A model generated the notes under the pieces. That model did no database searches and was not told the origin of the DNA. It was given only the letters and a program-made list of their open reading frames with translations. This document shows positions 1-64,000 of a stretch of 64,000 nucleotides of DNA, piece by piece. The translations under genes and the position numbers were made by a program. The DNA comes from Candidatus Curtissbacteria bacterium. Its GTDB lineage: Bacteria > Patescibacteriota > Microgenomatia > Curtissbacterales > GWA2-41-24. The stretch is taken from assembly GCA_024654445.1 (NCBI GenBank), contig JANLHP010000026.1:16733-80732 (forward strand), written 5' to 3'. Positions within the stretch are counted from its first letter, which is position 1, and every line of letters begins with the position of its first letter.

Positions 1-297
1 TTCCATATTGCCTACGGACCAACACCGAACCACCTTATTTGGGGCGTCGAGGTTAATGACTCAAACGCAAACAGCTACACCTTGAAAGATCTCCCAAATA
101 GCGATATTTCGGTTAGCGTAATTGCAAAAGCAAGCCAAGATTGTGGCGGACCTGCATCAGCCGTTGTAGGACAACCACAAGTACTCGGTGCAACAGGCAC
201 AGCTGAAAATTCACTTACATTTGGGCTCTCTTCCATGCTGATCGCCCTAGGTATATGGCAAACACAAAAATCTCTCGCCAAAAAAGCAAGAGTCTAA
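1..297 (+). CDS. 3' end of a surface protein (5'-partial) ending in a sortase-type sorting signal
   Basis: Frame 1 is open from position 1. The C-terminus reads ...QVLGATGTAENSLTFGLSSMLIALGIWQTQKSLAKKARV*, i.e. an LxxTG-like motif (LGATG), a hydrophobic stretch and a basic tail. A sortase gene follows immediately. Confidence 0.4.
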   Translation, partial: FHIAYGPTPNHLIWGVEVNDSNANSYTLKDLPNSDISVSVIAKASQDCGGPASAVVGQPQVLGATGTAENSLTFGLSSMLIALGIWQTQKSLAKKARV

Positions 298-824
298 ACC
301 CCCAATTACGCAGTTTTTCATTAGGAATATTGCTCATAACACTTGGAGCCTTGGTACTTTTGTGGAAAAGTTTGCCAGCTTTGCACATTCCAGCAACTCA
401 AGTACAACAAGAAGAAGCAAATGCCCAAATCAATCAGCCTCTTAAAATTTACGTCCCTAAAATTTCTAAGGTTCTAAACATTACTGACGGGTATGTGATT
501 GACAACCGCTGGACAATTTCCGAAAACGGAGTCTCCTTCTACACAAACTCAGCATCCCCAGGTGGGAGTGGTAATACTGTAATATACGGCCACAATCGCC
601 GCGATATTCTGGGCAATTTAGAAAAAGTAAAAACTGGAGATAGTGTTTATATCGTGCAGGCGAGCGGAAATTTTATTAAATACGAAATCACAGAAACCAA
701 AAAGGTAGAACCTCAACAAGTTGAAATACTCAATCAATCAGTCGAGCCAAAGCTAACAATTTACACCTGCAGCGGATACTTAGACCAAGCTAGATTTGTT
801 GTCATAGCAACCCCTGTGTCCTGA
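255..824 (+). CDS. sortase family transpeptidase (His-Cys-Arg triad), N-terminal TM anchor
   Basis: N-terminal hydrophobic segment FSLGILLITLGALVLLW. Motifs VIYGHN (His), KLTIYTCSGY (TLxTC-type catalytic Cys), QARFVV (Arg). The only ATG upstream of the TM is at 255, overlapping the upstream ORF end. Confidence 0.65.
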   Translation: MANTKISRQKSKSLNPQLRSFSLGILLITLGALVLLWKSLPALHIPATQVQQEEANAQINQPLKIYVPKISKVLNITDGYVIDNRWTISENGVSFYTNSASPGGSGNTVIYGHNRRDILGNLEKVKTGDSVYIVQASGNFIKYEITETKKVEPQQVEILNQSVEPKLTIYTCSGYLDQARFVVIATPVS

Positions 825-963
825 CAAACGCCCCCTTTCTTTAGGCCCGCAGTCTTCTTTTTCGAGTCTGCGAAGAAAAATAAGCCCTCTTACAATTCTC
901 TTACGACTTTTAAACCCGCCCCTCACCCTTTTCGGCTAACATATCGAGGCAGAGATCACAAGC

Positions 964-1419
964 ATGATTATGTACTCTAGATCGCCAAATCCCCAGGAGG
1001 TACAGTCCCCTATTCATATTGAAGCCTCCGCCGACCCTTTTTTCGAAAAGACTAAGGATGAATTTAGCCCAAACGAATTAATGTATTTAAGGGTATTAAG
1101 TGTAGGAGGTAATTTCTTTCAACAAAATCTGAATTTGAGAGACAATAGCTATAACCTTCTTAAAACCTTTTACTTAGAAAAAACCGCAGACAGTGAGTTT
1201 GTGACGGCATTCAAGGTTCCACAGGAAGAAGGATACTACGCGCTTGAAGCAAATCTGAAATCAGAAACATCTCAAGTCAAAGCTATAACAACAATCAAGG
1301 TAGGCAGAACAGAGACAATGGATACAACTTTTGATATAGACATAGACACAAATGACGGTGAAGACATTAGTGGATACGAGTCAATGGGTCACCAAACAAA
1401 GTACTTCTCGATACAATAG
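964..1419 (+). CDS. hypothetical protein, acidic C-terminus
   Basis: 151-aa ORF with GAGG upstream of ATG. No recognisable motifs. Confidence 0.3.
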   Translation: MIMYSRSPNPQEVQSPIHIEASADPFFEKTKDEFSPNELMYLRVLSVGGNFFQQNLNLRDNSYNLLKTFYLEKTADSEFVTAFKVPQEEGYYALEANLKSETSQVKAITTIKVGRTETMDTTFDIDIDTNDGEDISGYESMGHQTKYFSIQ

Positions 1420-1712
1420 TTGCAATCGGACAAAAATTGCTTATTATAACGTTTATTGCAAAGCTTTTAATTCCAGATTCTATACGCTCAAAATAGCTCA
1501 AACGTCCACGAACTTAATCATACTTAACCTAGCCTTGAAAATAGAAGATTCATACTAGCAACAGCCTCAACACTATAAGTCATTTTGAGGCTTGATTTTA
1601 AAGATTTATGTATGGTAAAATAAGCCCTTAAATCAAAAAGCTATAGGATAGCTTTAAGTCTGCTCCCATTACTGCCCGTTATCGCGGGGTTTATAAGCCC
1701 TTTTTTAGAAGC

Positions 1713-4700
1713 ATGATTAGCATTGTCGTACCTACGTACAACGAAAAATCGAATATAAAAAAGTTGCTTTCCAGAATCGAGAAGGCCATTCGAAGCCACC
1801 CTGAAGACGTAGATAAATACGAAATTGTAGTAATCGACGATAACTCAAAAGACGGCACTTGGGAAATCTTGCAAAGAGAAAAAAGCTCCAAAATTAAAGT
1901 ATTTAGAAAAGAAGGTAAACAGGGCAAAGCATATTCCCTAGTTGAAGGGTTCAAAAAGAGCTCCGGCAATATCTTGGTAATGATCGACGCGGACCTTCAA
2001 TATCCTCCAGAAGCCATACCCCAAATGTTAAAACTTTTAGATCATTCGGATATCGTAGTCGCTAATCGCGAAACGTACGAACACTCTAGGGTAAGAAAAA
2101 CACTGTCAAGAATTTATAAATACACCTTCGGGAAAATCCTATTTGGCCTAAGTTGCGATGTTCAATCTGGTCTGAAGGCTTTTAAGCGAGAAGTTTATCA
2201 CGCCACTACCCCCAACCCTAAATCTCCATGGTCGTTCGACCTTGAATTCTTGCACAAATCAAAAAACGCCGGCTTCACCATTAAAGGTTATGACATTGTC
2301 TTCGACAACCGAAAAACAGACGATTCAAAAATAGGCGTTCTAAGGGTTGGGACGGAGCTTGCGATCAATGCTCTAGTTTTGAGAACTAAAAACACACACC
2401 CTCTTACCATTCCTCCTAAACATGCGAACACAATGCATGGGGCAGGAGTAGGTTTTAAGTCACGAAAGTATGTGACCCATAGCACCTTGCCTCACTATAA
2501 TTCCGCGCTTCAAGGTTTTGTCCTTTGGCAAAAGCTGTTCATCCTAACCGCTTTTGTCGCTCTTGTTCTAGGCCTTTATCTGTCTTTGCACTTAACGGCC
2601 CTTATCATCATCGGCACACTCAGCGCGATTTACTTCTTAGACGTTCTGTTCAGCCTATTTTTGATAGTAAAGAGTTTACACTTTCCTCCGGAATTAACCA
2701 CAACGTCACAGGAAATAAACTCGTTAAAAAACAAAGATCTTCCAATTTACTCAATCCTTTGTCCTCTTTACAAAGAGGCGAATATCCTCCCTCAATTTTT
2801 GGACGCGATAGCAAATATCGACTGGCCAAAAGAAAAATTAGACGTTTTACTTCTTTTGGAAGAAGACGACCAAGAAACAGTTGAAGCGGTTAAAAAAATG
2901 GATCTGCCAAGTTACATACGTACTGTGGTAGTTCCAGACTCTCAACCTAAAACAAAACCCAAAGCCTGCAACTATGGATTGTCACTAGCAAAAGGAGAAT
3001 ACCTCGTAATTTACGACGCGGAGGACAGACCGGAGCCTTTTCAGCTTAAAAAGGCTTTTATCTCCTTCAAGAAAAACCCAAAAAACATAATTTGCCTGCA
3101 AGCAAAATTAAATTACTACAACCCTCACCAAAATCTTTTAACGAGATTGTTTACAGCCGAATACTCATTGTGGTTCGACGTAATTTTGCCAGGATTGCAA
3201 TCGATCAAAACGACAATTCCACTGGGAGGAACGAGTAATCACTTTAAGACGCCTCTTTTAAAAGAGCTTCACGGATGGGATCCGTTCAATGTAACAGAAG
3301 ACGCAGATCTTGGCGCGAGACTTTTTAAACACGGCTACAAAACCGCGATTATTGATTCGGTAACCCTAGAAGAAGCAAATAGCAGACCTAAAAATTGGTT
3401 GCGACAACGTTCACGTTGGATTAAAGGCTATTTCCAAACATACCTGGTACATATGCGAAACCCAATCGCATTTGTAAAAGAACACAAGTTCCACGCTTTG
3501 ATTTTCCAGTTAATTATTGGCGCACGCATATCGTTTATGCTGATTAACCCTTTCCTCTGGGCGCTGACGATCCTTTACTTCGTTATGAGAGCGCGAGTAG
3601 GGGCTGCCATAGAAGCTCTTTATCCTGCGCCGATTTTCTACATAGCAGTTATTTCTCTCGTTTTTGGAAACTTCATGTACATCTATAACTACATGATAGG
3701 CAGTGCTAAAAGAGGGCACTACGCCATAATAAAATACGTATTTTTGATTCCTGTCTACTGGTTAATGGCATCGGTTGCTTCATTCATCGCCCTTTATCAA
3801 CTTATCGTCAAACCTCACTACTGGGAAAAAACCGTTCACGGCTTCCATCTTGAAAAAGAAAACGATGAAAAATTAAAGCAACAAAAACCAGTAACTGAAC
3901 AAATACAAGCAGAAAAAAAAGAAATATCCAAACGTTTAAAATTCCGGGAACTTATTAAATCTGGAACTTTCTCTGGTGGCCTATTAGTTTCAGGAGCAAT
4001 AGTCGGCAATGTCTTGAATTTTGCATACAACGCGTATCTGGCTAGAACTGTTTCTACCGAAGACTTCGGACTTATAAGTCTTATAGGCAGCTTTCTATTT
4101 TTAACATCAATTCCTCTTAACGCGCTCGCTAGAACTGTATGTCACAAGAGTGCTTTTTACTTAGGCAAACACCAGATTGCCCTTAAAGGTTTCTGGGCCC
4201 ATACCAGAAAAAGAGCCATACTTGTTTCTCTCATCGTTACCACTTTATGGATTGCCCTAACACCTCTTCTTGCGAAGTTTTTTCATTCACCGTCCTATCT
4301 TCCTTTTATTCTATTTGCTCCAGTTTGGATTATAGGTGCGGCATCCGCAGTCGACGGAGGGTTTCTAAGCGGAAATTTGAAGTTTAAAGTTAACTCCTTA
4401 ATACTAGTTACAGACCCCCTCGTTAAACTAATATTAACCTTCGCTTTAATTACCTTAGGGTACCCTCACTTAGTTTATGCCGCAATACCTTTGGCTGTGT
4501 TTGCCTACTTTTTAATAGGATGGTTTTTTGCAAGTTCGATAAAAGAGGAAAGGCCAAACATAATCAGCCATGAGGCAACCCTAAAATTCCCAAGAGGATT
4601 CTTTGTGACATCAATTTTAATGGGTTTCACAACGATTGCCTTTTTGACTTTCGATATCATTCTCGCCAAACATTTTTTGGCTCCCGTGCTTGCCGGACAG

Positions 4701-6359
4701 TACGCGCTTATGGCGCTTTTTGGCAAAATGATTTATTTCGTAGGGAATCTTTTTAATCAGTTTATAAACCCCCTTGTTTCAAGAGAAGAAGGTGCAAGCA
4801 GAGACAGTAAAAAGGTATTTTATAAACTTTTTCTTGGATCGACCCTTGCAGGATTAGCAGCCTACATAGGTGTTGGAGTCTTAGGATTTATTACGGCGCC
4901 ACTTTTACTAGGAGAAAAAGCGCACGCAATAACTCATCTTCTGCCAGCTTATGGCATTGGAATGCTTGCTTTCTCTATTTCAACAAGTATCGTCACTTTC
5001 TATCAAATAAGAAAAAACTACATATTCGCTTACACCAGCATACTTTTGGCCTTTATCCAAATTGCCGGAATATATCTATTCCACGATTCGCTGGAACAGA
5101 TGGTTTCGGTGATGGCATTTATTGGCGGGCTCAACCTTGGAGCAATGCTGCTTTTACACTTTGCATATAAGCCATTTGCAGCAATTGTAAACAATCTTAA
5201 AAATCTCAAGAACACCCTTTCTCTCCAGAGAGAAGAATCCGAATCGGATGAGGGCAAACGCATTCTCATATTCAATTGGAGAGACACAAAACATGTTTGG
5301 GCCGGTGGAGCCGAAGTTTACGTACACGAATTATCAAAAAAAATGATCGAAAAAGGCTATCACGTCACCGTATTTTGCAGTAATGACCGCAAGTCGACTG
5401 CCAACGAATTTGTTGATGGAGTTGAAATCATTAGGCGAGGAGGCCACTATACTCTGTACATCTGGGCCTTTTTCTATTACATCACTAAACTTCGTGGAAA
5501 ATACGATCTTATCATCGACTCAGAAAACGGTATCCCATTCTTCACCCCTCTCTACGTAAGAAAGCCTCTAATCGGTCTCATTCACCATGTTCATCTAAAA
5601 GAAGTTTTCGACAGACATCTTCCATGGCCCTTGGCCAAACTGGCTCACTTTTTAGAATCAAAGGTTATGCCCATTGTTTACAGAAACACACAGATAGTTA
5701 CAGTCTCCAATTCTTCTAAAGAAGAGATAGAAAAACTTGGTTTAGGCAAAAAAATATCAATTGTAGTGATACATCCGGGCGTTGATCTTACCAAATTTAG
5801 AACGATGCAAAAAACCAAAGATCCTTCCATTGTTTACCTCGGAAGACTAAAGCCATACAAGTCTGTGGATAGGTTAATTACTGCTTTCTCCAAAATTTTA
5901 AAAGAGATACCCAATGCGACGCTCACGATTGCTGGCGACGGTGAAAGCAGGAAAGAACTTGAAATCCTGGCCAAGAGTCTTCGAATAGAAAAAGTCGTTA
6001 AATTTGTCGGCAAAGTTTCAGAACAAGCAAAAGTAGAACTTCTTGGAAAAGCTTGGATAGCTGCTCAACCCTCAAAAAGCGAAGGGTGGGGAATCACGGT
6101 AATCGAAGCAAATGCATGCGGAACACCTGTTATCGCATCCGATATTCCTGGGCTTCGAGACTCCGTTAAAAATCCCCACACCGGTTTATTGGTCACCTGG
6201 GACAATCAAGAAAAATGGGCGGAGGCTATGACTAAAGTTATTAAAGACGAACGCCTTAGAAAGGACTTATCAGAGCAATCGCTCGAATGGTCTAAAAACT
6301 TTAACTGGGAGAAAAATGCCGAACAATTAATAAAAGTTGCAAAGTTAAAAAATGAATAA
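1713..6359 (+). CDS. 1548-aa multidomain glycan synthase: Dpm1/GtrB-like GT2, TM linker, processive-type GT2 (DxD, TED, QxxRW), TM bundle, MOP/Wzx-like flippase domain, GT4
   Basis: aa1-230 VVPTYNE...IDDNSKDGT...IDADLQYPPE (polyprenol-P-sugar synthase signature). aa~340-600 YDAEDRPEP, VTEDADLG, QRSRWIKG (QxxRW). aa~740-1180 multi-TM region with Wzx/PST-like N-term (GNVLNFAYNAYLARTVSTEDFG...). aa~1190-1548 GT4 (EGWGITVIEANACGTPVIASDIPGLRDSV). Single uninterrupted ORF. Confidence 0.8.
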   Translation: MISIVVPTYNEKSNIKKLLSRIEKAIRSHPEDVDKYEIVVIDDNSKDGTWEILQREKSSKIKVFRKEGKQGKAYSLVEGFKKSSGNILVMIDADLQYPPEAIPQMLKLLDHSDIVVANRETYEHSRVRKTLSRIYKYTFGKILFGLSCDVQSGLKAFKREVYHATTPNPKSPWSFDLEFLHKSKNAGFTIKGYDIVFDNRKTDDSKIGVLRVGTELAINALVLRTKNTHPLTIPPKHANTMHGAGVGFKSRKYVTHSTLPHYNSALQGFVLWQKLFILTAFVALVLGLYLSLHLTALIIIGTLSAIYFLDVLFSLFLIVKSLHFPPELTTTSQEINSLKNKDLPIYSILCPLYKEANILPQFLDAIANIDWPKEKLDVLLLLEEDDQETVEAVKKMDLPSYIRTVVVPDSQPKTKPKACNYGLSLAKGEYLVIYDAEDRPEPFQLKKAFISFKKNPKNIICLQAKLNYYNPHQNLLTRLFTAEYSLWFDVILPGLQSIKTTIPLGGTSNHFKTPLLKELHGWDPFNVTEDADLGARLFKHGYKTAIIDSVTLEEANSRPKNWLRQRSRWIKGYFQTYLVHMRNPIAFVKEHKFHALIFQLIIGARISFMLINPFLWALTILYFVMRARVGAAIEALYPAPIFYIAVISLVFGNFMYIYNYMIGSAKRGHYAIIKYVFLIPVYWLMASVASFIALYQLIVKPHYWEKTVHGFHLEKENDEKLKQQKPVTEQIQAEKKEISKRLKFRELIKSGTFSGGLLVSGAIVGNVLNFAYNAYLARTVSTEDFGLISLIGSFLFLTSIPLNALARTVCHKSAFYLGKHQIALKGFWAHTRKRAILVSLIVTTLWIALTPLLAKFFHSPSYLPFILFAPVWIIGAASAVDGGFLSGNLKFKVNSLILVTDPLVKLILTFALITLGYPHLVYAAIPLAVFAYFLIGWFFASSIKEERPNIISHEATLKFPRGFFVTSILMGFTTIAFLTFDIILAKHFLAPVLAGQYALMALFGKMIYFVGNLFNQFINPLVSREEGASRDSKKVFYKLFLGSTLAGLAAYIGVGVLGFITAPLLLGEKAHAITHLLPAYGIGMLAFSISTSIVTFYQIRKNYIFAYTSILLAFIQIAGIYLFHDSLEQMVSVMAFIGGLNLGAMLLLHFAYKPFAAIVNNLKNLKNTLSLQREESESDEGKRILIFNWRDTKHVWAGGAEVYVHELSKKMIEKGYHVTVFCSNDRKSTANEFVDGVEIIRRGGHYTLYIWAFFYYITKLRGKYDLIIDSENGIPFFTPLYVRKPLIGLIHHVHLKEVFDRHLPWPLAKLAHFLESKVMPIVYRNTQIVTVSNSSKEEIEKLGLGKKISIVVIHPGVDLTKFRTMQKTKDPSIVYLGRLKPYKSVDRLITAFSKILKEIPNATLTIAGDGESRKELEILAKSLRIEKVVKFVGKVSEQAKVELLGKAWIAAQPSKSEGWGITVIEANACGTPVIASDIPGLRDSVKNPHTGLLVTWDNQEKWAEAMTKVIKDERLRKDLSEQSLEWSKNFNWEKNAEQLIKVAKLKNE

Positions 6360-7962
6360 AACAAATTTGAATATTGTTATTTTTGATTTAGACGATATTA
6401 AAAACCCCCTTCTTGGAGGAGGTCAAGCATGGGCTACTTTTGAAGTCGGAAGACGGTTAGCACAAAACGGTCACAAAGTTACTGTAATCTCTTCAAAATA
6501 CCCAAATTACAAAGACAGAACTCAAGAAGGCATTGACTATAAACATATAGGCATCAATACCAAATTTATAAAGTTAAATAACCTTTTATACCTTTTTGCT
6601 GCACCCCTTTATGCTATGAAGACCAAGGCGGACATAATCGTCGAGTGTTTTACTGCACCAGTATCAACACTTTTTACACCTCTTTTTACCAGAACCCCTG
6701 TTGTCGCTTTGCCCAGTATGTTCAACGCCCATGAATTTACCAAAAAATACCACTTACCTTTTCATCTGGTAGAGAGACTAGGAGCCAGATTCTACAAGTA
6801 TCTCTTGCCATATTCAGAAATTGACAGCTCTAAAATGAAAAAACTTAATCCAGGCATCAACTTTAAAATTGTCCCCCAGGGAGTTGCTAAAGAATACTTT
6901 GCGATCAAACAAAGAAAACCGGAACACATCCTTTTCTTAAGTAGATTAGATATTGAGCAAAAAGGTGTCGACCTTTTGCTGATGGCCTACGCTAAAGTTA
7001 GTTCAAAAATAAAATACCCACTTGTTATAGCTGGCCACGGCCCTGACGAGAAAAAAATTAGAGCCTTAATTAAAAAACTTGGCTTACAAAATAAAGTAAA
7101 AATGGTAGGCGCAGCTTACGGCAAAAAGAAATTCGATTTAATGGCCAAGGCACTCTTCGTAGCTTTCCCATCAAGACATGATGAAATGTGTCTCTGGTCC
7201 CTCGAGGCTCTAGCCGGAGGGTTGCCCCTCGTTGGTTTTAATCTACCGGAATCTAAATGGATGACTAAAGATATATCCCTGAAATCTAAAAGATTCAATG
7301 TGGACGAATACGCGTCCACATTACTCGAAGCGACTGATCCTGGCGTAATTGATCAGATGAGGACAAACGCAAGAACTTTTGCAAGAAAATTTAGCTGGGA
7401 AAAAGTTACAGCAGAATATGAATCGTTTTTTTATCAAATTTTAGAAAACGAGGGAACAGTAAAAGTACCAACACTTATCTCATACGAAAGACATATTCCG
7501 AAGATTTCGGATGAGGGCTTTCTTAGTTTTGCAGAAAGTAAAAAACATATACCTTTTAACATCAAACGCTTCTATTACATCACAGATGTCCAAAGGGGAA
7601 AAATAAGAGGAATGCACGCGCACAGAAAAAACCGTCAATTCGCGTTCTGTATTCAAGGAAAGGTAAAAATGACTCTCGACGACGGGTCAAGAAGAGAAGA
7701 AGTTATTTTGAACAAATCGAACCAGGGGCTTTATCTGGACAAAATGGTCTGGCACGAGATGACGGAATTTGAAAAAGGAACAACACTTTTAGTTATTGCA
7801 TCAGAATATTTTGAAAAAAAAGATTACATCAGAAACTATCAAGAGTTTAAACAGCTGGTTGAAAAGAAACATTTCAACCTCGGCATGGATGTTAGAGAAT
7901 TTGCGTCTTACCTTCTAAAATTACCGCTTGCTGCAAATCCAATCCCTTGGAGGATCAGATAA
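6352..7962 (+). CDS. GT4 glycosyltransferase fused to C-terminal FdtA/WxcM-like cupin domain (dTDP-4-keto-6-deoxyhexose 3,4-ketoisomerase-like)
   Basis: GT4 N-term and C-term motifs (LLGGGQAWATFEVGRRLAQNGHKV; FVAFPSRHDEMCLWSLEALAGGLPLVG). C-terminal ~150 aa: FNIKRFYYITDVQRGKIRGMHAHRKNRQFAFCIQGKVKMTLDDG...LYLDKMVWHEMTEF...LLVIASEYFEKKDYIRNYQEF, matching the FdtA/WxcM pattern. Overlaps upstream gene by 8 nt. Confidence 0.7.
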   Translation: MNKTNLNIVIFDLDDIKNPLLGGGQAWATFEVGRRLAQNGHKVTVISSKYPNYKDRTQEGIDYKHIGINTKFIKLNNLLYLFAAPLYAMKTKADIIVECFTAPVSTLFTPLFTRTPVVALPSMFNAHEFTKKYHLPFHLVERLGARFYKYLLPYSEIDSSKMKKLNPGINFKIVPQGVAKEYFAIKQRKPEHILFLSRLDIEQKGVDLLLMAYAKVSSKIKYPLVIAGHGPDEKKIRALIKKLGLQNKVKMVGAAYGKKKFDLMAKALFVAFPSRHDEMCLWSLEALAGGLPLVGFNLPESKWMTKDISLKSKRFNVDEYASTLLEATDPGVIDQMRTNARTFARKFSWEKVTAEYESFFYQILENEGTVKVPTLISYERHIPKISDEGFLSFAESKKHIPFNIKRFYYITDVQRGKIRGMHAHRKNRQFAFCIQGKVKMTLDDGSRREEVILNKSNQGLYLDKMVWHEMTEFEKGTTLLVIASEYFEKKDYIRNYQEFKQLVEKKHFNLGMDVREFASYLLKLPLAANPIPWRIR

Positions 7963-9059
7963 TGATACACATGACTACTTTCCAGAAAGAATACATCAGT
8001 CTTGAACCTATATTAATGAGTGCGGCCCGGAACACTCTTAAAAGCGGCCGCTACATATTAGGTAAAAATGTTGAAAAGTTTGAAAAGGACTTCGCCAAGT
8101 TCATAGGAACAAAATATTGCGTCGGCGTTGCAAATGGTTTGGAAGCATTACAGATATCTTTGATGGCGCAAGGAATAGGCAAAGAAGACGAAGTTATAAC
8201 AGTTTCAAATACCGCCGTAGCTACTGTCCTCGCGATAACTAACGTTGGCGCGACTCCAGTACTTATCGATATAGATGAGTATTACCACATGGACGTGGAT
8301 CTTTTAGAGAAAACCATCACACGAAAGACGAAAGCCATAATTCCAGTTCATTTATTTGGTCAATTAGCAGACATTGAAACAATCATAAAAATCGCAAAAA
8401 AACACAATTTAAAAGTTGTCGAAGATGCCTGTCAAGCTCACGGTGCCTCTTACAAAAACAAAAAGGCGGGTTCGTTTGGAGATGTTGCAGCTTTCAGTTT
8501 TTATCCAACTAAAAACCTCGGGGCTTACGGAGACGCGGGAGCAATAACAACGAATTCTAAAAAAATATACGAAAAATGCAAAATGATTCGAAATTACGGC
8601 CAAAAAAACAGATACGAGCATAAAATTTTGGGCCTTAATAGCAGACTTGACGAACTTCAAGCAGCATTTCTTATAGAGAAGCTCAAAAAATTAAATGCTT
8701 TGAATAAAAGAAGGACGCAAGTTGCCAAGCTCTATTTTAATCAACTTAAAAATATAAAAGGAGTGACACTCCCGGCAATCAGACAAGATTCTTTCCATTG
8801 TTTTCATCAATTTGTGATAGAAGCTCAAGACCGCAAAAATCTTATCGACTTTCTAAAAAGTAGAGGCGTGGAAACCTTAATACATTATCCAATTCCGGTA
8901 CATAAACAAAAATCATATAAGAATTACAACGGAATAAATCTTCCAAAAACTGAAAAAGCCGTAAAGAAAATTTTGTCTTTACCAATTAGTCCCTTTATGG
9001 CTGACAAAGAAGTCATAAAAGTATGCACTGAAATCAAAAACTTTTACAGATCAAAATGA
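7962..9059 (+). CDS. DegT/DnrJ/EryC1/StrS-family PLP-dependent nucleotide-sugar aminotransferase (FdtB-like)
   Basis: FSFYPTKNLGAYGDAGAITTN and ...NSRLDELQAAFL. GGAGG 8 nt upstream of ATG at 7962, which overlaps the upstream TAA (TAATG). The ORF-track start at 7947 is a TTG. Confidence 0.8.
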   Translation: MIHMTTFQKEYISLEPILMSAARNTLKSGRYILGKNVEKFEKDFAKFIGTKYCVGVANGLEALQISLMAQGIGKEDEVITVSNTAVATVLAITNVGATPVLIDIDEYYHMDVDLLEKTITRKTKAIIPVHLFGQLADIETIIKIAKKHNLKVVEDACQAHGASYKNKKAGSFGDVAAFSFYPTKNLGAYGDAGAITTNSKKIYEKCKMIRNYGQKNRYEHKILGLNSRLDELQAAFLIEKLKKLNALNKRRTQVAKLYFNQLKNIKGVTLPAIRQDSFHCFHQFVIEAQDRKNLIDFLKSRGVETLIHYPIPVHKQKSYKNYNGINLPKTEKAVKKILSLPISPFMADKEVIKVCTEIKNFYRSK

Positions 9060-9985
9060 AAAATATTAAAAGGACAGTAACTATTGGTATACCTGCTCAT
9101 AATGAAGAGAACAATATTGGGCTCTTGCTCGAGTCGATCTTAAGACAAAGACAAGGAAGCTATAAGCTCGAAAAAATTATTGTTGTGTGTGATGGCTGTC
9201 GCGACAAAACGGCAAAAATTGTGCGCCAATTTTCAAAATCAAATAAAGCGATCCTGCTCGTGAACGATGGAAAAAGATTAGGCAAAGGAGAAAGAATAAA
9301 CCAACTTTTCCAAATTACAAATTCTGACATTTTTATTAATTTTGACGCCGATATTACCTTGCCTGACACAGAGACCATAGCCAAGATGGTTAAGGGACTA
9401 TCCGATCCCAAAGTTGGGATTGTCAACGTAAAAAATACACCACTGGCACCCACCACATTGACAGAAAAATTAGCTAACGTTTATGAATGTTTTTGGTATG
9501 AAGTTACCAGAAATATCAATGACGGTAATAATGTTCACAATAGTACAGGAACTGCGTATGCGATTAGAAAAGAACTTTTTAAGAAGGTAACTTTGGAGCA
9601 TTGGGCAGTTGCGGAAGATCACTACTTATATTTTGAATGCGTCAAAAATGGGTTCACATTTAAATTTATTAAAAGTACAGAGGTCTTCTATAGACTTCCG
9701 AATAACCTCTCCGATTACATAAAACAGCAATCAAGATGGACCCTATCAAAGAAAAAGTTGGAAGATAATCTTGAGGATTGGACAAGCAAACACTACAGCA
9801 TCCCCAGAAACACGAAATATAAAGCTTATATGTACATGTTCTTAAAGCAGCCGATAATGATGCCTCTTGCAACTGTAATCCAATTGCTTATGAGGATTTA
9901 TAAATTTAGATATGTTAATTCTAACAATCCCGCTTGGGAGCCTATAAAGTCCTCGAAGAGAATGAACCTTACCACACTAAGATGA
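9056..9985 (+). CDS. GT2 glycosyltransferase (tandem paralog 1)
   Basis: N-term VTIGIPAHNEENNIGLLLESIL, DxD FDADI, C-term QQSRW-like motif. ATGA overlap with upstream gene. Confidence 0.75.
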   Translation: MKNIKRTVTIGIPAHNEENNIGLLLESILRQRQGSYKLEKIIVVCDGCRDKTAKIVRQFSKSNKAILLVNDGKRLGKGERINQLFQITNSDIFINFDADITLPDTETIAKMVKGLSDPKVGIVNVKNTPLAPTTLTEKLANVYECFWYEVTRNINDGNNVHNSTGTAYAIRKELFKKVTLEHWAVAEDHYLYFECVKNGFTFKFIKSTEVFYRLPNNLSDYIKQQSRWTLSKKKLEDNLEDWTSKHYSIPRNTKYKAYMYMFLKQPIMMPLATVIQLLMRIYKFRYVNSNNPAWEPIKSSKRMNLTTLR

Positions 9986-10881
9986 AACAATTAAAGAATA
10001 TTTCCATAGGTATATCAGCTTATAACGAAGGCAAGAATATTAAAAAATTGCTCGATGAGATCTTAAATCAAGAAAAGAATAGGTGGCGTCTTAGCGAGAT
10101 TCTTATCTATTGTGACGGATGTTCTGACAATACCATAAATCAGGCGCAAACCGTAAAAAACAGCCTGATCAAAATTATAGACGGTAAAAAAAGAATGGGT
10201 AAAACTTACAGATTAAAACAAATGTTCGAACAATTTTCAGGCGAAATTTTAATCATGTTCGATGGAGACATAGAACTTGGCGACAAAAACGTTGTTACGA
10301 ATTTAATTAAGCCATTTCGAAACAAAAACGTAATGCTTGTCGGCGGAAACTCGAAACCGTTTACACCCAGAACATTTTTCGAAAGATCTGTTTACTCAAC
10401 CTTTTCCGTCTTTTACGACTCAAGGCTAAAGATAAACGGCGGCAATAACATATTTGGTTGCACCGGCTCTGTCTTAGCAACTCGCGGCAATTTCGCAAAA
10501 TCATTAAACCTTCCAGATTTAATTAATGAAGACGCCTACATTTATCTAAAATGTCTCTCCAGAGGATTCCAATTTAAGTACGTCGACAAAGCAATTGTCT
10601 ATTATAAATTGCCGACAAATTTAAAAGATTATCTCAGACAACTTTTCAGGTCAGACCCCAGAGCCGTCACAGAAGAACTAGAAACCTATTTTGGGCAGCT
10701 TGTAGAAAGTGAATTTAATCGTCCTCCCAAATTCTATATAAGGGCAGTCGCCAAAGCACTTTTGAAAAATCCAACAGGAGCAAGCTTCATAGCAATAGTA
10801 AACGTCCTTTGCAAACCGTTTATTAAAAAAATATCGAAAAATTATAAACTGACATGGTTTACGGCAATCTCAACCCATTAA
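9982..10881 (+). CDS. GT2 glycosyltransferase (tandem paralog 2)
   Basis: ISIGISAYNEGKNIKKLLDEILNQ, FDGDI. ATG at 9982 forms an ATGA overlap with the upstream stop. The ORF-track start at 9934 lies inside the upstream gene. Confidence 0.75.
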   Translation: MKQLKNISIGISAYNEGKNIKKLLDEILNQEKNRWRLSEILIYCDGCSDNTINQAQTVKNSLIKIIDGKKRMGKTYRLKQMFEQFSGEILIMFDGDIELGDKNVVTNLIKPFRNKNVMLVGGNSKPFTPRTFFERSVYSTFSVFYDSRLKINGGNNIFGCTGSVLATRGNFAKSLNLPDLINEDAYIYLKCLSRGFQFKYVDKAIVYYKLPTNLKDYLRQLFRSDPRAVTEELETYFGQLVESEFNRPPKFYIRAVAKALLKNPTGASFIAIVNVLCKPFIKKISKNYKLTWFTAISTH

Positions 10882-10883
10882 AA

Positions 10884-12713
10884 ATGAAAATCCAAAATCT
10901 TTCGACTCAAAATATGATAAAAGGCCAAATTGGCAGCCTACTTAACAGGTGGCTCTTCCGCGGCAGCAAAAATGTTAAAAGAGTAACGATAAAAGTAGAG
11001 GGCGGAAGAAAAGTATTTATTAAACAACACACATTTAAATTCAAAGATATGGATTACTACTACTTGGTAAACGAGGCAAATGTAATTAAAACTTTAAACA
11101 AAGCAAAACATACTATAAAAGACAGAGTACATTTTCCAAAGTTTGTGGACTTTGTGGAAGAAGAAAACAAGGTCACGCTTAAAACGGAATACGAGGGAGG
11201 CAGAAAGCTAAGCGAGCTTACCTCCAAGCAAAGATTAGAAATACTGGAAGAATGCCTTCATTCAATCTGGACGACTTCTGCAAAGTTAAGAGACAAAAAA
11301 CTAAGTTATGTTGCTAAAAGAACAAATAACTCGTTTTTTGCCTTCCTTCCTTATTATATTGTGAGAGCTTTTTCAAAAGATTTAAAAAACTACTCGACTT
11401 ACTTTGGGTTAATATTCAAGTTTTACAAATACTATTTAGCCAGCTACTTTATTAACAATATCCCAACTCTAACACATAGAGACCTTGATCCTGATAACAT
11501 AAAAATTTCAAGAAACGGGGAAATATCAATTTACGATTGGGAGAATGCTGTAATGAGCGATAAACTTTTCGACCTTGCGTCGATTTGTGAAATTTACTCA
11601 AATGAAATTAAAAACGATCATCTTTCAAGGATGCTCCGAAACACACTCGAGACTAAATCTGAGATTGACAGACTTTTGGCTCTTTCCATTTTTAGCTCGA
11701 CCCAAAAACTGGCACTTTACCCTAAAAGGTCCAAGTCTTATAAAAACGCAAAGATTAATTTGGCGAATCTAGAAACTATTAAAAACAATTTAACGAGAGA
11801 CAAAAGAACGTTATTTGAAATCGTTAATTCTCTAACCCTTAACATTCTAAGCTTTACGTACCAAAAGATATCGCCCGAAAAAATCAAAAGCAGCAAAAAA
11901 ACCGTTTTATGCTATCACTCGATAAGTAATTCGTCTTGGAGATATTCAATGAGGAAAACAGATTTTGCAAGACAAATAGAATTTCTTAGAAAGAACTATA
12001 ATTTGGTGTCTCTCCCAACTCTGCTTGATAAAAGAACAAAAAGGGGTATCGCGATAACTTTCGATGACGGATACGCTGACGTTTATGAAAATGCCCTTCC
12101 GGTTCTCAAGGCTTATAAAGTTCCAGCTACAATTTTCGTCCTTGGTGATAGAGAGCACCCAAATAGAAAGGAACTTGATAATAACGAAAAACTTATGACA
12201 ATCTCGCAAATAAAAGAACTTCACGCCAAGGGGTGGGAAGTAGGCTTTCATACAAAAACACACTCAAAACTAGGCGATTTATCAGACCACGAGCTAAAAG
12301 CAGAGATTATTGATGGGAAAAGAGAACTCGAAAATAAACTTGGCTTTACCATGAAATATTTCGCGTACCCATTCGGAATTTATTCAAGAGAAATCATAAA
12401 CGCTGTCAAATCAGCCAGGTTTGAAGCTGCCTTTACAGTCGATGGGTCAGAAATAAAACATGGAAACAATCTCCTTATAAGTAGGGTGCCGACAGAGGGT
12501 GATCTTAGTGTCAACCAATTTGCAGCACTCATCTCGCCCATCGGGCTTATAATTAACCAGATTTTCATGTCAACTCTTAAGACAAAAGCCAAAACAACCA
12601 AGAAAATTTCGTGTATAATTTCCAGCGATCGCTGGAAATTACATCAGGCGAGCGAAGCGAGAGCTGATATAATAACTGACTTGAAAACACAATTTAAAAA
12701 AGAAAAAAATTGA
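10884..12713 (+). CDS. fusion protein: N-terminal protein-kinase-like/aminoglycoside-phosphotransferase-fold domain + C-terminal NodB-type polysaccharide deacetylase (CE4)
   Basis: HRDLDPDNIKISRNGEISIYDWENA (HxDxxxxN...DxE kinase-like catalytic/Mg motifs). C-term GIAITFDDGYADVYENALPVLKAYKVPATIFVLGD...GWEVGFHTKTH (CE4 motifs). ATG at 10884 follows the upstream TAA by 2 nt. Confidence 0.6.
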   Translation: MKIQNLSTQNMIKGQIGSLLNRWLFRGSKNVKRVTIKVEGGRKVFIKQHTFKFKDMDYYYLVNEANVIKTLNKAKHTIKDRVHFPKFVDFVEEENKVTLKTEYEGGRKLSELTSKQRLEILEECLHSIWTTSAKLRDKKLSYVAKRTNNSFFAFLPYYIVRAFSKDLKNYSTYFGLIFKFYKYYLASYFINNIPTLTHRDLDPDNIKISRNGEISIYDWENAVMSDKLFDLASICEIYSNEIKNDHLSRMLRNTLETKSEIDRLLALSIFSSTQKLALYPKRSKSYKNAKINLANLETIKNNLTRDKRTLFEIVNSLTLNILSFTYQKISPEKIKSSKKTVLCYHSISNSSWRYSMRKTDFARQIEFLRKNYNLVSLPTLLDKRTKRGIAITFDDGYADVYENALPVLKAYKVPATIFVLGDREHPNRKELDNNEKLMTISQIKELHAKGWEVGFHTKTHSKLGDLSDHELKAEIIDGKRELENKLGFTMKYFAYPFGIYSREIINAVKSARFEAAFTVDGSEIKHGNNLLISRVPTEGDLSVNQFAALISPIGLIINQIFMSTLKTKAKTTKKISCIISSDRWKLHQASEARADIITDLKTQFKKEKN

Positions 12714-12722
12714 GGTTGATAT

Positions 12723-14006
12723 ATGAACGCTAAAGGGTTAAAGCAATACAAAATAGGCATAGTAGGGACGGGCTTCGTCGCTCGAGGCCTCATGTTCTCT
12801 CTTAAATATCATCCAGAGTTGGAACTTGGTGGAGTACTTACAAGACGATCCATATCCCGGCTTGATGTTCCCGCCGCAAAAAAACTCATTACTCACGACA
12901 TTAACAAGTTGATCAAAAACTGCGACCTCATTGTCGAATGTAGCGGAGACGCTGTTCATGGAACAGATGTTGCAGAAGCAGTTTTAAAAGCAGGACTTCC
13001 AGTTGTCACCATGAACCCGGAATTGCAAATCACAACGGGCTCGATTCTTTGCCAAATGGGTACATTTATAGAAGCAGAAGGCGACCAACCTGGAACGATT
13101 GCTGCTCTTGATAATGAAGTCAGGAGCATGGGTTTCAAGCCGATCGTTTACGGGAATATTAAAAGATTTCTCAACCTAAGTCCAACAGAGGAAGAGATGG
13201 AATACTGGTCCAAAAGACAAGGAATTAGTATGGATCAGGTTACGGCTTTCACAGACGGAAGTAAGGTACAAATTGAACAGGCACTTGTCGCAAACGGTCT
13301 TGGAGCAACAATTGCAAATAGAGGACTCCTTGGAATTCCTTGTAAAGATTTAGAAGATGGCGCCCAAAGACTTGGAGAAGTCGCCGACGAAATCGGCAAA
13401 CCTATTAGCGATTATGTTCTTTCCCCCACATCACCCGCCGGAGTTTTCATTGTCGCCAAGCACGATCGCGAACAGCAACCATACCTTGAATATTTAAAAC
13501 TTGGCCCTGGGCCCAACTACGTCTTATTAAAACCATACCACCTTGTTCATCTGGAAATACTAAAGACCTTAACCAATGTATTAAAAGGCGACAGATCCTA
13601 CAAATTTAATAATGGTACAAATCCAACGGCGCAAGTTGTCGCAATTACCAAAAGAAAAATAGAAGCGGGGGAAACAGTCGGAAGGGGCCTAGGAAGTTTT
13701 GACATTCGCGGAGAAGCGGTAAAGATTGAAAACTATCCTGATTGTGTTCCAATCGGATTGATGCAAGACGTTAAATTTGTAAAAACGGTAGACGAAGGAC
13801 AGATTGTAAAATTCTCGGACGTAGAGCTTCCAAAGACAAGAGCGCTGGATCTGTGGAAGCTGATACTTGAGAATCAAAAAAATAAATCAGAAACTAAGAA
13901 AAAAATCTCAAGAATAAACGTTAGTCCCCGATCAAATGGAAAGAGAACTCCGAAAATTAACTTCTCCGTTACAAATTTACGAATCCAAAACAAAAGAAAA
14001 AAATGA
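12723..14006 (+). CDS. NAD(P)-binding oxidoreductase with C-terminal SAF domain (COG4091-like 'predicted homoserine dehydrogenase' architecture)
   Basis: N-term Rossmann GIVGTGFVARG. C-term VVAITKRKIEAGETV...IVKFSDVEL resembles a SAF/NeuB-C-terminal sugar-binding domain. GAGG RBS upstream. Confidence 0.45.
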   Translation: MNAKGLKQYKIGIVGTGFVARGLMFSLKYHPELELGGVLTRRSISRLDVPAAKKLITHDINKLIKNCDLIVECSGDAVHGTDVAEAVLKAGLPVVTMNPELQITTGSILCQMGTFIEAEGDQPGTIAALDNEVRSMGFKPIVYGNIKRFLNLSPTEEEMEYWSKRQGISMDQVTAFTDGSKVQIEQALVANGLGATIANRGLLGIPCKDLEDGAQRLGEVADEIGKPISDYVLSPTSPAGVFIVAKHDREQQPYLEYLKLGPGPNYVLLKPYHLVHLEILKTLTNVLKGDRSYKFNNGTNPTAQVVAITKRKIEAGETVGRGLGSFDIRGEAVKIENYPDCVPIGLMQDVKFVKTVDEGQIVKFSDVELPKTRALDLWKLILENQKNKSETKKKISRINVSPRSNGKRTPKINFSVTNLRIQNKRKK

Positions 14007-14935
14007 AACGAATTACATTGACTATCGGTATCCCTGCTTATAACGAACAAGAGAATATTTCCAGCCTCCTGGATTCGATTAGTGCCCAAAAACAGAAGTC
14101 TTACAAAGTTGAAAAAATTATAATTGTCGCCGACGGATGCACAGATTCAACTGAAGACATTATAAAAAAACGTATGAAATCAAATAAGCTAATTAATTTA
14201 ATGGTCGGAGCGAAAAGAGAAGGGAAAGCAAAAGCGTTAAATATAATTTATAAAAACAGCCAAAGCGACCTTCTTTTAACAATAGACGCGGACCTTATCT
14301 TTGTAGGGAATAATTCAATCGAAGAAATGGTAAAAACGATCAAACGTAATCCTAAAACAAATTTAGTCGGCCCCCGACACGTACCGGTACGGCCTAAATC
14401 ATTAATGGGAAAATTCGCGTACGTTTCATATTTAAGTTTTGAAGACGCTTTTTTGAAATTAAACAACGGCAATAATTTTTACGCAATGATGGCAACTGGT
14501 CTTATTAGAAAAGACTTTTATAAAACGTTCACCTACCCAGAAGGCACAATATCGGATCAATGCTATCTTTACGTATCAGCAACAAGAAACAACAAATACG
14601 GGTTCAAGCTGTCAAAAAATGCCCACGTGATGTTCAGAACAGTCAGCACCTTTGAAGATTGGAGAATTCTTGGGGTAAGGTCTGTAATTATGGACAAAGA
14701 AAATGTTGCAGGCTATTTTGGTCGGGACATCTTAAGCGAATTCAGTATACCTAAAAAACTATTTTTTACGTCTCTTTTAAAGTGGCTCATAAAGAGCCCG
14801 ATTTATACGACAGGTTCAATATTGATGAACATCTATATTCGTAAGTTTCCAAAACGAGAACTTATGCCTAAAAACGGGATGTGGGAACTCGCAAAATCAT
14901 CCAAAAAGAATATCCGATTAACAAAAACAATATGA
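14003..14935 (+). CDS. GT2 glycosyltransferase (tandem paralog 3)
   Basis: LTIGIPAYNEQENISSLLDSISAQ, IDADL. ATGA overlap with upstream gene. Confidence 0.75.
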   Translation: MKRITLTIGIPAYNEQENISSLLDSISAQKQKSYKVEKIIIVADGCTDSTEDIIKKRMKSNKLINLMVGAKREGKAKALNIIYKNSQSDLLLTIDADLIFVGNNSIEEMVKTIKRNPKTNLVGPRHVPVRPKSLMGKFAYVSYLSFEDAFLKLNNGNNFYAMMATGLIRKDFYKTFTYPEGTISDQCYLYVSATRNNKYGFKLSKNAHVMFRTVSTFEDWRILGVRSVIMDKENVAGYFGRDILSEFSIPKKLFFTSLLKWLIKSPIYTTGSILMNIYIRKFPKRELMPKNGMWELAKSSKKNIRLTKTI

Positions 14936-16053
14936 AAATTTGTTTTATAGGTACATATGATAAGAATTACACTGGCAACAAAATTGTCTTAGAGGGGCTT
15001 TTGCGAAACAAAGTAAAAGTTTCAGAAGTCAACGCCGAAGTGAAATTGACCAGACTCGATAGCAAAAAAGATATGACTTGGATGAATATGGCCAAAAGGC
15101 TTGCCAAAAAATACAGATTCGCAGTCGTTGTCGGCAAAAACATAGACAAGATTAAAAACTCAGACATCTTTTACGTCGGATACCCAGGACACATGGATGT
15201 CCTCCTTGTTTATCCGCTTGCAAAAACATTCAACAAGAAAATTGCCTTCGCACCAGTAATAAGTTTCTATAGCGGTTTTTCAGACGAGCAAGGAATCCTC
15301 AACAAAGGATCTGTAATGGCAACAATATCAAAATATGGAGAGACATTAGTCTACAAATGTGTGGATCTTGTTTTGCCAGACACACCGTATCAAAAAGAGT
15401 TCTTTCAAAAAACCTTTAATATTCCAGAGCGAAAATTAAGGGTTCTACCTATAGGCGCAGACGATAAATATTACAAACATACTCCTTATAAAAATAAGTC
15501 TAAAAAAATCAACGTTGTCTACTATGGACTCTACAGTCCGATCCATGGCGTAGAATACATCATAGAGGCTGCCAACCTTCTTAAGAACGACCGCGACATC
15601 AAATTTACATTTGTAGGACAAGGAAATACGTTTGAAGAAAATTACAACCGAGCCCAAAAATTACACCTCGAAAATGTAGAATTTTTCCACGATATCCCAG
15701 TCGAAGAACATCCGGCGATTATAGAAAAAGCCGACATATTTTTAGGCTTCTTAGAAAAGCACCCGACGGTAGAAAGAGTCATACCGAATAAGGTCTATCA
15801 AGGCCTTGCGCTTGGCAAAGTTGTAGTAACTACAGACGTTCCCGTAATAAGAAGCATATTTACTCATAAAGAAAACATGTACTTCACAAAACCGGCCAGC
15901 GCAGAAGAATTGGCAAAAGCAATTAAAGAATTAAAAGAGAAACCTGTGCTAAGAAAGAAAATCGCAGACAACGGATACGCGCTTTTCAAGAAAAAATTTA
16001 CCCCAAAGGCAGTTGGGAATCAGCTACTACACTTCATGGAGGAGGTAATATAA
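14932..16053 (+). CDS. glycosyltransferase, GT-B fold (GT1/GT4-like)
   Basis: MKICFIGTYDKNYTGN... and C-terminal ...VIPNKVYQGLALGKVVVTTDVPVIRSIF...ELAKAIKEL, typical of a GT-B C-domain. ATG at 14932 forms an ATGA overlap. The ORF-track start at 14881 is a GTG inside the upstream gene. Confidence 0.5.
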   Translation: MKICFIGTYDKNYTGNKIVLEGLLRNKVKVSEVNAEVKLTRLDSKKDMTWMNMAKRLAKKYRFAVVVGKNIDKIKNSDIFYVGYPGHMDVLLVYPLAKTFNKKIAFAPVISFYSGFSDEQGILNKGSVMATISKYGETLVYKCVDLVLPDTPYQKEFFQKTFNIPERKLRVLPIGADDKYYKHTPYKNKSKKINVVYYGLYSPIHGVEYIIEAANLLKNDRDIKFTFVGQGNTFEENYNRAQKLHLENVEFFHDIPVEEHPAIIEKADIFLGFLEKHPTVERVIPNKVYQGLALGKVVVTTDVPVIRSIFTHKENMYFTKPASAEELAKAIKELKEKPVLRKKIADNGYALFKKKFTPKAVGNQLLHFMEEVI

Positions 16054-16701
16054 ATGGAAAGGGCTCTAAGGTTTACAACACTTATACCAACTGGTTTTGA
16101 GGAATTAACACTAGACTCTTTGATCTCCAGCGGAATCCAGACAGCTTACAAAATTCTCCATTTTGTTGCGCATGCAAGAGTGATGTTCCTAAGCTTATTT
16201 CTAAAATCTGTCGGCTACAACGTTTCTATACAAAAAGATTGTACGTTTGCAAACCCAAGGTCTATCGAGATCGGCAACCAAGTGTTTATCAACTTTGGCG
16301 TTAAATTCTTAAACACTCAGGAGGCTGGAGTAAAAATTGGCAACTTTGTAAACATTGGCCCGAAAGTGACGTTTATAACTGCAAACTATTTATTCAACGA
16401 TTGGATATACCCAATGAACTACAAGTCTCAACTAATTCATAGTCCCATCGAAGTTGCTGACGACGTCTGGATTGGAGCAAACGCGACTATCCTGCCAGGA
16501 GTAAAAATTGGAAGGGGAGCAGTAGTCGGTGCTGGAGCAGTAGTTACTAAAAATGTTCCGCCATATGCAATTGTAGGGGGAGTACCAGCGAAGGTAATCA
16601 AACACCGCTTTGATAAAGAGACAATAGAAGAAGCGATTAAAGTTGACTTCACGCCATTCTACAAAAAAGTTCCCAAAGATCACATTAGGCGAATAGACTA
16701 A
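16054..16701 (+). CDS. hexapeptide-repeat (LbH) sugar acetyltransferase
   Basis: [49 protein letters not shown]. Confidence 0.8.
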
Positions 16702-16731
16702 TTTTAATCAAATTACAAAAAGGAGATTCTA

Positions 16732-17634
16732 ATGAAAAAATCTACTGTTAGTTTAGGCATACCGGCATATAACGAAGAAAAAAATATTAAGCCACTATTA
16801 AAATCGCTTCTTGAGCAAAAGCTTACAAAGGTCAAGCTGAATGAGATTATCATCATTTCTGACGGAAGTACGGATGGAACAATCGAAGAAGCGCAATCAT
16901 TAAAAAGTCGCTATCTCAAAATAATTAAACATAAAAAAAGATCAGGCAGCAGGGCGATTCAGAATGAAATCGTAAATCGCGCAAATGCTAACGTACTCAT
17001 AATTTTAAATGCAGACGTTCTTCCGGTTGGGAGAAATTTTATAGAAGAAATCACAGCGCCTATTTTAAGGAATTCAAAAGTGGGCTTAGTTGGTGCAGAC
17101 ACAATAAGCGCAAGTCCTAAAACGTGGGTCGAAAAAATTATCGCAACTAGCCATGAGCTTAAAAAAGAGATTTATAAAAAAATAAACAAAGGGAGCAATG
17201 TTTATCTATGCCATGGAAGAGCAAGAGCCTTTTCGCGAGACTTTTACTCACAAATAAAATGGCCCGACGATTGCCCCGAAGATCCATACTCATATTTTTT
17301 ATGTATTAAAAACGGATTCAAATTTGTCTTTGCGCCAAAAGCAAAAGTCCTGTTTCGGTCCCCTGCAACTTTTAAGGATCATTTAAAACAAAGCAGCCGA
17401 TTTTTTGAAGGCAAAGAAAAGCTTAAATTACATTTCGACAAACAATTGGTCGAACAAGAGTACCAAATACCCACATTTAAAAGGCTAAGAGCAGTAGTTA
17501 AATTTATGTTTATTTCACCCATAATTACGACGATATATTTAATAATTTACCACTACATTAAATTCTTCAGTCCCATAATTGGCGTTGACCAAGCAAAGTG
17601 GGAAGTTTCAACGAGTACAAAAGATGTAATCTAA
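16732..17634 (+). CDS. GT2 glycosyltransferase (tandem paralog 4)
   Basis: VSLGIPAYNEEKNIKPLLKSLLEQ, LNADV. AAAGGAG 8 nt upstream of ATG. Confidence 0.75.
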   Translation: MKKSTVSLGIPAYNEEKNIKPLLKSLLEQKLTKVKLNEIIIISDGSTDGTIEEAQSLKSRYLKIIKHKKRSGSRAIQNEIVNRANANVLIILNADVLPVGRNFIEEITAPILRNSKVGLVGADTISASPKTWVEKIIATSHELKKEIYKKINKGSNVYLCHGRARAFSRDFYSQIKWPDDCPEDPYSYFLCIKNGFKFVFAPKAKVLFRSPATFKDHLKQSSRFFEGKEKLKLHFDKQLVEQEYQIPTFKRLRAVVKFMFISPIITTIYLIIYHYIKFFSPIIGVDQAKWEVSTSTKDVI

Positions 17635-18555
17635 ATGAAAAAACCAGCTGTAACAATTGCCGTCTGCGCGTATAACGAGGAAGAAAATATTGCTAATTTT
17701 TTAAAATCCGTCGCAAAACAAAAGGAAGACGGTTTTGTAATCACGAAAATAATTGTTCATTCGGACGGATCGACGGATAAAACACCACAAATCGTAAAAT
17801 CGCTCAACATACCTAAAGTTCACCTCTTTGAACACAAAACAAGAACAGGAAAGTCAACTCACCTCAACCAAATATATAAAGATCTCGACACAGACTTTCT
17901 TGTTCAAACCGATGCTGACGTTATTTTTGCTCATGAATTTGTAACCAGGGATATGATCAAGCCTTTAATGAAAGATAAAACGGTTGGCATGTGCGGAGGC
18001 AATCCTGAACCGATCTCTGGAAATTCATATTGGGAAAAAGTGTGCAAAGTGGCTTTTGAACCTTATCAGCAATTCCGTAACGAAGTAAGAGGTGGCGATA
18101 ACGCATTTTCTGCAATAGGCCAAATCCTTTCTTATCGAAGAGAACTCGTAAAACAGATTAGCATCCCTTCAGACATGGTTACAAATGATATCTTTACTTA
18201 TTTCTGCTGCCTAAAGGCGGGTCTCAAATACAAGTTTGTCAAAAGCGGAACTGTTTATTATCGGGCACCCAAAAACCTGGCAGATATTGTAAAACAGAAC
18301 ACGCGTTTCAAAGTCGGCCATCAAAGAATGTATGAAATGTTTGATTCCGATATGGTCACAAAAGAATTAAGTGTGCCAAACTTAGCTCTTTATACAAAAT
18401 TATTACAACAAGTGGCAAAGCATCCTTTAAAATCGACAATATATTATTTAATCAACGTCTACTGCAAATTTAAGACTAGAAGCGATCGTAAAAAGCTTGA
18501 CGCCAAATGGCCTATTGCTAAAAGCACAAAACTCCTAAGTCGAAATCAGCTTTAA
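17635..18555 (+). CDS. GT2 glycosyltransferase (tandem paralog 5)
   Basis: VTIAVCAYNEEENIANFLKSVAKQ, TDADV. ATG directly abuts the upstream TAA. Confidence 0.75.
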   Translation: MKKPAVTIAVCAYNEEENIANFLKSVAKQKEDGFVITKIIVHSDGSTDKTPQIVKSLNIPKVHLFEHKTRTGKSTHLNQIYKDLDTDFLVQTDADVIFAHEFVTRDMIKPLMKDKTVGMCGGNPEPISGNSYWEKVCKVAFEPYQQFRNEVRGGDNAFSAIGQILSYRRELVKQISIPSDMVTNDIFTYFCCLKAGLKYKFVKSGTVYYRAPKNLADIVKQNTRFKVGHQRMYEMFDSDMVTKELSVPNLALYTKLLQQVAKHPLKSTIYYLINVYCKFKTRSDRKKLDAKWPIAKSTKLLSRNQL

Positions 18556-18597
18556 GGGTCTTGCAAAGACGTTGTCCTTGGTGCAAAGTAAAATAGA

Positions 18598-20133
18598 ATG
18601 ACTTTTAAGAAAATTGCTGTTTTTTTGCTGGTTTTTATAGCTTCGGCGTCACTGCTGATTCTTGGTATCAAGGGTAAAAGTGGAGACCCAGTTTTTTATC
18701 AATCAGAAGTCCAAACAGATAAAAATATTGGAGGCCCATTTGAATCTTCCAGCAGCAATTCTAGGTTTGCACTTGTAGAATCAATCGCAAAAGAAAGAAC
18801 CTTCTTCTTCAACGAGGAGAGAGCCTATTTTGCGGCGCCCGACCTAGTTTCTTATAACGGTACTTTCTTTTCTATTTTTACACCTGGAGTCTCTTTTCTT
18901 GGAGTACCTCTGTACCTGCTGGGAGCAAAAATCGGCTTTGCCCAGCTTGCGACATATTCTCTCAACATAATAGCAGGACTCTTGAATATATTTTTAGTCT
19001 ACAAGCTATCAAGAAAATTAGGCGCCGGGGCTTACAGCTCATTATTCTCAGGGACAGCATTTGTCTTTGCGACCCACGCCCTTGTATACGCCTTTACCTT
19101 AAGCCAGCACCACATTAGTACTGCCTTAATCTTATTTGCAATTCTAAACGCTATAGGTAAAAGAACTTTAGTAAAAGACATAACACTTGGTGCTGCTTTT
19201 GGATTAGGAATATTGATGGATATTCCTAATGTTTTCATGATGGCGCCAGTCATTCTTTATGCCTTCTCAAGAAGTATCAAGGTAGAAGACTTAGGAGAGA
19301 AAACAAAACTAGTAGTTAAACTAACAGTTTTGAGTTTCCTAATAGGCGTGATTCCTTTTCTGGCAACTTTTAGCTGGTATAACTACAAACTTACTGGCTC
19401 ATACCTCAAAATAGGCCAACTTATAGGCAGATCCGACTTTCCTGTAAAGGAAGAAAACAAAGCAACGCTAGTAATAGATCAAGAATCAAGCGAGCTGAGG
19501 TTATTAGAAGTGCCGTTTAACCCAAGAAGAATGTTGGAAGGCTTACCTCTTCTTATTGCAAGCAATGAAAGAGGAATACTCTTTTATAGCCCAATCACGG
19601 CATTTGGAATAGCCGGCCTTATCCTGGCAGTCAAATCCAAAAATCAACAACAGAAAACAGCAAGTACACTTGCAAGTTCCGTCATTTTTTCAAACCTTCT
19701 AATTTACGGTATGTTTGGTGATCCTTGGGGTGGTTGGTCTTTTGGCCCTAGGTATCTGGTTCCAACAGCAGCAATTCTTTGTGCTGGAATTGGCCCAATA
19801 ATTGAAAGATTTAAAAGAAAAATTATTTTTCTTATACTTTTGGCGCTCATTACTACCTACAGCATCTTTGTTAATACCCTCGGAGCGCTAACTTCTACAC
19901 AAGTACCCCCTAAGGTTGAAGCACAAGCCTTGCAAAATCCAATACCTCATACATATATTTACAATTGGCATCTCACTGAAAATAAATTCTCAGGCTCCTT
20001 AATCTACAATCTCTATTTTTCAAATATAATCCCAGCTCAAATTTATTTACTTCTGTTCTCCAGCCTATCCCTATTTTTTATGGTTTTAATATTTTCTGCA
20101 GCATATAAAGAAAAACCTATCATAGACAAATGA
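18598..20133 (+). CDS. polytopic membrane protein, GT-C-fold glycosyltransferase-like
   Basis: >10 predicted TM segments with an extracytoplasmic loop after TM1. Sits among polyprenol-P-sugar synthases. Confidence 0.45.
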   Translation: MTFKKIAVFLLVFIASASLLILGIKGKSGDPVFYQSEVQTDKNIGGPFESSSSNSRFALVESIAKERTFFFNEERAYFAAPDLVSYNGTFFSIFTPGVSFLGVPLYLLGAKIGFAQLATYSLNIIAGLLNIFLVYKLSRKLGAGAYSSLFSGTAFVFATHALVYAFTLSQHHISTALILFAILNAIGKRTLVKDITLGAAFGLGILMDIPNVFMMAPVILYAFSRSIKVEDLGEKTKLVVKLTVLSFLIGVIPFLATFSWYNYKLTGSYLKIGQLIGRSDFPVKEENKATLVIDQESSELRLLEVPFNPRRMLEGLPLLIASNERGILFYSPITAFGIAGLILAVKSKNQQQKTASTLASSVIFSNLLIYGMFGDPWGGWSFGPRYLVPTAAILCAGIGPIIERFKRKIIFLILLALITTYSIFVNTLGALTSTQVPPKVEAQALQNPIPHTYIYNWHLTENKFSGSLIYNLYFSNIIPAQIYLLLFSSLSLFFMVLIFSAAYKEKPIIDK

Positions 20134-21740
20134 CAATTAACATACAACTCAACAAACAAAGATTTCAAAAGGTTAAATCATTTTTAATCGAGAAAGACCT
20201 ACTTTTTATAACTATTTTTCTGACGGTAGCTGCCATCATTAGTTTTTTTATCTTTTACACAAGCGGCTTGGCGCTTGCGTACAACGACGCAAGGTCGCAT
20301 TTGGATATAGGCCGTAGAGTCGTAGAAGGCTTAAAACCTGGTATCGCTCAACTGGGATCAGTTTGGTTGCCCCTTCCTCACGTTCTAATGGTTCCGACTA
20401 TTTGGAACGATTTTATGTGGCACACCGGCCTTTCAGGCGCACTCATTTCGATGTTGTCTTTTGTGGGAACGGGAGTTCTTATTTATCTTATTTTAAAAAA
20501 TTTAAATGTAGGACCTTTAGGGAGAATTATCGCTGTTTTAATTTTTGCACTCAACATCAACATTTTGTATTTGCAATCAACTGCGATGACCGAACTCCTC
20601 TTGATATTCACAATGACAGCCGCAGTCTACGATCTCATGCAATGGGCAAAAACAGAAAGAATCGTATACGTAATAAGGTCATCTTTTTGGATAATGCTCT
20701 CAACTCTTGTTCGATATGACGGTTGGTTTCTCCTCATCTTCAGCGCTTTTATTATTGCAATTTTGCTTATAAAAAGTAGGGGATATAAAGTCACAGAAGG
20801 AACATTGATACTTTTTCTGACTCTGGGTGGATTCGGTATATTCCTTTGGGTTGTTTGGAATCTTCTTATTTTTGGAGATCCCTTATATTTCGCTTTCGGT
20901 CCTTTTTCCGCTAGAGCCCAGCAATCACAGCTTGAAGAAGCGGGAGTCCTTTCCACCAAAGGAAACATACTCTTCTCATTAAAAATGTACCTTTACGCGA
21001 TGGTTTACAACACCGGCGCATTCCAGGCAATTACAGGATTTGTAGGAGCCATCGTTTTATGGATGGATAAAAACACAAAGACGAGTGTACGAATAGCAAG
21101 CAGTGCATTAATGGCACCATTTCTTTTTAACGTCCTTGCTTTGTTCATGGGACATTCAGTCCTCTTCATTCAGGGTCTTTCGGGAAATACTTGGTTTAAC
21201 GTCAGGTATGGCGCAATGATGATTCCGACCGTGGCCGTGTTCACCGGGTATTTAATTTCCAAAGTCAAAGGTTTGAGGTATACTATCGCTGGACTATTTA
21301 TTGCTGTAACGTTTTTTGCTTTCGCAAATGTGGATGCGGTAACCATAGATGATGCGAGAGTTGGAAGCAGTCAGAAAAACGTCTCCGAAGTTAGTAGTTG
21401 GCTAAAACAAAATACCGAAGACGAGCCCGGCTTCATCTTGATATCGGCAGCTTCGCACGATGCCATAATTTTTTCCTCAGGTCTTCCAATGAAGAAATAT
21501 ATACATGAGGGAACCGGAGCTTACTGGGAAAGCGCAACCACATCTCCCGACAGGTGGGCAAAATGGATAGTGATGAGGACAAACGACACTAACGATTTGG
21601 CATTTAAATTGACACAAGAATCTGGACAGCTCGAAAAATATAACAAAGTCCAAAGTTTCCCGTTTGCAGACATTTACGAACTCAAGCGAGAGTATTGGCA
21701 ACAAGTAAATACAACACCAACATTAGGCAAACAAAAATGA
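20130..21740 (+). CDS. polytopic membrane protein, GT-C-like, with C-terminal soluble domain
   Basis: Multi-TM N-terminal ~400 aa followed by a hydrophilic ~130-aa tail. ATGA overlap with upstream gene. Confidence 0.4.
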   Translation: MTINIQLNKQRFQKVKSFLIEKDLLFITIFLTVAAIISFFIFYTSGLALAYNDARSHLDIGRRVVEGLKPGIAQLGSVWLPLPHVLMVPTIWNDFMWHTGLSGALISMLSFVGTGVLIYLILKNLNVGPLGRIIAVLIFALNINILYLQSTAMTELLLIFTMTAAVYDLMQWAKTERIVYVIRSSFWIMLSTLVRYDGWFLLIFSAFIIAILLIKSRGYKVTEGTLILFLTLGGFGIFLWVVWNLLIFGDPLYFAFGPFSARAQQSQLEEAGVLSTKGNILFSLKMYLYAMVYNTGAFQAITGFVGAIVLWMDKNTKTSVRIASSALMAPFLFNVLALFMGHSVLFIQGLSGNTWFNVRYGAMMIPTVAVFTGYLISKVKGLRYTIAGLFIAVTFFAFANVDAVTIDDARVGSSQKNVSEVSSWLKQNTEDEPGFILISAASHDAIIFSSGLPMKKYIHEGTGAYWESATTSPDRWAKWIVMRTNDTNDLAFKLTQESGQLEKYNKVQSFPFADIYELKREYWQQVNTTPTLGKQK

Positions 21741-22732
21741 AAAAAATAATTTTAATTATTGTAGTTTTGTTATCAGCAATGTTTATATTTAAACTTGCCG
21801 ACAAAAAAAGCAGTTTACCAACTTCTCCTCAAGTAAATAAAAGAATCTGGGAGATAAAATCAATCGATACGATGAAGTATTCCAGAGATCTTTCCGCAGA
21901 AAAGCTTAACGACCCGACATTCAACAACCACATCGATGCCCACATAAAAATTATCAAAGATACCGGAGCAACACATGTTGCAATTGCCACCCCCTACGAC
22001 GATAGATTCAACTCGGTTCTAAGACGTTGGGTATCGGTTGCAAGAAAATACGACCTCAACATCTGGTTCCGTGGCAATTTTTCCGGATGGGAGGGGTGGT
22101 TTGGTGAAGGCAGGAATAGTATTACGAGAGATCAACACTTGAGTATGACCAGGTCTTTTATCAAAAACAATGCGGATTTATTTAAAGATGGTGACGTGTT
22201 TAGTCCTTGCCCCGAATGTGAAAATGGCGGTCCCGGTGACCCCAGGTTCCAAACGAATGTTGCCGACTACAGAAAATTCTTAATCGCAGAACGAAACGCC
22301 TCCCTCGAGGAGTTCAAGAGTATTGATAAAGACATTACTGTTCTAGATTCTATGAATTTTGATGTCGCAAAACTCATAATGGACAAAGAAACAGCACAAG
22401 CGATGGGCAACATCATAGTTATAGATCATTATGTAGAATCGCCCGAAAGGTTAGCGCGGGATATAGACGAACTTCATAAAACTACCGGTGCCAAAGTTTT
22501 CTTGGGTGAATTTGGAGCGCCTATTCCAGATATACACGGAAACTTAACAGAAGAAGAGCAGGCACAATGGATCGAGCAGGCACTAAACCTAATTAGGAAT
22601 AAACAGCATTTAATAGGCTTAAATTACTGGGTGGCGATTGGGGGATCAACCGCGATATACAACGAAGAATTAGCGCCAAAACCTGCAGCAGAGATATTAA
22701 AGAAATTTTTTAAGCTAGATAGTCTTAACTAG
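21737..22732 (+). CDS. secreted/anchored protein, putative TIM-barrel glycoside hydrolase (weak)
   Basis: N-terminal signal/TM MKKIILIIVVLLSAMFIF. FLGEFGAPIP is reminiscent of a GH-A nucleophile region, but no clear acid/base motif. ATG at 21737 forms an ATGA overlap. Confidence 0.3.
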   Translation: MKKIILIIVVLLSAMFIFKLADKKSSLPTSPQVNKRIWEIKSIDTMKYSRDLSAEKLNDPTFNNHIDAHIKIIKDTGATHVAIATPYDDRFNSVLRRWVSVARKYDLNIWFRGNFSGWEGWFGEGRNSITRDQHLSMTRSFIKNNADLFKDGDVFSPCPECENGGPGDPRFQTNVADYRKFLIAERNASLEEFKSIDKDITVLDSMNFDVAKLIMDKETAQAMGNIIVIDHYVESPERLARDIDELHKTTGAKVFLGEFGAPIPDIHGNLTEEEQAQWIEQALNLIRNKQHLIGLNYWVAIGGSTAIYNEELAPKPAAEILKKFFKLDSLN

Positions 22733-22859
22733 CTCTACATAATATAAGAAAGTATCTTCAATATTTCCTTACGAATTAGGTTGAAGCTAAAAGAGTAATT
22801 AAGATAAATCAGCAGATTCGCCTTGACACAATTCAATCGTCAGGAAAATGATTTAGCGA

Positions 22860-23110
22860 TTCGAATCAGTAAAGCAAAAACTAACAAGTGTCATTCTCGC
22901 GAAAGCGAGAGTCTGATCCTCAATATACAGAGCCCCTTCAACAATTCAGGGCCATGGCATGCGGTCCTCGCCCTTCGGGCTGCTGGCTGTGTATATTCCT
23001 CATCAGCTGGAAGCTGACGCTGCCTGCTGATATATCTTCCTTTTGTAAAAAAACAAAAGCGACATATATATCTTCCTCGCTTCGCGAGCGATATTTTCTT
23101 TTCAGAAAAG
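22860..23110. ncRNA. candidate structured non-coding RNA (family undetermined)
   Basis: Locally GC-rich (~50%) segment in an AT-rich genome. Open in several frames on both strands, as expected for a non-coding GC-rich stretch. Contains three tetraloop hairpins: ctcgcGAAAgcgag, gcccTTCGggc, tcgcTTCGcga. Confidence 0.3.
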
Positions 23111-23153
23111 TAGATTGTCCGAAGGGCAAGGCTGATATATAATAAACAGATCA

Positions 23154-23906
23154 ATGAAAGGTGTAATTTTAGCAGGCGGCTTAGGCACAAGGCTTTACCC
23201 ACTCACCCACGCAACGAACAAGCATTTGCTCCCCGTCTTTGACCAGCCGATGGTCTATTATCCAATTCAAACTCTCGTTAGTGCGGGAATAACAGATATT
23301 CTTGTTGTCATTGGTGGCCCTCACGCGGGAGATTTTATTAGAGTTCTACAAAACGGAAAGGATTTCGGGATTCGTCACCTGGAATACGCGTACCAAAATA
23401 GCGGCGATGGGGGAATAGCTGATGCCTTAAGGCTAGCGCAAGATTTTGCTGACAAAGATTCAATCACTGTCATACTTGGAGATAACTGCACAGATACGGA
23501 TATTTCAAAAGAAGTTCAAGATTTCAAAGAAGGCGCTGTAGTTTTCTTAAAAGAAGTTCCAGATCCAGAAAGGTTTGGTATCGCAGAGCTTTCAAAAGAC
23601 AAGTCCGCTGTTCTTGGAATTGAAGAAAAACCTAAAAATCCAAAAAGCAATCTTGCGGTAACCGGTCTTTACATCTATGATTCCGAAGTTTTTCATCATA
23701 TTAAAAACATTAAACCATCTACAAGGGGACAGCTGGAAATAACAGACGTCAACAACATATATATAAAGGAAGGTACTCTCCGTTGGGCAGAGTTAAAAGG
23801 ATTTTGGTCCGATGCGGGTACTTTTGACAGTCTTTACAAAACAAATGTATTCTGGGCCAGGAAAAGCCTAGGTAAAAAAGAGGAAAAGGAACTCACAGAT
23901 TTTTAG
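23154..23906 (+). CDS. rmlA: glucose-1-phosphate thymidylyltransferase-like sugar nucleotidyltransferase
   Basis: MKGVILAGGLGTRLYPLTHATNKHLLPV...; short (250 aa) form. Followed by rmlB, rmlC and rmlD. Confidence 0.7.
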   Translation: MKGVILAGGLGTRLYPLTHATNKHLLPVFDQPMVYYPIQTLVSAGITDILVVIGGPHAGDFIRVLQNGKDFGIRHLEYAYQNSGDGGIADALRLAQDFADKDSITVILGDNCTDTDISKEVQDFKEGAVVFLKEVPDPERFGIAELSKDKSAVLGIEEKPKNPKSNLAVTGLYIYDSEVFHHIKNIKPSTRGQLEITDVNNIYIKEGTLRWAELKGFWSDAGTFDSLYKTNVFWARKSLGKKEEKELTDF

Positions 23907-23983
23907 TCGAAATAAGTTAATTGGTTGACTAAGTTAATTGAGTTAACTTTACTAACCGATCAACTTAATTAACTTAATTAACT

Positions 23984-24994
23984 ATGAAAATCTTAGTCAC
24001 AGGCGGAGCCGGATTCATCGGTGCCAACTTCATACTTTACTGGCTTAAAAACCACCCTCAAGACGAAATAATAAACTACGATAAGCTTACTTATTCAGGC
24101 AATCTAGAAAACTTAGAAGACGTTGAAAACTCCCCTAATTACAAATTCGTAAAAGGCGATATTGGAGACGCATCCCAAATCAGAGAAGCCCTCGAAGGCG
24201 TAGATACTCTTGTTAATTTCGCGGCAGAAAGCCACGTTGATAGATCTATACTTGATCCTTCACCATTCATCATTACAAACGTAGTCGGCACACAGGTTCT
24301 TTTAGACGCCGCATTGGACGCTAAAATTAAAAGGTTCCATCATATTTCTACAGATGAAGTCTTTGGCGCTTTAGAACTTGATACAGAGGAAAAGTTTACG
24401 GAGGAAACACTCTATAATCCCCGCAGCCCTTACGCAGCTTCCAAGGCTGCATCCGACCACCTTGTAAGAGCTTACCACTACACGTACGACCTGCCAATAA
24501 CAATAACAAATTGTGCAAACAATTTTGGCCCCTACCATTATCCAGAAAAATTTATTCCTCTTGCCATCACAAATCTACTTGAAGGCAAAAAAGTGCCAGT
24601 CTATGGCGACGGTCTTTATGTCAGAGAGTGGCTTTATGTTGAAGACCACTGTAGCGGCATAGAAAAAGTTCTAGAAGACGGGAAAATTGGTGAAACTTAT
24701 TGTATTGGAATAGATATGGATATTCCCAATATAGAAGTAATAAAAAAGATCCTAAAAATCCTAAATATGAAAGACGACATGATAGAGTATGTAAAGGACA
24801 GGCCTGGACATGATAGAAGATACGCGATAGACGCAACCAAAATAAAAAAAGAACTTGGGTGGGAAGCTAAATATACTTTTGAAAAAGCCCTCGAACTTAC
24901 CGTAAAGTGGTTCCAGGAACACGAACAGTGGTGGAAAAAGCTCAAGGATAAAAATTTCGAAGATTATTACAACAAACAATATAAAACAAGATGA
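23984..24994 (+). CDS. rmlB: dTDP-glucose 4,6-dehydratase
   Basis: MKILVTGGAGFIGANF...YxxxK (YAASKAASD)...CANNFGPYHYPEKFIPL. Confidence 0.85.
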   Translation: MKILVTGGAGFIGANFILYWLKNHPQDEIINYDKLTYSGNLENLEDVENSPNYKFVKGDIGDASQIREALEGVDTLVNFAAESHVDRSILDPSPFIITNVVGTQVLLDAALDAKIKRFHHISTDEVFGALELDTEEKFTEETLYNPRSPYAASKAASDHLVRAYHYTYDLPITITNCANNFGPYHYPEKFIPLAITNLLEGKKVPVYGDGLYVREWLYVEDHCSGIEKVLEDGKIGETYCIGIDMDIPNIEVIKKILKILNMKDDMIEYVKDRPGHDRRYAIDATKIKKELGWEAKYTFEKALELTVKWFQEHEQWWKKLKDKNFEDYYNKQYKTR

Positions 24995-25512
24995 ATTTTA
25001 AGTACTTAGACACAGAAAATCAGGAAGGTCTAATAGATGGAGTTATTCTCAGAAAGTTAATAATCCACAAAGATGAATCAGGAAGCCTTGTAGAGACGAT
25101 GAGGCGTGACTGGCAAGACGTTTTAGACGAAAAGGAAATGCCATTTGCAATGCAATACATGTCAATTACGCCACCTGGCTTGGCTCGTGACGAAAACCAA
25201 TGGCATGTTCACAAACATCAATTTGACCGCTTTATTTGCGCTTCGGGCAAAATTGTAACTGCTATTTATGACTCGAGAGAAAATTCTAAAACAAAAGACA
25301 AATTGAACCTTTTTATTATGAGTCCACAAAAAGATGAAGAAATGTTTATGGTAGTGATACCTAAAGAAACTTACCACGGATTTATGGTAGTTTCAAAAGA
25401 AAATGGTTATCTTCTCAACTTTCCTACCAAACTTTACAACCCTGAAGACGAGGGCCGTATACCAAATAACCAATTTGACTGGAACAAAGTCAGAGAGGAT
25501 TTTGGACTTTGA
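24991..25512 (+). CDS. rmlC: dTDP-4-dehydrorhamnose 3,5-epimerase (cupin)
   Basis: Size ~173 aa. DESGSLVETMRRDW parallels the RmlC DERGFFxE motif. Sits between rmlB and rmlD with an ATGA overlap. Confidence 0.65.
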   Translation: MNFKYLDTENQEGLIDGVILRKLIIHKDESGSLVETMRRDWQDVLDEKEMPFAMQYMSITPPGLARDENQWHVHKHQFDRFICASGKIVTAIYDSRENSKTKDKLNLFIMSPQKDEEMFMVVIPKETYHGFMVVSKENGYLLNFPTKLYNPEDEGRIPNNQFDWNKVREDFGL

Positions 25513-26408
25513 TGAAAGTAGCGATAATTGGCTCAGGTTCCATGATAGCTTCTCAAGTGTCTGAAGATTTAGAGAAAGAGCAAGTAGAGTTAATTAAAGG
25601 GGATCTCAATCAAGATATTAAAATCGATATAACCAATCAAAGCTCAGTCGATTCATTTTTTAAAAACAACCATTTCCAAACTGTAATTTTATTTGCTGCC
25701 TTCACGGATGTAAACGGCGCGGAAGAGCAAAGAAATGATAAAGGCGGCATCTGTTGGAAAATTAACGTTGAAGGGACATCAAATATAGTCAATGCTTGCA
25801 AAAAATACAATAAAAAATTAATTTTCTTTTCTACCGACTTTATTTTCGACGGTAAAAATGGTCCATACGATGAAAAAGAAACTCCGGAGGATAACTTTGA
25901 CGATATCTCCTGGTATGGTATTACTAAAATCGAGGGAGAAAAAATTATCAAAGACTTGCTCGAAGACTTTATAATTTTGAGGATCACTTACCCTTACAGT
26001 CCACGCTCTGAAGGAAAGGGAAACATGCTTACACGACTTATCAATCTCTATAAATCTGGAGAGATGTATCCTCTCTACTTTGATCAACATACAACACCGA
26101 CTTACATTCCTGATATTCCAAAAGCAATCAAAATCTTGTTAGATAAAAATCAAAAAGGAGTATTCCACGTCGCCAGCCCATCCCTTGTCAGCCAATTCGA
26201 TTTTGCAAAATACGCCACAGAATTATCAGGAATATCTGGCCCTAAACAACTAACCCAAAAATCAATATTTTCAGACTTTAAAAATAAAGAATTTGCAAAA
26301 AGACCTGTTTTAGGCGGACTAAAAGTTAGCAAAATAAGGAAATTAGGTTTCTACCCAACAGATTGGAAACAAGGCCTTGAAAAAATATTTAAGGAATCTC
26401 AAAATTAA
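25509..26408 (+). CDS. rmlD: dTDP-4-dehydrorhamnose reductase
   Basis: MKVAIIGSGSMIAS...; C-terminal ...DQHTTPTYIPDIPKAI resembles the RmlD substrate-binding region. Operon context. Confidence 0.6.
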   Translation: MMKVAIIGSGSMIASQVSEDLEKEQVELIKGDLNQDIKIDITNQSSVDSFFKNNHFQTVILFAAFTDVNGAEEQRNDKGGICWKINVEGTSNIVNACKKYNKKLIFFSTDFIFDGKNGPYDEKETPEDNFDDISWYGITKIEGEKIIKDLLEDFIILRITYPYSPRSEGKGNMLTRLINLYKSGEMYPLYFDQHTTPTYIPDIPKAIKILLDKNQKGVFHVASPSLVSQFDFAKYATELSGISGPKQLTQKSIFSDFKNKEFAKRPVLGGLKVSKIRKLGFYPTDWKQGLEKIFKESQN

Positions 26409-26417
26409 CAAAGAGTT

Positions 26418-27719
26418 ATGACTATAACAATCGTCGGTGCAGGATATGTAGGATTGGTTACCGCAGCGGTTTTTTCGGAACTCGGGAACAAAGTTTATTG
26501 TATAGATATTGACCAAAAAAGGATCGAAGGTCTTAAAAGGGGAAAGGTACCTTTCTTTGAACCATCATTGCCTGATTACATCAAAAGGAACATAGACGCC
26601 AAAAGATTATTTTTTACAACTAGCTATAAAGATTCAGTTCCAAAATCAAGTATAGTTCTAATCTGCGTAGGGACACCGCCAAAAGAGAATGGCGAAGCAG
26701 ACCTGTCGTTTCTGTTCAGTTCGGTGGAAGAAACAGCCAAAAACCTTTCTGGCTACACCCTTATTACAATTAAAAGCACCGTTCCCATCGGTTTTGAAGG
26801 GGAATTAGAAGCTACCGTAAAGAAACACGCAAACGCCAGATTTGAATTCGCCTCTTCTCCGGAATTCTTAAGAGAAGGTAGCGCGATAGAGGACACGCTT
26901 CACCCAGACAGAATTGTCATTGGAACGTCGAGTCAAAAAGCTCAAAGATTACTCCTTGAATTACACGCGCCAATTTCTGGTGAAAGAATAGTATGTGACA
27001 TGCGCAGTGCGCAGCTTATTAAATACGCGTCTAACTCTTTCCTTGCTACTAAAATTTCTTTTGCAAACGCTGTCAGTGTTCTCTGTGAAGCAATGGGGGC
27101 CAACGTTGAGAAAGTTATGGAAGGAGTAGGCATGGACAAAAGGATTGGTCGTGCCTTCCTATATCCTGGAGTTGGTTACGGCGGCTCTTGTCTGCCAAAA
27201 GATGTTTTGGCCTTTATCGCTATTGCTAAAAGTTTCGGATACCAATTCGACCTTTTAAAGGCCGTTGACACTATAAATGCGGGACAAATAGAAATGTTTG
27301 TTAATAAAATTGTAGGAGCCGTTTCAAAAGAAAAAGGGTCTAGGAGCCTCGAGGGTATAACTTTGGGAATTCTGGGTCTTGCCTTTAAACCTAATACAGA
27401 CGATATGAGAGAAGCTCCATCTGTAAAAATTATTAAAAAACTCCAAGAATTAGGTGCAAAAGTAACTGCGTACGATCCAGAGGCAGAAGATGCTGCGAAG
27501 AGAATACTTCCCGAACTTAATTACGCGAAAGACGAATATGCCGCTGCGAAAGGGAATGACGCATTAATAATTGTGACCGAATGGCCGCAATTTCGAGAGA
27601 TCGATCTCGAAAGAATAAAAAAACTTCTCAAGGCGCCGGTTATTATAGACGGTAGAAACCTGCTCGATGAAAATAAAGTAAGAAACGCTGGTTTCAAGTA
27701 CGAAGACATTGGCAGATGA
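26418..27719 (+). CDS. ugd: UDP-glucose 6-dehydrogenase family
   Basis: MTITIVGAGYVGLVTAAVFSELGNKVYCIDID...GYGGSCLPKD... Confidence 0.85.
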   Translation: MTITIVGAGYVGLVTAAVFSELGNKVYCIDIDQKRIEGLKRGKVPFFEPSLPDYIKRNIDAKRLFFTTSYKDSVPKSSIVLICVGTPPKENGEADLSFLFSSVEETAKNLSGYTLITIKSTVPIGFEGELEATVKKHANARFEFASSPEFLREGSAIEDTLHPDRIVIGTSSQKAQRLLLELHAPISGERIVCDMRSAQLIKYASNSFLATKISFANAVSVLCEAMGANVEKVMEGVGMDKRIGRAFLYPGVGYGGSCLPKDVLAFIAIAKSFGYQFDLLKAVDTINAGQIEMFVNKIVGAVSKEKGSRSLEGITLGILGLAFKPNTDDMREAPSVKIIKKLQELGAKVTAYDPEAEDAAKRILPELNYAKDEYAAAKGNDALIIVTEWPQFREIDLERIKKLLKAPVIIDGRNLLDENKVRNAGFKYEDIGR

Positions 27720-28705
27720 AAAAAGCGCTAATAACAGGAATCGCAGGTTTTGCTGGAAGTCACTTAGCAGAACTTCTGTTATCTGAAAAATTTGATGTCT
27801 ACGGTTTTTACCATCCGCAGCACTCCACGGAAAATTTAAGATCTATAAAAGACAGTATAAACTTAATAGACTGCGATATCCTAAAAGCAAAATCTACACA
27901 GGAAAAAGTTTTAAAGATTAATCCTGACTTCGTTTTCCATCTCGCCGCTTTTTCGTCGCCCCCCAAAAGCTTTGAAAACCCCGCAGAAACCCTAAATAAC
28001 AACATCGTCGGCCAAATCAATTTGCTTGAGGCACTAGTTAAAATTAAATCAAAAGCAAAAATATTAATTATTGGCTCGTCCGACGAATACGGAATCGTTG
28101 AAGAGAAATATTTGCCAGTCAACGAAGAAACTCCTCTTGCGCCTCTTTCTCCATATGCAGTCTCAAAAATTGCCCAGGACATGCTAGGCTTGCAATATTT
28201 TCTTCATAATAAGCTAAACATCGTAAGGATTCGTCCGTTCAATCATATCGGTCCCCGACAATCGCTCGATTTTGTCGTCCCTTCTTTTGCTTCTCAAATA
28301 GCACAAGTCGAAAAAAAAGGGAAAGGAGTTATGAAGGTCGGCAATCTCGAAAGCTCAAAAGATTTCACAGACGTTAGAGATATGGTTTCAGCTTACCTAC
28401 TCGCTCTCGAGAAAGGAAAAGTGGGAGAAGTTTACAATATAGGTTCAGGCAAAGCCGTCAAAATAAAAGAGATTCTAGACATTCTAATCTCCCTCTCAAC
28501 GGCAACGATAGAAGTAAAACAGGAAAAGAGCAGAGTCAGATCAACAGATTTTAAAACAGTTTACGCTGATTATTCCAAATTCAAAAAAGATACAGGTTGG
28601 CAACCAAGGACTCCACTTTTAAAAACACTTTCTGATACAATTGAATACGAGAGAATTAAGCTCGAAGCGCGAAATTCGAAATCCGAAACAAACCCGAATG
28701 TCTGA
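27716..28705 (+). CDS. rmd: GDP-4-dehydro-6-deoxy-D-mannose reductase (GDP-D-rhamnose forming), SDR
   Basis: ALITGIAGFAGSHL..., SPYAVSKIAQDM, RPFNHIGPRQ, matching Rmd. Immediately upstream of gmd. Confidence 0.7.
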   Translation: MKKALITGIAGFAGSHLAELLLSEKFDVYGFYHPQHSTENLRSIKDSINLIDCDILKAKSTQEKVLKINPDFVFHLAAFSSPPKSFENPAETLNNNIVGQINLLEALVKIKSKAKILIIGSSDEYGIVEEKYLPVNEETPLAPLSPYAVSKIAQDMLGLQYFLHNKLNIVRIRPFNHIGPRQSLDFVVPSFASQIAQVEKKGKGVMKVGNLESSKDFTDVRDMVSAYLLALEKGKVGEVYNIGSGKAVKIKEILDILISLSTATIEVKQEKSRVRSTDFKTVYADYSKFKKDTGWQPRTPLLKTLSDTIEYERIKLEARNSKSETNPNV

Positions 28706-28783
28706 AATTCAAATGTTTCAAACATTCTGAAAATTAGAATTTTGAACATTGTTTCTAATTTCGATATTCGAATTTTAATCATT

Positions 28784-29758
28784 ATGGCACAAAAAAGAGC
28801 ACTGATTACCGGAATTACAGGGCAAGATGGGTCATATCTAGCAGAATTTCTCCTCGAAAAAAATTACAAGATTTTCGGCTTAACAAGAAGAACCTCAACG
28901 CCAAATTACGAAAGAATTAAGCACATAGAGAACGAAATAGAGCTGATTCCAGGGGACCTATTAGACCAGCAGTCCCTAACTTACGCAGTTGATCATTCGA
29001 AGCCTGACGAAGTTTATAACCTGGCAGCTCAAAGCTTTGTCGCAACATCCTGGTCGCAACCGGTATTAACGGGAGAATTCACAGCCTTAGGAACAACGAG
29101 AGTACTCGAAGCGGTAAGACAAGTAAAGCCAGACGCCAAGTTCTATCAGGCGTCATCCTCAGAAATGTTTGGACAGGTAGCAGAGACTCCCCAAACTGAA
29201 AAGACGCCATTTCACCCTAGAAGTCCTTACGGGGTAGCAAAAGTTTATGGACATTGGATAACCATTAATTATAGAGAATCTTACGGACTTTTTACTGTTT
29301 CCGGAATTCTTTTCAATCACGAATCGCCAAGGCGAGGGTTGGAATTCGTTACAAGAAAAATATCACACAGTGTTGCGAAAATTCATCTCGGCCAGCAAGA
29401 CCATATAGAGCTCGGAAACTTGGACGCAAAAAGAGATTGGGGTTTCTCGGGTGATTATGTTGAAGCAATGTGGATGATGTTGCAACAAAAAAATCCTGAA
29501 GATTTTGTAATCGCAACAGGAGAAAACCATTCAGTCAAAGAGTTTGTAGAAGAAGCCTTCGAGGCAATTGGAATTGACGACTGGCAAAAATATGTAAAAG
29601 TTTCGAAGGAATTTTATCGCCCGGCAGAAGTCGATTTTTTAATAGGTAATGCTGCTAAAGCAAAGAAAAAACTGGGTTGGGAACCAAGGGTATCCTTCCC
29701 GGAACTCGTCAAAATGATGGTGGAGTCTGACATTAAACTTTTGCAAAAAAATTCCTAA
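28784..29758 (+). CDS. gmd: GDP-mannose 4,6-dehydratase
   Basis: [39 protein letters not shown]...ASSSEMFG...[27 protein letters not shown] at 28784; the ORF-track start at 28742 is a TTG. Confidence 0.85.
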
Positions 29759-30967
29759 ATGAGATTAGTTGTTAATATCCCGACATACAATGAAAGAGAG
29801 AACATTGAAGAGATTATAAAAAGAGTTTTAGAACAATCCAAAAACCTAAAAGATTTAGATCTCCATGTTCTAGTTTCGGACAGCCATTCCCCAGATGGAA
29901 CTGGAGATGTCGTTAAGAAAATCTCAAGATACAACCCTCGAGTTCACTACTTAGATGTTAAAGAAAGGGGCTTAGGAGTTGGTATCGTAAAAGGACACAG
30001 ATACGCAATCAATAAGCTCAAGGCTGATTTACTAGCTCAAATGGACGGCGATTTGTCCCACGACCCATCATCTCTGCCTAAAATGGTGGACTACATTAAA
30101 GAAGGATACGACCTGGTTAATGGGTCCAGGATGACAAAAGGTGGCAAAAACCTTCTAGGGTGGCACAGAAGGCTCTTTACAAAGGGATCTGCTCTTTATT
30201 GTAGGCTAGCTTGGGGAACGTGGAAGCTGACAGAATATACCAACTCTTACAGAGTTTTTACAAAGAAACTGTTTGAAAACATAGATTTTAAAAACGTCCC
30301 CTGGAAATCCAAAACATATATCATCCAGCCGGCTTTTCTCTATGCGGCAATAAGAGCGGGAGCCAAAATAAAAGAAGTACCAATTACTTTTACAGATAGA
30401 AAAAATGGATACTCAAAAGCTAAAATAATACACTACATAATCGATGTTCTATTTTTTGGAATTAAAGTTAGGCTGAAAAGATCCAAAACTTTTGTAAAGT
30501 TTCTTTCGGTAGGAACTCTTACCTACTTTGTAAATGCCATCTCTCTCGGACTCCTAAACAGAGGCCAAATTTACAATTTACCTGTAGTTTCAAAACCTCT
30601 TCTCGATTTTATTCCCCCTTATGATGGCGCCCCGCAATTTTTATTTATAACGATCGACAGGCTGCTCGTCGCATCAATAATCTCCATAGAATTATCAATT
30701 ATTATCAACTTTTTATTCCACGACAATTGGACCTTTAAGCACAGATCTCACAAAGGTCACCAAGTTGTTAGGTTCTTTAAATTTAATATTACCTCCATCG
30801 GAAGCCCCATCATCCAGTTAGTGTCGATACTATTCTTCGCGAGGGCTCTAGGGATGCACGAACAGATAGGTTTAGCAGTCGGCGTAGTAATCGGATTATT
30901 TTTCAACTATTTTATTAATCTTCTGTGGATCTGGAGACCCGAACCCAAAGAAGCAGCTTTACAATAG
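29759..30967 (+). CDS. polyprenol-phosphate sugar synthase (GtrB/Dpm1-like GT2) fused to GtrA-like C-terminal TM domain
   Basis: MRLVVNIPTYNERENI...MDGDLSHDPSSLPK (DxDxxxxP). C-terminal 4-TM segment FVKFLSVGTLTYFVNAISLGLL..., GtrA-like. Confidence 0.7.
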   Translation: MRLVVNIPTYNERENIEEIIKRVLEQSKNLKDLDLHVLVSDSHSPDGTGDVVKKISRYNPRVHYLDVKERGLGVGIVKGHRYAINKLKADLLAQMDGDLSHDPSSLPKMVDYIKEGYDLVNGSRMTKGGKNLLGWHRRLFTKGSALYCRLAWGTWKLTEYTNSYRVFTKKLFENIDFKNVPWKSKTYIIQPAFLYAAIRAGAKIKEVPITFTDRKNGYSKAKIIHYIIDVLFFGIKVRLKRSKTFVKFLSVGTLTYFVNAISLGLLNRGQIYNLPVVSKPLLDFIPPYDGAPQFLFITIDRLLVASIISIELSIIINFLFHDNWTFKHRSHKGHQVVRFFKFNITSIGSPIIQLVSILFFARALGMHEQIGLAVGVVIGLFFNYFINLLWIWRPEPKEAALQ

Positions 30968-30977
30968 ACCAATCTTT

Positions 30978-32510
30978 ATGCCCGCCTTCTTTCATAAAAC
31001 CCTCAACTTGTCTGGGCAAAGGAAAATTCAGCTCGCCATCTTAGCCGTCGTTTTGGTTGCAGCAATCTTTTTGAGATTTTGGCAGATAAGAGAATACGTC
31101 ATATTTTTAGGAGACGAAGGGAGAGATTCAATCGTCCTGAGGAATATGATAATAAACAAAAGGCCCACGTTTCTTGGCCCCACAGCATCTGTTGGCGGTT
31201 TCTATCTTGGCCCTATTTATTATTGGATGGCGGCACCATTTTTACTTTTGTCCGCTTTTGACCCGATCGGCCCCTCGTATCTTGTGGCCACAATCGGTGT
31301 TGCGACGGTCTTACTTCTATATAAATTTGTCAAAGATATAGTAGGTTTTTGGCCTGCAATTATCGCAAGCTCGCTTTATGCAACTGCACCTCTAATAGTT
31401 AGATATTCAAGATCATCCTGGAATCCAAATCCTCTACCGTTTTTTGCCCTACTCATGCTTTATATGATTTATCTTGGAATCAAAAAAAACAGCCTTAAAT
31501 ACTTTCTATTCGCGGGAATGAGCTTTGGAATCGCAATCCAATTGCATTACCTCGCGATTAACTTAATACCAATTGCCGCAATTATTGTGCTTCTTAATCT
31601 AAATTACCGGAAGCTACTGCCAGCACTTTTACTTGGTCTTGCCGGCTCGATTATAACCTTTTCTCCTTTTCTCCTTTTTGAGGTTAAACACAACTTCCCG
31701 AACTTCCGAACTATTTTAGAATTTGTGACCCGCGATGCAACACACGGCTACAAGTCTTATGACTTAATTAGCATCTTTGGCAACTTCGGCAATATATTTT
31801 TAGAGGAAATCTCAAAACTTAAAGGAACAATTATCACTAGAATTGTTTTGTGGGGTCTCGGCCTCGGTGCAATAGCAGGGGTTATAAAGTATTGGAAGGA
31901 CAAAGACAAAAGGCTAGCATTTACACTAAGCGCTATTTGGTTCTTGGGCGGCCTTCTTTTTTTACGATTTTATACCGGGCAGATTTATGATTACTACTTC
32001 GGATTTATGTTCCCCGCGCCCTTTTTGCTTCTCGGAGTGATTATAGGACCTCTGTGGAGGAAAAATCTTGCAAAATTAATTGTCATAGCATTCTCAATAA
32101 TTGCTATCTCTTGGTTTCTTAAGAACGAATTTTACACTTCACCGCCCAATAACATCATTAAACAAACGGAAGAAATCGCAGAAGCCGTAATAGAAAAGTC
32201 GGAAGGGAAACCTTACAATTTTGCACTCATTAGTAGCAGCAATAGCGATCATGCGTACAGATATTTTCTCGAAATAAAAGGCCACAAACCTACAAGCCTT
32301 GAAACTCTTGTAACCGACCAATTACTTATAGTATGCGAATCAAAAGATTGTCATCCGCTTGGCCACTCCCTTTGGGAGATCGCAGCGTTTGGTAGGGGAG
32401 AGATAGTCAGCGAGTGGGAACTTGAAGATTTAGGCATTAAAGTAGTTAAATTAAGACATTGGCCTGGCGCACCATCCCCTGCCGGTAAACCTGCTCAAAA
32501 AGGCGCTTAA
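30978..32510 (+). CDS. GT-C-fold glycosyltransferase (ArnT/PMT, GT39/GT83-like)
   Basis: First-loop acidic motif YVIFLGDEGRDS after TM1, then >10 TM helices. Confidence 0.6.
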   Translation: MPAFFHKTLNLSGQRKIQLAILAVVLVAAIFLRFWQIREYVIFLGDEGRDSIVLRNMIINKRPTFLGPTASVGGFYLGPIYYWMAAPFLLLSAFDPIGPSYLVATIGVATVLLLYKFVKDIVGFWPAIIASSLYATAPLIVRYSRSSWNPNPLPFFALLMLYMIYLGIKKNSLKYFLFAGMSFGIAIQLHYLAINLIPIAAIIVLLNLNYRKLLPALLLGLAGSIITFSPFLLFEVKHNFPNFRTILEFVTRDATHGYKSYDLISIFGNFGNIFLEEISKLKGTIITRIVLWGLGLGAIAGVIKYWKDKDKRLAFTLSAIWFLGGLLFLRFYTGQIYDYYFGFMFPAPFLLLGVIIGPLWRKNLAKLIVIAFSIIAISWFLKNEFYTSPPNNIIKQTEEIAEAVIEKSEGKPYNFALISSSNSDHAYRYFLEIKGHKPTSLETLVTDQLLIVCESKDCHPLGHSLWEIAAFGRGEIVSEWELEDLGIKVVKLRHWPGAPSPAGKPAQKGA

Positions 32511-32597
32511 CTCAAGAAAGCGATTACACACTTCCGAGATGCCAATGACAATAAAGATGATTTTTTCTGCTCGCTCTTGTAAACTTGAAAGACGATA

Positions 32598-32618
32598 CCG
32601 AGGGCTTTCAGCCCTCGG
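32598..32618 (+). terminator. stem-loop (8-bp perfect stem ccgagggc/gccctcgg, 5-nt loop) followed by AAGTTTAT; candidate intrinsic terminator
   Basis: Seen directly in the sequence. A near-identical copy lies in inverted orientation at 60097-60127. Confidence 0.4.
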
Positions 32619-32624
32619 AAGTTT

Positions 32625-33554
32625 ATGAAGCTAAAACACGTAGTCTCCGCGACACAATTTGACACTGATACACTGCGTAAATTGTTTAATACCGCCTCAA
32701 AAATTAAAAACGGTAATTACCCAAAGAAAGCTCTTAATGGAAAAATTATGGCAGCAATTTTCTATGAACCCTCAACAAGAACGAGGCTTTCTTTTGAAGC
32801 CGCAATGCAAAGACTTGGTGGGCAAGTCATTTCTACTGAAAACGCGAGTCAATTTTCATCCGCGTCCAAAGGTGAAACCCTAGAGGATACTGTAAGAATA
32901 ATAAGTTCTTACGCGGACGTCATTGTTCTAAGGCATTTCTCACCGGGGGCTTCAGATATCGCGTCCAAATTTTCATCGGTCCCTGTTATTAACGCCGGGG
33001 ACGGGAACGGAGAACATCCAACGCAAGCATTGCTTGACCTTTTTACAATTTTTGGGAAATTTTCAAAAAATGGATCCTTGCCGCCAAAATTCACAGTTGC
33101 AATGGTAGGAGATTTAACAAATGGTAGAACGATACACTCCCTATCGTACTTGCTTTCGCTTTACCCAAAAGTAAAAATAATTTTTGTTTCGCCAAAAGCA
33201 CTCACAGCGCCAAATAGCTTAACGAGTCACTTAAGAGAGAAAAATATTGATTTCTTAGAAACTGAAGACTTTAAGTATGCCTTAAAAGTTGCTGACGTTG
33301 TTTATCAAACGCGGATACAAAAGGAAAGATTCAAAGGCAAAAAAGATTATAAGAAATATTTCGGCAGTTTTATTCTCGACAATAAAACGATTTCTCTTAT
33401 GAAAAGAAATGCGGCAATAATGCACCCCCTTCCTCGAGTGAATGAAATTAACCCTGAGATAGACGATGACAAGAGATCGATATACTTTGAACAAGCCCAA
33501 AATGGGCTTTATATTCGAATGGCTTTGCTTCTTTTTCTCTTTGACAAAGCCTAA
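32625..33554 (+). CDS. pyrB: aspartate carbamoyltransferase catalytic subunit
   Basis: STRTRLSFEAAMQRLGG...HPLPRVNEI... Confidence 0.8.
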   Translation: MKLKHVVSATQFDTDTLRKLFNTASKIKNGNYPKKALNGKIMAAIFYEPSTRTRLSFEAAMQRLGGQVISTENASQFSSASKGETLEDTVRIISSYADVIVLRHFSPGASDIASKFSSVPVINAGDGNGEHPTQALLDLFTIFGKFSKNGSLPPKFTVAMVGDLTNGRTIHSLSYLLSLYPKVKIIFVSPKALTAPNSLTSHLREKNIDFLETEDFKYALKVADVVYQTRIQKERFKGKKDYKKYFGSFILDNKTISLMKRNAAIMHPLPRVNEINPEIDDDKRSIYFEQAQNGLYIRMALLLFLFDKA

Positions 33555-33576
33555 ATCACAAAGCGATAATGTTTTA

Positions 33577-34332
33577 ATGGCGGACAAGCCCCACCTAACA
33601 GTTATAATTCCAGCCTACAACGAAGAGCCTAACTTCAAGAAGGGGACCATAGACGGCGTTCCTGAGTATTTGGAAAAGCAAAATTATTCTTGGGAAATAC
33701 TAATAGTCGATGATGGTTCCGACGACAATACAGCATCACTTGCCGAAGAATTTGCCAAAAAGCATAACAACATACGAGTTATTAAAAATCCTCATCAAGG
33801 TAAGGCCGAAACAGTTAAAACCGGGGTAGAAAAGGCAGACGGTGAGCTGATTCTTTTTACGGACTTTGACCAAGCGACTCCTATATCTGAAGCAGAAAGA
33901 CTACTTCCATTTTTCCCCGAATACGATATAGTTATCGGCTCAAGACAGTTACCGGGAGCCAAAAGAGAAAAAGAGCCGATATACAGGCACATAATGGGCC
34001 TAGGATTTAATTTAGTAGTCCAAGTAATCGCGATTCGTGGAATTTGGGACACACAAGCAGGGTTTAAATGCTTTAAGGCAGAAGTTGCTAAAGAACTATT
34101 CGGTCATTTGCAAGTGTACGGCCGCGGCAAGAAAGTTAAAGGAGCTCTTGTTACCGCTTTTGACGTGGAGCTTTTATTTATCGCTAAAAAGAAAGGCTAT
34201 AAAATTAAAGAAGTTGCGATCGCTTGGCATCATGTTGCGACAACTCGCGTCAGCCCAATTAAAGATTCTTTAAGAATGTTTCGCGACGTTCTTAAGGTAA
34301 GACTTAATGATATAAAAGGTGTTTACAAATAA
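33577..34332 (+). CDS. polyprenol-phosphate glycosyltransferase (Dpm1/DPG-synthase-like GT2)
   Basis: MADKPHLTVIIPAYNEEPN...LIVDDGSDDNT...TDFDQATP. Start taken at ATG 33577; the ORF-track start at 33466 would overlap the pyrB 3' end by ~90 nt. Confidence 0.7.
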   Translation: MADKPHLTVIIPAYNEEPNFKKGTIDGVPEYLEKQNYSWEILIVDDGSDDNTASLAEEFAKKHNNIRVIKNPHQGKAETVKTGVEKADGELILFTDFDQATPISEAERLLPFFPEYDIVIGSRQLPGAKREKEPIYRHIMGLGFNLVVQVIAIRGIWDTQAGFKCFKAEVAKELFGHLQVYGRGKKVKGALVTAFDVELLFIAKKKGYKIKEVAIAWHHVATTRVSPIKDSLRMFRDVLKVRLNDIKGVYK

Positions 34333-35530
34333 CTTCAAAGGATTAGAAAAAGTCCTTCTCGTTATAAATTTTTTTCTGTATTTGCCTCTAGCAATTTTTT
34401 CCTATTCTTACGTCGATTTAAATCTAACCCTCTCACAAAATCCGCTGGCCCTCAGCATCATTAGCACTTTGCAACAACTGGGATATTTCAACAGACAGTC
34501 AGCAACATTCATTTTTATATTTTCAATAACCACAGTTTTTTGTTTTTTTGCTTACAATCTTTGGCTTTTTAAAAAAGGGAAAATATCCGCAAATTATCTT
34601 AAAGTTGCAACAATAGGTAACACTATTATTCTCATTTTTGCTTACCCTTTTCTTTCATCCGACATTTTCAACTACATGTTTGATGCAAAAATTATTACGC
34701 AGTATCACGCCAATCCTTACACACATAAACCATTAGATTTTCCAAGCGACGAGTGGATAAGATTTATGCGCTGGGTACACAGATACTCTCCCTACGGACC
34801 ATTATGGCTCGTTATGTCGACAATTCCCTCAATCCTAGGATTTGGAAAGTTCATAACAACCCTTTTCGCATTTAAAATCTCAATCGGCATCTTCCATCTA
34901 GTGAACTCTTATCTTATCTACAGAATACTCAAAATAACAAATCCCAAAGCACTTTTACTGGGCACTGCGTTCTATGCAATGAATCCGCTCTTTCTCATAG
35001 AAGGAGTCGCAAACGGCCACAATGATCTTATTTTGGCAACCTTTTTACTTGCATCCATATTTCTTTTTACGAGCAAGAGATATTCTTTGTCACTAATAAC
35101 ACTTCTTGCCGGAGCTTTAGTAAAGTACATACCGATTCTTAATCTACCTTGGCTCATTTGGGCAAAGCTAACAAAACAAAAAAACGTCGAAAAGCTAATT
35201 TTTCTTAACTTGCTTACGATGATTGCGTTCACGATTATATTTTCGACCACTAAAATATCGACCCCCTTTGTCTCTTCTGGCGCAACACAAGTTCAATTCC
35301 AACCATGGTATCTTTTTTGGACAGTACCGTACGTCTCCTTACTTGCAAAAAAAGAGTTGATTTTAGCGGCTTTTATAGTCTGTTATGGCGCGATGCTAAG
35401 GTATTTGCCCTTCCTTTATTATGGTGACTGGTCTCAACCAGGAACAACCACATTTATGAAATTTTCGATTTTAATTCCTTTAATAATTGCCGCAGTAATA
35501 TCTGTTATTCCTCGTTTTTCCAAAAGATGA
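34319..35530 (+). CDS. polytopic membrane protein (GT-C-like/DUF)
   Basis: ~11 TM helices. No soluble domain. Confidence 0.35.
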   Translation: MFTNNFKGLEKVLLVINFFLYLPLAIFSYSYVDLNLTLSQNPLALSIISTLQQLGYFNRQSATFIFIFSITTVFCFFAYNLWLFKKGKISANYLKVATIGNTIILIFAYPFLSSDIFNYMFDAKIITQYHANPYTHKPLDFPSDEWIRFMRWVHRYSPYGPLWLVMSTIPSILGFGKFITTLFAFKISIGIFHLVNSYLIYRILKITNPKALLLGTAFYAMNPLFLIEGVANGHNDLILATFLLASIFLFTSKRYSLSLITLLAGALVKYIPILNLPWLIWAKLTKQKNVEKLIFLNLLTMIAFTIIFSTTKISTPFVSSGATQVQFQPWYLFWTVPYVSLLAKKELILAAFIVCYGAMLRYLPFLYYGDWSQPGTTTFMKFSILIPLIIAAVISVIPRFSKR

Positions 35531-36135
35531 TACACACTGCTTGGCCTGTTGCCTTAGTAATACTTTTAGTTGCAACAGCCTACTCACACTTTTTAATTAA
35601 GAGAAAATCGACAATTTTGTTGAGTTTTTTGCTCCTTGTTATAAGCCCGTACTTTCTGATGCTCATATTTTCAAACCCAACAATCACTGAAGAATTTCCA
35701 ACGATTGTAAAATGTAATCAAGGATCCAACAACTTCTCCTGTCTAGCGTCCACGGAATTTTTATTCTTCAACGCAAATGAGTACTTCCCTAAAAACATCG
35801 GCGATTATGGTCTCTTTCTCCCAAGCTTTATTTTTCTAACTCTCGCTGGGATCTATCGAGTATCTAAAGAAAGAGAGCCTTCTTACTTAGGACTTTTAGT
35901 ATTGCTCGCGCTTTCTATTTTCGTGTCGTACATTCAACCAGAAAACAACCTCTCCAGAAAACTATTATTCGTGCCAATACTTTCAGTCTTAATAACCATC
36001 GGCGCAGACCAAATATTTTTCCCAAAAAAGCGTAATTTAAAATACATAGTGACATCTTTAGGGCTAATTCTCCTCGTCTCATATGAAGCTGCGAGAATGT
36101 ATCAAATTATTATCTATCACAATCCGTTTGCATAA
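35527..36135 (+). CDS. small polytopic membrane protein
   Basis: 4-5 TM helices. ATGA overlap with upstream gene. Confidence 0.3.
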   Translation: MIHTAWPVALVILLVATAYSHFLIKRKSTILLSFLLLVISPYFLMLIFSNPTITEEFPTIVKCNQGSNNFSCLASTEFLFFNANEYFPKNIGDYGLFLPSFIFLTLAGIYRVSKEREPSYLGLLVLLALSIFVSYIQPENNLSRKLLFVPILSVLITIGADQIFFPKKRNLKYIVTSLGLILLVSYEAARMYQIIIYHNPFA

Positions 36136-37836
36136 ATGAATAGAAAACTCATTCTCACACTTATCATTGTTTTCGCTGCTTTCCTGCGCCTTTACGACTT
36201 GCAGCACTTCCCTCCCGGTCTTTATTCGGACGAAGCCGCATATGGATATAACGCCTATTCAATACTAAAAACTGGCCGTGACGAATATGGAAATTTCCTA
36301 CCACTCACCCTCAAAAGCTTCGGCGATTATAAACCTGTTGGGACCGCTTACTTAACCATTCCTTTCGTTGCGATTTTTGGGTTGAATGAAATTGCCGTTC
36401 GCCTGCCTTCTGCTATCTTTGGCACGGTCACTATCGCCTTAGTCTACTTTATTGCTAAAGAAATCAACTCCGAACCAGCTTATGAAAAAACACTTAAATT
36501 TCTTCCAGAAACAGCGAGTCTAATGCTCGCCATATCTCCATGGCATATTCATCTGACAAGAAGCAGCATGCTAGTAGGAATTGAGAGTGCCTTAATCGCC
36601 TCGGGATTTTTATTCTTCATAAAAGGTCTAAAAAATTCAAAATTCCTTTTTGTGTCAGCTGCTTCTTTCGTTGCTGCTATCTATACTTATTATGGTTCCA
36701 GATTAACGGTTTTATTACTTATCCTAAGTCTTGTTCTAATTTTTCATAAAAGACTATCTCAACTTAAAACCGCGGTCGCAAAAAGTATTATTTTTGCCCT
36801 AATTCTTCTTCTGCCAATGGCGCTTTCAATTGTCAGAGACCCCAGTGCACTACTTGGCCGGGTTTCAACAATTAGTATTTTTTTCGATCCGGGTATTAAA
36901 TCTAAGCTTTGGGAAATGCACACCTTAGATGGAGCAAATTTTCCACCGCTCGTTAGCCGTTTCTTTCACAACAAGCCTTACTTTTACTTTACAGATTTCC
37001 AAAGACGTTATCTTCAACACTTTTCTTTTGATTTTTTGGCAGTAAGCGGTGATCCGCATCCTCCATTTAATATTCCAAAAATGGGTCAACTTTATCTTTT
37101 AGAAATTCCTTTTATAGTCGTCGGATTAATTTATTTAATCTCCATGCAATCTAAAATCACTCGCTCTCTGCTCGCCTATTTACTGATTGCTCCTGTTGCG
37201 GCCTCCTTAACTTTTATTACGCCAGCTGCAAACAGATCATTCAATATGGTAGTTCCTCTAACGCTTGCCTCAGCAGCCGGTATCTTGGTAAGTGCCAACT
37301 ATGTGAGTAGGAAAACTAAAATTAAGTCAAAAGCTTTCATCGCAACAATAATTATCCTTTACGTTGCTTCTTTCACTTTTTATTTAAATTCTTATTTTAA
37401 AAAAATCCCTATGGAAATACCTGACTCATGGCACTACGGAAGACGTCAATTAGTGGAAAAAGTAAGCAAACACGAAGACAGCTATGAAAAAGTTCTGTTA
37501 ACGGAAGAGGAAGGACCGACTTACATTTGGCTGCTTTTTTATAAACAATACGAACCTGAGACCTATTGGGAAAGTGCTAAGATAACTCCTCAACCAGACT
37601 ATTTAGGCTGGCTGCACATTCTTTCTTTTGGTAAATATTATTTTGAACCAGATCTTAACTGGGAAGAAAGAGAAAAAGAACCAAAAACACTTTACGTCGC
37701 ATATCGTGACCAACTACCCGACAACTGGGAAGGTCAAGTGCAAGATAAGAATTATAAATTAGTAATCGATGAAAGAATCCTTTACCCTAACGGCAAAACA
37801 GTCTACAAGATTGGGCATTTATCTGAAGCAAAATGA
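36136..37836 (+). CDS. GT-C-fold glycosyltransferase (PMT_2/ArnT-like)
   Basis: LYDLQHFPPGLYSDEAAYGYNAYSILKTGRDEYGNFLPL (DE loop motif typical of PMT/ArnT), multi-TM region, C-terminal soluble domain. Confidence 0.6.
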   Translation: MNRKLILTLIIVFAAFLRLYDLQHFPPGLYSDEAAYGYNAYSILKTGRDEYGNFLPLTLKSFGDYKPVGTAYLTIPFVAIFGLNEIAVRLPSAIFGTVTIALVYFIAKEINSEPAYEKTLKFLPETASLMLAISPWHIHLTRSSMLVGIESALIASGFLFFIKGLKNSKFLFVSAASFVAAIYTYYGSRLTVLLLILSLVLIFHKRLSQLKTAVAKSIIFALILLLPMALSIVRDPSALLGRVSTISIFFDPGIKSKLWEMHTLDGANFPPLVSRFFHNKPYFYFTDFQRRYLQHFSFDFLAVSGDPHPPFNIPKMGQLYLLEIPFIVVGLIYLISMQSKITRSLLAYLLIAPVAASLTFITPAANRSFNMVVPLTLASAAGILVSANYVSRKTKIKSKAFIATIIILYVASFTFYLNSYFKKIPMEIPDSWHYGRRQLVEKVSKHEDSYEKVLLTEEEGPTYIWLLFYKQYEPETYWESAKITPQPDYLGWLHILSFGKYYFEPDLNWEEREKEPKTLYVAYRDQLPDNWEGQVQDKNYKLVIDERILYPNGKTVYKIGHLSEAK

Positions 37837-39611
37837 AAAAATACTTAGGCCCGCAATTTATAACGGATTGGCAGAAAACTGCGATTTCAAATCGCAGTTT
37901 TGATGCCAAACGGCTACATACTTCTCCAGCATTGGAGAAAGACACAGGTTTTCTGCCACCCGATGTAAACTTAAAGAGTAAAACTCCAGCACTTATGCTG
38001 GAGAAGTTTATGAGGACCGCAAGCTCTGCTTACCTGCTAGTTTTTTTAGTCACATTAATTGCTTTATGGCCATTTTTTAGAAAGGGGTTTTATCAAAGTC
38101 ATGACGGCGAGTGGATGGTCATTCGCTTTTCTGCTTTTCATCAAACATTAGCGGCAGGACAATTTCCAGTAAGGTTTGTTGACAGACTAAATAATAATTA
38201 CGGATACCCCGTTCTTAATTTTCTTTACCCTCTTCCATTTTATCTCGCAGAATTTCCAAAAGCGGCTGGACTTGGATTTGTTGAAAGCGTCAAAGTAATT
38301 TTTGTCACTTCAACAATTTTTTCTTCTCTTGCTATGTTTTGGGCGCTTTCGCAAAAGTTTTCAAAAGCTGCAAGCACAACAGGAGCCATTGTTTATACTT
38401 TTGCTCCTTATAGATTTGTAGATCTTTACGTCAGAGGCTCTATTGGTGAAAGCATGGCCTTTGCTTTTGTACCACTTATCCTAGGAAGTATTTTCAAAAT
38501 AGAAAAAGGTGATAAGAAGTTTTTCCCGATTCTTTCGATTTCAACGTTCTTTCTTATTCTCTCCCACAACGTAATAGCTCTCCTATTCATCCCACTACTG
38601 TTCATTTCGGCGCTCTTGATTCAAAAAAAATCGAGATTAAGACTCGTTGTGAGCCTTCTATTAGGTATAGCTGCATCAAGCCTCTTTTGGATACCAGCTC
38701 TTTACGATCTTAAATTCGTCCGACTATCACAAATAAAAGTATCAGAAATAGAAAACCATCTTGTGAGTCTTGAAAAACTTTTACTGCCATCATGGGGATA
38801 TAATCCAAACCCAAATGATCCTCACGGCATGTCTGTGCAAATTGGATTAATTGCAGTACTAATGTTTATCGCGACTTTAATTCTGATACTAAAAACTAAG
38901 GGTAAAAATTTCCTCTTACTCTTTTACCTGAGTGTATTTGCGATGATCTTGTTTCTGCTGACGAAACAATCCCAGTTTTTTTGGCAAACTGTATCTTTTG
39001 TAGATATCATTCAGTTCCCCTGGAGGATGCTCTCCATTATTGTTTTTGTATCGGCCATAATGACAGCTTACGTTGTAGACTCCATACCAAAAAAACAAAA
39101 CATAGTCGCGCTTATAATCTTAATTTCAGCGATATTAGCAGCCCTCCCTTACACTAGACCAAGCGCTTTTGTAGATAGAGCAGAAGGTTACTATGCAACC
39201 AACGAAGACACAACCACAGTTCGGGATGAATATATGCCCCTCTGGGTCAAAGAAAAAAGTGTATCAAGAGCGAACGAAAAAGTGCAAGTAGAAGGAAAAG
39301 GCGAAGTTACGAATCTTAATATCAGACCCGCAAACTACCAGCTAGATATAAAAGCTTTAGACAAACTCAAAGTGCAAGTGAACACTATATATTTCCCGGG
39401 GTGGCAGGTAAGATCAAATGGCCAAACCATCCCTATTGATTATCAAAACAACTTAGGCTTAATACGCTTTTATTTGCCAGAAGGCACACACAAAGTTATA
39501 ATCAAATACACAAGATCGTCTGTCCATCTTGCTGCAGAAGTTATATCTCTTGCAGCACTTTTTGTAATCGGAGCATACTTCATTTATATATGGCGAAAAC
39601 AAGATTCTTAG
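37833..39611 (+). CDS. large polytopic membrane protein with C-terminal extracytoplasmic domain; paralog family A (with 44051 and 63375)
   Basis: Conserved SHDGEW...GQFPVRFVD...YGYPVLNF...YRFVDLYVRGSIGESMAFAFVPL is shared with two other genes in the window. Confidence 0.5.
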   Translation: MKKYLGPQFITDWQKTAISNRSFDAKRLHTSPALEKDTGFLPPDVNLKSKTPALMLEKFMRTASSAYLLVFLVTLIALWPFFRKGFYQSHDGEWMVIRFSAFHQTLAAGQFPVRFVDRLNNNYGYPVLNFLYPLPFYLAEFPKAAGLGFVESVKVIFVTSTIFSSLAMFWALSQKFSKAASTTGAIVYTFAPYRFVDLYVRGSIGESMAFAFVPLILGSIFKIEKGDKKFFPILSISTFFLILSHNVIALLFIPLLFISALLIQKKSRLRLVVSLLLGIAASSLFWIPALYDLKFVRLSQIKVSEIENHLVSLEKLLLPSWGYNPNPNDPHGMSVQIGLIAVLMFIATLILILKTKGKNFLLLFYLSVFAMILFLLTKQSQFFWQTVSFVDIIQFPWRMLSIIVFVSAIMTAYVVDSIPKKQNIVALIILISAILAALPYTRPSAFVDRAEGYYATNEDTTTVRDEYMPLWVKEKSVSRANEKVQVEGKGEVTNLNIRPANYQLDIKALDKLKVQVNTIYFPGWQVRSNGQTIPIDYQNNLGLIRFYLPEGTHKVIIKYTRSSVHLAAEVISLAALFVIGAYFIYIWRKQDS

Positions 39612-40567
39612 TTACGGGCGGAGCCGGATTCATCGGCTCCGAAATCGTCAGACAGCTGCTGGAACGTGGTTTTGAAGTCAAGGTTGCCGATGACCTGTCC
39701 AAGAAAGACGCTTCTGTCGACAGTCGAGTGGAGTTCGTGAAAGTTGATCTTACAGACGCTGAAGCGACAAAAAAAGTTTTTAACGGAATCGATATCTGCA
39801 TAAACGCCGCTGCCAAAATCGGTGGCATCGGATACTTCCACAAGTACCCAGCAACAATTCTTTCCGAAAATAACAAAATCTACAGCAGTACTTTTGAGGC
39901 AGCAACAAAAGCAAAAATTAAACGCTTAGTTTATATCTCCTCTTCTATGGTCTTTGAGTCGGCAACACATTTTCCAAGTAAAGAGGAAGACGTGATTAAA
40001 ATTCCACCACCAGTTTCCTCCTACGGATTCTCCAAGCTTTCCGGTGAATGGTATTGCCAATCTTTCTGGGACCAGTATAAACTGCCCTATTCTATCTGTC
40101 GGCCTTTCAACGCATACGGCATTAACGAATTTCCTGAAAGAGAAATCGGCTATGCCCACGTAATCCCGGATTTGGTGAGAAAAATAATAGAAGGACAATA
40201 TCCACTCGAGCTCTTAGGAGATGGAACACAAACAAGGTGTTTTACGCATGTTCGCGATATAGCAGACGGTATTATTACCGTTGCTCTTCACCCAAAAGGT
40301 GAAAATGAAGATTTCAACATCGGCACGGAAAAAGAAATAAAAATGATAGATCTTGCCAAAAAAATATGGGAAGTTATGGGCGAAGAAAAACCGTTCAAGG
40401 TAAAGTTTGTAAAAGGCTTCAAATTTGATATAAAGAGAAGAGTTCCCGATACCACGAAAACCAAAAAAGTTGTCGATTGGGAACCGAAAGTAAAGTTTGA
40501 AGACGGCTTAAAGGAGGTAATAGCTTGGCTACAAGAGCAAAGAGCTCAGGGAAAACTGCAAAGGTAG
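39590..40567 (+). CDS. NAD-dependent nucleotide-sugar epimerase/dehydratase (SDR, GalE-like)
   Basis: RFLVTGGAGFIGSEIVRQLLERGFEV...YGFSKLSGEW (YxxxK). Visibly higher GC than neighbours. Confidence 0.75.
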   Translation: MAKTRFLVTGGAGFIGSEIVRQLLERGFEVKVADDLSKKDASVDSRVEFVKVDLTDAEATKKVFNGIDICINAAAKIGGIGYFHKYPATILSENNKIYSSTFEAATKAKIKRLVYISSSMVFESATHFPSKEEDVIKIPPPVSSYGFSKLSGEWYCQSFWDQYKLPYSICRPFNAYGINEFPEREIGYAHVIPDLVRKIIEGQYPLELLGDGTQTRCFTHVRDIADGIITVALHPKGENEDFNIGTEKEIKMIDLAKKIWEVMGEEKPFKVKFVKGFKFDIKRRVPDTTKTKKVVDWEPKVKFEDGLKEVIAWLQEQRAQGKLQR

Positions 40568-41862
40568 CGGTCGCAGTAGTCGGCATCGGAAGAGTTGGTG
40601 CTCCACTGGCACTGTTCCTTGCCGAGGGCGGCCATCTTGTCTACGGCCTTGATGTAGACCAAGAGAAAATCAATGTGCTTTCTAAAAAGCAAATGCCCTT
40701 CATGGAAGAAGGCGCGCCGGAACTCCTAAAAAAGCATATAGGTAAAAACTTTCGTGTCTCCACAGATTTCTCAAACATCGCCAAAGCAAAAATAATTATC
40801 CTAACGCTTGGAACTCCAGTCGACGAGAATATGAACCCTAGCCTTGTTCAAATAGACAAAGCGCTAGCTGTAGCCCGTCCTCACCTAAGACGCGGGCAGC
40901 TTTTAATCTTAAGATCAACGGTTTCGCCTGGAACGACCAACTACGTAAAAGCATATCTCGAAGACGAAGGATTCAAAGTAGGCATTGACTTCTATCTGGC
41001 ATTTTGTCCGGAAAGAATCGCGGAAGGGAAATCGCTAATAGAACTAGCTCAAATTCCTCAGATAATTGGTGGAGTAGACAAAGCAAGCTCTCAAAAGGCC
41101 GCCGCCTTTTTCAAAGGTTTGGGAATCGAAGTTAATTTGGCAGATTCTGTCTCAGCAGAACTCGCCAAGCTCTTCACAAATATGTACAGATACATCAATT
41201 TCGCGATCGCAAACGAATTCATGATTCTCGCCGGCAATTATCACAGAGACGTTTATCAAGTCGTAGATTTAGTCAATAAAAATTACAAAAGAGGCGGGCT
41301 TTCGCTGCCAGGGCTTACAGGTGGTCCTTGTCTCTTTAAGGATGGATTTTTCTTAATAAGCGATATTCCTTTTGCCGATTTAATTTCGACGAGCTGGAAG
41401 ATTAACGAATCAATTCCTTTATTCTTAATTAATAAAGTAAGAGAGCGGACCCGAATGAAAGGTAAAAAAGCCGTAATCCTTGGCCTCGCCTTTAAGGCGG
41501 AAATTGACGATATTAGAGAATCACTCGCATTCAAAGTCAAAAAGGCGCTCGAACGGGAAAGGGCAAACGTTTTTCTTCACGACCCCTACGTTCCCGGCTA
41601 TCAGAACGATCTTGACGAAACCCTAAAAGACGCAGATCTTATTTTCCTAGCAACAAACCACAACTATTATAAGCAGCTAGATATAGCCAAAGTTAAAAAG
41701 CTAGTCTCGAAATCATGTGTTATCTGCGACGTATGGAATGTTTTCAAAACCAACAAAATTATTTTTACAATCAAATCCCTAGAAACTCACATGGCAAGGA
41801 CCAACGGAAAGACTAAAGAAAGCCTCGATGAAATCTTCGAAGGAAAGTGGCAAGAATTGTAG
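40525..41862 (+). CDS. UDP-sugar/nucleotide-sugar dehydrogenase family (WecC/Ugd-like)
   Basis: VAVVGIGRVGAPLALFLAEGGHLVYGLDVD...GGPCLFKD. The 5' end overlaps the upstream gene by 43 nt, so the true start is uncertain. GC-rich. Confidence 0.75.
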   Translation: MATRAKSSGKTAKVAVAVVGIGRVGAPLALFLAEGGHLVYGLDVDQEKINVLSKKQMPFMEEGAPELLKKHIGKNFRVSTDFSNIAKAKIIILTLGTPVDENMNPSLVQIDKALAVARPHLRRGQLLILRSTVSPGTTNYVKAYLEDEGFKVGIDFYLAFCPERIAEGKSLIELAQIPQIIGGVDKASSQKAAAFFKGLGIEVNLADSVSAELAKLFTNMYRYINFAIANEFMILAGNYHRDVYQVVDLVNKNYKRGGLSLPGLTGGPCLFKDGFFLISDIPFADLISTSWKINESIPLFLINKVRERTRMKGKKAVILGLAFKAEIDDIRESLAFKVKKALERERANVFLHDPYVPGYQNDLDETLKDADLIFLATNHNYYKQLDIAKVKKLVSKSCVICDVWNVFKTNKIIFTIKSLETHMARTNGKTKESLDEIFEGKWQEL

Positions 41863-41916
41863 TCCTAACCCCTAACTTAGCTTTACACTGATCCTATTCT
41901 CATTTACAATTTACTC

Positions 41917-42633
41917 ATGAAACTTTCAGTCGTCATGCCCGTTTACAACGAGGGTGATGTAATCGGCGAGACAGTAAATCGGGTTGAAACAATAGTAAAA
42001 ACTCCTCACGAGCTTCTTATTATTTACGATATGGACAACGATACATCAATTCCTCCCGTAAAAAAACTACAAAAAAAGTATCCAAATGTAAAACTTGTGA
42101 AAAATATGTACGGTGGGGGAGCGTTAAACGCTCTCAAAACAGGGCTTAAAACAGCAAAAGGGGATGCAGTTTGCATTATGATGTCCGATTTAACTGACGA
42201 TCCTAAGGTTCTTAACACAATGGTGGACAAATTCAACCAGGGATATGACGTTATCGCTGCGTCAAGATACATGAAGGGCGGCCGACAAATAGGGGGGCCT
42301 AAATTTAAAAGGTTCTTAACAACTACCGCAGGTCTAAGCCTCCATTACTTCTTTGGCCTTCCCGTTCACGATGCGACTAATTCCTTTCGGCTCTACTCGA
42401 GAAGATTCCTCGACAAAGTAAAAATAGAGTCGGATGGAGGATTCGAACTGGCGATTGAATTTACAGTGAAAGCACATTACGGAGGATACAAGGTTACGGA
42501 AGTCCCCACCACCTGGACTTATCTCGACAAGGAATCAAGGTTTAACATGAAAAAGTGGATTCCAAAATATTTTAAATGGTATTTATGGGCCGTTAATAAA
42601 AGAATCTCGGGTTGTCCAAAATCCACTAAATGA
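41917..42633 (+). CDS. GT2 glycosyltransferase (Dpm1-like)
   Basis: MKLSVVMPVYNEGDVI...MSDLTDDP. Confidence 0.7.
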   Translation: MKLSVVMPVYNEGDVIGETVNRVETIVKTPHELLIIYDMDNDTSIPPVKKLQKKYPNVKLVKNMYGGGALNALKTGLKTAKGDAVCIMMSDLTDDPKVLNTMVDKFNQGYDVIAASRYMKGGRQIGGPKFKRFLTTTAGLSLHYFFGLPVHDATNSFRLYSRRFLDKVKIESDGGFELAIEFTVKAHYGGYKVTEVPTTWTYLDKESRFNMKKWIPKYFKWYLWAVNKRISGCPKSTK

Positions 42634-44054
42634 ATTTTCGAAAAAGTCTGTTGGGAATTTTTTTAATTCTTTTGTTCCCCTCTCTCGTATTTTTTTCTCT
42701 ACTACCGCATTATTTTTTTCAAGACGACTGGTTCGTTTTAAATGTCACAGATATTTCCTCCCTACGAGAATTCGTATCGCTATTTTCTTTCAGAACTGAC
42801 GTTGTTTATTGGAGACCACTCGGGATGTTTTTATACTTTCTAATTGCAAAAACAATGTTTGGTTTAAATGCACTAAATTTTTCTCTCCTTATTTTCGCCT
42901 TTCACATTGCAAATAGTTATCTGGTTGGCTATTTGTCCCTGCAGCTGTTTAAAAACCGGCTTGCGGCTTTCTTGTCATCACTGCTTTATGCAACTGCCGC
43001 TTTCCACTTTCTAACTCTTTCTTGGTTTTCGCTAGCATGGGTCGCAATTGGCACAACACCCTTTTTGCTCTCTTTGATTTTCTATATAAAATACAGAAGT
43101 AAAAGAAACAACAAATACCTGGTCTTTTCTTTAGTCTCTTTCATCATGTCTCTTACAGCAACAGAGTTTGCTATAACCTTACCCGCGTTTATCGTTATCT
43201 TGGAGTTTTTTGCAGGATTAAGTAGACGAGACATAATTAAAAAAATTAGCCCAATCCTAATTTTTACAACGCCGGTAATTATTCTTTACCTTCTGGCTAG
43301 ATTCGTTTTTTTCCCAATTCCAGCAGAAGGCGATTATCAAATAACGATAGATCGTCAAGTGACCAAAACTCTAGCCTGGTACTTTTTGTGGCTCCTAAAT
43401 ATTCCAGAGGAATTAAAATATCAAATAATCGTCTCGAAATTACAACTAACACACACTTTTCTAAGAGACTCCGGAAAACTTTTTCTGCCCACGCTTCTAT
43501 TAATATCAACAACGCTGTCGACTTTTAGCTTGCTCTTGTTGGCGTCGCTTAAATTCAAGATGGCAAAACTTCTAGGATTTTCACTAATCGCTTTTGTAGT
43601 CGGCATAATGCCAGTTTTATTTTTACCCTCCCATTCATACCCTTACTACCTAAGCATCGCCTCAATATTCCCCTTCATCTCAATAGGCTACCTTTTATCT
43701 GCAATTTATAATATGGATAATAAAATACTTACTATGCTCGCCGCGTCATTCACTCTAAGTCTCATCGCACTCTCTTTTCTTACAGTATTTCTAACAACAA
43801 GACTCCACTGGGCGGCAGGAGAACAACGTATTTCAAAAGAGATAGTTGAAAAGACAACAGATATGTACAAGCATATGCCAAACGGCTCAGAAATAGTTCT
43901 ATATACAGCAGGCCCCCAAACGAAACAGTCATTAATGGACCAATATGCCTTCAAAGTTATTTATAATAATAAAAGCGTAAAAACTACTTATTTAGAAGAT
44001 AGGAAATTTCCGGAAGCTGACAAAAACCGATACTACGTAAATATAAAAGAATGA
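42630..44054 (+). CDS. polytopic membrane protein, GT-C-like (QDDW first-loop acidic motif)
   Basis: ~12 TM helices. HYFFQDDWFVLNV after TM1. ATGA overlap with upstream gene. Confidence 0.4.
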   Translation: MNFRKSLLGIFLILLFPSLVFFSLLPHYFFQDDWFVLNVTDISSLREFVSLFSFRTDVVYWRPLGMFLYFLIAKTMFGLNALNFSLLIFAFHIANSYLVGYLSLQLFKNRLAAFLSSLLYATAAFHFLTLSWFSLAWVAIGTTPFLLSLIFYIKYRSKRNNKYLVFSLVSFIMSLTATEFAITLPAFIVILEFFAGLSRRDIIKKISPILIFTTPVIILYLLARFVFFPIPAEGDYQITIDRQVTKTLAWYFLWLLNIPEELKYQIIVSKLQLTHTFLRDSGKLFLPTLLLISTTLSTFSLLLLASLKFKMAKLLGFSLIAFVVGIMPVLFLPSHSYPYYLSIASIFPFISIGYLLSAIYNMDNKILTMLAASFTLSLIALSFLTVFLTTRLHWAAGEQRISKEIVEKTTDMYKHMPNGSEIVLYTAGPQTKQSLMDQYAFKVIYNNKSVKTTYLEDRKFPEADKNRYYVNIKE

Positions 44055-45751
44055 GAAAAAATATCCTGCCGCTAATTTTTATTCTTGCGATAACAATAGT
44101 CTTATCACTGCCGCTCCTTAAGCCCGGTCTACACACTATTCACGACGATCAGCAAATAGCAAGACTTTACCTTTTCGATGAAGCTATAAAAAGCGGCCAA
44201 TTTCCCGTCCGCTGGGTAGACGATCTTGGGTTTGGATTTGGTTACCCACTGTTCAATTTCTACCCGCCATTCGTGTACATGCTAGGAGAAATATTCCATA
44301 TAGTCGGATTTACCTTTATTGATAGTATCAAGTTAGTTTTTTTCTCAAGCATTATCGCGTCCGGATTATTTATGTACCTTTTGGCAAAAGAATTATGGGG
44401 CAGATGGCCAGCCACAATCAGCGCAACTTTTTACATGCTTGTTCCTTATCGTGCTCTCGACATTTACGTAAGAGGAGCCCTTGCCGAGTCTTTTGCGTTC
44501 GTCTGGCTGCCCGCAATTTTATGGAGTTTTTACAAGCTTGAAACAACCAAAAAAAGAGTTTATATAGTCACATCCGCCATGTTTCTCGCGCTTCTGATGA
44601 TCACTCACAACCTTATTTTTCTGCCTTTTATGCTACTTTTCCCTTTTTACTTATTATTCCTTTTTCTTAAATCTAAAGATAAAAAGAGATCATTTATTCT
44701 CTATACAAGTTCAGCTATCCTCGCCTTAGGCACCTCGGCGTTCTTTTGGCTACCAGCCATCTTTGAAAAGAGATACACCATTGTCGATCAATTGCTCCTT
44801 GTAAACCTTGCAAGCTACCAGATTCACTTTGTTTATTTACAGCAATTGTGGAATTGGACGTGGGGATTCGGAGGGTCTTCAGTTGGGCTTACAGATGGAA
44901 TTTCGTTTAAAATTGGAAAACTCCATTTACTCGCATCTTTTGCAGCCTTAATACTTTCAACGTTTTATATTATAAAAAACAAAAAAATTTCCCTATGGCC
45001 AATACTATTTTTTATTCTCATGATTATCGCCGCTTTCATGACTACCCAGTACTCTAAAATAGCGTGGGATAACATTACCCCTCTGGGATACCTTCAGTTT
45101 CCATGGCGTTTCTTAATATTCACGGCGCTCTTTAGCTCTCTACTTGCCGGCGCCCTTGTGTACCTTTTAAGAATTTCGATTTTAAAAATAAGTATTGGTG
45201 TTATCCTAATTCTTTTACTAGTCCCTAACCTGAAGCTCTACAGACCACAATCATACAGAAATGGTTTGACGGATCAAGTAGCAACTTCCAGAGAAGAAAT
45301 TAGGTGGAATGTGTCAAAGACGTCATACGAGTACCTACCAAAAGGTATAGATCTTGTAAAAGACGAAAAAGGAATTAATATACCTCAAGTTGACAGAAAT
45401 AACATCCCAAAGCAAAAGGTTGAGGTCATCGAAGGCAATGCAAAGTTTGAAGACATAAAGGGCTCCCCTACCGAAGTAACTTTTACGTCAAGATCAAATG
45501 AAGGGGCACAAATAAAGGCGAACATTTTTAACTTTCCCGGGTGGGAAGTTAAACTCAATGGTCAGAAAATTTCAATTGACGACAATAATGCTCTGAAATT
45601 GATAACATTTGAAGTACCAGCGGGGGAGAGTAAAGTAGATATTGAGTTCAAGCAAACAGGCTTGAGGCTTGCAGCTAACCTGATAAGCCTTTTTGCAATT
45701 TTTTCTTTAATTACTCTTACAGTAACTAAATGGCAACCGAAGAAATTTTAG
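44051..45751 (+). CDS. large polytopic membrane protein, paralog family A
   Basis: TIHDDQQIARLYLFDEAIKSGQFPVRWVDDLGFGFGYPLFNFYPPF...YRALDIYVRGALAESFAFVWLP. ATGA overlap with upstream gene. Confidence 0.5.
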   Translation: MRKNILPLIFILAITIVLSLPLLKPGLHTIHDDQQIARLYLFDEAIKSGQFPVRWVDDLGFGFGYPLFNFYPPFVYMLGEIFHIVGFTFIDSIKLVFFSSIIASGLFMYLLAKELWGRWPATISATFYMLVPYRALDIYVRGALAESFAFVWLPAILWSFYKLETTKKRVYIVTSAMFLALLMITHNLIFLPFMLLFPFYLLFLFLKSKDKKRSFILYTSSAILALGTSAFFWLPAIFEKRYTIVDQLLLVNLASYQIHFVYLQQLWNWTWGFGGSSVGLTDGISFKIGKLHLLASFAALILSTFYIIKNKKISLWPILFFILMIIAAFMTTQYSKIAWDNITPLGYLQFPWRFLIFTALFSSLLAGALVYLLRISILKISIGVILILLLVPNLKLYRPQSYRNGLTDQVATSREEIRWNVSKTSYEYLPKGIDLVKDEKGINIPQVDRNNIPKQKVEVIEGNAKFEDIKGSPTEVTFTSRSNEGAQIKANIFNFPGWEVKLNGQKISIDDNNALKLITFEVPAGESKVDIEFKQTGLRLAANLISLFAIFSLITLTVTKWQPKKF

Positions 45752-47196
45752 ATTTACAATTAATTAAAAAAAGATCCGTTCATGGTATAGCGACCCTTAC
45801 CCTAAGAACTTTCTTTATCCAAATATTCACTTTTTTTGCAACCTTTATTCTAACGGTACTCTTAGACCCAGCAACCTTTGGCGTCTACATTATTGTTTCA
45901 GCACTCATTAGCGTTTTTATTTACTTTTCAGACGTTGGCCTAGCAGCAGCACTCGTCCAGAAAAAAGAAGACGTAACAGAAAAAGATCTCTCTTCGACCT
46001 TCACTATCCAGCAGACGATAGTAATAGCACTGGTTATTATCGGATTTTTATTTTCAAGCCCCATCGCCAATTTTTACAATTTAAGCAGTGACAGCCTATT
46101 ACTCTTACGCGTTCTGATATTCTCCTTACTGCTGTCCTCACTTAAAACCATACCGTCAATATTGCTCGAAAGAAAACTGCTTTTTACAAGACTCGTAATC
46201 CCTCAAGTTTTAGAAAATATAATCTTTTATACGATCGCGGTCGTTCTGGCTTTTTACAACTTTGGTATCGCAAGCTTTACATATGCGGTTCTCGCAAGAG
46301 GTGTGGTTGGCCTAGTTCTTATTTATATCCTTTCACCATGGAAGCCCTCAATTAGCCTTGAAAAGGAAACCCTCAAGAAACTTATCTACTTTGGTGTTCC
46401 ATTTCAGCTGAATAGCATCCTGGCTTTAATTAAAGATGACTTGTTAATAGTAGTACTTGGAAAAATCTTACCATTCTCGCAAATAGGTCTTCTTGGGTGG
46501 GCCCAAAAATGGTCACTTATCCCACTACGATTTTTTATGGACAGCACTATCAAAGTTACGTTTCCTGTCTACTCAAGACTTCAAGAAGACAAGGATCACC
46601 TAAGAAAGGCAATCGAAAAATCACTGCAGTTTGTGACATTCTCGACCTTCCCGGCTGTTACGGGTATTGTTATCATTGCGCCTCTTGTCGTCGACTTAAT
46701 CCCGAGGTATGAAAAGTGGGAACCTGCCTTGCCATTGCTTTATATTTACAGCATAAACGCTGCTTTTGCCGCAGTGAACACAACCTTAACCAATATTTTA
46801 TTTGCGTTAGGAAAGCCCAAAATAGTCCTGAACATGATGTTGTTTTGGACATTTTTTTTGTGGGTCCTAACCTTTATTTTTGTTAAAAATTACGGCTACA
46901 TTGGTGTTGCAATAGCGTCGGCAATAGTGGCTGCGTCAACAAGTATAGTGATCTTTTTTGTTAAAAGAGAAGTTGACGTGTCCATTCTCAAAAACGTTAG
47001 AGTTCCAATCGCATCAACAGCCGCTATGCTCATCGTTTCCAAGGTCGCGTATTTAATAATCCCGCAAAATGCACTCGGATTAATATTATTAGTAATTGTT
47101 GGAGCAATAACGTATCTTGCCACTGCTTACCTTTTTTCCGGTAAGGAAATTAAAAATAACTTAGCTCTTGTTTTGAATTCAATCAGAAGCAGATAG
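45730..47196 (+). CDS. MOP-superfamily polysaccharide flippase (Wzx/PST-like)
   Basis: IKKRSVHGIATLTLRTFFIQIFTFFATFILTVLLDPATFGVYIIVSALISVF...; 12-14 TM helices. Confidence 0.65.
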   Translation: MATEEILDLQLIKKRSVHGIATLTLRTFFIQIFTFFATFILTVLLDPATFGVYIIVSALISVFIYFSDVGLAAALVQKKEDVTEKDLSSTFTIQQTIVIALVIIGFLFSSPIANFYNLSSDSLLLLRVLIFSLLLSSLKTIPSILLERKLLFTRLVIPQVLENIIFYTIAVVLAFYNFGIASFTYAVLARGVVGLVLIYILSPWKPSISLEKETLKKLIYFGVPFQLNSILALIKDDLLIVVLGKILPFSQIGLLGWAQKWSLIPLRFFMDSTIKVTFPVYSRLQEDKDHLRKAIEKSLQFVTFSTFPAVTGIVIIAPLVVDLIPRYEKWEPALPLLYIYSINAAFAAVNTTLTNILFALGKPKIVLNMMLFWTFFLWVLTFIFVKNYGYIGVAIASAIVAASTSIVIFFVKREVDVSILKNVRVPIASTAAMLIVSKVAYLIIPQNALGLILLVIVGAITYLATAYLFSGKEIKNNLALVLNSIRSR

Positions 47197-47210
47197 AAGT
47201 GTAGGGTAGG

Positions 47211-49127
47211 TTATATAACTTTTAAAACTATTGATTTGTCGTTAAAGTATACTTTTTGCAAAAAATCCAGGTTTTGAAACCTCGACTCGTAAACGTTCTT
47301 TTCTACATATAAATAAGAAATACTGTTCCCCTTCAAGTTGTTCTTAATTTCTAGCGGATCACTGGAACTAAAAACAACCCGCACAATCCCTTCCCTGCTC
47401 TTAGTATCTTGACCGTGATCTCTTAAAACCCCAGCGCCAGACAAAAACAGAGGTCTGTCCGAGAGGAAGCTAACATACATGAAAGGTTCATCTTCTGCCA
47501 TCCAAGATTCGACCAGCACCACGGAATCTCTCGGAGTCTCATTCTTCAGGTACGAAAAAGCATTTAATTCATCGCTGGTAACCAGATAACCTTTTTTGCT
47601 TTGAACGTATAAGAAATTATTCATCCCTTCGTACAAGGACCGCGAAACAGTGAGGGTCAAAACTAGAGCGATTAATATAACCTTAAAGACAGCCGGAAGT
47701 CTTCGGGTCCAGTAATACAAAGAAAGAGAGGCGTATATCGCCCCAATAATAAATACCGAGATTAAAAATTGCACGGTGTTTGCTCCGCCCGTTTTTTGAT
47801 AAAAAAATGATCCGGCAATTAAGCTCGTTATCATTCCTGAAAGAAGAAATATGTTGAGTTCTCTTGGAAACAATTTGAAAGAACTCCTAGTTTGTAGAAG
47901 TCCAAAATTCACCGTGCCGAATAAAAAAATGAAGAAGAGAACCACGAAAAATGCCTCCAAGAGATAAACTTCAAATATCCGATTTTCTTGCAATCTTTCC
48001 AATCTCAAATAATCGAGTTTAGAAATGGCAAGATCCTTGTGCTGCACAAAATTTTCAAATCTCCACATACCATTAAAAAATAATCCGCCAGCACTTCTGT
48101 TAACAGGTATAAAGTAAGCCATAGATATCAAAAGACAAATAATTGGAACTAAAGTTAGGCGTAGGTTTTGCCTAAGGAGAAAATAGACACCGATCCCAAA
48201 AAAACCTGCAAGGGCAAAAAGTCCACTATATACTTTAAACCCTATTAAACTTCCCATCACAACCGCCGCTAGAATCCCGGCATACATCTCCTTCTTTCTA
48301 AAAAAACGTACAAGTAAACTAAGCCCAGCCAAAAATATAACGATAGAAAAAGCTCGAGGAGGGCCAGCGAGTAGTTTAGAAGCGTCGTCAATTATGGTGA
48401 CGTCAAAATTGAAACCTTTACCCCGCAAAAAAAGTAGAACGTACAATATATCTCCACTAGCATATAGAAAAATCGCAAGCCACCTTGAGAAAGATTTTCC
48501 AAGCCCTAACAACTCGCCTAAAACAAACGCGCTACCGCCCAAAAGGAGGGCAAGAATTAAGCTTAAAAATTGAAATTGAACCTTGATAAAATCTAAATTA
48601 AAGACTCTCGATAACTCAGCAGCAGCCAGGTTGGAGAAGTAATGATAATTGCGAACGTGAACTCCGACCATTCCTGGTTCAAATGGTGGAACGTTTTTGA
48701 TTAGTTCATTTGTCAGGGAAAGATGAAAAATGGCATCCGGAACGCCACGACAGCAAAGATATAAACCCTGTTCATTTCGCACACCAATAAACCAAACTGC
48801 AGACAAATTAAGTACTATGCCAACAATCACGATAATTAAGCTCAGAATATCAACCTTGAAGTTGGGAAGCCTAAACTGAAGTTTTAAAAAATGCTTACGT
48901 TGCAAAAATGTCCAGACTAAAAAAGAAGCGAATAGATAAAGGTAGGTCAATTGCCTGGCATCTAAAATGCCAAAGATGTAACCTTGAAAAACCCACAGAA
49001 CAATCCCGACGGAAAAGCTTAGTACTAAAGATTCCAAAAACGAAAGCTTAAGAGGACGCAAGACGAGGTTCCCCGGCACGTAGAATGCGGCAAACACTGC
49101 AAACAAAAACACGACAAAGTCAGCCAT
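47211..49127 (-). CDS. large polytopic membrane protein with C-terminal soluble domain (GT-C-like?)
   Basis: 638-aa ORF on the minus strand with >12 TM helices and a ~130-aa hydrophilic C-terminus. Confidence 0.4.
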   Translation of the reverse strand: MADFVVFLFAVFAAFYVPGNLVLRPLKLSFLESLVLSFSVGIVLWVFQGYIFGILDARQLTYLYLFASFLVWTFLQRKHFLKLQFRLPNFKVDILSLIIVIVGIVLNLSAVWFIGVRNEQGLYLCCRGVPDAIFHLSLTNELIKNVPPFEPGMVGVHVRNYHYFSNLAAAELSRVFNLDFIKVQFQFLSLILALLLGGSAFVLGELLGLGKSFSRWLAIFLYASGDILYVLLFLRGKGFNFDVTIIDDASKLLAGPPRAFSIVIFLAGLSLLVRFFRKKEMYAGILAAVVMGSLIGFKVYSGLFALAGFFGIGVYFLLRQNLRLTLVPIICLLISMAYFIPVNRSAGGLFFNGMWRFENFVQHKDLAISKLDYLRLERLQENRIFEVYLLEAFFVVLFFIFLFGTVNFGLLQTRSSFKLFPRELNIFLLSGMITSLIAGSFFYQKTGGANTVQFLISVFIIGAIYASLSLYYWTRRLPAVFKVILIALVLTLTVSRSLYEGMNNFLYVQSKKGYLVTSDELNAFSYLKNETPRDSVVLVESWMAEDEPFMYVSFLSDRPLFLSGAGVLRDHGQDTKSREGIVRVVFSSSDPLEIKNNLKGNSISYLYVEKNVYESRFQNLDFLQKVYFNDKSIVLKVI

Positions 49128-49197
49128 AATAACTTAATCTAAGTCTAGAAGAGGCTGCTACGTAGTGTCAATATTGGCAAAGAGGAGCGAGTAAGGT

Positions 49198-49797
49198 CTA
49201 CTCTATTGTCACTTTTTGTATCTTATCGCCAACCTGTATTTTATCGACAACATCCATTCCACTCGTTACCATGCCAAATATCGAATAAAGCTTAGGAAGG
49301 GGAGTGTCACCCAGCATAATAAAAAATTGACTACCGTTCGTGTCTGGTCCTGCGTTGGCCATAGCAACTATTCCGCGTTTGTAGTCTCTCGTTACCGGGT
49401 CGTTTTTAAATTTATAACCCGGTCCTCCAGTGCCGTCGCCACTAGGATCACCGCCCTGAATAACAAAACCTTCCTCTCTTCTGTGAAAAGTTAAGCCGTC
49501 GTAAAAATTACGACTGGCGAGGGATATGAAATTAGAAGAAGCAAATGGAGCGTCTTCGTAAAGTTCGAAGGCGATATCTCCCTTGTCTGTTGAAAGCTTC
49601 GCCATCTTGCCTTTTATTTCCTCTGGTTTTAAAACTGTAAACGGTTGGTTTGTTTGTTCCATTTTTACCTCACCTGATGCCTCTTTTGTTTCAGGTCTGC
49701 TTGTAATATCGTCATTGTCCGAGCTTCTGCCGAATACTAAAAATCCAATAAGCAGAACTACGACTAATGCCCCAAGTGCAACAGCTAAATTCCTCAT
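49198..49797 (-). CDS. ppiB: cyclophilin-type peptidyl-prolyl cis-trans isomerase, membrane-anchored/secreted
   Basis: N-terminal TM MRNLAVALGALVVVLLIGFLVF. FHRREEGFVIQGGDPSGDGTGGPGYKFKNDP...MANAGPDTNGSQFFI. Confidence 0.8.
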   Translation of the reverse strand: MRNLAVALGALVVVLLIGFLVFGRSSDNDDITSRPETKEASGEVKMEQTNQPFTVLKPEEIKGKMAKLSTDKGDIAFELYEDAPFASSNFISLASRNFYDGLTFHRREEGFVIQGGDPSGDGTGGPGYKFKNDPVTRDYKRGIVAMANAGPDTNGSQFFIMLGDTPLPKLYSIFGMVTSGMDVVDKIQVGDKIQKVTIE

Positions 49798-49902
49798 AAC
49801 AGACTCAAGATAGTCTAAAAGAGAGTAAACATTATGTCAATGTATCAGAGAGATGAATAAGACAGAGTAAAAAGATTATACTAACTTTATGCAAAAACGG
49901 GT

Positions 49903-50796
49903 ATGAAGGTATCGATAGTTGTTCTAAACTATAACGGACTTGCAAATACTCTCGAGTGTATAGAGTCCCTTAAAAAGCAAGATTTTACTGGGAACGACGT
50001 TGAAATAATAGTCGTAGATAATGGGTCAGAAGACGGTTCAAAAGAAGAACTGCCGAAACTCAAGGGAATTAAACTTTTATTTAATGAAAAAAATCTTGGC
50101 TACACTGGGGGAAACAACAAAGGAATAAGAGATGCACTTAAAGGAGGATCAGAAGCGATACTAGTTTTGAACAACGATACGGTTGTAGATCCTCTGCTTA
50201 TCAAAACCTTAATAAAGGCAACCGTCTTTGGTGATGTCATCACCCCTAAAATATATTTTGAAAAAGGTTTCGAATTTCACAAAAATAAATATAAGAAGGA
50301 TGATCTTGGTCATGTAATATGGCATGCGGGAGCCCACATTGACTGGGAAAATATTCTCGGCGTCCACGATGACGTAGATGAGGTAGACCATGGACAATTT
50401 ACAAAAAAGAAAGAGATAGATTTTGCAACAGGGGCCGCGATGTTTGTCAAAAGGGAAGTGTTTGAAAAGGTTGGACTTTTTGATAATAAATACTTCCTTT
50501 ATTTAGAAGATATGGATTTTAGCGTACGCGCTAAGAAAAATGGTTTTAAAATTATCTTCGAACCAAGAGCCATCTTGTGGCACAAAAATGCCGGATCGAC
50601 TGGCGGTTCAGGTTCAAAGCTCCAAGATTATTACATAACAAGAAACAGGTTGTTATTTTCAACAAAATACGCAAAACTTAGAACTAAGATTGCAGTCCTA
50701 AGGCAAATTGTAAGTCAATCAAAAGACCCGATAAAAAGGAAAGCGTTAATGGATTTTTTAACTTTCAAATTTGGAAAGGCGTCTGTTAAATTTTGA
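49903..50796 (+). CDS. GT2 glycosyltransferase
   Basis: MKVSIVVLNYNGLANTLECIESLKKQ...VVDNGSEDGS...NNDTV...YLEDMDF. Confidence 0.75.
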   Translation: MKVSIVVLNYNGLANTLECIESLKKQDFTGNDVEIIVVDNGSEDGSKEELPKLKGIKLLFNEKNLGYTGGNNKGIRDALKGGSEAILVLNNDTVVDPLLIKTLIKATVFGDVITPKIYFEKGFEFHKNKYKKDDLGHVIWHAGAHIDWENILGVHDDVDEVDHGQFTKKKEIDFATGAAMFVKREVFEKVGLFDNKYFLYLEDMDFSVRAKKNGFKIIFEPRAILWHKNAGSTGGSGSKLQDYYITRNRLLFSTKYAKLRTKIAVLRQIVSQSKDPIKRKALMDFLTFKFGKASVKF

Positions 50797-51578
50797 TGAA
50801 AATATCGGCACTCATTCTCGCAAAAAACGAAGAAGAAATGATCGAGGATGCTCTTTCGCAGCTTAATTTCGTCGACGAGATTATAGTCTTAAGTCAAAAC
50901 TCGTATGATAACACAAAAAAAATCGCCCTAAGGTACACTGACAAAGTTTTCGAAACTAAAGTTGAAGACTTTTCGAAAAATAGGAATTTTTTAGCAGAAA
51001 AAGCTAGCGGGGACTGGTTGTTGTATGTAGATGCAGATGAAAGGTTCGATGCAAAAAATAAAGAAGAGATAAAAAAGGCACTTGCCCAAAACGAAAGTTT
51101 CAAAGCATATTATTTTCCAAGAAAAAATATGGTCTTGGGCACGTGGGTCAAGCACGCTAATTGGTGGCCTGATTATGTGCCAAGATTGATAAAAAAAGAA
51201 AACCTAGTTACTTGGAGGGGAAGAGTTCATGAAAGCCCAGAAATAGAAGGAGACTTTGGATACCTTAAAAACCCTATAACTCATCTTACCGCAAGAAATA
51301 TGACCCTAATGCTTGAAAAAAGCATCAGATGGGCAAAAATAGAAGCACAGCTTTATAATAAGGCAAGCAACCCAAGGGTTACACAAGCAAGAATAATACG
51401 CTTCTGCCTATTTAAGTTTTTACATAGATATTTTTATAAGCTTGAGATACTTGATGGAAGAGTTGGACTAATTTCAGCCATTTATCAAGCGCTACACGAT
51501 GCTATGACGTTGACATATCTGTGGGAAATTCAAAACGATACCCAACATAAGTTCGAAAAAGCAGTAAAGTCCATTTAA
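50793..51578 (+). CDS. GT2 glycosyltransferase
   Basis: ISALILAKNEEEMIEDAL...YVDADERF. ATGA overlap with upstream gene. Confidence 0.65.
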   Translation: MMKISALILAKNEEEMIEDALSQLNFVDEIIVLSQNSYDNTKKIALRYTDKVFETKVEDFSKNRNFLAEKASGDWLLYVDADERFDAKNKEEIKKALAQNESFKAYYFPRKNMVLGTWVKHANWWPDYVPRLIKKENLVTWRGRVHESPEIEGDFGYLKNPITHLTARNMTLMLEKSIRWAKIEAQLYNKASNPRVTQARIIRFCLFKFLHRYFYKLEILDGRVGLISAIYQALHDAMTLTYLWEIQNDTQHKFEKAVKSI

Positions 51579-51579
51579 A

Positions 51580-52257
51580 ATGAACAAAAACTTTTTACCT
51601 TACGATGTTTATGAAAGGCACCGAAAAATTGGGTCTCTCATCAAAAAAGATGATAGCGTACTTGATGTCGGCGGAGAACTCGATCATCTATCTCAATTTT
51701 GTAATCCTAAAAAATTAGTTGTCGCGAACTTAACACCAGCGGATGTTGTAATTAAAAAAGGAAAACTTCCATTTAAAAACAATTCGTTTACCACGGTGAC
51801 CGCAATAGATGTTCTTGAGCACATCGCCAAAGAAGAAAGAGAAGGCTTTATGGAAGAGTTAACAAGAGTCGCGAAAAACAGAGTCATAATTTCCTTTCCA
51901 GTAGGAACAAGTTGTCACAAAGAGTATGAGTCTAAAGTTCAAAAATGGCTGACTGATAGGGGGCACGACGTGACCTATCTCAAGGAACATATCAAATACG
52001 GTCTTCCCGAAAAAGAGGAAGTGGAAAAGCTTGCGAAAGATTTCGATCACAATCTTAATTTTTCCGGGAACATAACAGTTAACGAATTCCTTTTTAAGCT
52101 TTTTATGTTTGATCCTCATATCAGGTTTATAAGAAGAGCAGTTTATTATCTGAAATTACTTTTTAACCTAGTGACGAACAATATTTTTTATCTGATTCTT
52201 TCAGACAGCGATTATTCCAACAACGTAATCAGAGCATATTTAATAATCAAAAAATGA
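51580..52257 (+). CDS. class I SAM-dependent methyltransferase
   Basis: VLDVGGELDHL (motif I), AIDVLEHI (post-II). Confidence 0.55.
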   Translation: MNKNFLPYDVYERHRKIGSLIKKDDSVLDVGGELDHLSQFCNPKKLVVANLTPADVVIKKGKLPFKNNSFTTVTAIDVLEHIAKEEREGFMEELTRVAKNRVIISFPVGTSCHKEYESKVQKWLTDRGHDVTYLKEHIKYGLPEKEEVEKLAKDFDHNLNFSGNITVNEFLFKLFMFDPHIRFIRRAVYYLKLLFNLVTNNIFYLILSDSDYSNNVIRAYLIIKK

Positions 52258-53303
52258 AATTTGGATTTTTCAGCCCATATTTAAATACCTTTGGAGGAGG
52301 CGAAAGATATATGCTAACGCTCGCGTCACACCTTTCAAATGGTCATCAAGTGGATATCTTTTGGAACGAGCCCGAACTAAAAGCTCCTATTGCACGTTTT
52401 CTAAAAATAGACTTGTCAAAAACAAAATTCGTAGATAACATTTTTAAACATAAATTCTTAAAAAAATCTTTCGAGTCCATGGGGTACAACATGATCTTTG
52501 TTTTGTCCGATGGAAGCGTTCCCTCAACATTTGCTGCCAAGAACATATTACACTTTCAAGTCCCTTTTAAATTTCCCCCTGCTAATGTGAAGACTAGGCT
52601 TAAGCTAAGAAAATATAAATATGTAGTTTGCAACTCCAAATTTACGAAAAGTTACATCGATAAAAGTTTCAGCATAAAATCAAGAGTGATATATCCTCCT
52701 GTCGATATTGATTCAATTAAACCAGGAAACAAAGAAAAACTGATTATCTCAGTCGGAAGATTTAGCCCTCATCAGCTTCACCCCAAGAAACAAGAAGTTC
52801 TAATAGAAGTATTCAAAGAAGTATATAAAAAATTTCCTCAGTGGCGATTAGTCCTGGCAGGGCAAGCGAAAAAAGGTGACGAAAAATATCTCAGGAATCT
52901 GAAAAAATCTGTCCGAGGGTTCGGTATAAAAATAGAGGACAACATGAAGGTGGAAGATTTAAGAAACCTTTATGGGAAAGCTTCTATTTATTGGCACGCG
53001 ACAGGGTTTGGGGAAGACGAAGTAAAAAATCCCGAAAGGATGGAGCACTTCGGCATATCGACGGTAGAAGCACAGGCAGGAGGAGCAGTGCCGGTTGTAA
53101 TCGGAAAAGGCGGTCAAAAGGAAATTGTTGAAGATAGAAAAACCGGAAGACTTTGGACAACAAAATCCGAACTCTATGATGCAACTATTGACCTCATTAA
53201 AGGAGACGAAGAAAGGGAAAAGCTATCAAAAGCTGCAATCAAAAATAGCAAGAGATTTAGTCATCAAGTATTCTTTAATGAATATGAGAAAATTATTTTT
53301 TAA
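52254..53303 (+). CDS. GT4 glycosyltransferase
   Basis: FGISTVEAQAGGAVPVVIGKGGQKEIVEDRKTGRLW. ATGA overlap with upstream gene. Confidence 0.75.
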   Translation: MKFGFFSPYLNTFGGGERYMLTLASHLSNGHQVDIFWNEPELKAPIARFLKIDLSKTKFVDNIFKHKFLKKSFESMGYNMIFVLSDGSVPSTFAAKNILHFQVPFKFPPANVKTRLKLRKYKYVVCNSKFTKSYIDKSFSIKSRVIYPPVDIDSIKPGNKEKLIISVGRFSPHQLHPKKQEVLIEVFKEVYKKFPQWRLVLAGQAKKGDEKYLRNLKKSVRGFGIKIEDNMKVEDLRNLYGKASIYWHATGFGEDEVKNPERMEHFGISTVEAQAGGAVPVVIGKGGQKEIVEDRKTGRLWTTKSELYDATIDLIKGDEEREKLSKAAIKNSKRFSHQVFFNEYEKIIF

Positions 53304-55620
53304 AATTTCGCCCGCTTTTCTTTTCACAGTATTACTTGTATTTTTATTCTTTTTGCCCAATCTTTTAAATGGAAAATTTCCAATGCCCTCAGACAGCCTT
53401 CTTGGTCTTTATCATCCTTGGCGCGACAATTCCTTTGAAGGATTCATGCCTGGCAAGTTTCCGACAAAAAATCCACTCATAACAGATCCAATTTTGCAAA
53501 CATATCCATGGAAGCTACAATCCGTTGAATCGTTTAAAAATAAACTCGCCCCCCTGTGGAACCCATATAGTTTTGCCGGGCAGCCTTTACTTTCAAATGT
53601 TCAATCTGCCCCCTTCCAAATATTTAACATCACTTTTTTTGCTCTTCCTTTTAACGTCGCTTGGGGAGTAAATATTATTTTGCCCCTACTCGCGACGGGT
53701 GGCTTTATGTTTTTTCTTCTAAAAAACTTAGGCTTGTCCAGCGCCGCGTCTGCATTTGGCGCCTTCATTCTCCCCTTTACAGGCTTTTACGTCGCCTGGA
53801 TGACGTGGGGAACAGTCACAACAACGGCCGTGTGGCTGCCTCTCATTCTGTTATGCATATCCAAAATCACCAAAAAAATCTCTGCAGGGTTTTTTTTACT
53901 GCTTACGATTGCAGTTTCGCAAACAATTCTTTCCGGCCACCCTCAAACCGCATTTTATTCGTTAGTTGCATCTGCTTTGTTTTTAATTTTCACTCAAGTT
54001 CAGAAGAAAAACTTCCCTTCTGCAGCCATCATCACGTTCGCGATAATACTTGGCTGTCTCATTTCATCTGTCCAAGTCCTTCCTGCGATTGAATTTTCCA
54101 ATCTTTCGGCAAGAAATACGGACCAAGGATATTACCAAGGCAGAGAAGACTGGTTCATTCCCCCCAAACACCTCATCCAGTTACTTGCACCTGATTATTT
54201 CGGCAATCCTGCCACATATAACTACTGGGGAGTCTGGAATTACGCCGAATTTGTAAGCTTTATTGGAATTATGCCCCTTTCGTTTGCGCTCCTTGCAATG
54301 GCGAGCAAGAAAAACCATGACAAGAAATACTTTTTCATAACCCTCGTTGCAATCTCACTGCTATTTGGTTTACAAAACCCCATATCCAAAATTATCTATC
54401 AGCAAAACATTCCATTTATTTCATCATTTCAACCCTCAAGGATCATATTTTTGCTAGTGTTTGCCCTTTCTGCTCTTACAGCCTTTGGCTTAGATTATTT
54501 TTTGAAGGGAAAACCCAAGAAAATATTACTGGTGTCACCCCTATCAATCTTCCTAGTGTTGCTTACAGTTTTCGCCTTCACTTATTTGAATCCAGAAATT
54601 TTTCCCAAAGCAGGCAATATAGATGCTTATCGGGTAGCGATCAGAAATCTCATTCTTCCTCTCGCGACTGTATTAGTAGTTATGGCTATATTTACCTTAA
54701 GGATTTACAAATTTTCATCGTACTTTCTTATTGCTGCTATTTTTACAGTCTCGGCATTCGAGCTGTTTAGATTCGCAGATAAATTTACACCCTATTCAAA
54801 AACCTCATGGATTTTTCCTGAGACGGCAACGACTAGTTTTCTTAAAGCCCAGGAAAAGCCATTTAGAGTAATGACAACAGATAGCCGCATAATGCCCCCA
54901 AACACATCAAGTGTTTATCGAATCGAATCAATAAATGGATACGACCCTCTTTATCTTGCGGACTATGCAAAATTTATTACAGTTCTTGAATCACACAACC
55001 CACATCAGGAAGCAGGATCGTTTAATAGAATTATTACACCTCAAAATTACAAATCACCCTTAGTAAATCTTCTGAACGTAAAGTACATTTTGAGTTTCAG
55101 CGAAATTAAAAATGAAAACTTCGAAAAAGTTTTTGAAGAAGGCGAAACGAAGGTATTCAAAAACAACGGTAGCATGCCAAGGGCATTTTTTGTGGATGAG
55201 GTGATTAAGGCAAATTCAAAAGAGGACGAATATTCGAAATTACTTGATAACAACTTCGATTTCAGCAAAACCGCAACTTCACGAGAAATGTCACTTCCAG
55301 AAAATGGAGGAGACAAATCACTATCGATAGAATCCTATAGAGACCAGTTTGTGTCACTCAAAACAAAAACTTCACAAGATTCGGCTCTGGTTCTAACAAA
55401 CGTTTATTATCCAGGATGGAAAGTATACATTGACGAAAAGGAAACAAAAATTTACCCTGCCGATTCTATCTTTCAAATGGTCCTCGTTGCCAGAGGGGAA
55501 CACGCTATCCATTTCAAATATCAACCCAAAACCTTTTATAATGGTCTAGCCCTAACGGCAGGCGGAACATTTATTACGATCGTTATGTTTTCACTTCTAT
55601 GGCTCAAAAAATATCGATAG
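53278..55620 (+). CDS. YfhO-like large membrane protein (GT-C-type extracytoplasmic glycosyltransferase family)
   Basis: Start ATG at 53278 (MNMRKLFF...) overlaps the GT4 3' end. ~14 TM helices then a C-terminal ~300-aa soluble domain, ~780 aa in total. Confidence 0.55.
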   Translation: MNMRKLFFKISPAFLFTVLLVFLFFLPNLLNGKFPMPSDSLLGLYHPWRDNSFEGFMPGKFPTKNPLITDPILQTYPWKLQSVESFKNKLAPLWNPYSFAGQPLLSNVQSAPFQIFNITFFALPFNVAWGVNIILPLLATGGFMFFLLKNLGLSSAASAFGAFILPFTGFYVAWMTWGTVTTTAVWLPLILLCISKITKKISAGFFLLLTIAVSQTILSGHPQTAFYSLVASALFLIFTQVQKKNFPSAAIITFAIILGCLISSVQVLPAIEFSNLSARNTDQGYYQGREDWFIPPKHLIQLLAPDYFGNPATYNYWGVWNYAEFVSFIGIMPLSFALLAMASKKNHDKKYFFITLVAISLLFGLQNPISKIIYQQNIPFISSFQPSRIIFLLVFALSALTAFGLDYFLKGKPKKILLVSPLSIFLVLLTVFAFTYLNPEIFPKAGNIDAYRVAIRNLILPLATVLVVMAIFTLRIYKFSSYFLIAAIFTVSAFELFRFADKFTPYSKTSWIFPETATTSFLKAQEKPFRVMTTDSRIMPPNTSSVYRIESINGYDPLYLADYAKFITVLESHNPHQEAGSFNRIITPQNYKSPLVNLLNVKYILSFSEIKNENFEKVFEEGETKVFKNNGSMPRAFFVDEVIKANSKEDEYSKLLDNNFDFSKTATSREMSLPENGGDKSLSIESYRDQFVSLKTKTSQDSALVLTNVYYPGWKVYIDEKETKIYPADSIFQMVLVARGEHAIHFKYQPKTFYNGLALTAGGTFITIVMFSLLWLKKYR

Positions 55621-56603
55621 TAATACCCAACTATAATGGTGAAAACCTGTTGTCAAAAAACCTGCCACAGGTGCTTAAAGCTTGCAAAGGTTGCGAAGTC
55701 ATCGTTGTTGACGACGCGTCTTCTGACAACTCTGTCAAGATTTTAAAAAAAGACTTTAAACAAGTAAAAACCATAATTCACCATAAAAATAGAGGTTTCG
55801 GAAAAACTGTAAACGAGGGTGTCAGTGCAGCATCAGGCGATCTTGTCCTGCTGCTAAATTCAGATGTCGTTCCAAAAGAAGGATTCCTCGACTATGCACG
55901 TGAACATTTTAAGCAAGAAGATATTTTTGCTGTAGGACTCGCGGATTTAAGCCACGAGAATGGAAAAGTTATAACAAGGGGAAAAGGCGGTGCAAGATTC
56001 AGACGGGGATTTTTAGAACACTTTCCTGCAAAGATTGAAGAAGGGGAAACGCTGTGGGTTTCGGGAGGGTCCAGCCTGGTTGACCGAAAGAAATTTAGTG
56101 AGATAGGCGGTTTCGACACAACATTCGCCCCGTTTTATTGGGAGGATATCGACCTAAGCTATAGAGCCAGAAAAAGGGGATACAAATGCATTTTTGAGCC
56201 GAAATCTAAAGTTGACCACTTTCACGAGGAAGGCGCAATCAAAAAACATTACAAAGAATCATTTGTTAAAAAAGCAGCTTACAAAAACCAATTTCTTTTT
56301 GTATGGAAAAACATCGACGATCCAATCTTACTGATAAATCACCTCATATGGCAGCCCTATCATTTTGCAAAAGCATTATTTACATGGGACCTACCTTTCC
56401 TGCTAGGATTTCTCTGGGCTCTCAGACAACTTCCACAACTCATATTTAATGATCAGAAAGACAATAATATAAAACCACGGTCTAAAGGCCGTGCTTCTCT
56501 GATCTTCGCTCAAAATTCGATCCATCCAGAAGATGAAATCCCTGGTTTTTTCGCTCAGAATAAAATATCAGACAGAAATATAATCAAACAATTTGAAAGA
56601 TAA
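55599..56603 (+). CDS. GT2 glycosyltransferase
   Basis: ISIVIPNYNGENLLSKNL...VVDDASSDNS...NSDVV. Confidence 0.7.
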   Translation: MAQKISIVIPNYNGENLLSKNLPQVLKACKGCEVIVVDDASSDNSVKILKKDFKQVKTIIHHKNRGFGKTVNEGVSAASGDLVLLLNSDVVPKEGFLDYAREHFKQEDIFAVGLADLSHENGKVITRGKGGARFRRGFLEHFPAKIEEGETLWVSGGSSLVDRKKFSEIGGFDTTFAPFYWEDIDLSYRARKRGYKCIFEPKSKVDHFHEEGAIKKHYKESFVKKAAYKNQFLFVWKNIDDPILLINHLIWQPYHFAKALFTWDLPFLLGFLWALRQLPQLIFNDQKDNNIKPRSKGRASLIFAQNSIHPEDEIPGFFAQNKISDRNIIKQFER

Positions 56604-57360
56604 CAACGTACTCTGGAACCCTATTAAAAAACCTCACATTATCGTAGTTATGCCCGCGTATAACGCAGAAAAGACTGTTAAGAAAACTTACGAGGACTTG
56701 CCTAAAGATTTAATTAGCGAAGTTATACTTGTAGACGATGCGTCTGGCGACAAAACGGTTGAAAAAGCAAAGGATCTTGGGATAACGGTTTACACCCACA
56801 ACAAAAATAAGGGCTACGGCGGCAACCAAAAAACATGCTACGACGAAGCACTAAAGCGAAATCCCGACGTGATAGTTATGGTTCACCCCGATTACCAGTA
56901 CGACGCAAAGCTTGTTGGAGTAATGTGCGAACCAATTGTTAACGGCAGAACAGACATTATGCTCGGTTCTCGAATTCAAACAAGAAGGCAGGTACTCGCG
57001 GGTGGCATGCCTTTGTGGAAATATTTTGCAAATAGGTTCCTAACTCTAGTTGAAAACTTAGCTATGGGTCTCAATCTATCCGAATATCACACCGGATTCA
57101 GAGCTTTTTCAAGTGACGTTCTAAGAACAATTCCTTATCCCAAATTTTCCGATGATTTTGTTTTTGACCAACAAATACTGATATCCGCACTCTCATACGG
57201 ATATAACATTTCTGATATTCCTGTCCCATGTAAGTATTTTCCGGAAGCATCATCAATCAACTTCAAAAGGTCGAGCCAGTACGGAATACTAACTCTATGG
57301 ACAGTCTTCAGCTATCTTATGCATCAAGCAGGTTTGGTCAAGTTCAAAATATTTAAGTAG
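56593..57360 (+). CDS. polyprenol-phosphate sugar synthase-like GT2 (Dpm1/GtrB/CsbB-like)
   Basis: HIIVVMPAYNAEKTVKKTYEDLP...VDDASGDKT...VHPDYQYDAKL. The ORF-track start at 56593 is a TTG and needs confirmation. Confidence 0.6.
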   Translation: MKDNNVLWNPIKKPHIIVVMPAYNAEKTVKKTYEDLPKDLISEVILVDDASGDKTVEKAKDLGITVYTHNKNKGYGGNQKTCYDEALKRNPDVIVMVHPDYQYDAKLVGVMCEPIVNGRTDIMLGSRIQTRRQVLAGGMPLWKYFANRFLTLVENLAMGLNLSEYHTGFRAFSSDVLRTIPYPKFSDDFVFDQQILISALSYGYNISDIPVPCKYFPEASSINFKRSSQYGILTLWTVFSYLMHQAGLVKFKIFK

Positions 57361-57936
57361 CTAAGCGAATGTTCTGGCGGATAAAACTATAAGCAAAATC
57401 CCGATTGCGTGTAAAATGATTGACGCAAAGAAAAACCTAAAATGTTTAAATTTAACTCCGGCAAGCATCATTAACCCAAGTTCGTCGGGCAGGGGAGAGA
57501 TTAGTACAATCGCAGCAAGATATGGCACCAAACCAATAAACAGTTTAGAATGCAAAATCCTATGCGCAACCCTTTTTGCAGATTTTGGTTCAATCAGCTC
57601 CAAGTCATCAAGAACCTCTCCTTTTAGGAATCTGTAAATGACCCAATTACCCGCGGATGATCCTATGCCACCGAGCATTGCTACCATTAAAGGATTAGCG
57701 CCCTGTTGTGAAATGAGAATAAAAATAGATGTAGAAATGGCGACCGTAAATGTGAATGAAAAAAGAACCCCAGCAAAGATTACTACAAAGATAAGGAGGA
57801 CAGGGGATGGATAAGCCGTTAAAAATTGAGAAAAAGAGGAATTATGGATGTAGATTGCGATAATTATAGACAAACATAAAATAAAAAAATCCCGAATTAG
57901 TCTTCTCTTTTTAAATTTTAATTCTGTCTGCTGCAC
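57361..57936 (-). CDS. small polytopic membrane protein (DedA/YqaA VTT-domain-like?)
   Basis: 5-6 TM helices. Tail-to-tail against the upstream GT2 with no gap. Confidence 0.3.
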   Translation of the reverse strand: MQQTELKFKKRRLIRDFFILCLSIIIAIYIHNSSFSQFLTAYPSPVLLIFVVIFAGVLFSFTFTVAISTSIFILISQQGANPLMVAMLGGIGSSAGNWVIYRFLKGEVLDDLELIEPKSAKRVAHRILHSKLFIGLVPYLAAIVLISPLPDELGLMMLAGVKFKHFRFFFASIILHAIGILLIVLSARTFA

Positions 57937-57991
57937 AATTTAAATATAACAGAACAGAGAAGATATTTAATTGCCCGTGGTAAAATTAACT

Positions 57992-59065
57992 ATGAGTCAT
58001 AGGAACAACATTATCAAACTGCCTGGCCTGGCTGATCCTCACGTTCACTTCCGAGAACCCGGCGCAACACACAAAGAAGATTTCTCAACAGGAACGAAAG
58101 CAGCTATAGCAGGTGGTTACACTCAAGTTTTAGACATGCCGAACAACCAACCTCCAACTATAACTCCAACTACTCTCGAAAATAAAATTAAACTTGCAAA
58201 GGGAAAAATATGGTGCGACGTTGGTTTTAATTTTGGGGGAACAGCGTCGTCAGCCAAATATTTCAAAAAGGTTTACAAAAAGGTTTTTGGCGTCAAAGTT
58301 TACATGAACCACACAACAGGCCCACTTTTGATAGACAAACTTAAAGAAAGAGAAATTATCTTTAAATCTTGGACCAGCCCTCTTCCTGTAATGGTTCATG
58401 CGGAAGGAGAGACCGTGGAAGTAGCGATAAAACTTGCAAAAAAATATCAAAAAAATTTACACGTATGTCATGTTACGGCAGATCAATTACCGGCAATTGA
58501 AAAAGCCAAAAAAGAAGGCGTGGTAATTACTTCGGAAGTTACTCCTCACCATTTGTTCTTAAGCAAAAAAGACATGGCAAGACTTGGCCCATACGGCATG
58601 ATGAAACCCCCACTTCTTTCAAAAAGTGATCAGCAAAAATTATGGAAGAATATAGACAAAATAGACGTCATAGCGACAGATCACGCACCTCACACAAAAG
58701 AAGAAAAAGAAGACAAATCAAGCGCCAAATATGGAGTCCCAGGTCTTGAAACAACCTTGCCTTTGATGTTTGACGCAATTGCGCGAGGAATGACAACGAC
58801 AGAAAGATTAATCGAAATGATATCGACTAACCCAAGGAGAATATTTCATTTGCCACAACAACTTGACACTTTTGTACTTTTAGATTTTTCAAAAACGTTT
58901 AAAATTTCAAAAGACAAATTATTTACGAAATGTGCATGGACCCCATTTGAAGGGATGAGTGGAAGGGGAGAGGTAAAAAAAGTAGTCATGCGCGGGAAAA
59001 CTGTCTTTCAAGATGGGGGTTTTGTAGGAAGGCCAAGTGGAAAGGTTATATACCCCGAGCTTTAA
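57992..59065 (+). CDS. pyrC: dihydroorotase-like cyclic amidohydrolase
   Basis: LPGLADPHVHFREPG...DMPNN (DxHVHxREPG dihydroorotase signature), ATDHAPH. ATG at 57992; the ORF-track start at 57971 is a TTG. Confidence 0.7.
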   Translation: MSHRNNIIKLPGLADPHVHFREPGATHKEDFSTGTKAAIAGGYTQVLDMPNNQPPTITPTTLENKIKLAKGKIWCDVGFNFGGTASSAKYFKKVYKKVFGVKVYMNHTTGPLLIDKLKEREIIFKSWTSPLPVMVHAEGETVEVAIKLAKKYQKNLHVCHVTADQLPAIEKAKKEGVVITSEVTPHHLFLSKKDMARLGPYGMMKPPLLSKSDQQKLWKNIDKIDVIATDHAPHTKEEKEDKSSAKYGVPGLETTLPLMFDAIARGMTTTERLIEMISTNPRRIFHLPQQLDTFVLLDFSKTFKISKDKLFTKCAWTPFEGMSGRGEVKKVVMRGKTVFQDGGFVGRPSGKVIYPEL

Positions 59066-59424
59066 TTTTTTACAATACAAGCGTCGAACTTTTGTTTTTC
59101 TTCCGCAGTTAATACCTTCACGTCATTGTTCTCAAGTAACTTTTGAATCGATTCAGGACTTAGAGCGCCTTGTACGCATTCAATATTAACTTTTCCGATT
59201 CCAGGAAGTTCTGTTTCTGTTGGAGCTTGGACCTCCTGTCCAGACGCGGGAGATTGACTACCAAGTCCCGAAAAGGCACCACTTCTCAAACCTTGAAATA
59301 TAATAAACAACACAAAAACGCCAATTACAATCCAAATAATAAAGAAAATCGCGGCAAGCGATACCAACATCCTTCGCGAGAGATGCTGCACATTCTCTAT
59401 AAGACTGTCTTTCTTGCTAGCCAT
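59062..59424 (-). CDS. small membrane-anchored hypothetical protein
   Basis: One TM (LVSLAAIFFIIWIVIGVFVLFIIF) plus a ~80-aa soluble tail with 2 Cys. Confidence 0.3.
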   Translation of the reverse strand: MASKKDSLIENVQHLSRRMLVSLAAIFFIIWIVIGVFVLFIIFQGLRSGAFSGLGSQSPASGQEVQAPTETELPGIGKVNIECVQGALSPESIQKLLENNDVKVLTAEEKQKFDACIVKN

Positions 59425-59475
59425 GAGATTAGCTTAACTTGAAACTTATAAAAAGGCAAATGTTAAAATTATGAT

Positions 59476-60090
59476 ATGGCAAAAGACGACAAGCTTGCCA
59501 AGTATCGATCGATGAGGAGTAAGGACAAAACTCCTGAACCTTTTACATCCAAAACGGCAAACCCTGCCGCTTTATCATTCGTTATCCAAAAACATAAAGC
59601 GACAGCACTCCACTATGATTTTAGGCTAGAAGTAAATGGCGCGATGCCATCATGGGCAGTGCCGAAAGGCCCCTCGCTCGACAGCTCTGTCAAAAGACTC
59701 GCAATGCAAACAGAAGATCACCCGATCGACTATCAACATTTCGAAGGGGAAATTCCAGAAGGGCAATACGGAGTAGGGCAAGTAATAATTTGGGACAAGG
59801 GAACGTATATACCCGAAATGGATGTTAACGGCAAAAGAGTGCAAATAGACGACAAAAAGACGGGTGAAAAAATCATGGAAGAGGGAATTAAAAAAGGCGA
59901 AATAAAATTCTTCTTAAACGGAAAAAGGCTGAAGGGATCCTTCGCCCTAGTTAAGACAAAAGGATTTCCTCCTACGAAAAAAGATAACGCATGGTTACTT
60001 ATAAAACATAAGGATAAATACACTAAAGCTGGCTACGACGCCAAAAAATTCACGACCTCAGTCGTTTCAAACAGATCACTAAAACCTTAA
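59476..60090 (+). CDS. standalone LigD-type 3'-phosphoesterase (PE) domain protein
   Basis: FVIQKHKATALHYDFRLEVNGAMPSWAVPKGPSLDSSVKRLAMQTEDHPIDYQHFEGEIPEGQYG, the hallmark of the LigD PE domain. Confidence 0.7.
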   Translation: MAKDDKLAKYRSMRSKDKTPEPFTSKTANPAALSFVIQKHKATALHYDFRLEVNGAMPSWAVPKGPSLDSSVKRLAMQTEDHPIDYQHFEGEIPEGQYGVGQVIIWDKGTYIPEMDVNGKRVQIDDKKTGEKIMEEGIKKGEIKFFLNGKRLKGSFALVKTKGFPPTKKDNAWLLIKHKDKYTKAGYDAKKFTTSVVSNRSLKP

Positions 60091-60105
60091 AGGTCTAATA
60101 AACTT

Positions 60106-60127
60106 CCGAGAGCTGAAAAGCCCTCGG
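60106..60127 (-). terminator. stem-loop, inverted near-copy of the 32598 element, between convergent genes; candidate bidirectional terminator
   Basis: ataaacttccgagagctgaaaagccctcgg at 60097-60127 is the reverse complement of 32598-32626 with one substitution and one indel. Confidence 0.4.
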
Positions 60128-60186
60128 CATTGCCTTTCAAGTTTTAGGCCCGCAGCTCGAAAGAGCGAGGCCCGCAGGAAATTACT

Positions 60187-61956
60187 CTAGTGCAATTCAA
60201 ATTTTTCGAGTAATTTCCTATTTCCCTCTATTTGGTAATTCAATAAATCAGAATAAACTCCTGGTTTTTTAGCAAGTTCCTGAGGATTGCCTGAATCAAC
60301 AACTTTACCCTCATCGACAACAATTACCTTATCAACATTTTGAATAGTCGAAAATCTGTGGGCAATAATGATGACGAGTTTTCCTGCCATCAAATTTTCA
60401 AGTGCTACCTGAACCTCTCTTTCGCTTTTAGCATCAAGGCTGCTTGTGGCCTCGTCTAAAATTAAAATAGGAGAATTCTTAAGTATGGCTCTGGCGATTT
60501 GTATTCTTTGTTTTTGTCCTCCTGAAAGACGAACGCCTCTTTCTCCAACGAGTGTACCCAGACCTTGAGGGAGTTTTCTTACAAATTCCCACGCGTTTGC
60601 CTTCTTGAGGGCGGTTATAATTTGCTTCTCGGTGTGTCTCCTATCTCCATATGCAACATTTTCTCTTACGCTTGTGGAAAACAACTCGCTTTCTTGGAAT
60701 ACGAGAGAAACATTACTTCTGATGAAGTTATGAGAAAATTTTTTGTAAGGTTTACCTTTCAAGTAAATCTCACCGCTACCTGGTTCATAAAATTTTAAAA
60801 TTAAATTAGCGATTGTCGTTTTGCCGGTTCCACTTGGGCCAACGAGCGCAACCGCCTCATCCTTTCCGATCACAAACGACACATTTTTTAGAACGTCACC
60901 CGCCTCATCATATGCGAAGGAAACATTTTTGAATTCGATAGAAGCATCACGAATAATAGAAACTGCATCTCTCGAGTCGAAGTCTTCCGAAGAAGGTAGA
61001 TTTAGAATCTCGAAATATTCCTTAGACCCGCTCTCTGCAGTCTGTATCTGAGTAAGCATGAACGACATTGCAAAAAGAGGCCTCCTTGCCTGGGTAACAA
61101 GCTGAAGAATTAAAACCATCGTACCGATCGACATCGAACCAGAAAATGCGCTGTAAAAAACTACAAGGTTAATTGCGAGTAATATTATGTGCAACGAAAA
61201 ATTACGAGCAAAATCAAAAATATGAAAAGTCCGACTTTGCTTTGCATAAATTTTGTTAATGTCTCCAAGACTTTTTTCTAAAAATTTATATTCGGCTTTT
61301 TGACTATTAAAGCTCGTAACTAATTTAATATTAGAAACTACTTCTTGGATTCTGCCTCGAGTTATATCTTCGATTTTATTTTTCTTTATCTCTTCCAAAC
61401 CCCACTTTTTGGCACTCCAGTAGCTAAGAGTAAGGTATATAGGAAAAAGTAAGAAAGTAAAAATCGCAATTGGAATATTATAGTAAGCAAGCACCGCTAT
61501 CGTGAATATGCTCTGCAAAAGCATAGGCAACATAAAGTTAGTCGCTGCATTCACAAAATTTTGAATAGACGTAATCGCTCTATTTAACTGATGAACTATT
61601 TTGCCCGATATTTCACTATCAAAATAACTCTGGGGCAAAGCAAGTATTTTGTAGTAAAATTTTTCCGTTAAATATTTTCTCAGTCTACCGGCAAAATGAT
61701 CTCCAAGCCTTTCGCTAACAGAAGTAAGCAAAACGCCCATTAAATTTGCACCAAAGGCAACGGCAATTAAAAGTATCAATCTTTGTGTACTTGCGCCGTG
61801 TCCCTGAATCTTTGAAACAATCTCATCGACTATAAACTTTGAAAGTACAGGGGCAACGAGTTCAATTGCGGCAGTCAAAAGAATTAGTACCGCAAGGGGA
61901 AAAATTAGATGATAAAGGGGCCGCGAAATCTTTATTATGTTTGCTATGTTCTTCAT
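60187..61956 (-). CDS. ABC transporter, fused permease/ATPase exporter (MsbA-like)
   Basis: Six TM N-terminal domain. GPSGTGKTT (Walker A), LSGGQKQRIQIARA (signature), ILILDEATSSLD (Walker B). Confidence 0.85.
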   Translation of the reverse strand: MKNIANIIKISRPLYHLIFPLAVLILLTAAIELVAPVLSKFIVDEIVSKIQGHGASTQRLILLIAVAFGANLMGVLLTSVSERLGDHFAGRLRKYLTEKFYYKILALPQSYFDSEISGKIVHQLNRAITSIQNFVNAATNFMLPMLLQSIFTIAVLAYYNIPIAIFTFLLFPIYLTLSYWSAKKWGLEEIKKNKIEDITRGRIQEVVSNIKLVTSFNSQKAEYKFLEKSLGDINKIYAKQSRTFHIFDFARNFSLHIILLAINLVVFYSAFSGSMSIGTMVLILQLVTQARRPLFAMSFMLTQIQTAESGSKEYFEILNLPSSEDFDSRDAVSIIRDASIEFKNVSFAYDEAGDVLKNVSFVIGKDEAVALVGPSGTGKTTIANLILKFYEPGSGEIYLKGKPYKKFSHNFIRSNVSLVFQESELFSTSVRENVAYGDRRHTEKQIITALKKANAWEFVRKLPQGLGTLVGERGVRLSGGQKQRIQIARAILKNSPILILDEATSSLDAKSEREVQVALENLMAGKLVIIIAHRFSTIQNVDKVIVVDEGKVVDSGNPQELAKKPGVYSDLLNYQIEGNRKLLEKFELH

Positions 61957-61959
61957 GAT

Positions 61960-63342
61960 TTAAATGAGCGCCTTTAGTATTCTCCAGGTACGCTCAAGTT
62001 CCGTTTCACTTCGAACAATATAACTTTTTGAACTTAACAATTTAGAATTATTGAAAACAGCAAACTCGAGAGGAATACTCCCAGTATTTGTAGCTTTTAA
62101 CCACATACTAACATTTGTGTCTTCACCCGGAAATATTTCTTCTTTTTCAAAACTTATATCCCACATCCCTGCATCTTTCGAATTGGTTTCAAGTTTAAGG
62201 TCGGACGTATGCCAAATGTAATGCCCCTTATTTTTAAATGTAATCTTTACTCTTTTGCCCACATCGCGAACGACAAACTCTGGAATGTTCGACTTTATCT
62301 CTGATGCAAGATCTTCGCGTGCAGGGCTGCCGGCAATTTTATCTAGATTGGCAATGGTCGTGTATTGATCGAAATATTTTTTCCCAAGAACTTGTCCTTG
62401 TACTTTGAAAGAAAAGTCATAAAAAAGAGACTCGGGATAATTAAAAATAAAAGGTGTAACAGCTACAACTCGTTCGTCATTCCAAATATCACGAAAAGAG
62501 GCTTCAAAATAATCAGAAACGGTTTCTTCGGTTAACACTTCAGAACGCTTCCAACCTGTCTCTGTAATAAATACAGGCAAGTTTTTGCCATTTAAATAAG
62601 GAGAAAGAACAGAAAGCTCCCATTTGTATCCGTCTATTCCTGTACGGCCCGACTTAAGTGGGCTTGCGCTAAATTCCGGATTTGGGTAAGAGTGTGAAGC
62701 AAGCCCATCAAATTCCTTGAAGATCCCACCTTTATGCTCCTCCATTTGTGCAAAGTAAATATCTGCACTCATCGCACCTTCGCTGTTTTCCATAAGAGCA
62801 AGATCCAAAGGAGCGCCCAAAACAAAAAAGTCATCACTCCGTCTTTTAAGCTCGGAAATTGTTTTGGACAATTCGTCCGTATAACTTTTCGGGTCTACCT
62901 GCCCTCCCCACTCGGAGCCATGATTAACCTCGTTATAAACTTGCACGTATCTGATCTTTGTGGGCCAGGGAAGAGCGGACAAAAACTCAGCCCACTGTGC
63001 CGCGTCATCCTTTTCCGGTCTTTGCCACGAGCCTTGGTCAAACTTCGTTGCAATACGAACGATGGGTATTAAATGGTATTTCGACAGCTGGTGAAAAACT
63101 CCCCGCCACCTATCTATATCTCTTTCATTTTTAGTGACAAGTAGCAGCACGTAACCCCAATCGCCATTGCTGTTTACCATCGAAGCAGCTTCTTCTATTT
63201 CCGACTCCGGCGAAAGCAAGCCTATCCCTACCTTATTATTATGTACATTTATTGGATCATAAACGGCATAGACGTCAAAAGGCAGTATAAAAACAACCAA
63301 AAGTATTAAAAATATATATTTTAGTTTTAAAAAAAAGCTCAT
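61960..63342 (-). CDS. secreted putative clan GH-A glycoside hydrolase with C-terminal beta-sandwich domain
   Basis: N-terminal signal MSFFLKLKYIFLILLVVFILPFDVYA. YVQVYNEVNHG (NE acid/base-like) and PVFITETGW (TE nucleophile-like), spaced as in (beta/alpha)8 clan A hydrolases. Confidence 0.45.
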   Translation of the reverse strand: MSFFLKLKYIFLILLVVFILPFDVYAVYDPINVHNNKVGIGLLSPESEIEEAASMVNSNGDWGYVLLLVTKNERDIDRWRGVFHQLSKYHLIPIVRIATKFDQGSWQRPEKDDAAQWAEFLSALPWPTKIRYVQVYNEVNHGSEWGGQVDPKSYTDELSKTISELKRRSDDFFVLGAPLDLALMENSEGAMSADIYFAQMEEHKGGIFKEFDGLASHSYPNPEFSASPLKSGRTGIDGYKWELSVLSPYLNGKNLPVFITETGWKRSEVLTEETVSDYFEASFRDIWNDERVVAVTPFIFNYPESLFYDFSFKVQGQVLGKKYFDQYTTIANLDKIAGSPAREDLASEIKSNIPEFVVRDVGKRVKITFKNKGHYIWHTSDLKLETNSKDAGMWDISFEKEEIFPGEDTNVSMWLKATNTGSIPLEFAVFNNSKLLSSKSYIVRSETELERTWRILKALI

Positions 63343-63374
63343 AATATCTATCTTTGTGCTAGAATTTTTCTAGA

Positions 63375-64000
63375 GTGAAAATATTATACAACTCGACTTT
63401 CTTAGCGATCATTCTCCTAATCGCAATTTCTGCCCCCGCCTTAAAATCGCTCGCGCAAAACGGACTATATACTAGCCATGACGGAGAAACCCACACGGCT
63501 AGAATCGCACAGTACTACCTAGCACTGCAGGACTTCCAAATACCACCCCGAATCGCCCCAACATTATACAGTAGCCTCGGTAGCCCAATGTTTGTATACA
63601 TATACCCAGCGCCTTATTTTCTTGGTGCTGCAATTCATTCTCTCGGAATTTCCTATCAGCATTCATTTAAAATCTTGATGGCTTTTGGTTTTATTTTCTC
63701 AGGTGTTTTTTCTTATCTTTGGCTAAAAGAGATTTTCAAAAGCCAAAAAGCTGCGCTCGTTGGGGCAATCTTCTATATTTGGGCTCCTTACAGACTTTCT
63801 CTAATCTATGTAAGGGGTTCAATATCAGAACTGCTCGCATATACTTTCACGCCTCTCGTTTTTTATTCAGTTACAAAACTCTCGAAAAAACTGAACATAA
63901 AATGGACAGCGATAACTGCTCTTTCGACAGCTCTTTTGCTGCTGTCCCAAAATCTTGTTGCCATGATCATTCTTCCCGTTGTTGGAACATACATCCTCGC
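63375..64000 (+). CDS. 3'-partial large membrane protein, paralog family A (third copy)
   Basis: GTG start at 63375. VKILYNSTFLAIILLIAISAP...TSHDGETHTARIAQYYLALQDFQIPPRIAPTLYSSLGSPMFVYIYPAPYFLG...YRLSLIYVRGSISELLAYTFTPL aligns with the 37833 and 44051 proteins. Runs off the window end. Confidence 0.5.
   Translation, partial: MKILYNSTFLAIILLIAISAPALKSLAQNGLYTSHDGETHTARIAQYYLALQDFQIPPRIAPTLYSSLGSPMFVYIYPAPYFLGAAIHSLGISYQHSFKILMAFGFIFSGVFSYLWLKEIFKSQKAALVGAIFYIWAPYRLSLIYVRGSISELLAYTFTPLVFYSVTKLSKKLNIKWTAITALSTALLLLSQNLVAMIILPVVGTYIL

Follow-up and report, generated by a model that had tools for sequence, protein, structure and literature searches.

An APH-type kinase joined to a CE4 deacetylase in a surface-glycan assembly locus of Candidatus Curtissbacteria

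The gene and its locus

The window, by which we mean the whole stretch of 64,000 nt that was analysed, belongs to contig JANLHP010000026.1 of Candidatus Curtissbacteria and comes from a metagenome-assembled genome. Its subject here is a gene for a two-domain protein, with an APH/choline-kinase-type kinase in the N-terminal half and a polysaccharide de-N-acetylase of the CE4 family in the C-terminal half (Table 1). Judged from the sequence, this one protein combines an apparently active antibiotic-kinase-like phosphotransferase with an apparently active sugar de-N-acetylase. In the databases the fusion protein is named “polysaccharide deacetylase family protein” only, and the kinase half is ignored.

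The initial annotation had allowed for two genes separated by an undetected frameshift. Positions 10884-12710 hold neither a stop codon nor a frame change, and 64 homologues carry the two domains in a single chain; the gene is one intact open reading frame. The choice of the start codon is ambiguous. The methionine at 10884 is where the alignment starts for most homologues, and it sits 2 nt past the upstream stop codon; an ATG at 10854 opens an equally unbroken plus-strand frame of 619 aa (10854..12713), which is also the length and start of the NCBI gene model.

Table 1. Features of the kinase-CE4 gene and of its neighbours, in positions of the window
Feature	Position	Strand	Basis or remark
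Upstream operon partners: DegT-type sugar aminotransferase and two GT2 genes	7947..10881	+	
GT2, conserved immediate neighbour of the kinase	9934-10881	+	
Kinase-CE4 open reading frame	10884..12713	+	609 aa plus stop
APH/choline-kinase-type kinase domain, aa 1-335	10884..11888	+	Pfam APH, AF2 model, Foldseek
K47, beta-3 ATP-binding lysine	11022..11024	+	Strand 42-50 of the model
E64, alpha-C partner of K47	11073-11075	+	Helix 56-73 of the model
Catalytic loop HRDLDPDN (H198, D200, N205)	11475..11498	+	Brenner motif HxDxxxxN
DWE (D218, E220)	11535..11543	+	Mg-binding aspartate, DFG equivalent
SDKLFDLA	11556-11579	+	APH-type motif downstream of DWE
CE4/NodB-homology de-N-acetylase domain, aa 336-546, PgaB/IcaB/PplD subtype	11889..12521	+	PF01522, Foldseek
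CYH with H345, predicted catalytic-acid histidine	11910..11918	+	Upstream of motif 1
TFDDGY: D394 predicted catalytic base, D395 predicted metal ligand	12057..12074	+	
HTKTH: H456 and H460 predicted metal ligands	12249..12263	+	
FAYP (Y495, P496)	12360-12371	+	
R534, probable counterpart of PplD R302	12483..12485	+	Extrapolated from the alignment and PMC8807736
Hydrophobic/amphipathic C-terminal helix AALISPIGLIINQIFMSTL, aa 547-565	12522..12578	+	Likely membrane-association element
Lys-rich helical tail, aa 566-609	12579..12710	+	Private to this protein, without family conservation
Downstream partners: GT-C-like membrane protein (weak PMT_2 match), 536-aa and 345-aa proteins without assigned function	18598..22732	+	

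The gene lies within a co-directional array of glycosyltransferase and nucleotide-sugar genes that is longer than 45 kb and in which the reading frames overlap or abut. The order of these genes is conserved among relatives: a giant GT2-GT2-GT4 gene, a GT4, in some cases FdtA, a DegT and a GT2 come before the kinase, with or without CE4, and further GT2s, the GT-C-like protein, a protein of ~540 aa, another of ~330 aa and a sortase come after it. In four other loci (L001, L002, L009 and L010) the gene just before the kinase shares 45-57% identity with the immediate GT2 neighbour in the window, and the GT-C-like gene adjoins the kinase-CE4 gene or is fused to it in L001, L002, L004 and L013. Among the other products of the window are RmlABCD, FdtA, DegT and a hexapeptide acetyltransferase, a set that suggests a route to a dTDP-3-acetamido-3,6-dideoxyhexose. 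The acetyltransferase is found near the fusion in the window and in L003 only, and it is absent within ±8 kb of it in L001, L002, L004 and L005. The locus includes a Wzx-type flippase along with GT-C enzymes, and no Wzm/Wzt-type transporter was found beside the gene. The neighbouring genes and the synteny speak for a glycan-assembly setting: this is a conserved, highly syntenic surface-glycan assembly locus of Microgenomates/Patescibacteria.

The two domains and the C-terminal helix

The kinase belongs by fold and by sequence with the APH/choline-kinase-type small-molecule kinases. The full-length AlphaFold2 model (mean pLDDT 86.9, pTM 0.79) and a model of the kinase only (pLDDT 88.4) give it the bilobal kinase architecture with a C-terminal helical subdomain, and the Foldseek matches of the N-terminal half are APH(4)-Ia, APH(2''), APH(3'), type II homoserine kinase and CcrZ, all at probability 1.00 and TM 0.55-0.64. 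In Pfam, PF01636 (APH) matches the window protein at aa 194-241 with 26.8-28.3 bits (gathering score 23.2), a match that spans profile positions 168-216 of 239 only, which is the catalytic-loop part; among relatives the same profile matches 19/19 aligned kinase domains, with a best E of 2.6e-18. The initial annotation had likened the domain to Kdo/LPS kinases as well as to the APH type, and of these two likenesses only the second has stood. The window protein has no match to PF06293 (Kdo/WaaP) at E <= 0.1, one of the 19 relatives has one (E 0.045), and there are no Kdo, WaaP or RIO-type structures among the best 50 Foldseek matches listed.

With the APH family the domain shares the bilobal fold and the helical C-terminal subdomain, and also the beta-3 Lys, the alpha-C Glu, the HxDxxxxN loop, the Mg-binding Asp and the downstream D-(L/I)-A motif, although its identity to the solved members is only 12-18%. 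It differs from APH enzymes in being strongly basic (pI 9.7; family median 9.5), and from those of antibiotic resistance and amino-acid pathways in that it sits among, and is often fused to, genes of glycan assembly.

The HRDLDPDN...DWE arrangement is present where it had been placed originally, and the residues expected of a working kinase are kept with it. Six of them (K47, E64, H198, D200, N205 and D218) are invariant in alignment A2 and conserved at 89-99% across 165 kinase domains of the family. In the latter set, position 47 is K in 147/165 and R in 16/165, position 64 is E in 159/165, and H198, D200, N205 and D218 are kept in 162/165, 157/165, 158/165 and 164/165, respectively; D230 is D or E in 163/165. 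The presence of the ATP-binding lysine had been left as a point to be checked, and with K47 and its partner E64 both in place and invariant in A2, a pseudokinase is not borne out. As far as residues can tell, the kinase domain looks catalytically competent.

In the C-terminal half, PF01522 (Polysacc_deac_1) matches aa 384-515 with an E of 2.1e-29 in Pfam. The top PDB sequence match of the domain is IcaB (4wcj), and the Foldseek matches are PplD (6dq3), BC0361, BA0330, IcaB and PgaB, with PplD, IcaB and PgaB at probability 1.00. These three enzymes place a catalytic His before the DD motif, take their metal ligands from HxxxH and carry a late Arg (PMC8807736). The window protein has the same permuted motif layout, and its best sequence and fold matches come from this group: H345 of CYH is aligned to ‘vlCYHrv’ of IcaB and TFDDGY to the TFDD of PplD, in which H105 is a precedent for the catalytic His and R302 positions the catalytic aspartate (PMC8807736). 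Six residues (H345, D394, D395, H456, H460 and R534) are invariant in 64/64 fusion proteins. What had been reported of this half, namely TFDDGY and HTKTH, is found in the expected places, and the Asp/His catalytic set is complete, so the CE4 domain, too, looks catalytically competent. Equivalog status as PgaB or IcaB is not reached in NCBIfam, the scores being 69.8 against a cut-off of 321.9 (TIGR03938) and 67.7 against 248.35 (TIGR03933). The fusion to a kinase is a feature of this CE4 domain and not of PgaB, IcaB or PplD.

Behind the CE4 domain, hydrophobicity peaks at aa 547-565, with a Kyte-Doolittle mean of 1.63, the highest of any 19-mer in the protein. The helix consensus SPxGL...KxLxxKE is kept across the family, the best 17-mer has a median hydrophobicity of 1.36 across 61 kinase-first fusions, and in the triple fusions the position of the helix runs into a GT-C membrane domain. 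In the model the long C-terminal helix extends over aa 552-608; conservation in relatives stops at about aa 575, and pLDDT falls below 50 at aa 575-584 of the tail. No N-terminal signal or transmembrane segment was found in the protein, and its sole hydrophobic element is the C-terminal one. Kinases depend on cytoplasmic nucleotide. We infer that the enzyme is probably membrane-peripheral and faces the cytoplasm. In this it would differ from PgaB, IcaB and PplD, which lie outside the cell, either secreted or anchored to the membrane (PMC8807736 for PplD), whereas the kinase-CE4 protein has no signal peptide. The extracytoplasmic location of PplD, IcaB and PgaB, the closest solved relatives of the CE4 domain, is a counterpoint to a cytoplasmic role.

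Recurrence of the fusion and kindred systems

Both domains occur together in 64 retrieved relatives, with the kinase first in 61 and the order reversed, CE4 and then kinase, in the other 3. Since the fusion recurs, and in both domain orders, it argues for selection for physical linkage. Pfam, the AF2 model, Foldseek and the homologues agree that this is a genuine two-domain fusion of a kinase and a CE4 deacetylase, as first noted. The initial annotation knew of no description of the pairing, and a literature search for it found no relevant paper; the pairing is not rare, with 64 public proteins among those retrieved, named for their deacetylase half. The fusion is, in short, recurrent but unstudied.

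The kinase has other partners as well. Three of the 61 kinase-first fusions bear an extra C-terminal domain, and the same kinase is found as kinase-GT2, GT4-kinase, DegT-kinase-GT2 and kinase-CE4-GT-C. In many relatives, too, it takes up the very same place in the locus and has no CE4 at all (L009, L010 and the P0114 contig). The CE4 domain is thus accessory, and neither reaction need depend on the other; the activities can be parted, and each may have its own residue or stage. In a neighbour-joining tree of 165 kinase domains the kinase-only and kinase-CE4 forms are intermixed, which might point to repeated gain or loss, although the tree is unsupported and carries no weight here. Only three kinases, all unrelated, from Planctomycetota, Polyangiaceae and Prosthecobacter (L006-L008), were among the matches listed in a contig scan for HRDLxPDNI, and the P0111 contig, at 1.4 kb, is uninformative on gene context.

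Kinase-fold domains joined to a second tailoring activity or to glycosyltransferase modules are known from O-antigen synthesis. WbdD of E. coli O9a is a kinase-methyltransferase that associates with the membrane through its C-terminus (PMC3482155), and ORF6 of the Klebsiella pneumoniae O7 cluster consists of a methyltransferase, an AmiN/APH-like kinase and GT2 modules, of which the kinase, fused to the GT2 modules, adds a phosphate to the terminal rhamnose of the O7 antigen (PMC11231755). The glycan that either enzyme modifies is polyprenol-linked, and the site of action is the cytoplasmic membrane (PMC3482155, PMC11231755). The window protein is like them in its composite build, and rhamnose-pathway genes are part of its cluster as of the O7 cluster. 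In contrast to WbdD and ORF6, its partner domain is a CE4 deacetylase, and Pfam finds no methyltransferase domain in it; the coiled-coil ruler of WbdD is not conserved in the kinase-CE4 family, in which the hydrophobic helix alone is conserved; and its locus has a Wzx-type flippase and GT-C instead of a Wzm/Wzt-type transporter, which was not found next to the gene. WbdD is absent among the best sequence and fold matches listed, and the likeness to WbdD and ORF6 drawn here is one of build and setting.

For the deacetylase half, a cytoplasmic parallel is HfsH of Caulobacter, a cytosolic CE4 enzyme thought to deacetylate lipid-linked holdfast precursors (PMC5362036); the NCBIfam HfsH model matches weakly (E 2.6e-5, score 24 against a cut-off of 400). 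The order of DegT aminotransferase, GT2, CE4 and GT-C mirrors arnB, arnC, (arnA), arnD and arnT. Sequence relatedness to ArnD itself was looked for and not found: even with the filters off, the HMM of the CE4 domain gives E. coli ArnD a score of 4.4 bits, and the gene-order analogy alone was kept. Neither HfsH nor ArnD is joined to a kinase, unlike the window protein.

Proposed role and its rivals

We regard it as on balance probable that the protein is a bifunctional glycan-tailoring enzyme on the cytoplasmic membrane face, acting in a cell-surface glycan assembly line. The APH-type domain would transfer phosphate from a nucleoside triphosphate to a hydroxyl of a sugar in a polyprenyl-linked glycan, much as the chain-terminating kinases WbdD of E. 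coli and ORF6 of Klebsiella O7 do; the sugar that the conserved GT2 next door attaches would be its likeliest target, and this could be a DegT-derived amino sugar. The metal-dependent CE4 domain would remove an N-acetyl group from an acetamido sugar, whether in this intermediate or in a neighbouring one, a step resembling that of the cytoplasmic HfsH and, in pathway logic, of ArnD. The C-terminal hydrophobic helix would tether the enzyme beside a GT-C-type transferase that may act after flipping. The domain identity, the intact catalytic residues, the recurrence in both orders and the conserved synteny are given by the data; what the reading would add is the identity of the substrates, a location in the cytoplasm, the sequence of the two reactions and any coupling between them. 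That the kinase and the deacetylase act on the same glycan, as was claimed at the start, is plausible, but was put too firmly there.

A stricter form of this idea, which we think rather doubtful, is that of an obligatory two-step machine, in which CE4 unmasks the amine of a lipid-linked acetamido sugar and the APH-like domain phosphorylates the same or a neighbouring residue to give a zwitterionic amine-plus-phosphate motif. The target of CE4 would then be, equally tentatively, a DegT-derived 3-amino-3,6-dideoxyhexose or a linkage-unit GlcNAc; solved APH relatives recognise amino sugars.

Two other readings give the kinase a small substrate. In the manner of Lic and Kennedy pathways, the kinase may phosphorylate a free small (amino-)alcohol, such as choline or ethanolamine, or a free sugar at its C1, with the product then nucleotide-activated and transferred onto the glycan as a phospho-substituent, and with CE4 acting independently on the polymer. 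This is unlikely in our view, although PF01633 (Choline_kinase) matches 13/19 family members (best E 3.6e-7), LicA (4r77) leads the kinase matches of a single-sequence PDB search (E 0.042), the close folds are all small-molecule kinases, and in L003 a CE4-kinase gene is followed directly by CDP-alcohol phosphotransferase-like and cytidylyltransferase-like genes. No homologue of those two partner genes turned up in the 64-kb window or in the loci other than L003, the kinase has GT2 and GT-C genes as its conserved neighbours and GT2, GT4, DegT and GT-C as its fusion partners, and the Choline_kinase scores lie below the APH scores throughout. Nor do we find it at all probable that the protein serves salvage or catabolism in a nutrient-poor symbiont, with CE4 deacetylating scavenged chito-oligosaccharides or GlcNAc and the kinase phosphorylating the freed amino sugar. 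The two chemistries could run in sequence, APH-fold kinases for hexosamines and N-acetylhexosamines exist, and biosynthesis is reduced in Patescibacteria; against this, the gene is embedded in the long glycosyltransferase/nucleotide-sugar array, no glycoside hydrolase, sugar transporter or GlcN-6-P enzyme is adjacent, and the protein carries a conserved membrane-association helix. The kinases of closest fold take small molecules and not polymers as substrates, a counterpoint to a polymer role.

The remaining readings question the kinase itself. A regulatory protein kinase, whose target would be the CE4 domain, a glycosyltransferase or an export component and not a sugar, could be read from weak PF00069 (Pkinase) matches in 13/19 members and from the many eukaryotic-type protein kinase profiles that match the catalytic loop. 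We consider it highly improbable, as these matches span only ~30-50 residues around that loop, the window protein reaches 16.5 bits with Pkinase against a gathering score of 31.7, and the whole-domain folds are those of APH, homoserine kinase II and CcrZ, with the helical C-terminal subdomain and the SDxxxDLA motif. The chance that the fusion is degenerate or artefactual, either a pseudokinase scaffold or two genes merged by an assembly or frameshift error, is negligible, for all that the APH match of the window protein is limited to the catalytic-loop part and the sequence is from a metagenome-assembled genome. The catalytic residues are kept family-wide, the two-domain homologues are 64 independent ones, and on these two grounds a pseudokinase and a frameshift are ruled out; the frame is unbroken, and the helical linker is continuous and confidently predicted in the model.

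Patescibacteria attach to their hosts via the cell envelope, and to our knowledge the biochemistry of the envelope in this group (CPR) is largely uncharted. If both domains of the bifunctional tailoring enzyme share one polymer, the glycan should bear free amines and phosphate, and APH-type kinases, best known for antibiotic resistance, would serve this phylum, as they do Klebsiella O7, as modules for the tailoring of glycans. Were the doubtful two-step scheme true, the zwitterionic motif could be chain-terminating, or else an export or attachment signal for the GT-C-type transferase that is sometimes fused to the protein, and would amount to a previously unknown, Patescibacteria-specific modification of an envelope polymer. 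The kinase family has been overlooked, being without a name in database annotation; it comprises 402 representative clusters at E <= 1e-30.

The kinase-CE4 protein and its two active sites

The kinase-CE4 open reading frame runs unbroken on the + strand from 10854 to 12713 and encodes 619 aa, or 609 aa when read from the Met at 10884; a protein identical to its product is already present at NCBI. Where translation starts is ambiguous. NCBI places the start at 10854, which makes the frame overlap the upstream GT2 gene by 28 nt, whereas the Met at 10884, from which residues are numbered here, begins 2 nt past the stop codon of that gene (TAA, 10879-10881). The majority of homologues align starting at this Met, and one protein, P0010, carries an N-terminal extension resembling that from 10854 (MVYGWINQIKLM). 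The initial annotation had placed a kinase-like domain and a CE4 deacetylase in a single ORF, which is confirmed by the unbroken frame, by Pfam matches to PF01636 and PF01522, and by the motifs it quoted: HRDLDPDN (11475-11498), DWE (11535-11543), TFDDGY (12057-12074) and HTKTH (12249-12263).

The kinase domain is of the APH type. PF01636 (APH) matches aa 194-241 with 26.8 bits (gathering score 23.2), and it also matches every one of 19 full-length homologues with the same architecture (24-40% identity). Foldseek searches of the PDB with the full-length model and a kinase-only model (pLDDT 88.4) returned the aminoglycoside phosphotransferases APH(4)-Ia, APH(2'') and APH(3') along with type II homoserine kinase and CcrZ, with a probability of 1.00 and TM of 0.55-0.64. 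The resemblance to APH-type phosphotransferases suggested at the outset is thus supported; the Kdo/WaaP resemblance proposed alongside it found no support, as PF06293 had no match in the window protein and matched 1/19 relatives at E 0.045.

The deacetylase half has the TFDDGY and HTKTH motifs and a PF01522 (Polysacc_deac_1) match at aa 384-515 (E 2.1e-29). This CE4 domain belongs to the PgaB/IcaB/PplD subtype. It is nearest in sequence to IcaB (4wcj), with the NCBIfam PgaB and IcaB models matched at sub-threshold scores, and nearest in fold to PplD, BC0361, BA0330, IcaB and PgaB by Foldseek. It also has the variant motif layout of PplD, PgaB and IcaB, in which the catalytic histidine comes before the DD motif and the base-positioning arginine is relocated late in the sequence (PMC8807736). 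Against an HMM of their own, the CE4 domains of the fusions scored 191-316 bits and 73 kinase-less CE4 proteins at most 171 bits; by this measure the former are a separate group.

Both active sites look competent, their catalytic residues being present and conserved. In the kinase domain, the 19-sequence alignment shows no variation at K47 (beta-3 lysine), at E64 (alpha-C glutamate), at the HxDxxxxN residues H198, D200 and N205, or at D218, the Mg-binding aspartate; over 165 family kinase domains these residues are conserved at 89-99%. In the CE4 domain, H345, D394, D395, H456, H460, Y495, P496 and R534 are invariant in 64/64 fusions. The AlphaFold2 model of the whole protein (mean pLDDT 86.9, pTM 0.79) puts K47 on a strand and E64 on the helix after it, and joins the two domains by a helical linker. 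Since the fusion recurs, with both domains in one chain in 64 of the retrieved proteins, the catalytic residues including the ATP-binding lysine are intact, and the model is consistent, both ways in which the initial annotation might have failed, a pseudokinase and a pair of genes run together across a hidden frameshift, are ruled out.

The N-terminus of the protein has neither a signal peptide nor a transmembrane segment. Hydrophobicity peaks instead at aa 547-565 (AALISPIGLIINQIFMSTL; Kyte-Doolittle mean 1.63), and a tail rich in lysine comes after it. A helix of moderate hydrophobicity is conserved at this position in the family, and in three relatives of ~1,100 aa and the second paralogue of L002, a related locus from another metagenome, the position runs on into a membrane domain. 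The helix is probably a membrane tether, and both catalytic domains are probably cytoplasmic because a kinase requires nucleotide.

The glycan locus

The kinase-CE4 gene is a member of a glycan-assembly operon. Genes for glycan assembly fill almost the whole of a single co-directional array that spans over 45 kb (1713-47196). Besides RmlABCD, they include at least 13 GT2, several GT4, two UDP-glucose dehydrogenases, a GDP-mannose dehydratase and four or five membrane proteins of the GT-C/PMT_2 type. The co-occurrence of FdtA, DegT, the acetyltransferase and RmlA/B would imply a route to dTDP-3-acetamido-3,6-dideoxyhexose.

Features of the glycan locus around kinase-CE4
Feature	Position	Remarks
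GT2-GT2-GT4 giant	1713-6359	1,548 aa; 43-66% identity in every related locus
GT4 fused to FdtA-type 3,4-ketoisomerase	6352-7962	FdtA a separate gene in other loci
DegT aminotransferase		after GT4-FdtA
GT2, GT2		between DegT and kinase-CE4
DRL (DXR-like)/homoserine-dehydrogenase-type oxidoreductase, PF21135	12723-14006	directly after kinase-CE4
GT2, GT1, hexapeptide acetyltransferase, GT2, GT2		after the oxidoreductase, in this order
GT-C-like membrane protein		after the last GT2, before two unknown proteins
536-aa protein	20130-21740	no Pfam match; 61-69% identity in six loci (L001-L005, L009)
345-aa protein	21695-22732	no Pfam match; 47-54% identity in four loci
RmlABCD		downstream of the two unknown proteins
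Aspartate/ornithine carbamoyltransferase-family gene	32625-33554	amid glycosyltransferase and GT-C genes
Wzx-type flippase	45730-47196	
Further GT2/GT4 genes, YfhO-type protein, methyltransferase	49903-56603	

A backbone is kept in loci of other metagenomes: giant GT, GT4, DegT, GT2, kinase-CE4, GT-C-like, ~540-aa and ~330-aa proteins, then sortase. Among the GT2 genes of the locus, conservation is highest for the one directly upstream of the kinase (45-57% identity); overall, the gene for the 536-aa protein is the best conserved. The PF21135 oxidoreductase has an 80%-identical copy in L003 and in no other locus. The carbamoyltransferase-family gene might belong to ordinary metabolism or encode a sugar-modifying enzyme. 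Predicted pI is sharply split across the cluster, from 5.2-7.0 for the soluble Rml enzymes to 9.2-9.9 for every glycosyltransferase, kinase-CE4 and DegT.

Proposed chemistry and its alternatives

We propose that the kinase domain phosphorylates a sugar hydroxyl on a polyprenyl-linked intermediate and that the CE4 domain, on the cytoplasmic side, removes the N-acetyl group from an acetamido sugar of that pathway. The resulting glycan would bear a phosphate as well as a free amine. A precedent for an APH-like kinase-fold domain acting on a polyprenyl-linked glycan is Klebsiella O7 ORF6, a fusion of an AmiN/APH-like kinase with GT2 modules and a methyltransferase, which phosphorylates the terminal rhamnose (PMC11231755). 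HfsH is cytosolic, and cytoplasmic-side de-N-acetylation has been proposed for it (PMC5362036). The local order of DegT, GT2, CE4 and GT-C mirrors arnB, arnC, (arnA), arnD and arnT of the Arn pathway; no relatedness of ArnD to the deacetylase domain was detectable in sequence.

A Lic/Kennedy-type small-molecule kinase has some support from the Choline_kinase matches in 13/19 relatives and from locus L003, where genes resembling a CDP-alcohol phosphotransferase and a cytidylyltransferase follow the reversed CE4-kinase gene at 9792-11109. Only in L003, however, do all three enzyme families of such a pathway come together; neither partner is present in the window or in the other loci. A regulatory protein kinase is argued against by the whole-domain fold matches and by the confinement of the weak Pkinase similarity (13/19 relatives) to the catalytic loop; the operon context likewise speaks against a salvage or catabolic enzyme.

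Both domain families are already well known, as are kinase-containing bifunctional glycan tailoring enzymes. The searchable literature yielded no description of an APH-type kinase joined to a PgaB/IcaB/PplD-type CE4. Database names for such fusions reflect the deacetylase half only, as in UniProt A0A1F5HUT9, "NodB homology domain-containing protein". Kinase-CE4 may offer a way into the envelope chemistry of Patescibacteria.

Architectures of the kinase family

A kinase-domain-only profile run against 1.84 billion representative proteins gave 402 clusters at E <= 1e-30. Among 159 retrieved proteins carrying this kinase, 79 were kinase only and 58 kinase-CE4, with a further domain added in another 3; the reverse order, CE4-kinase, was found in 3 (one with an extra N-terminal region on which precomputed GT2 Pfam hits lie), tandem kinase-kinase in 7, and a kinase joined to other domains only in 9. 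The other partners among the proteins scanned were GT2, GT4, or DegT plus GT2.

The stand-alone kinases P0103, P0105 and P0114 (328-358 aa) fill the same slot, between the conserved GT2 and another GT2, with DegT upstream of the former where the contig extends far enough; on the P0114 contig, GT-C-like and ~540-aa genes lie downstream. No CE4 gene was found on those stand-alone-kinase contigs with scannable DNA. Since the kinase occurs in several arrangements besides the fusion and stand-alone kinases occupy the same slot, we conclude that the kinase is a core, modular part of the assembly line and the CE4 an accessory.

A C-terminal region is added to kinase-CE4 in P0102, P0128 and P0139 (~1,100 aa) and in the second L002 paralogue (11532-14801). 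In P0102, the one scanned of the three, it matches PMT_2 (GT-C) weakly, and in the L002 paralogue it matches the GT-C-like protein of the window. The occurrence of both domain orders and of these triple fusions argues for selection that keeps kinase, deacetylase and membrane transferase physically close.

In the tandem kinase-kinase proteins (P0124, P0137, P0148, P0175, P0176, P0187 and P0217), the HRD arginine of the second copy is replaced by glycine in 7/7, with the catalytic residues retained.
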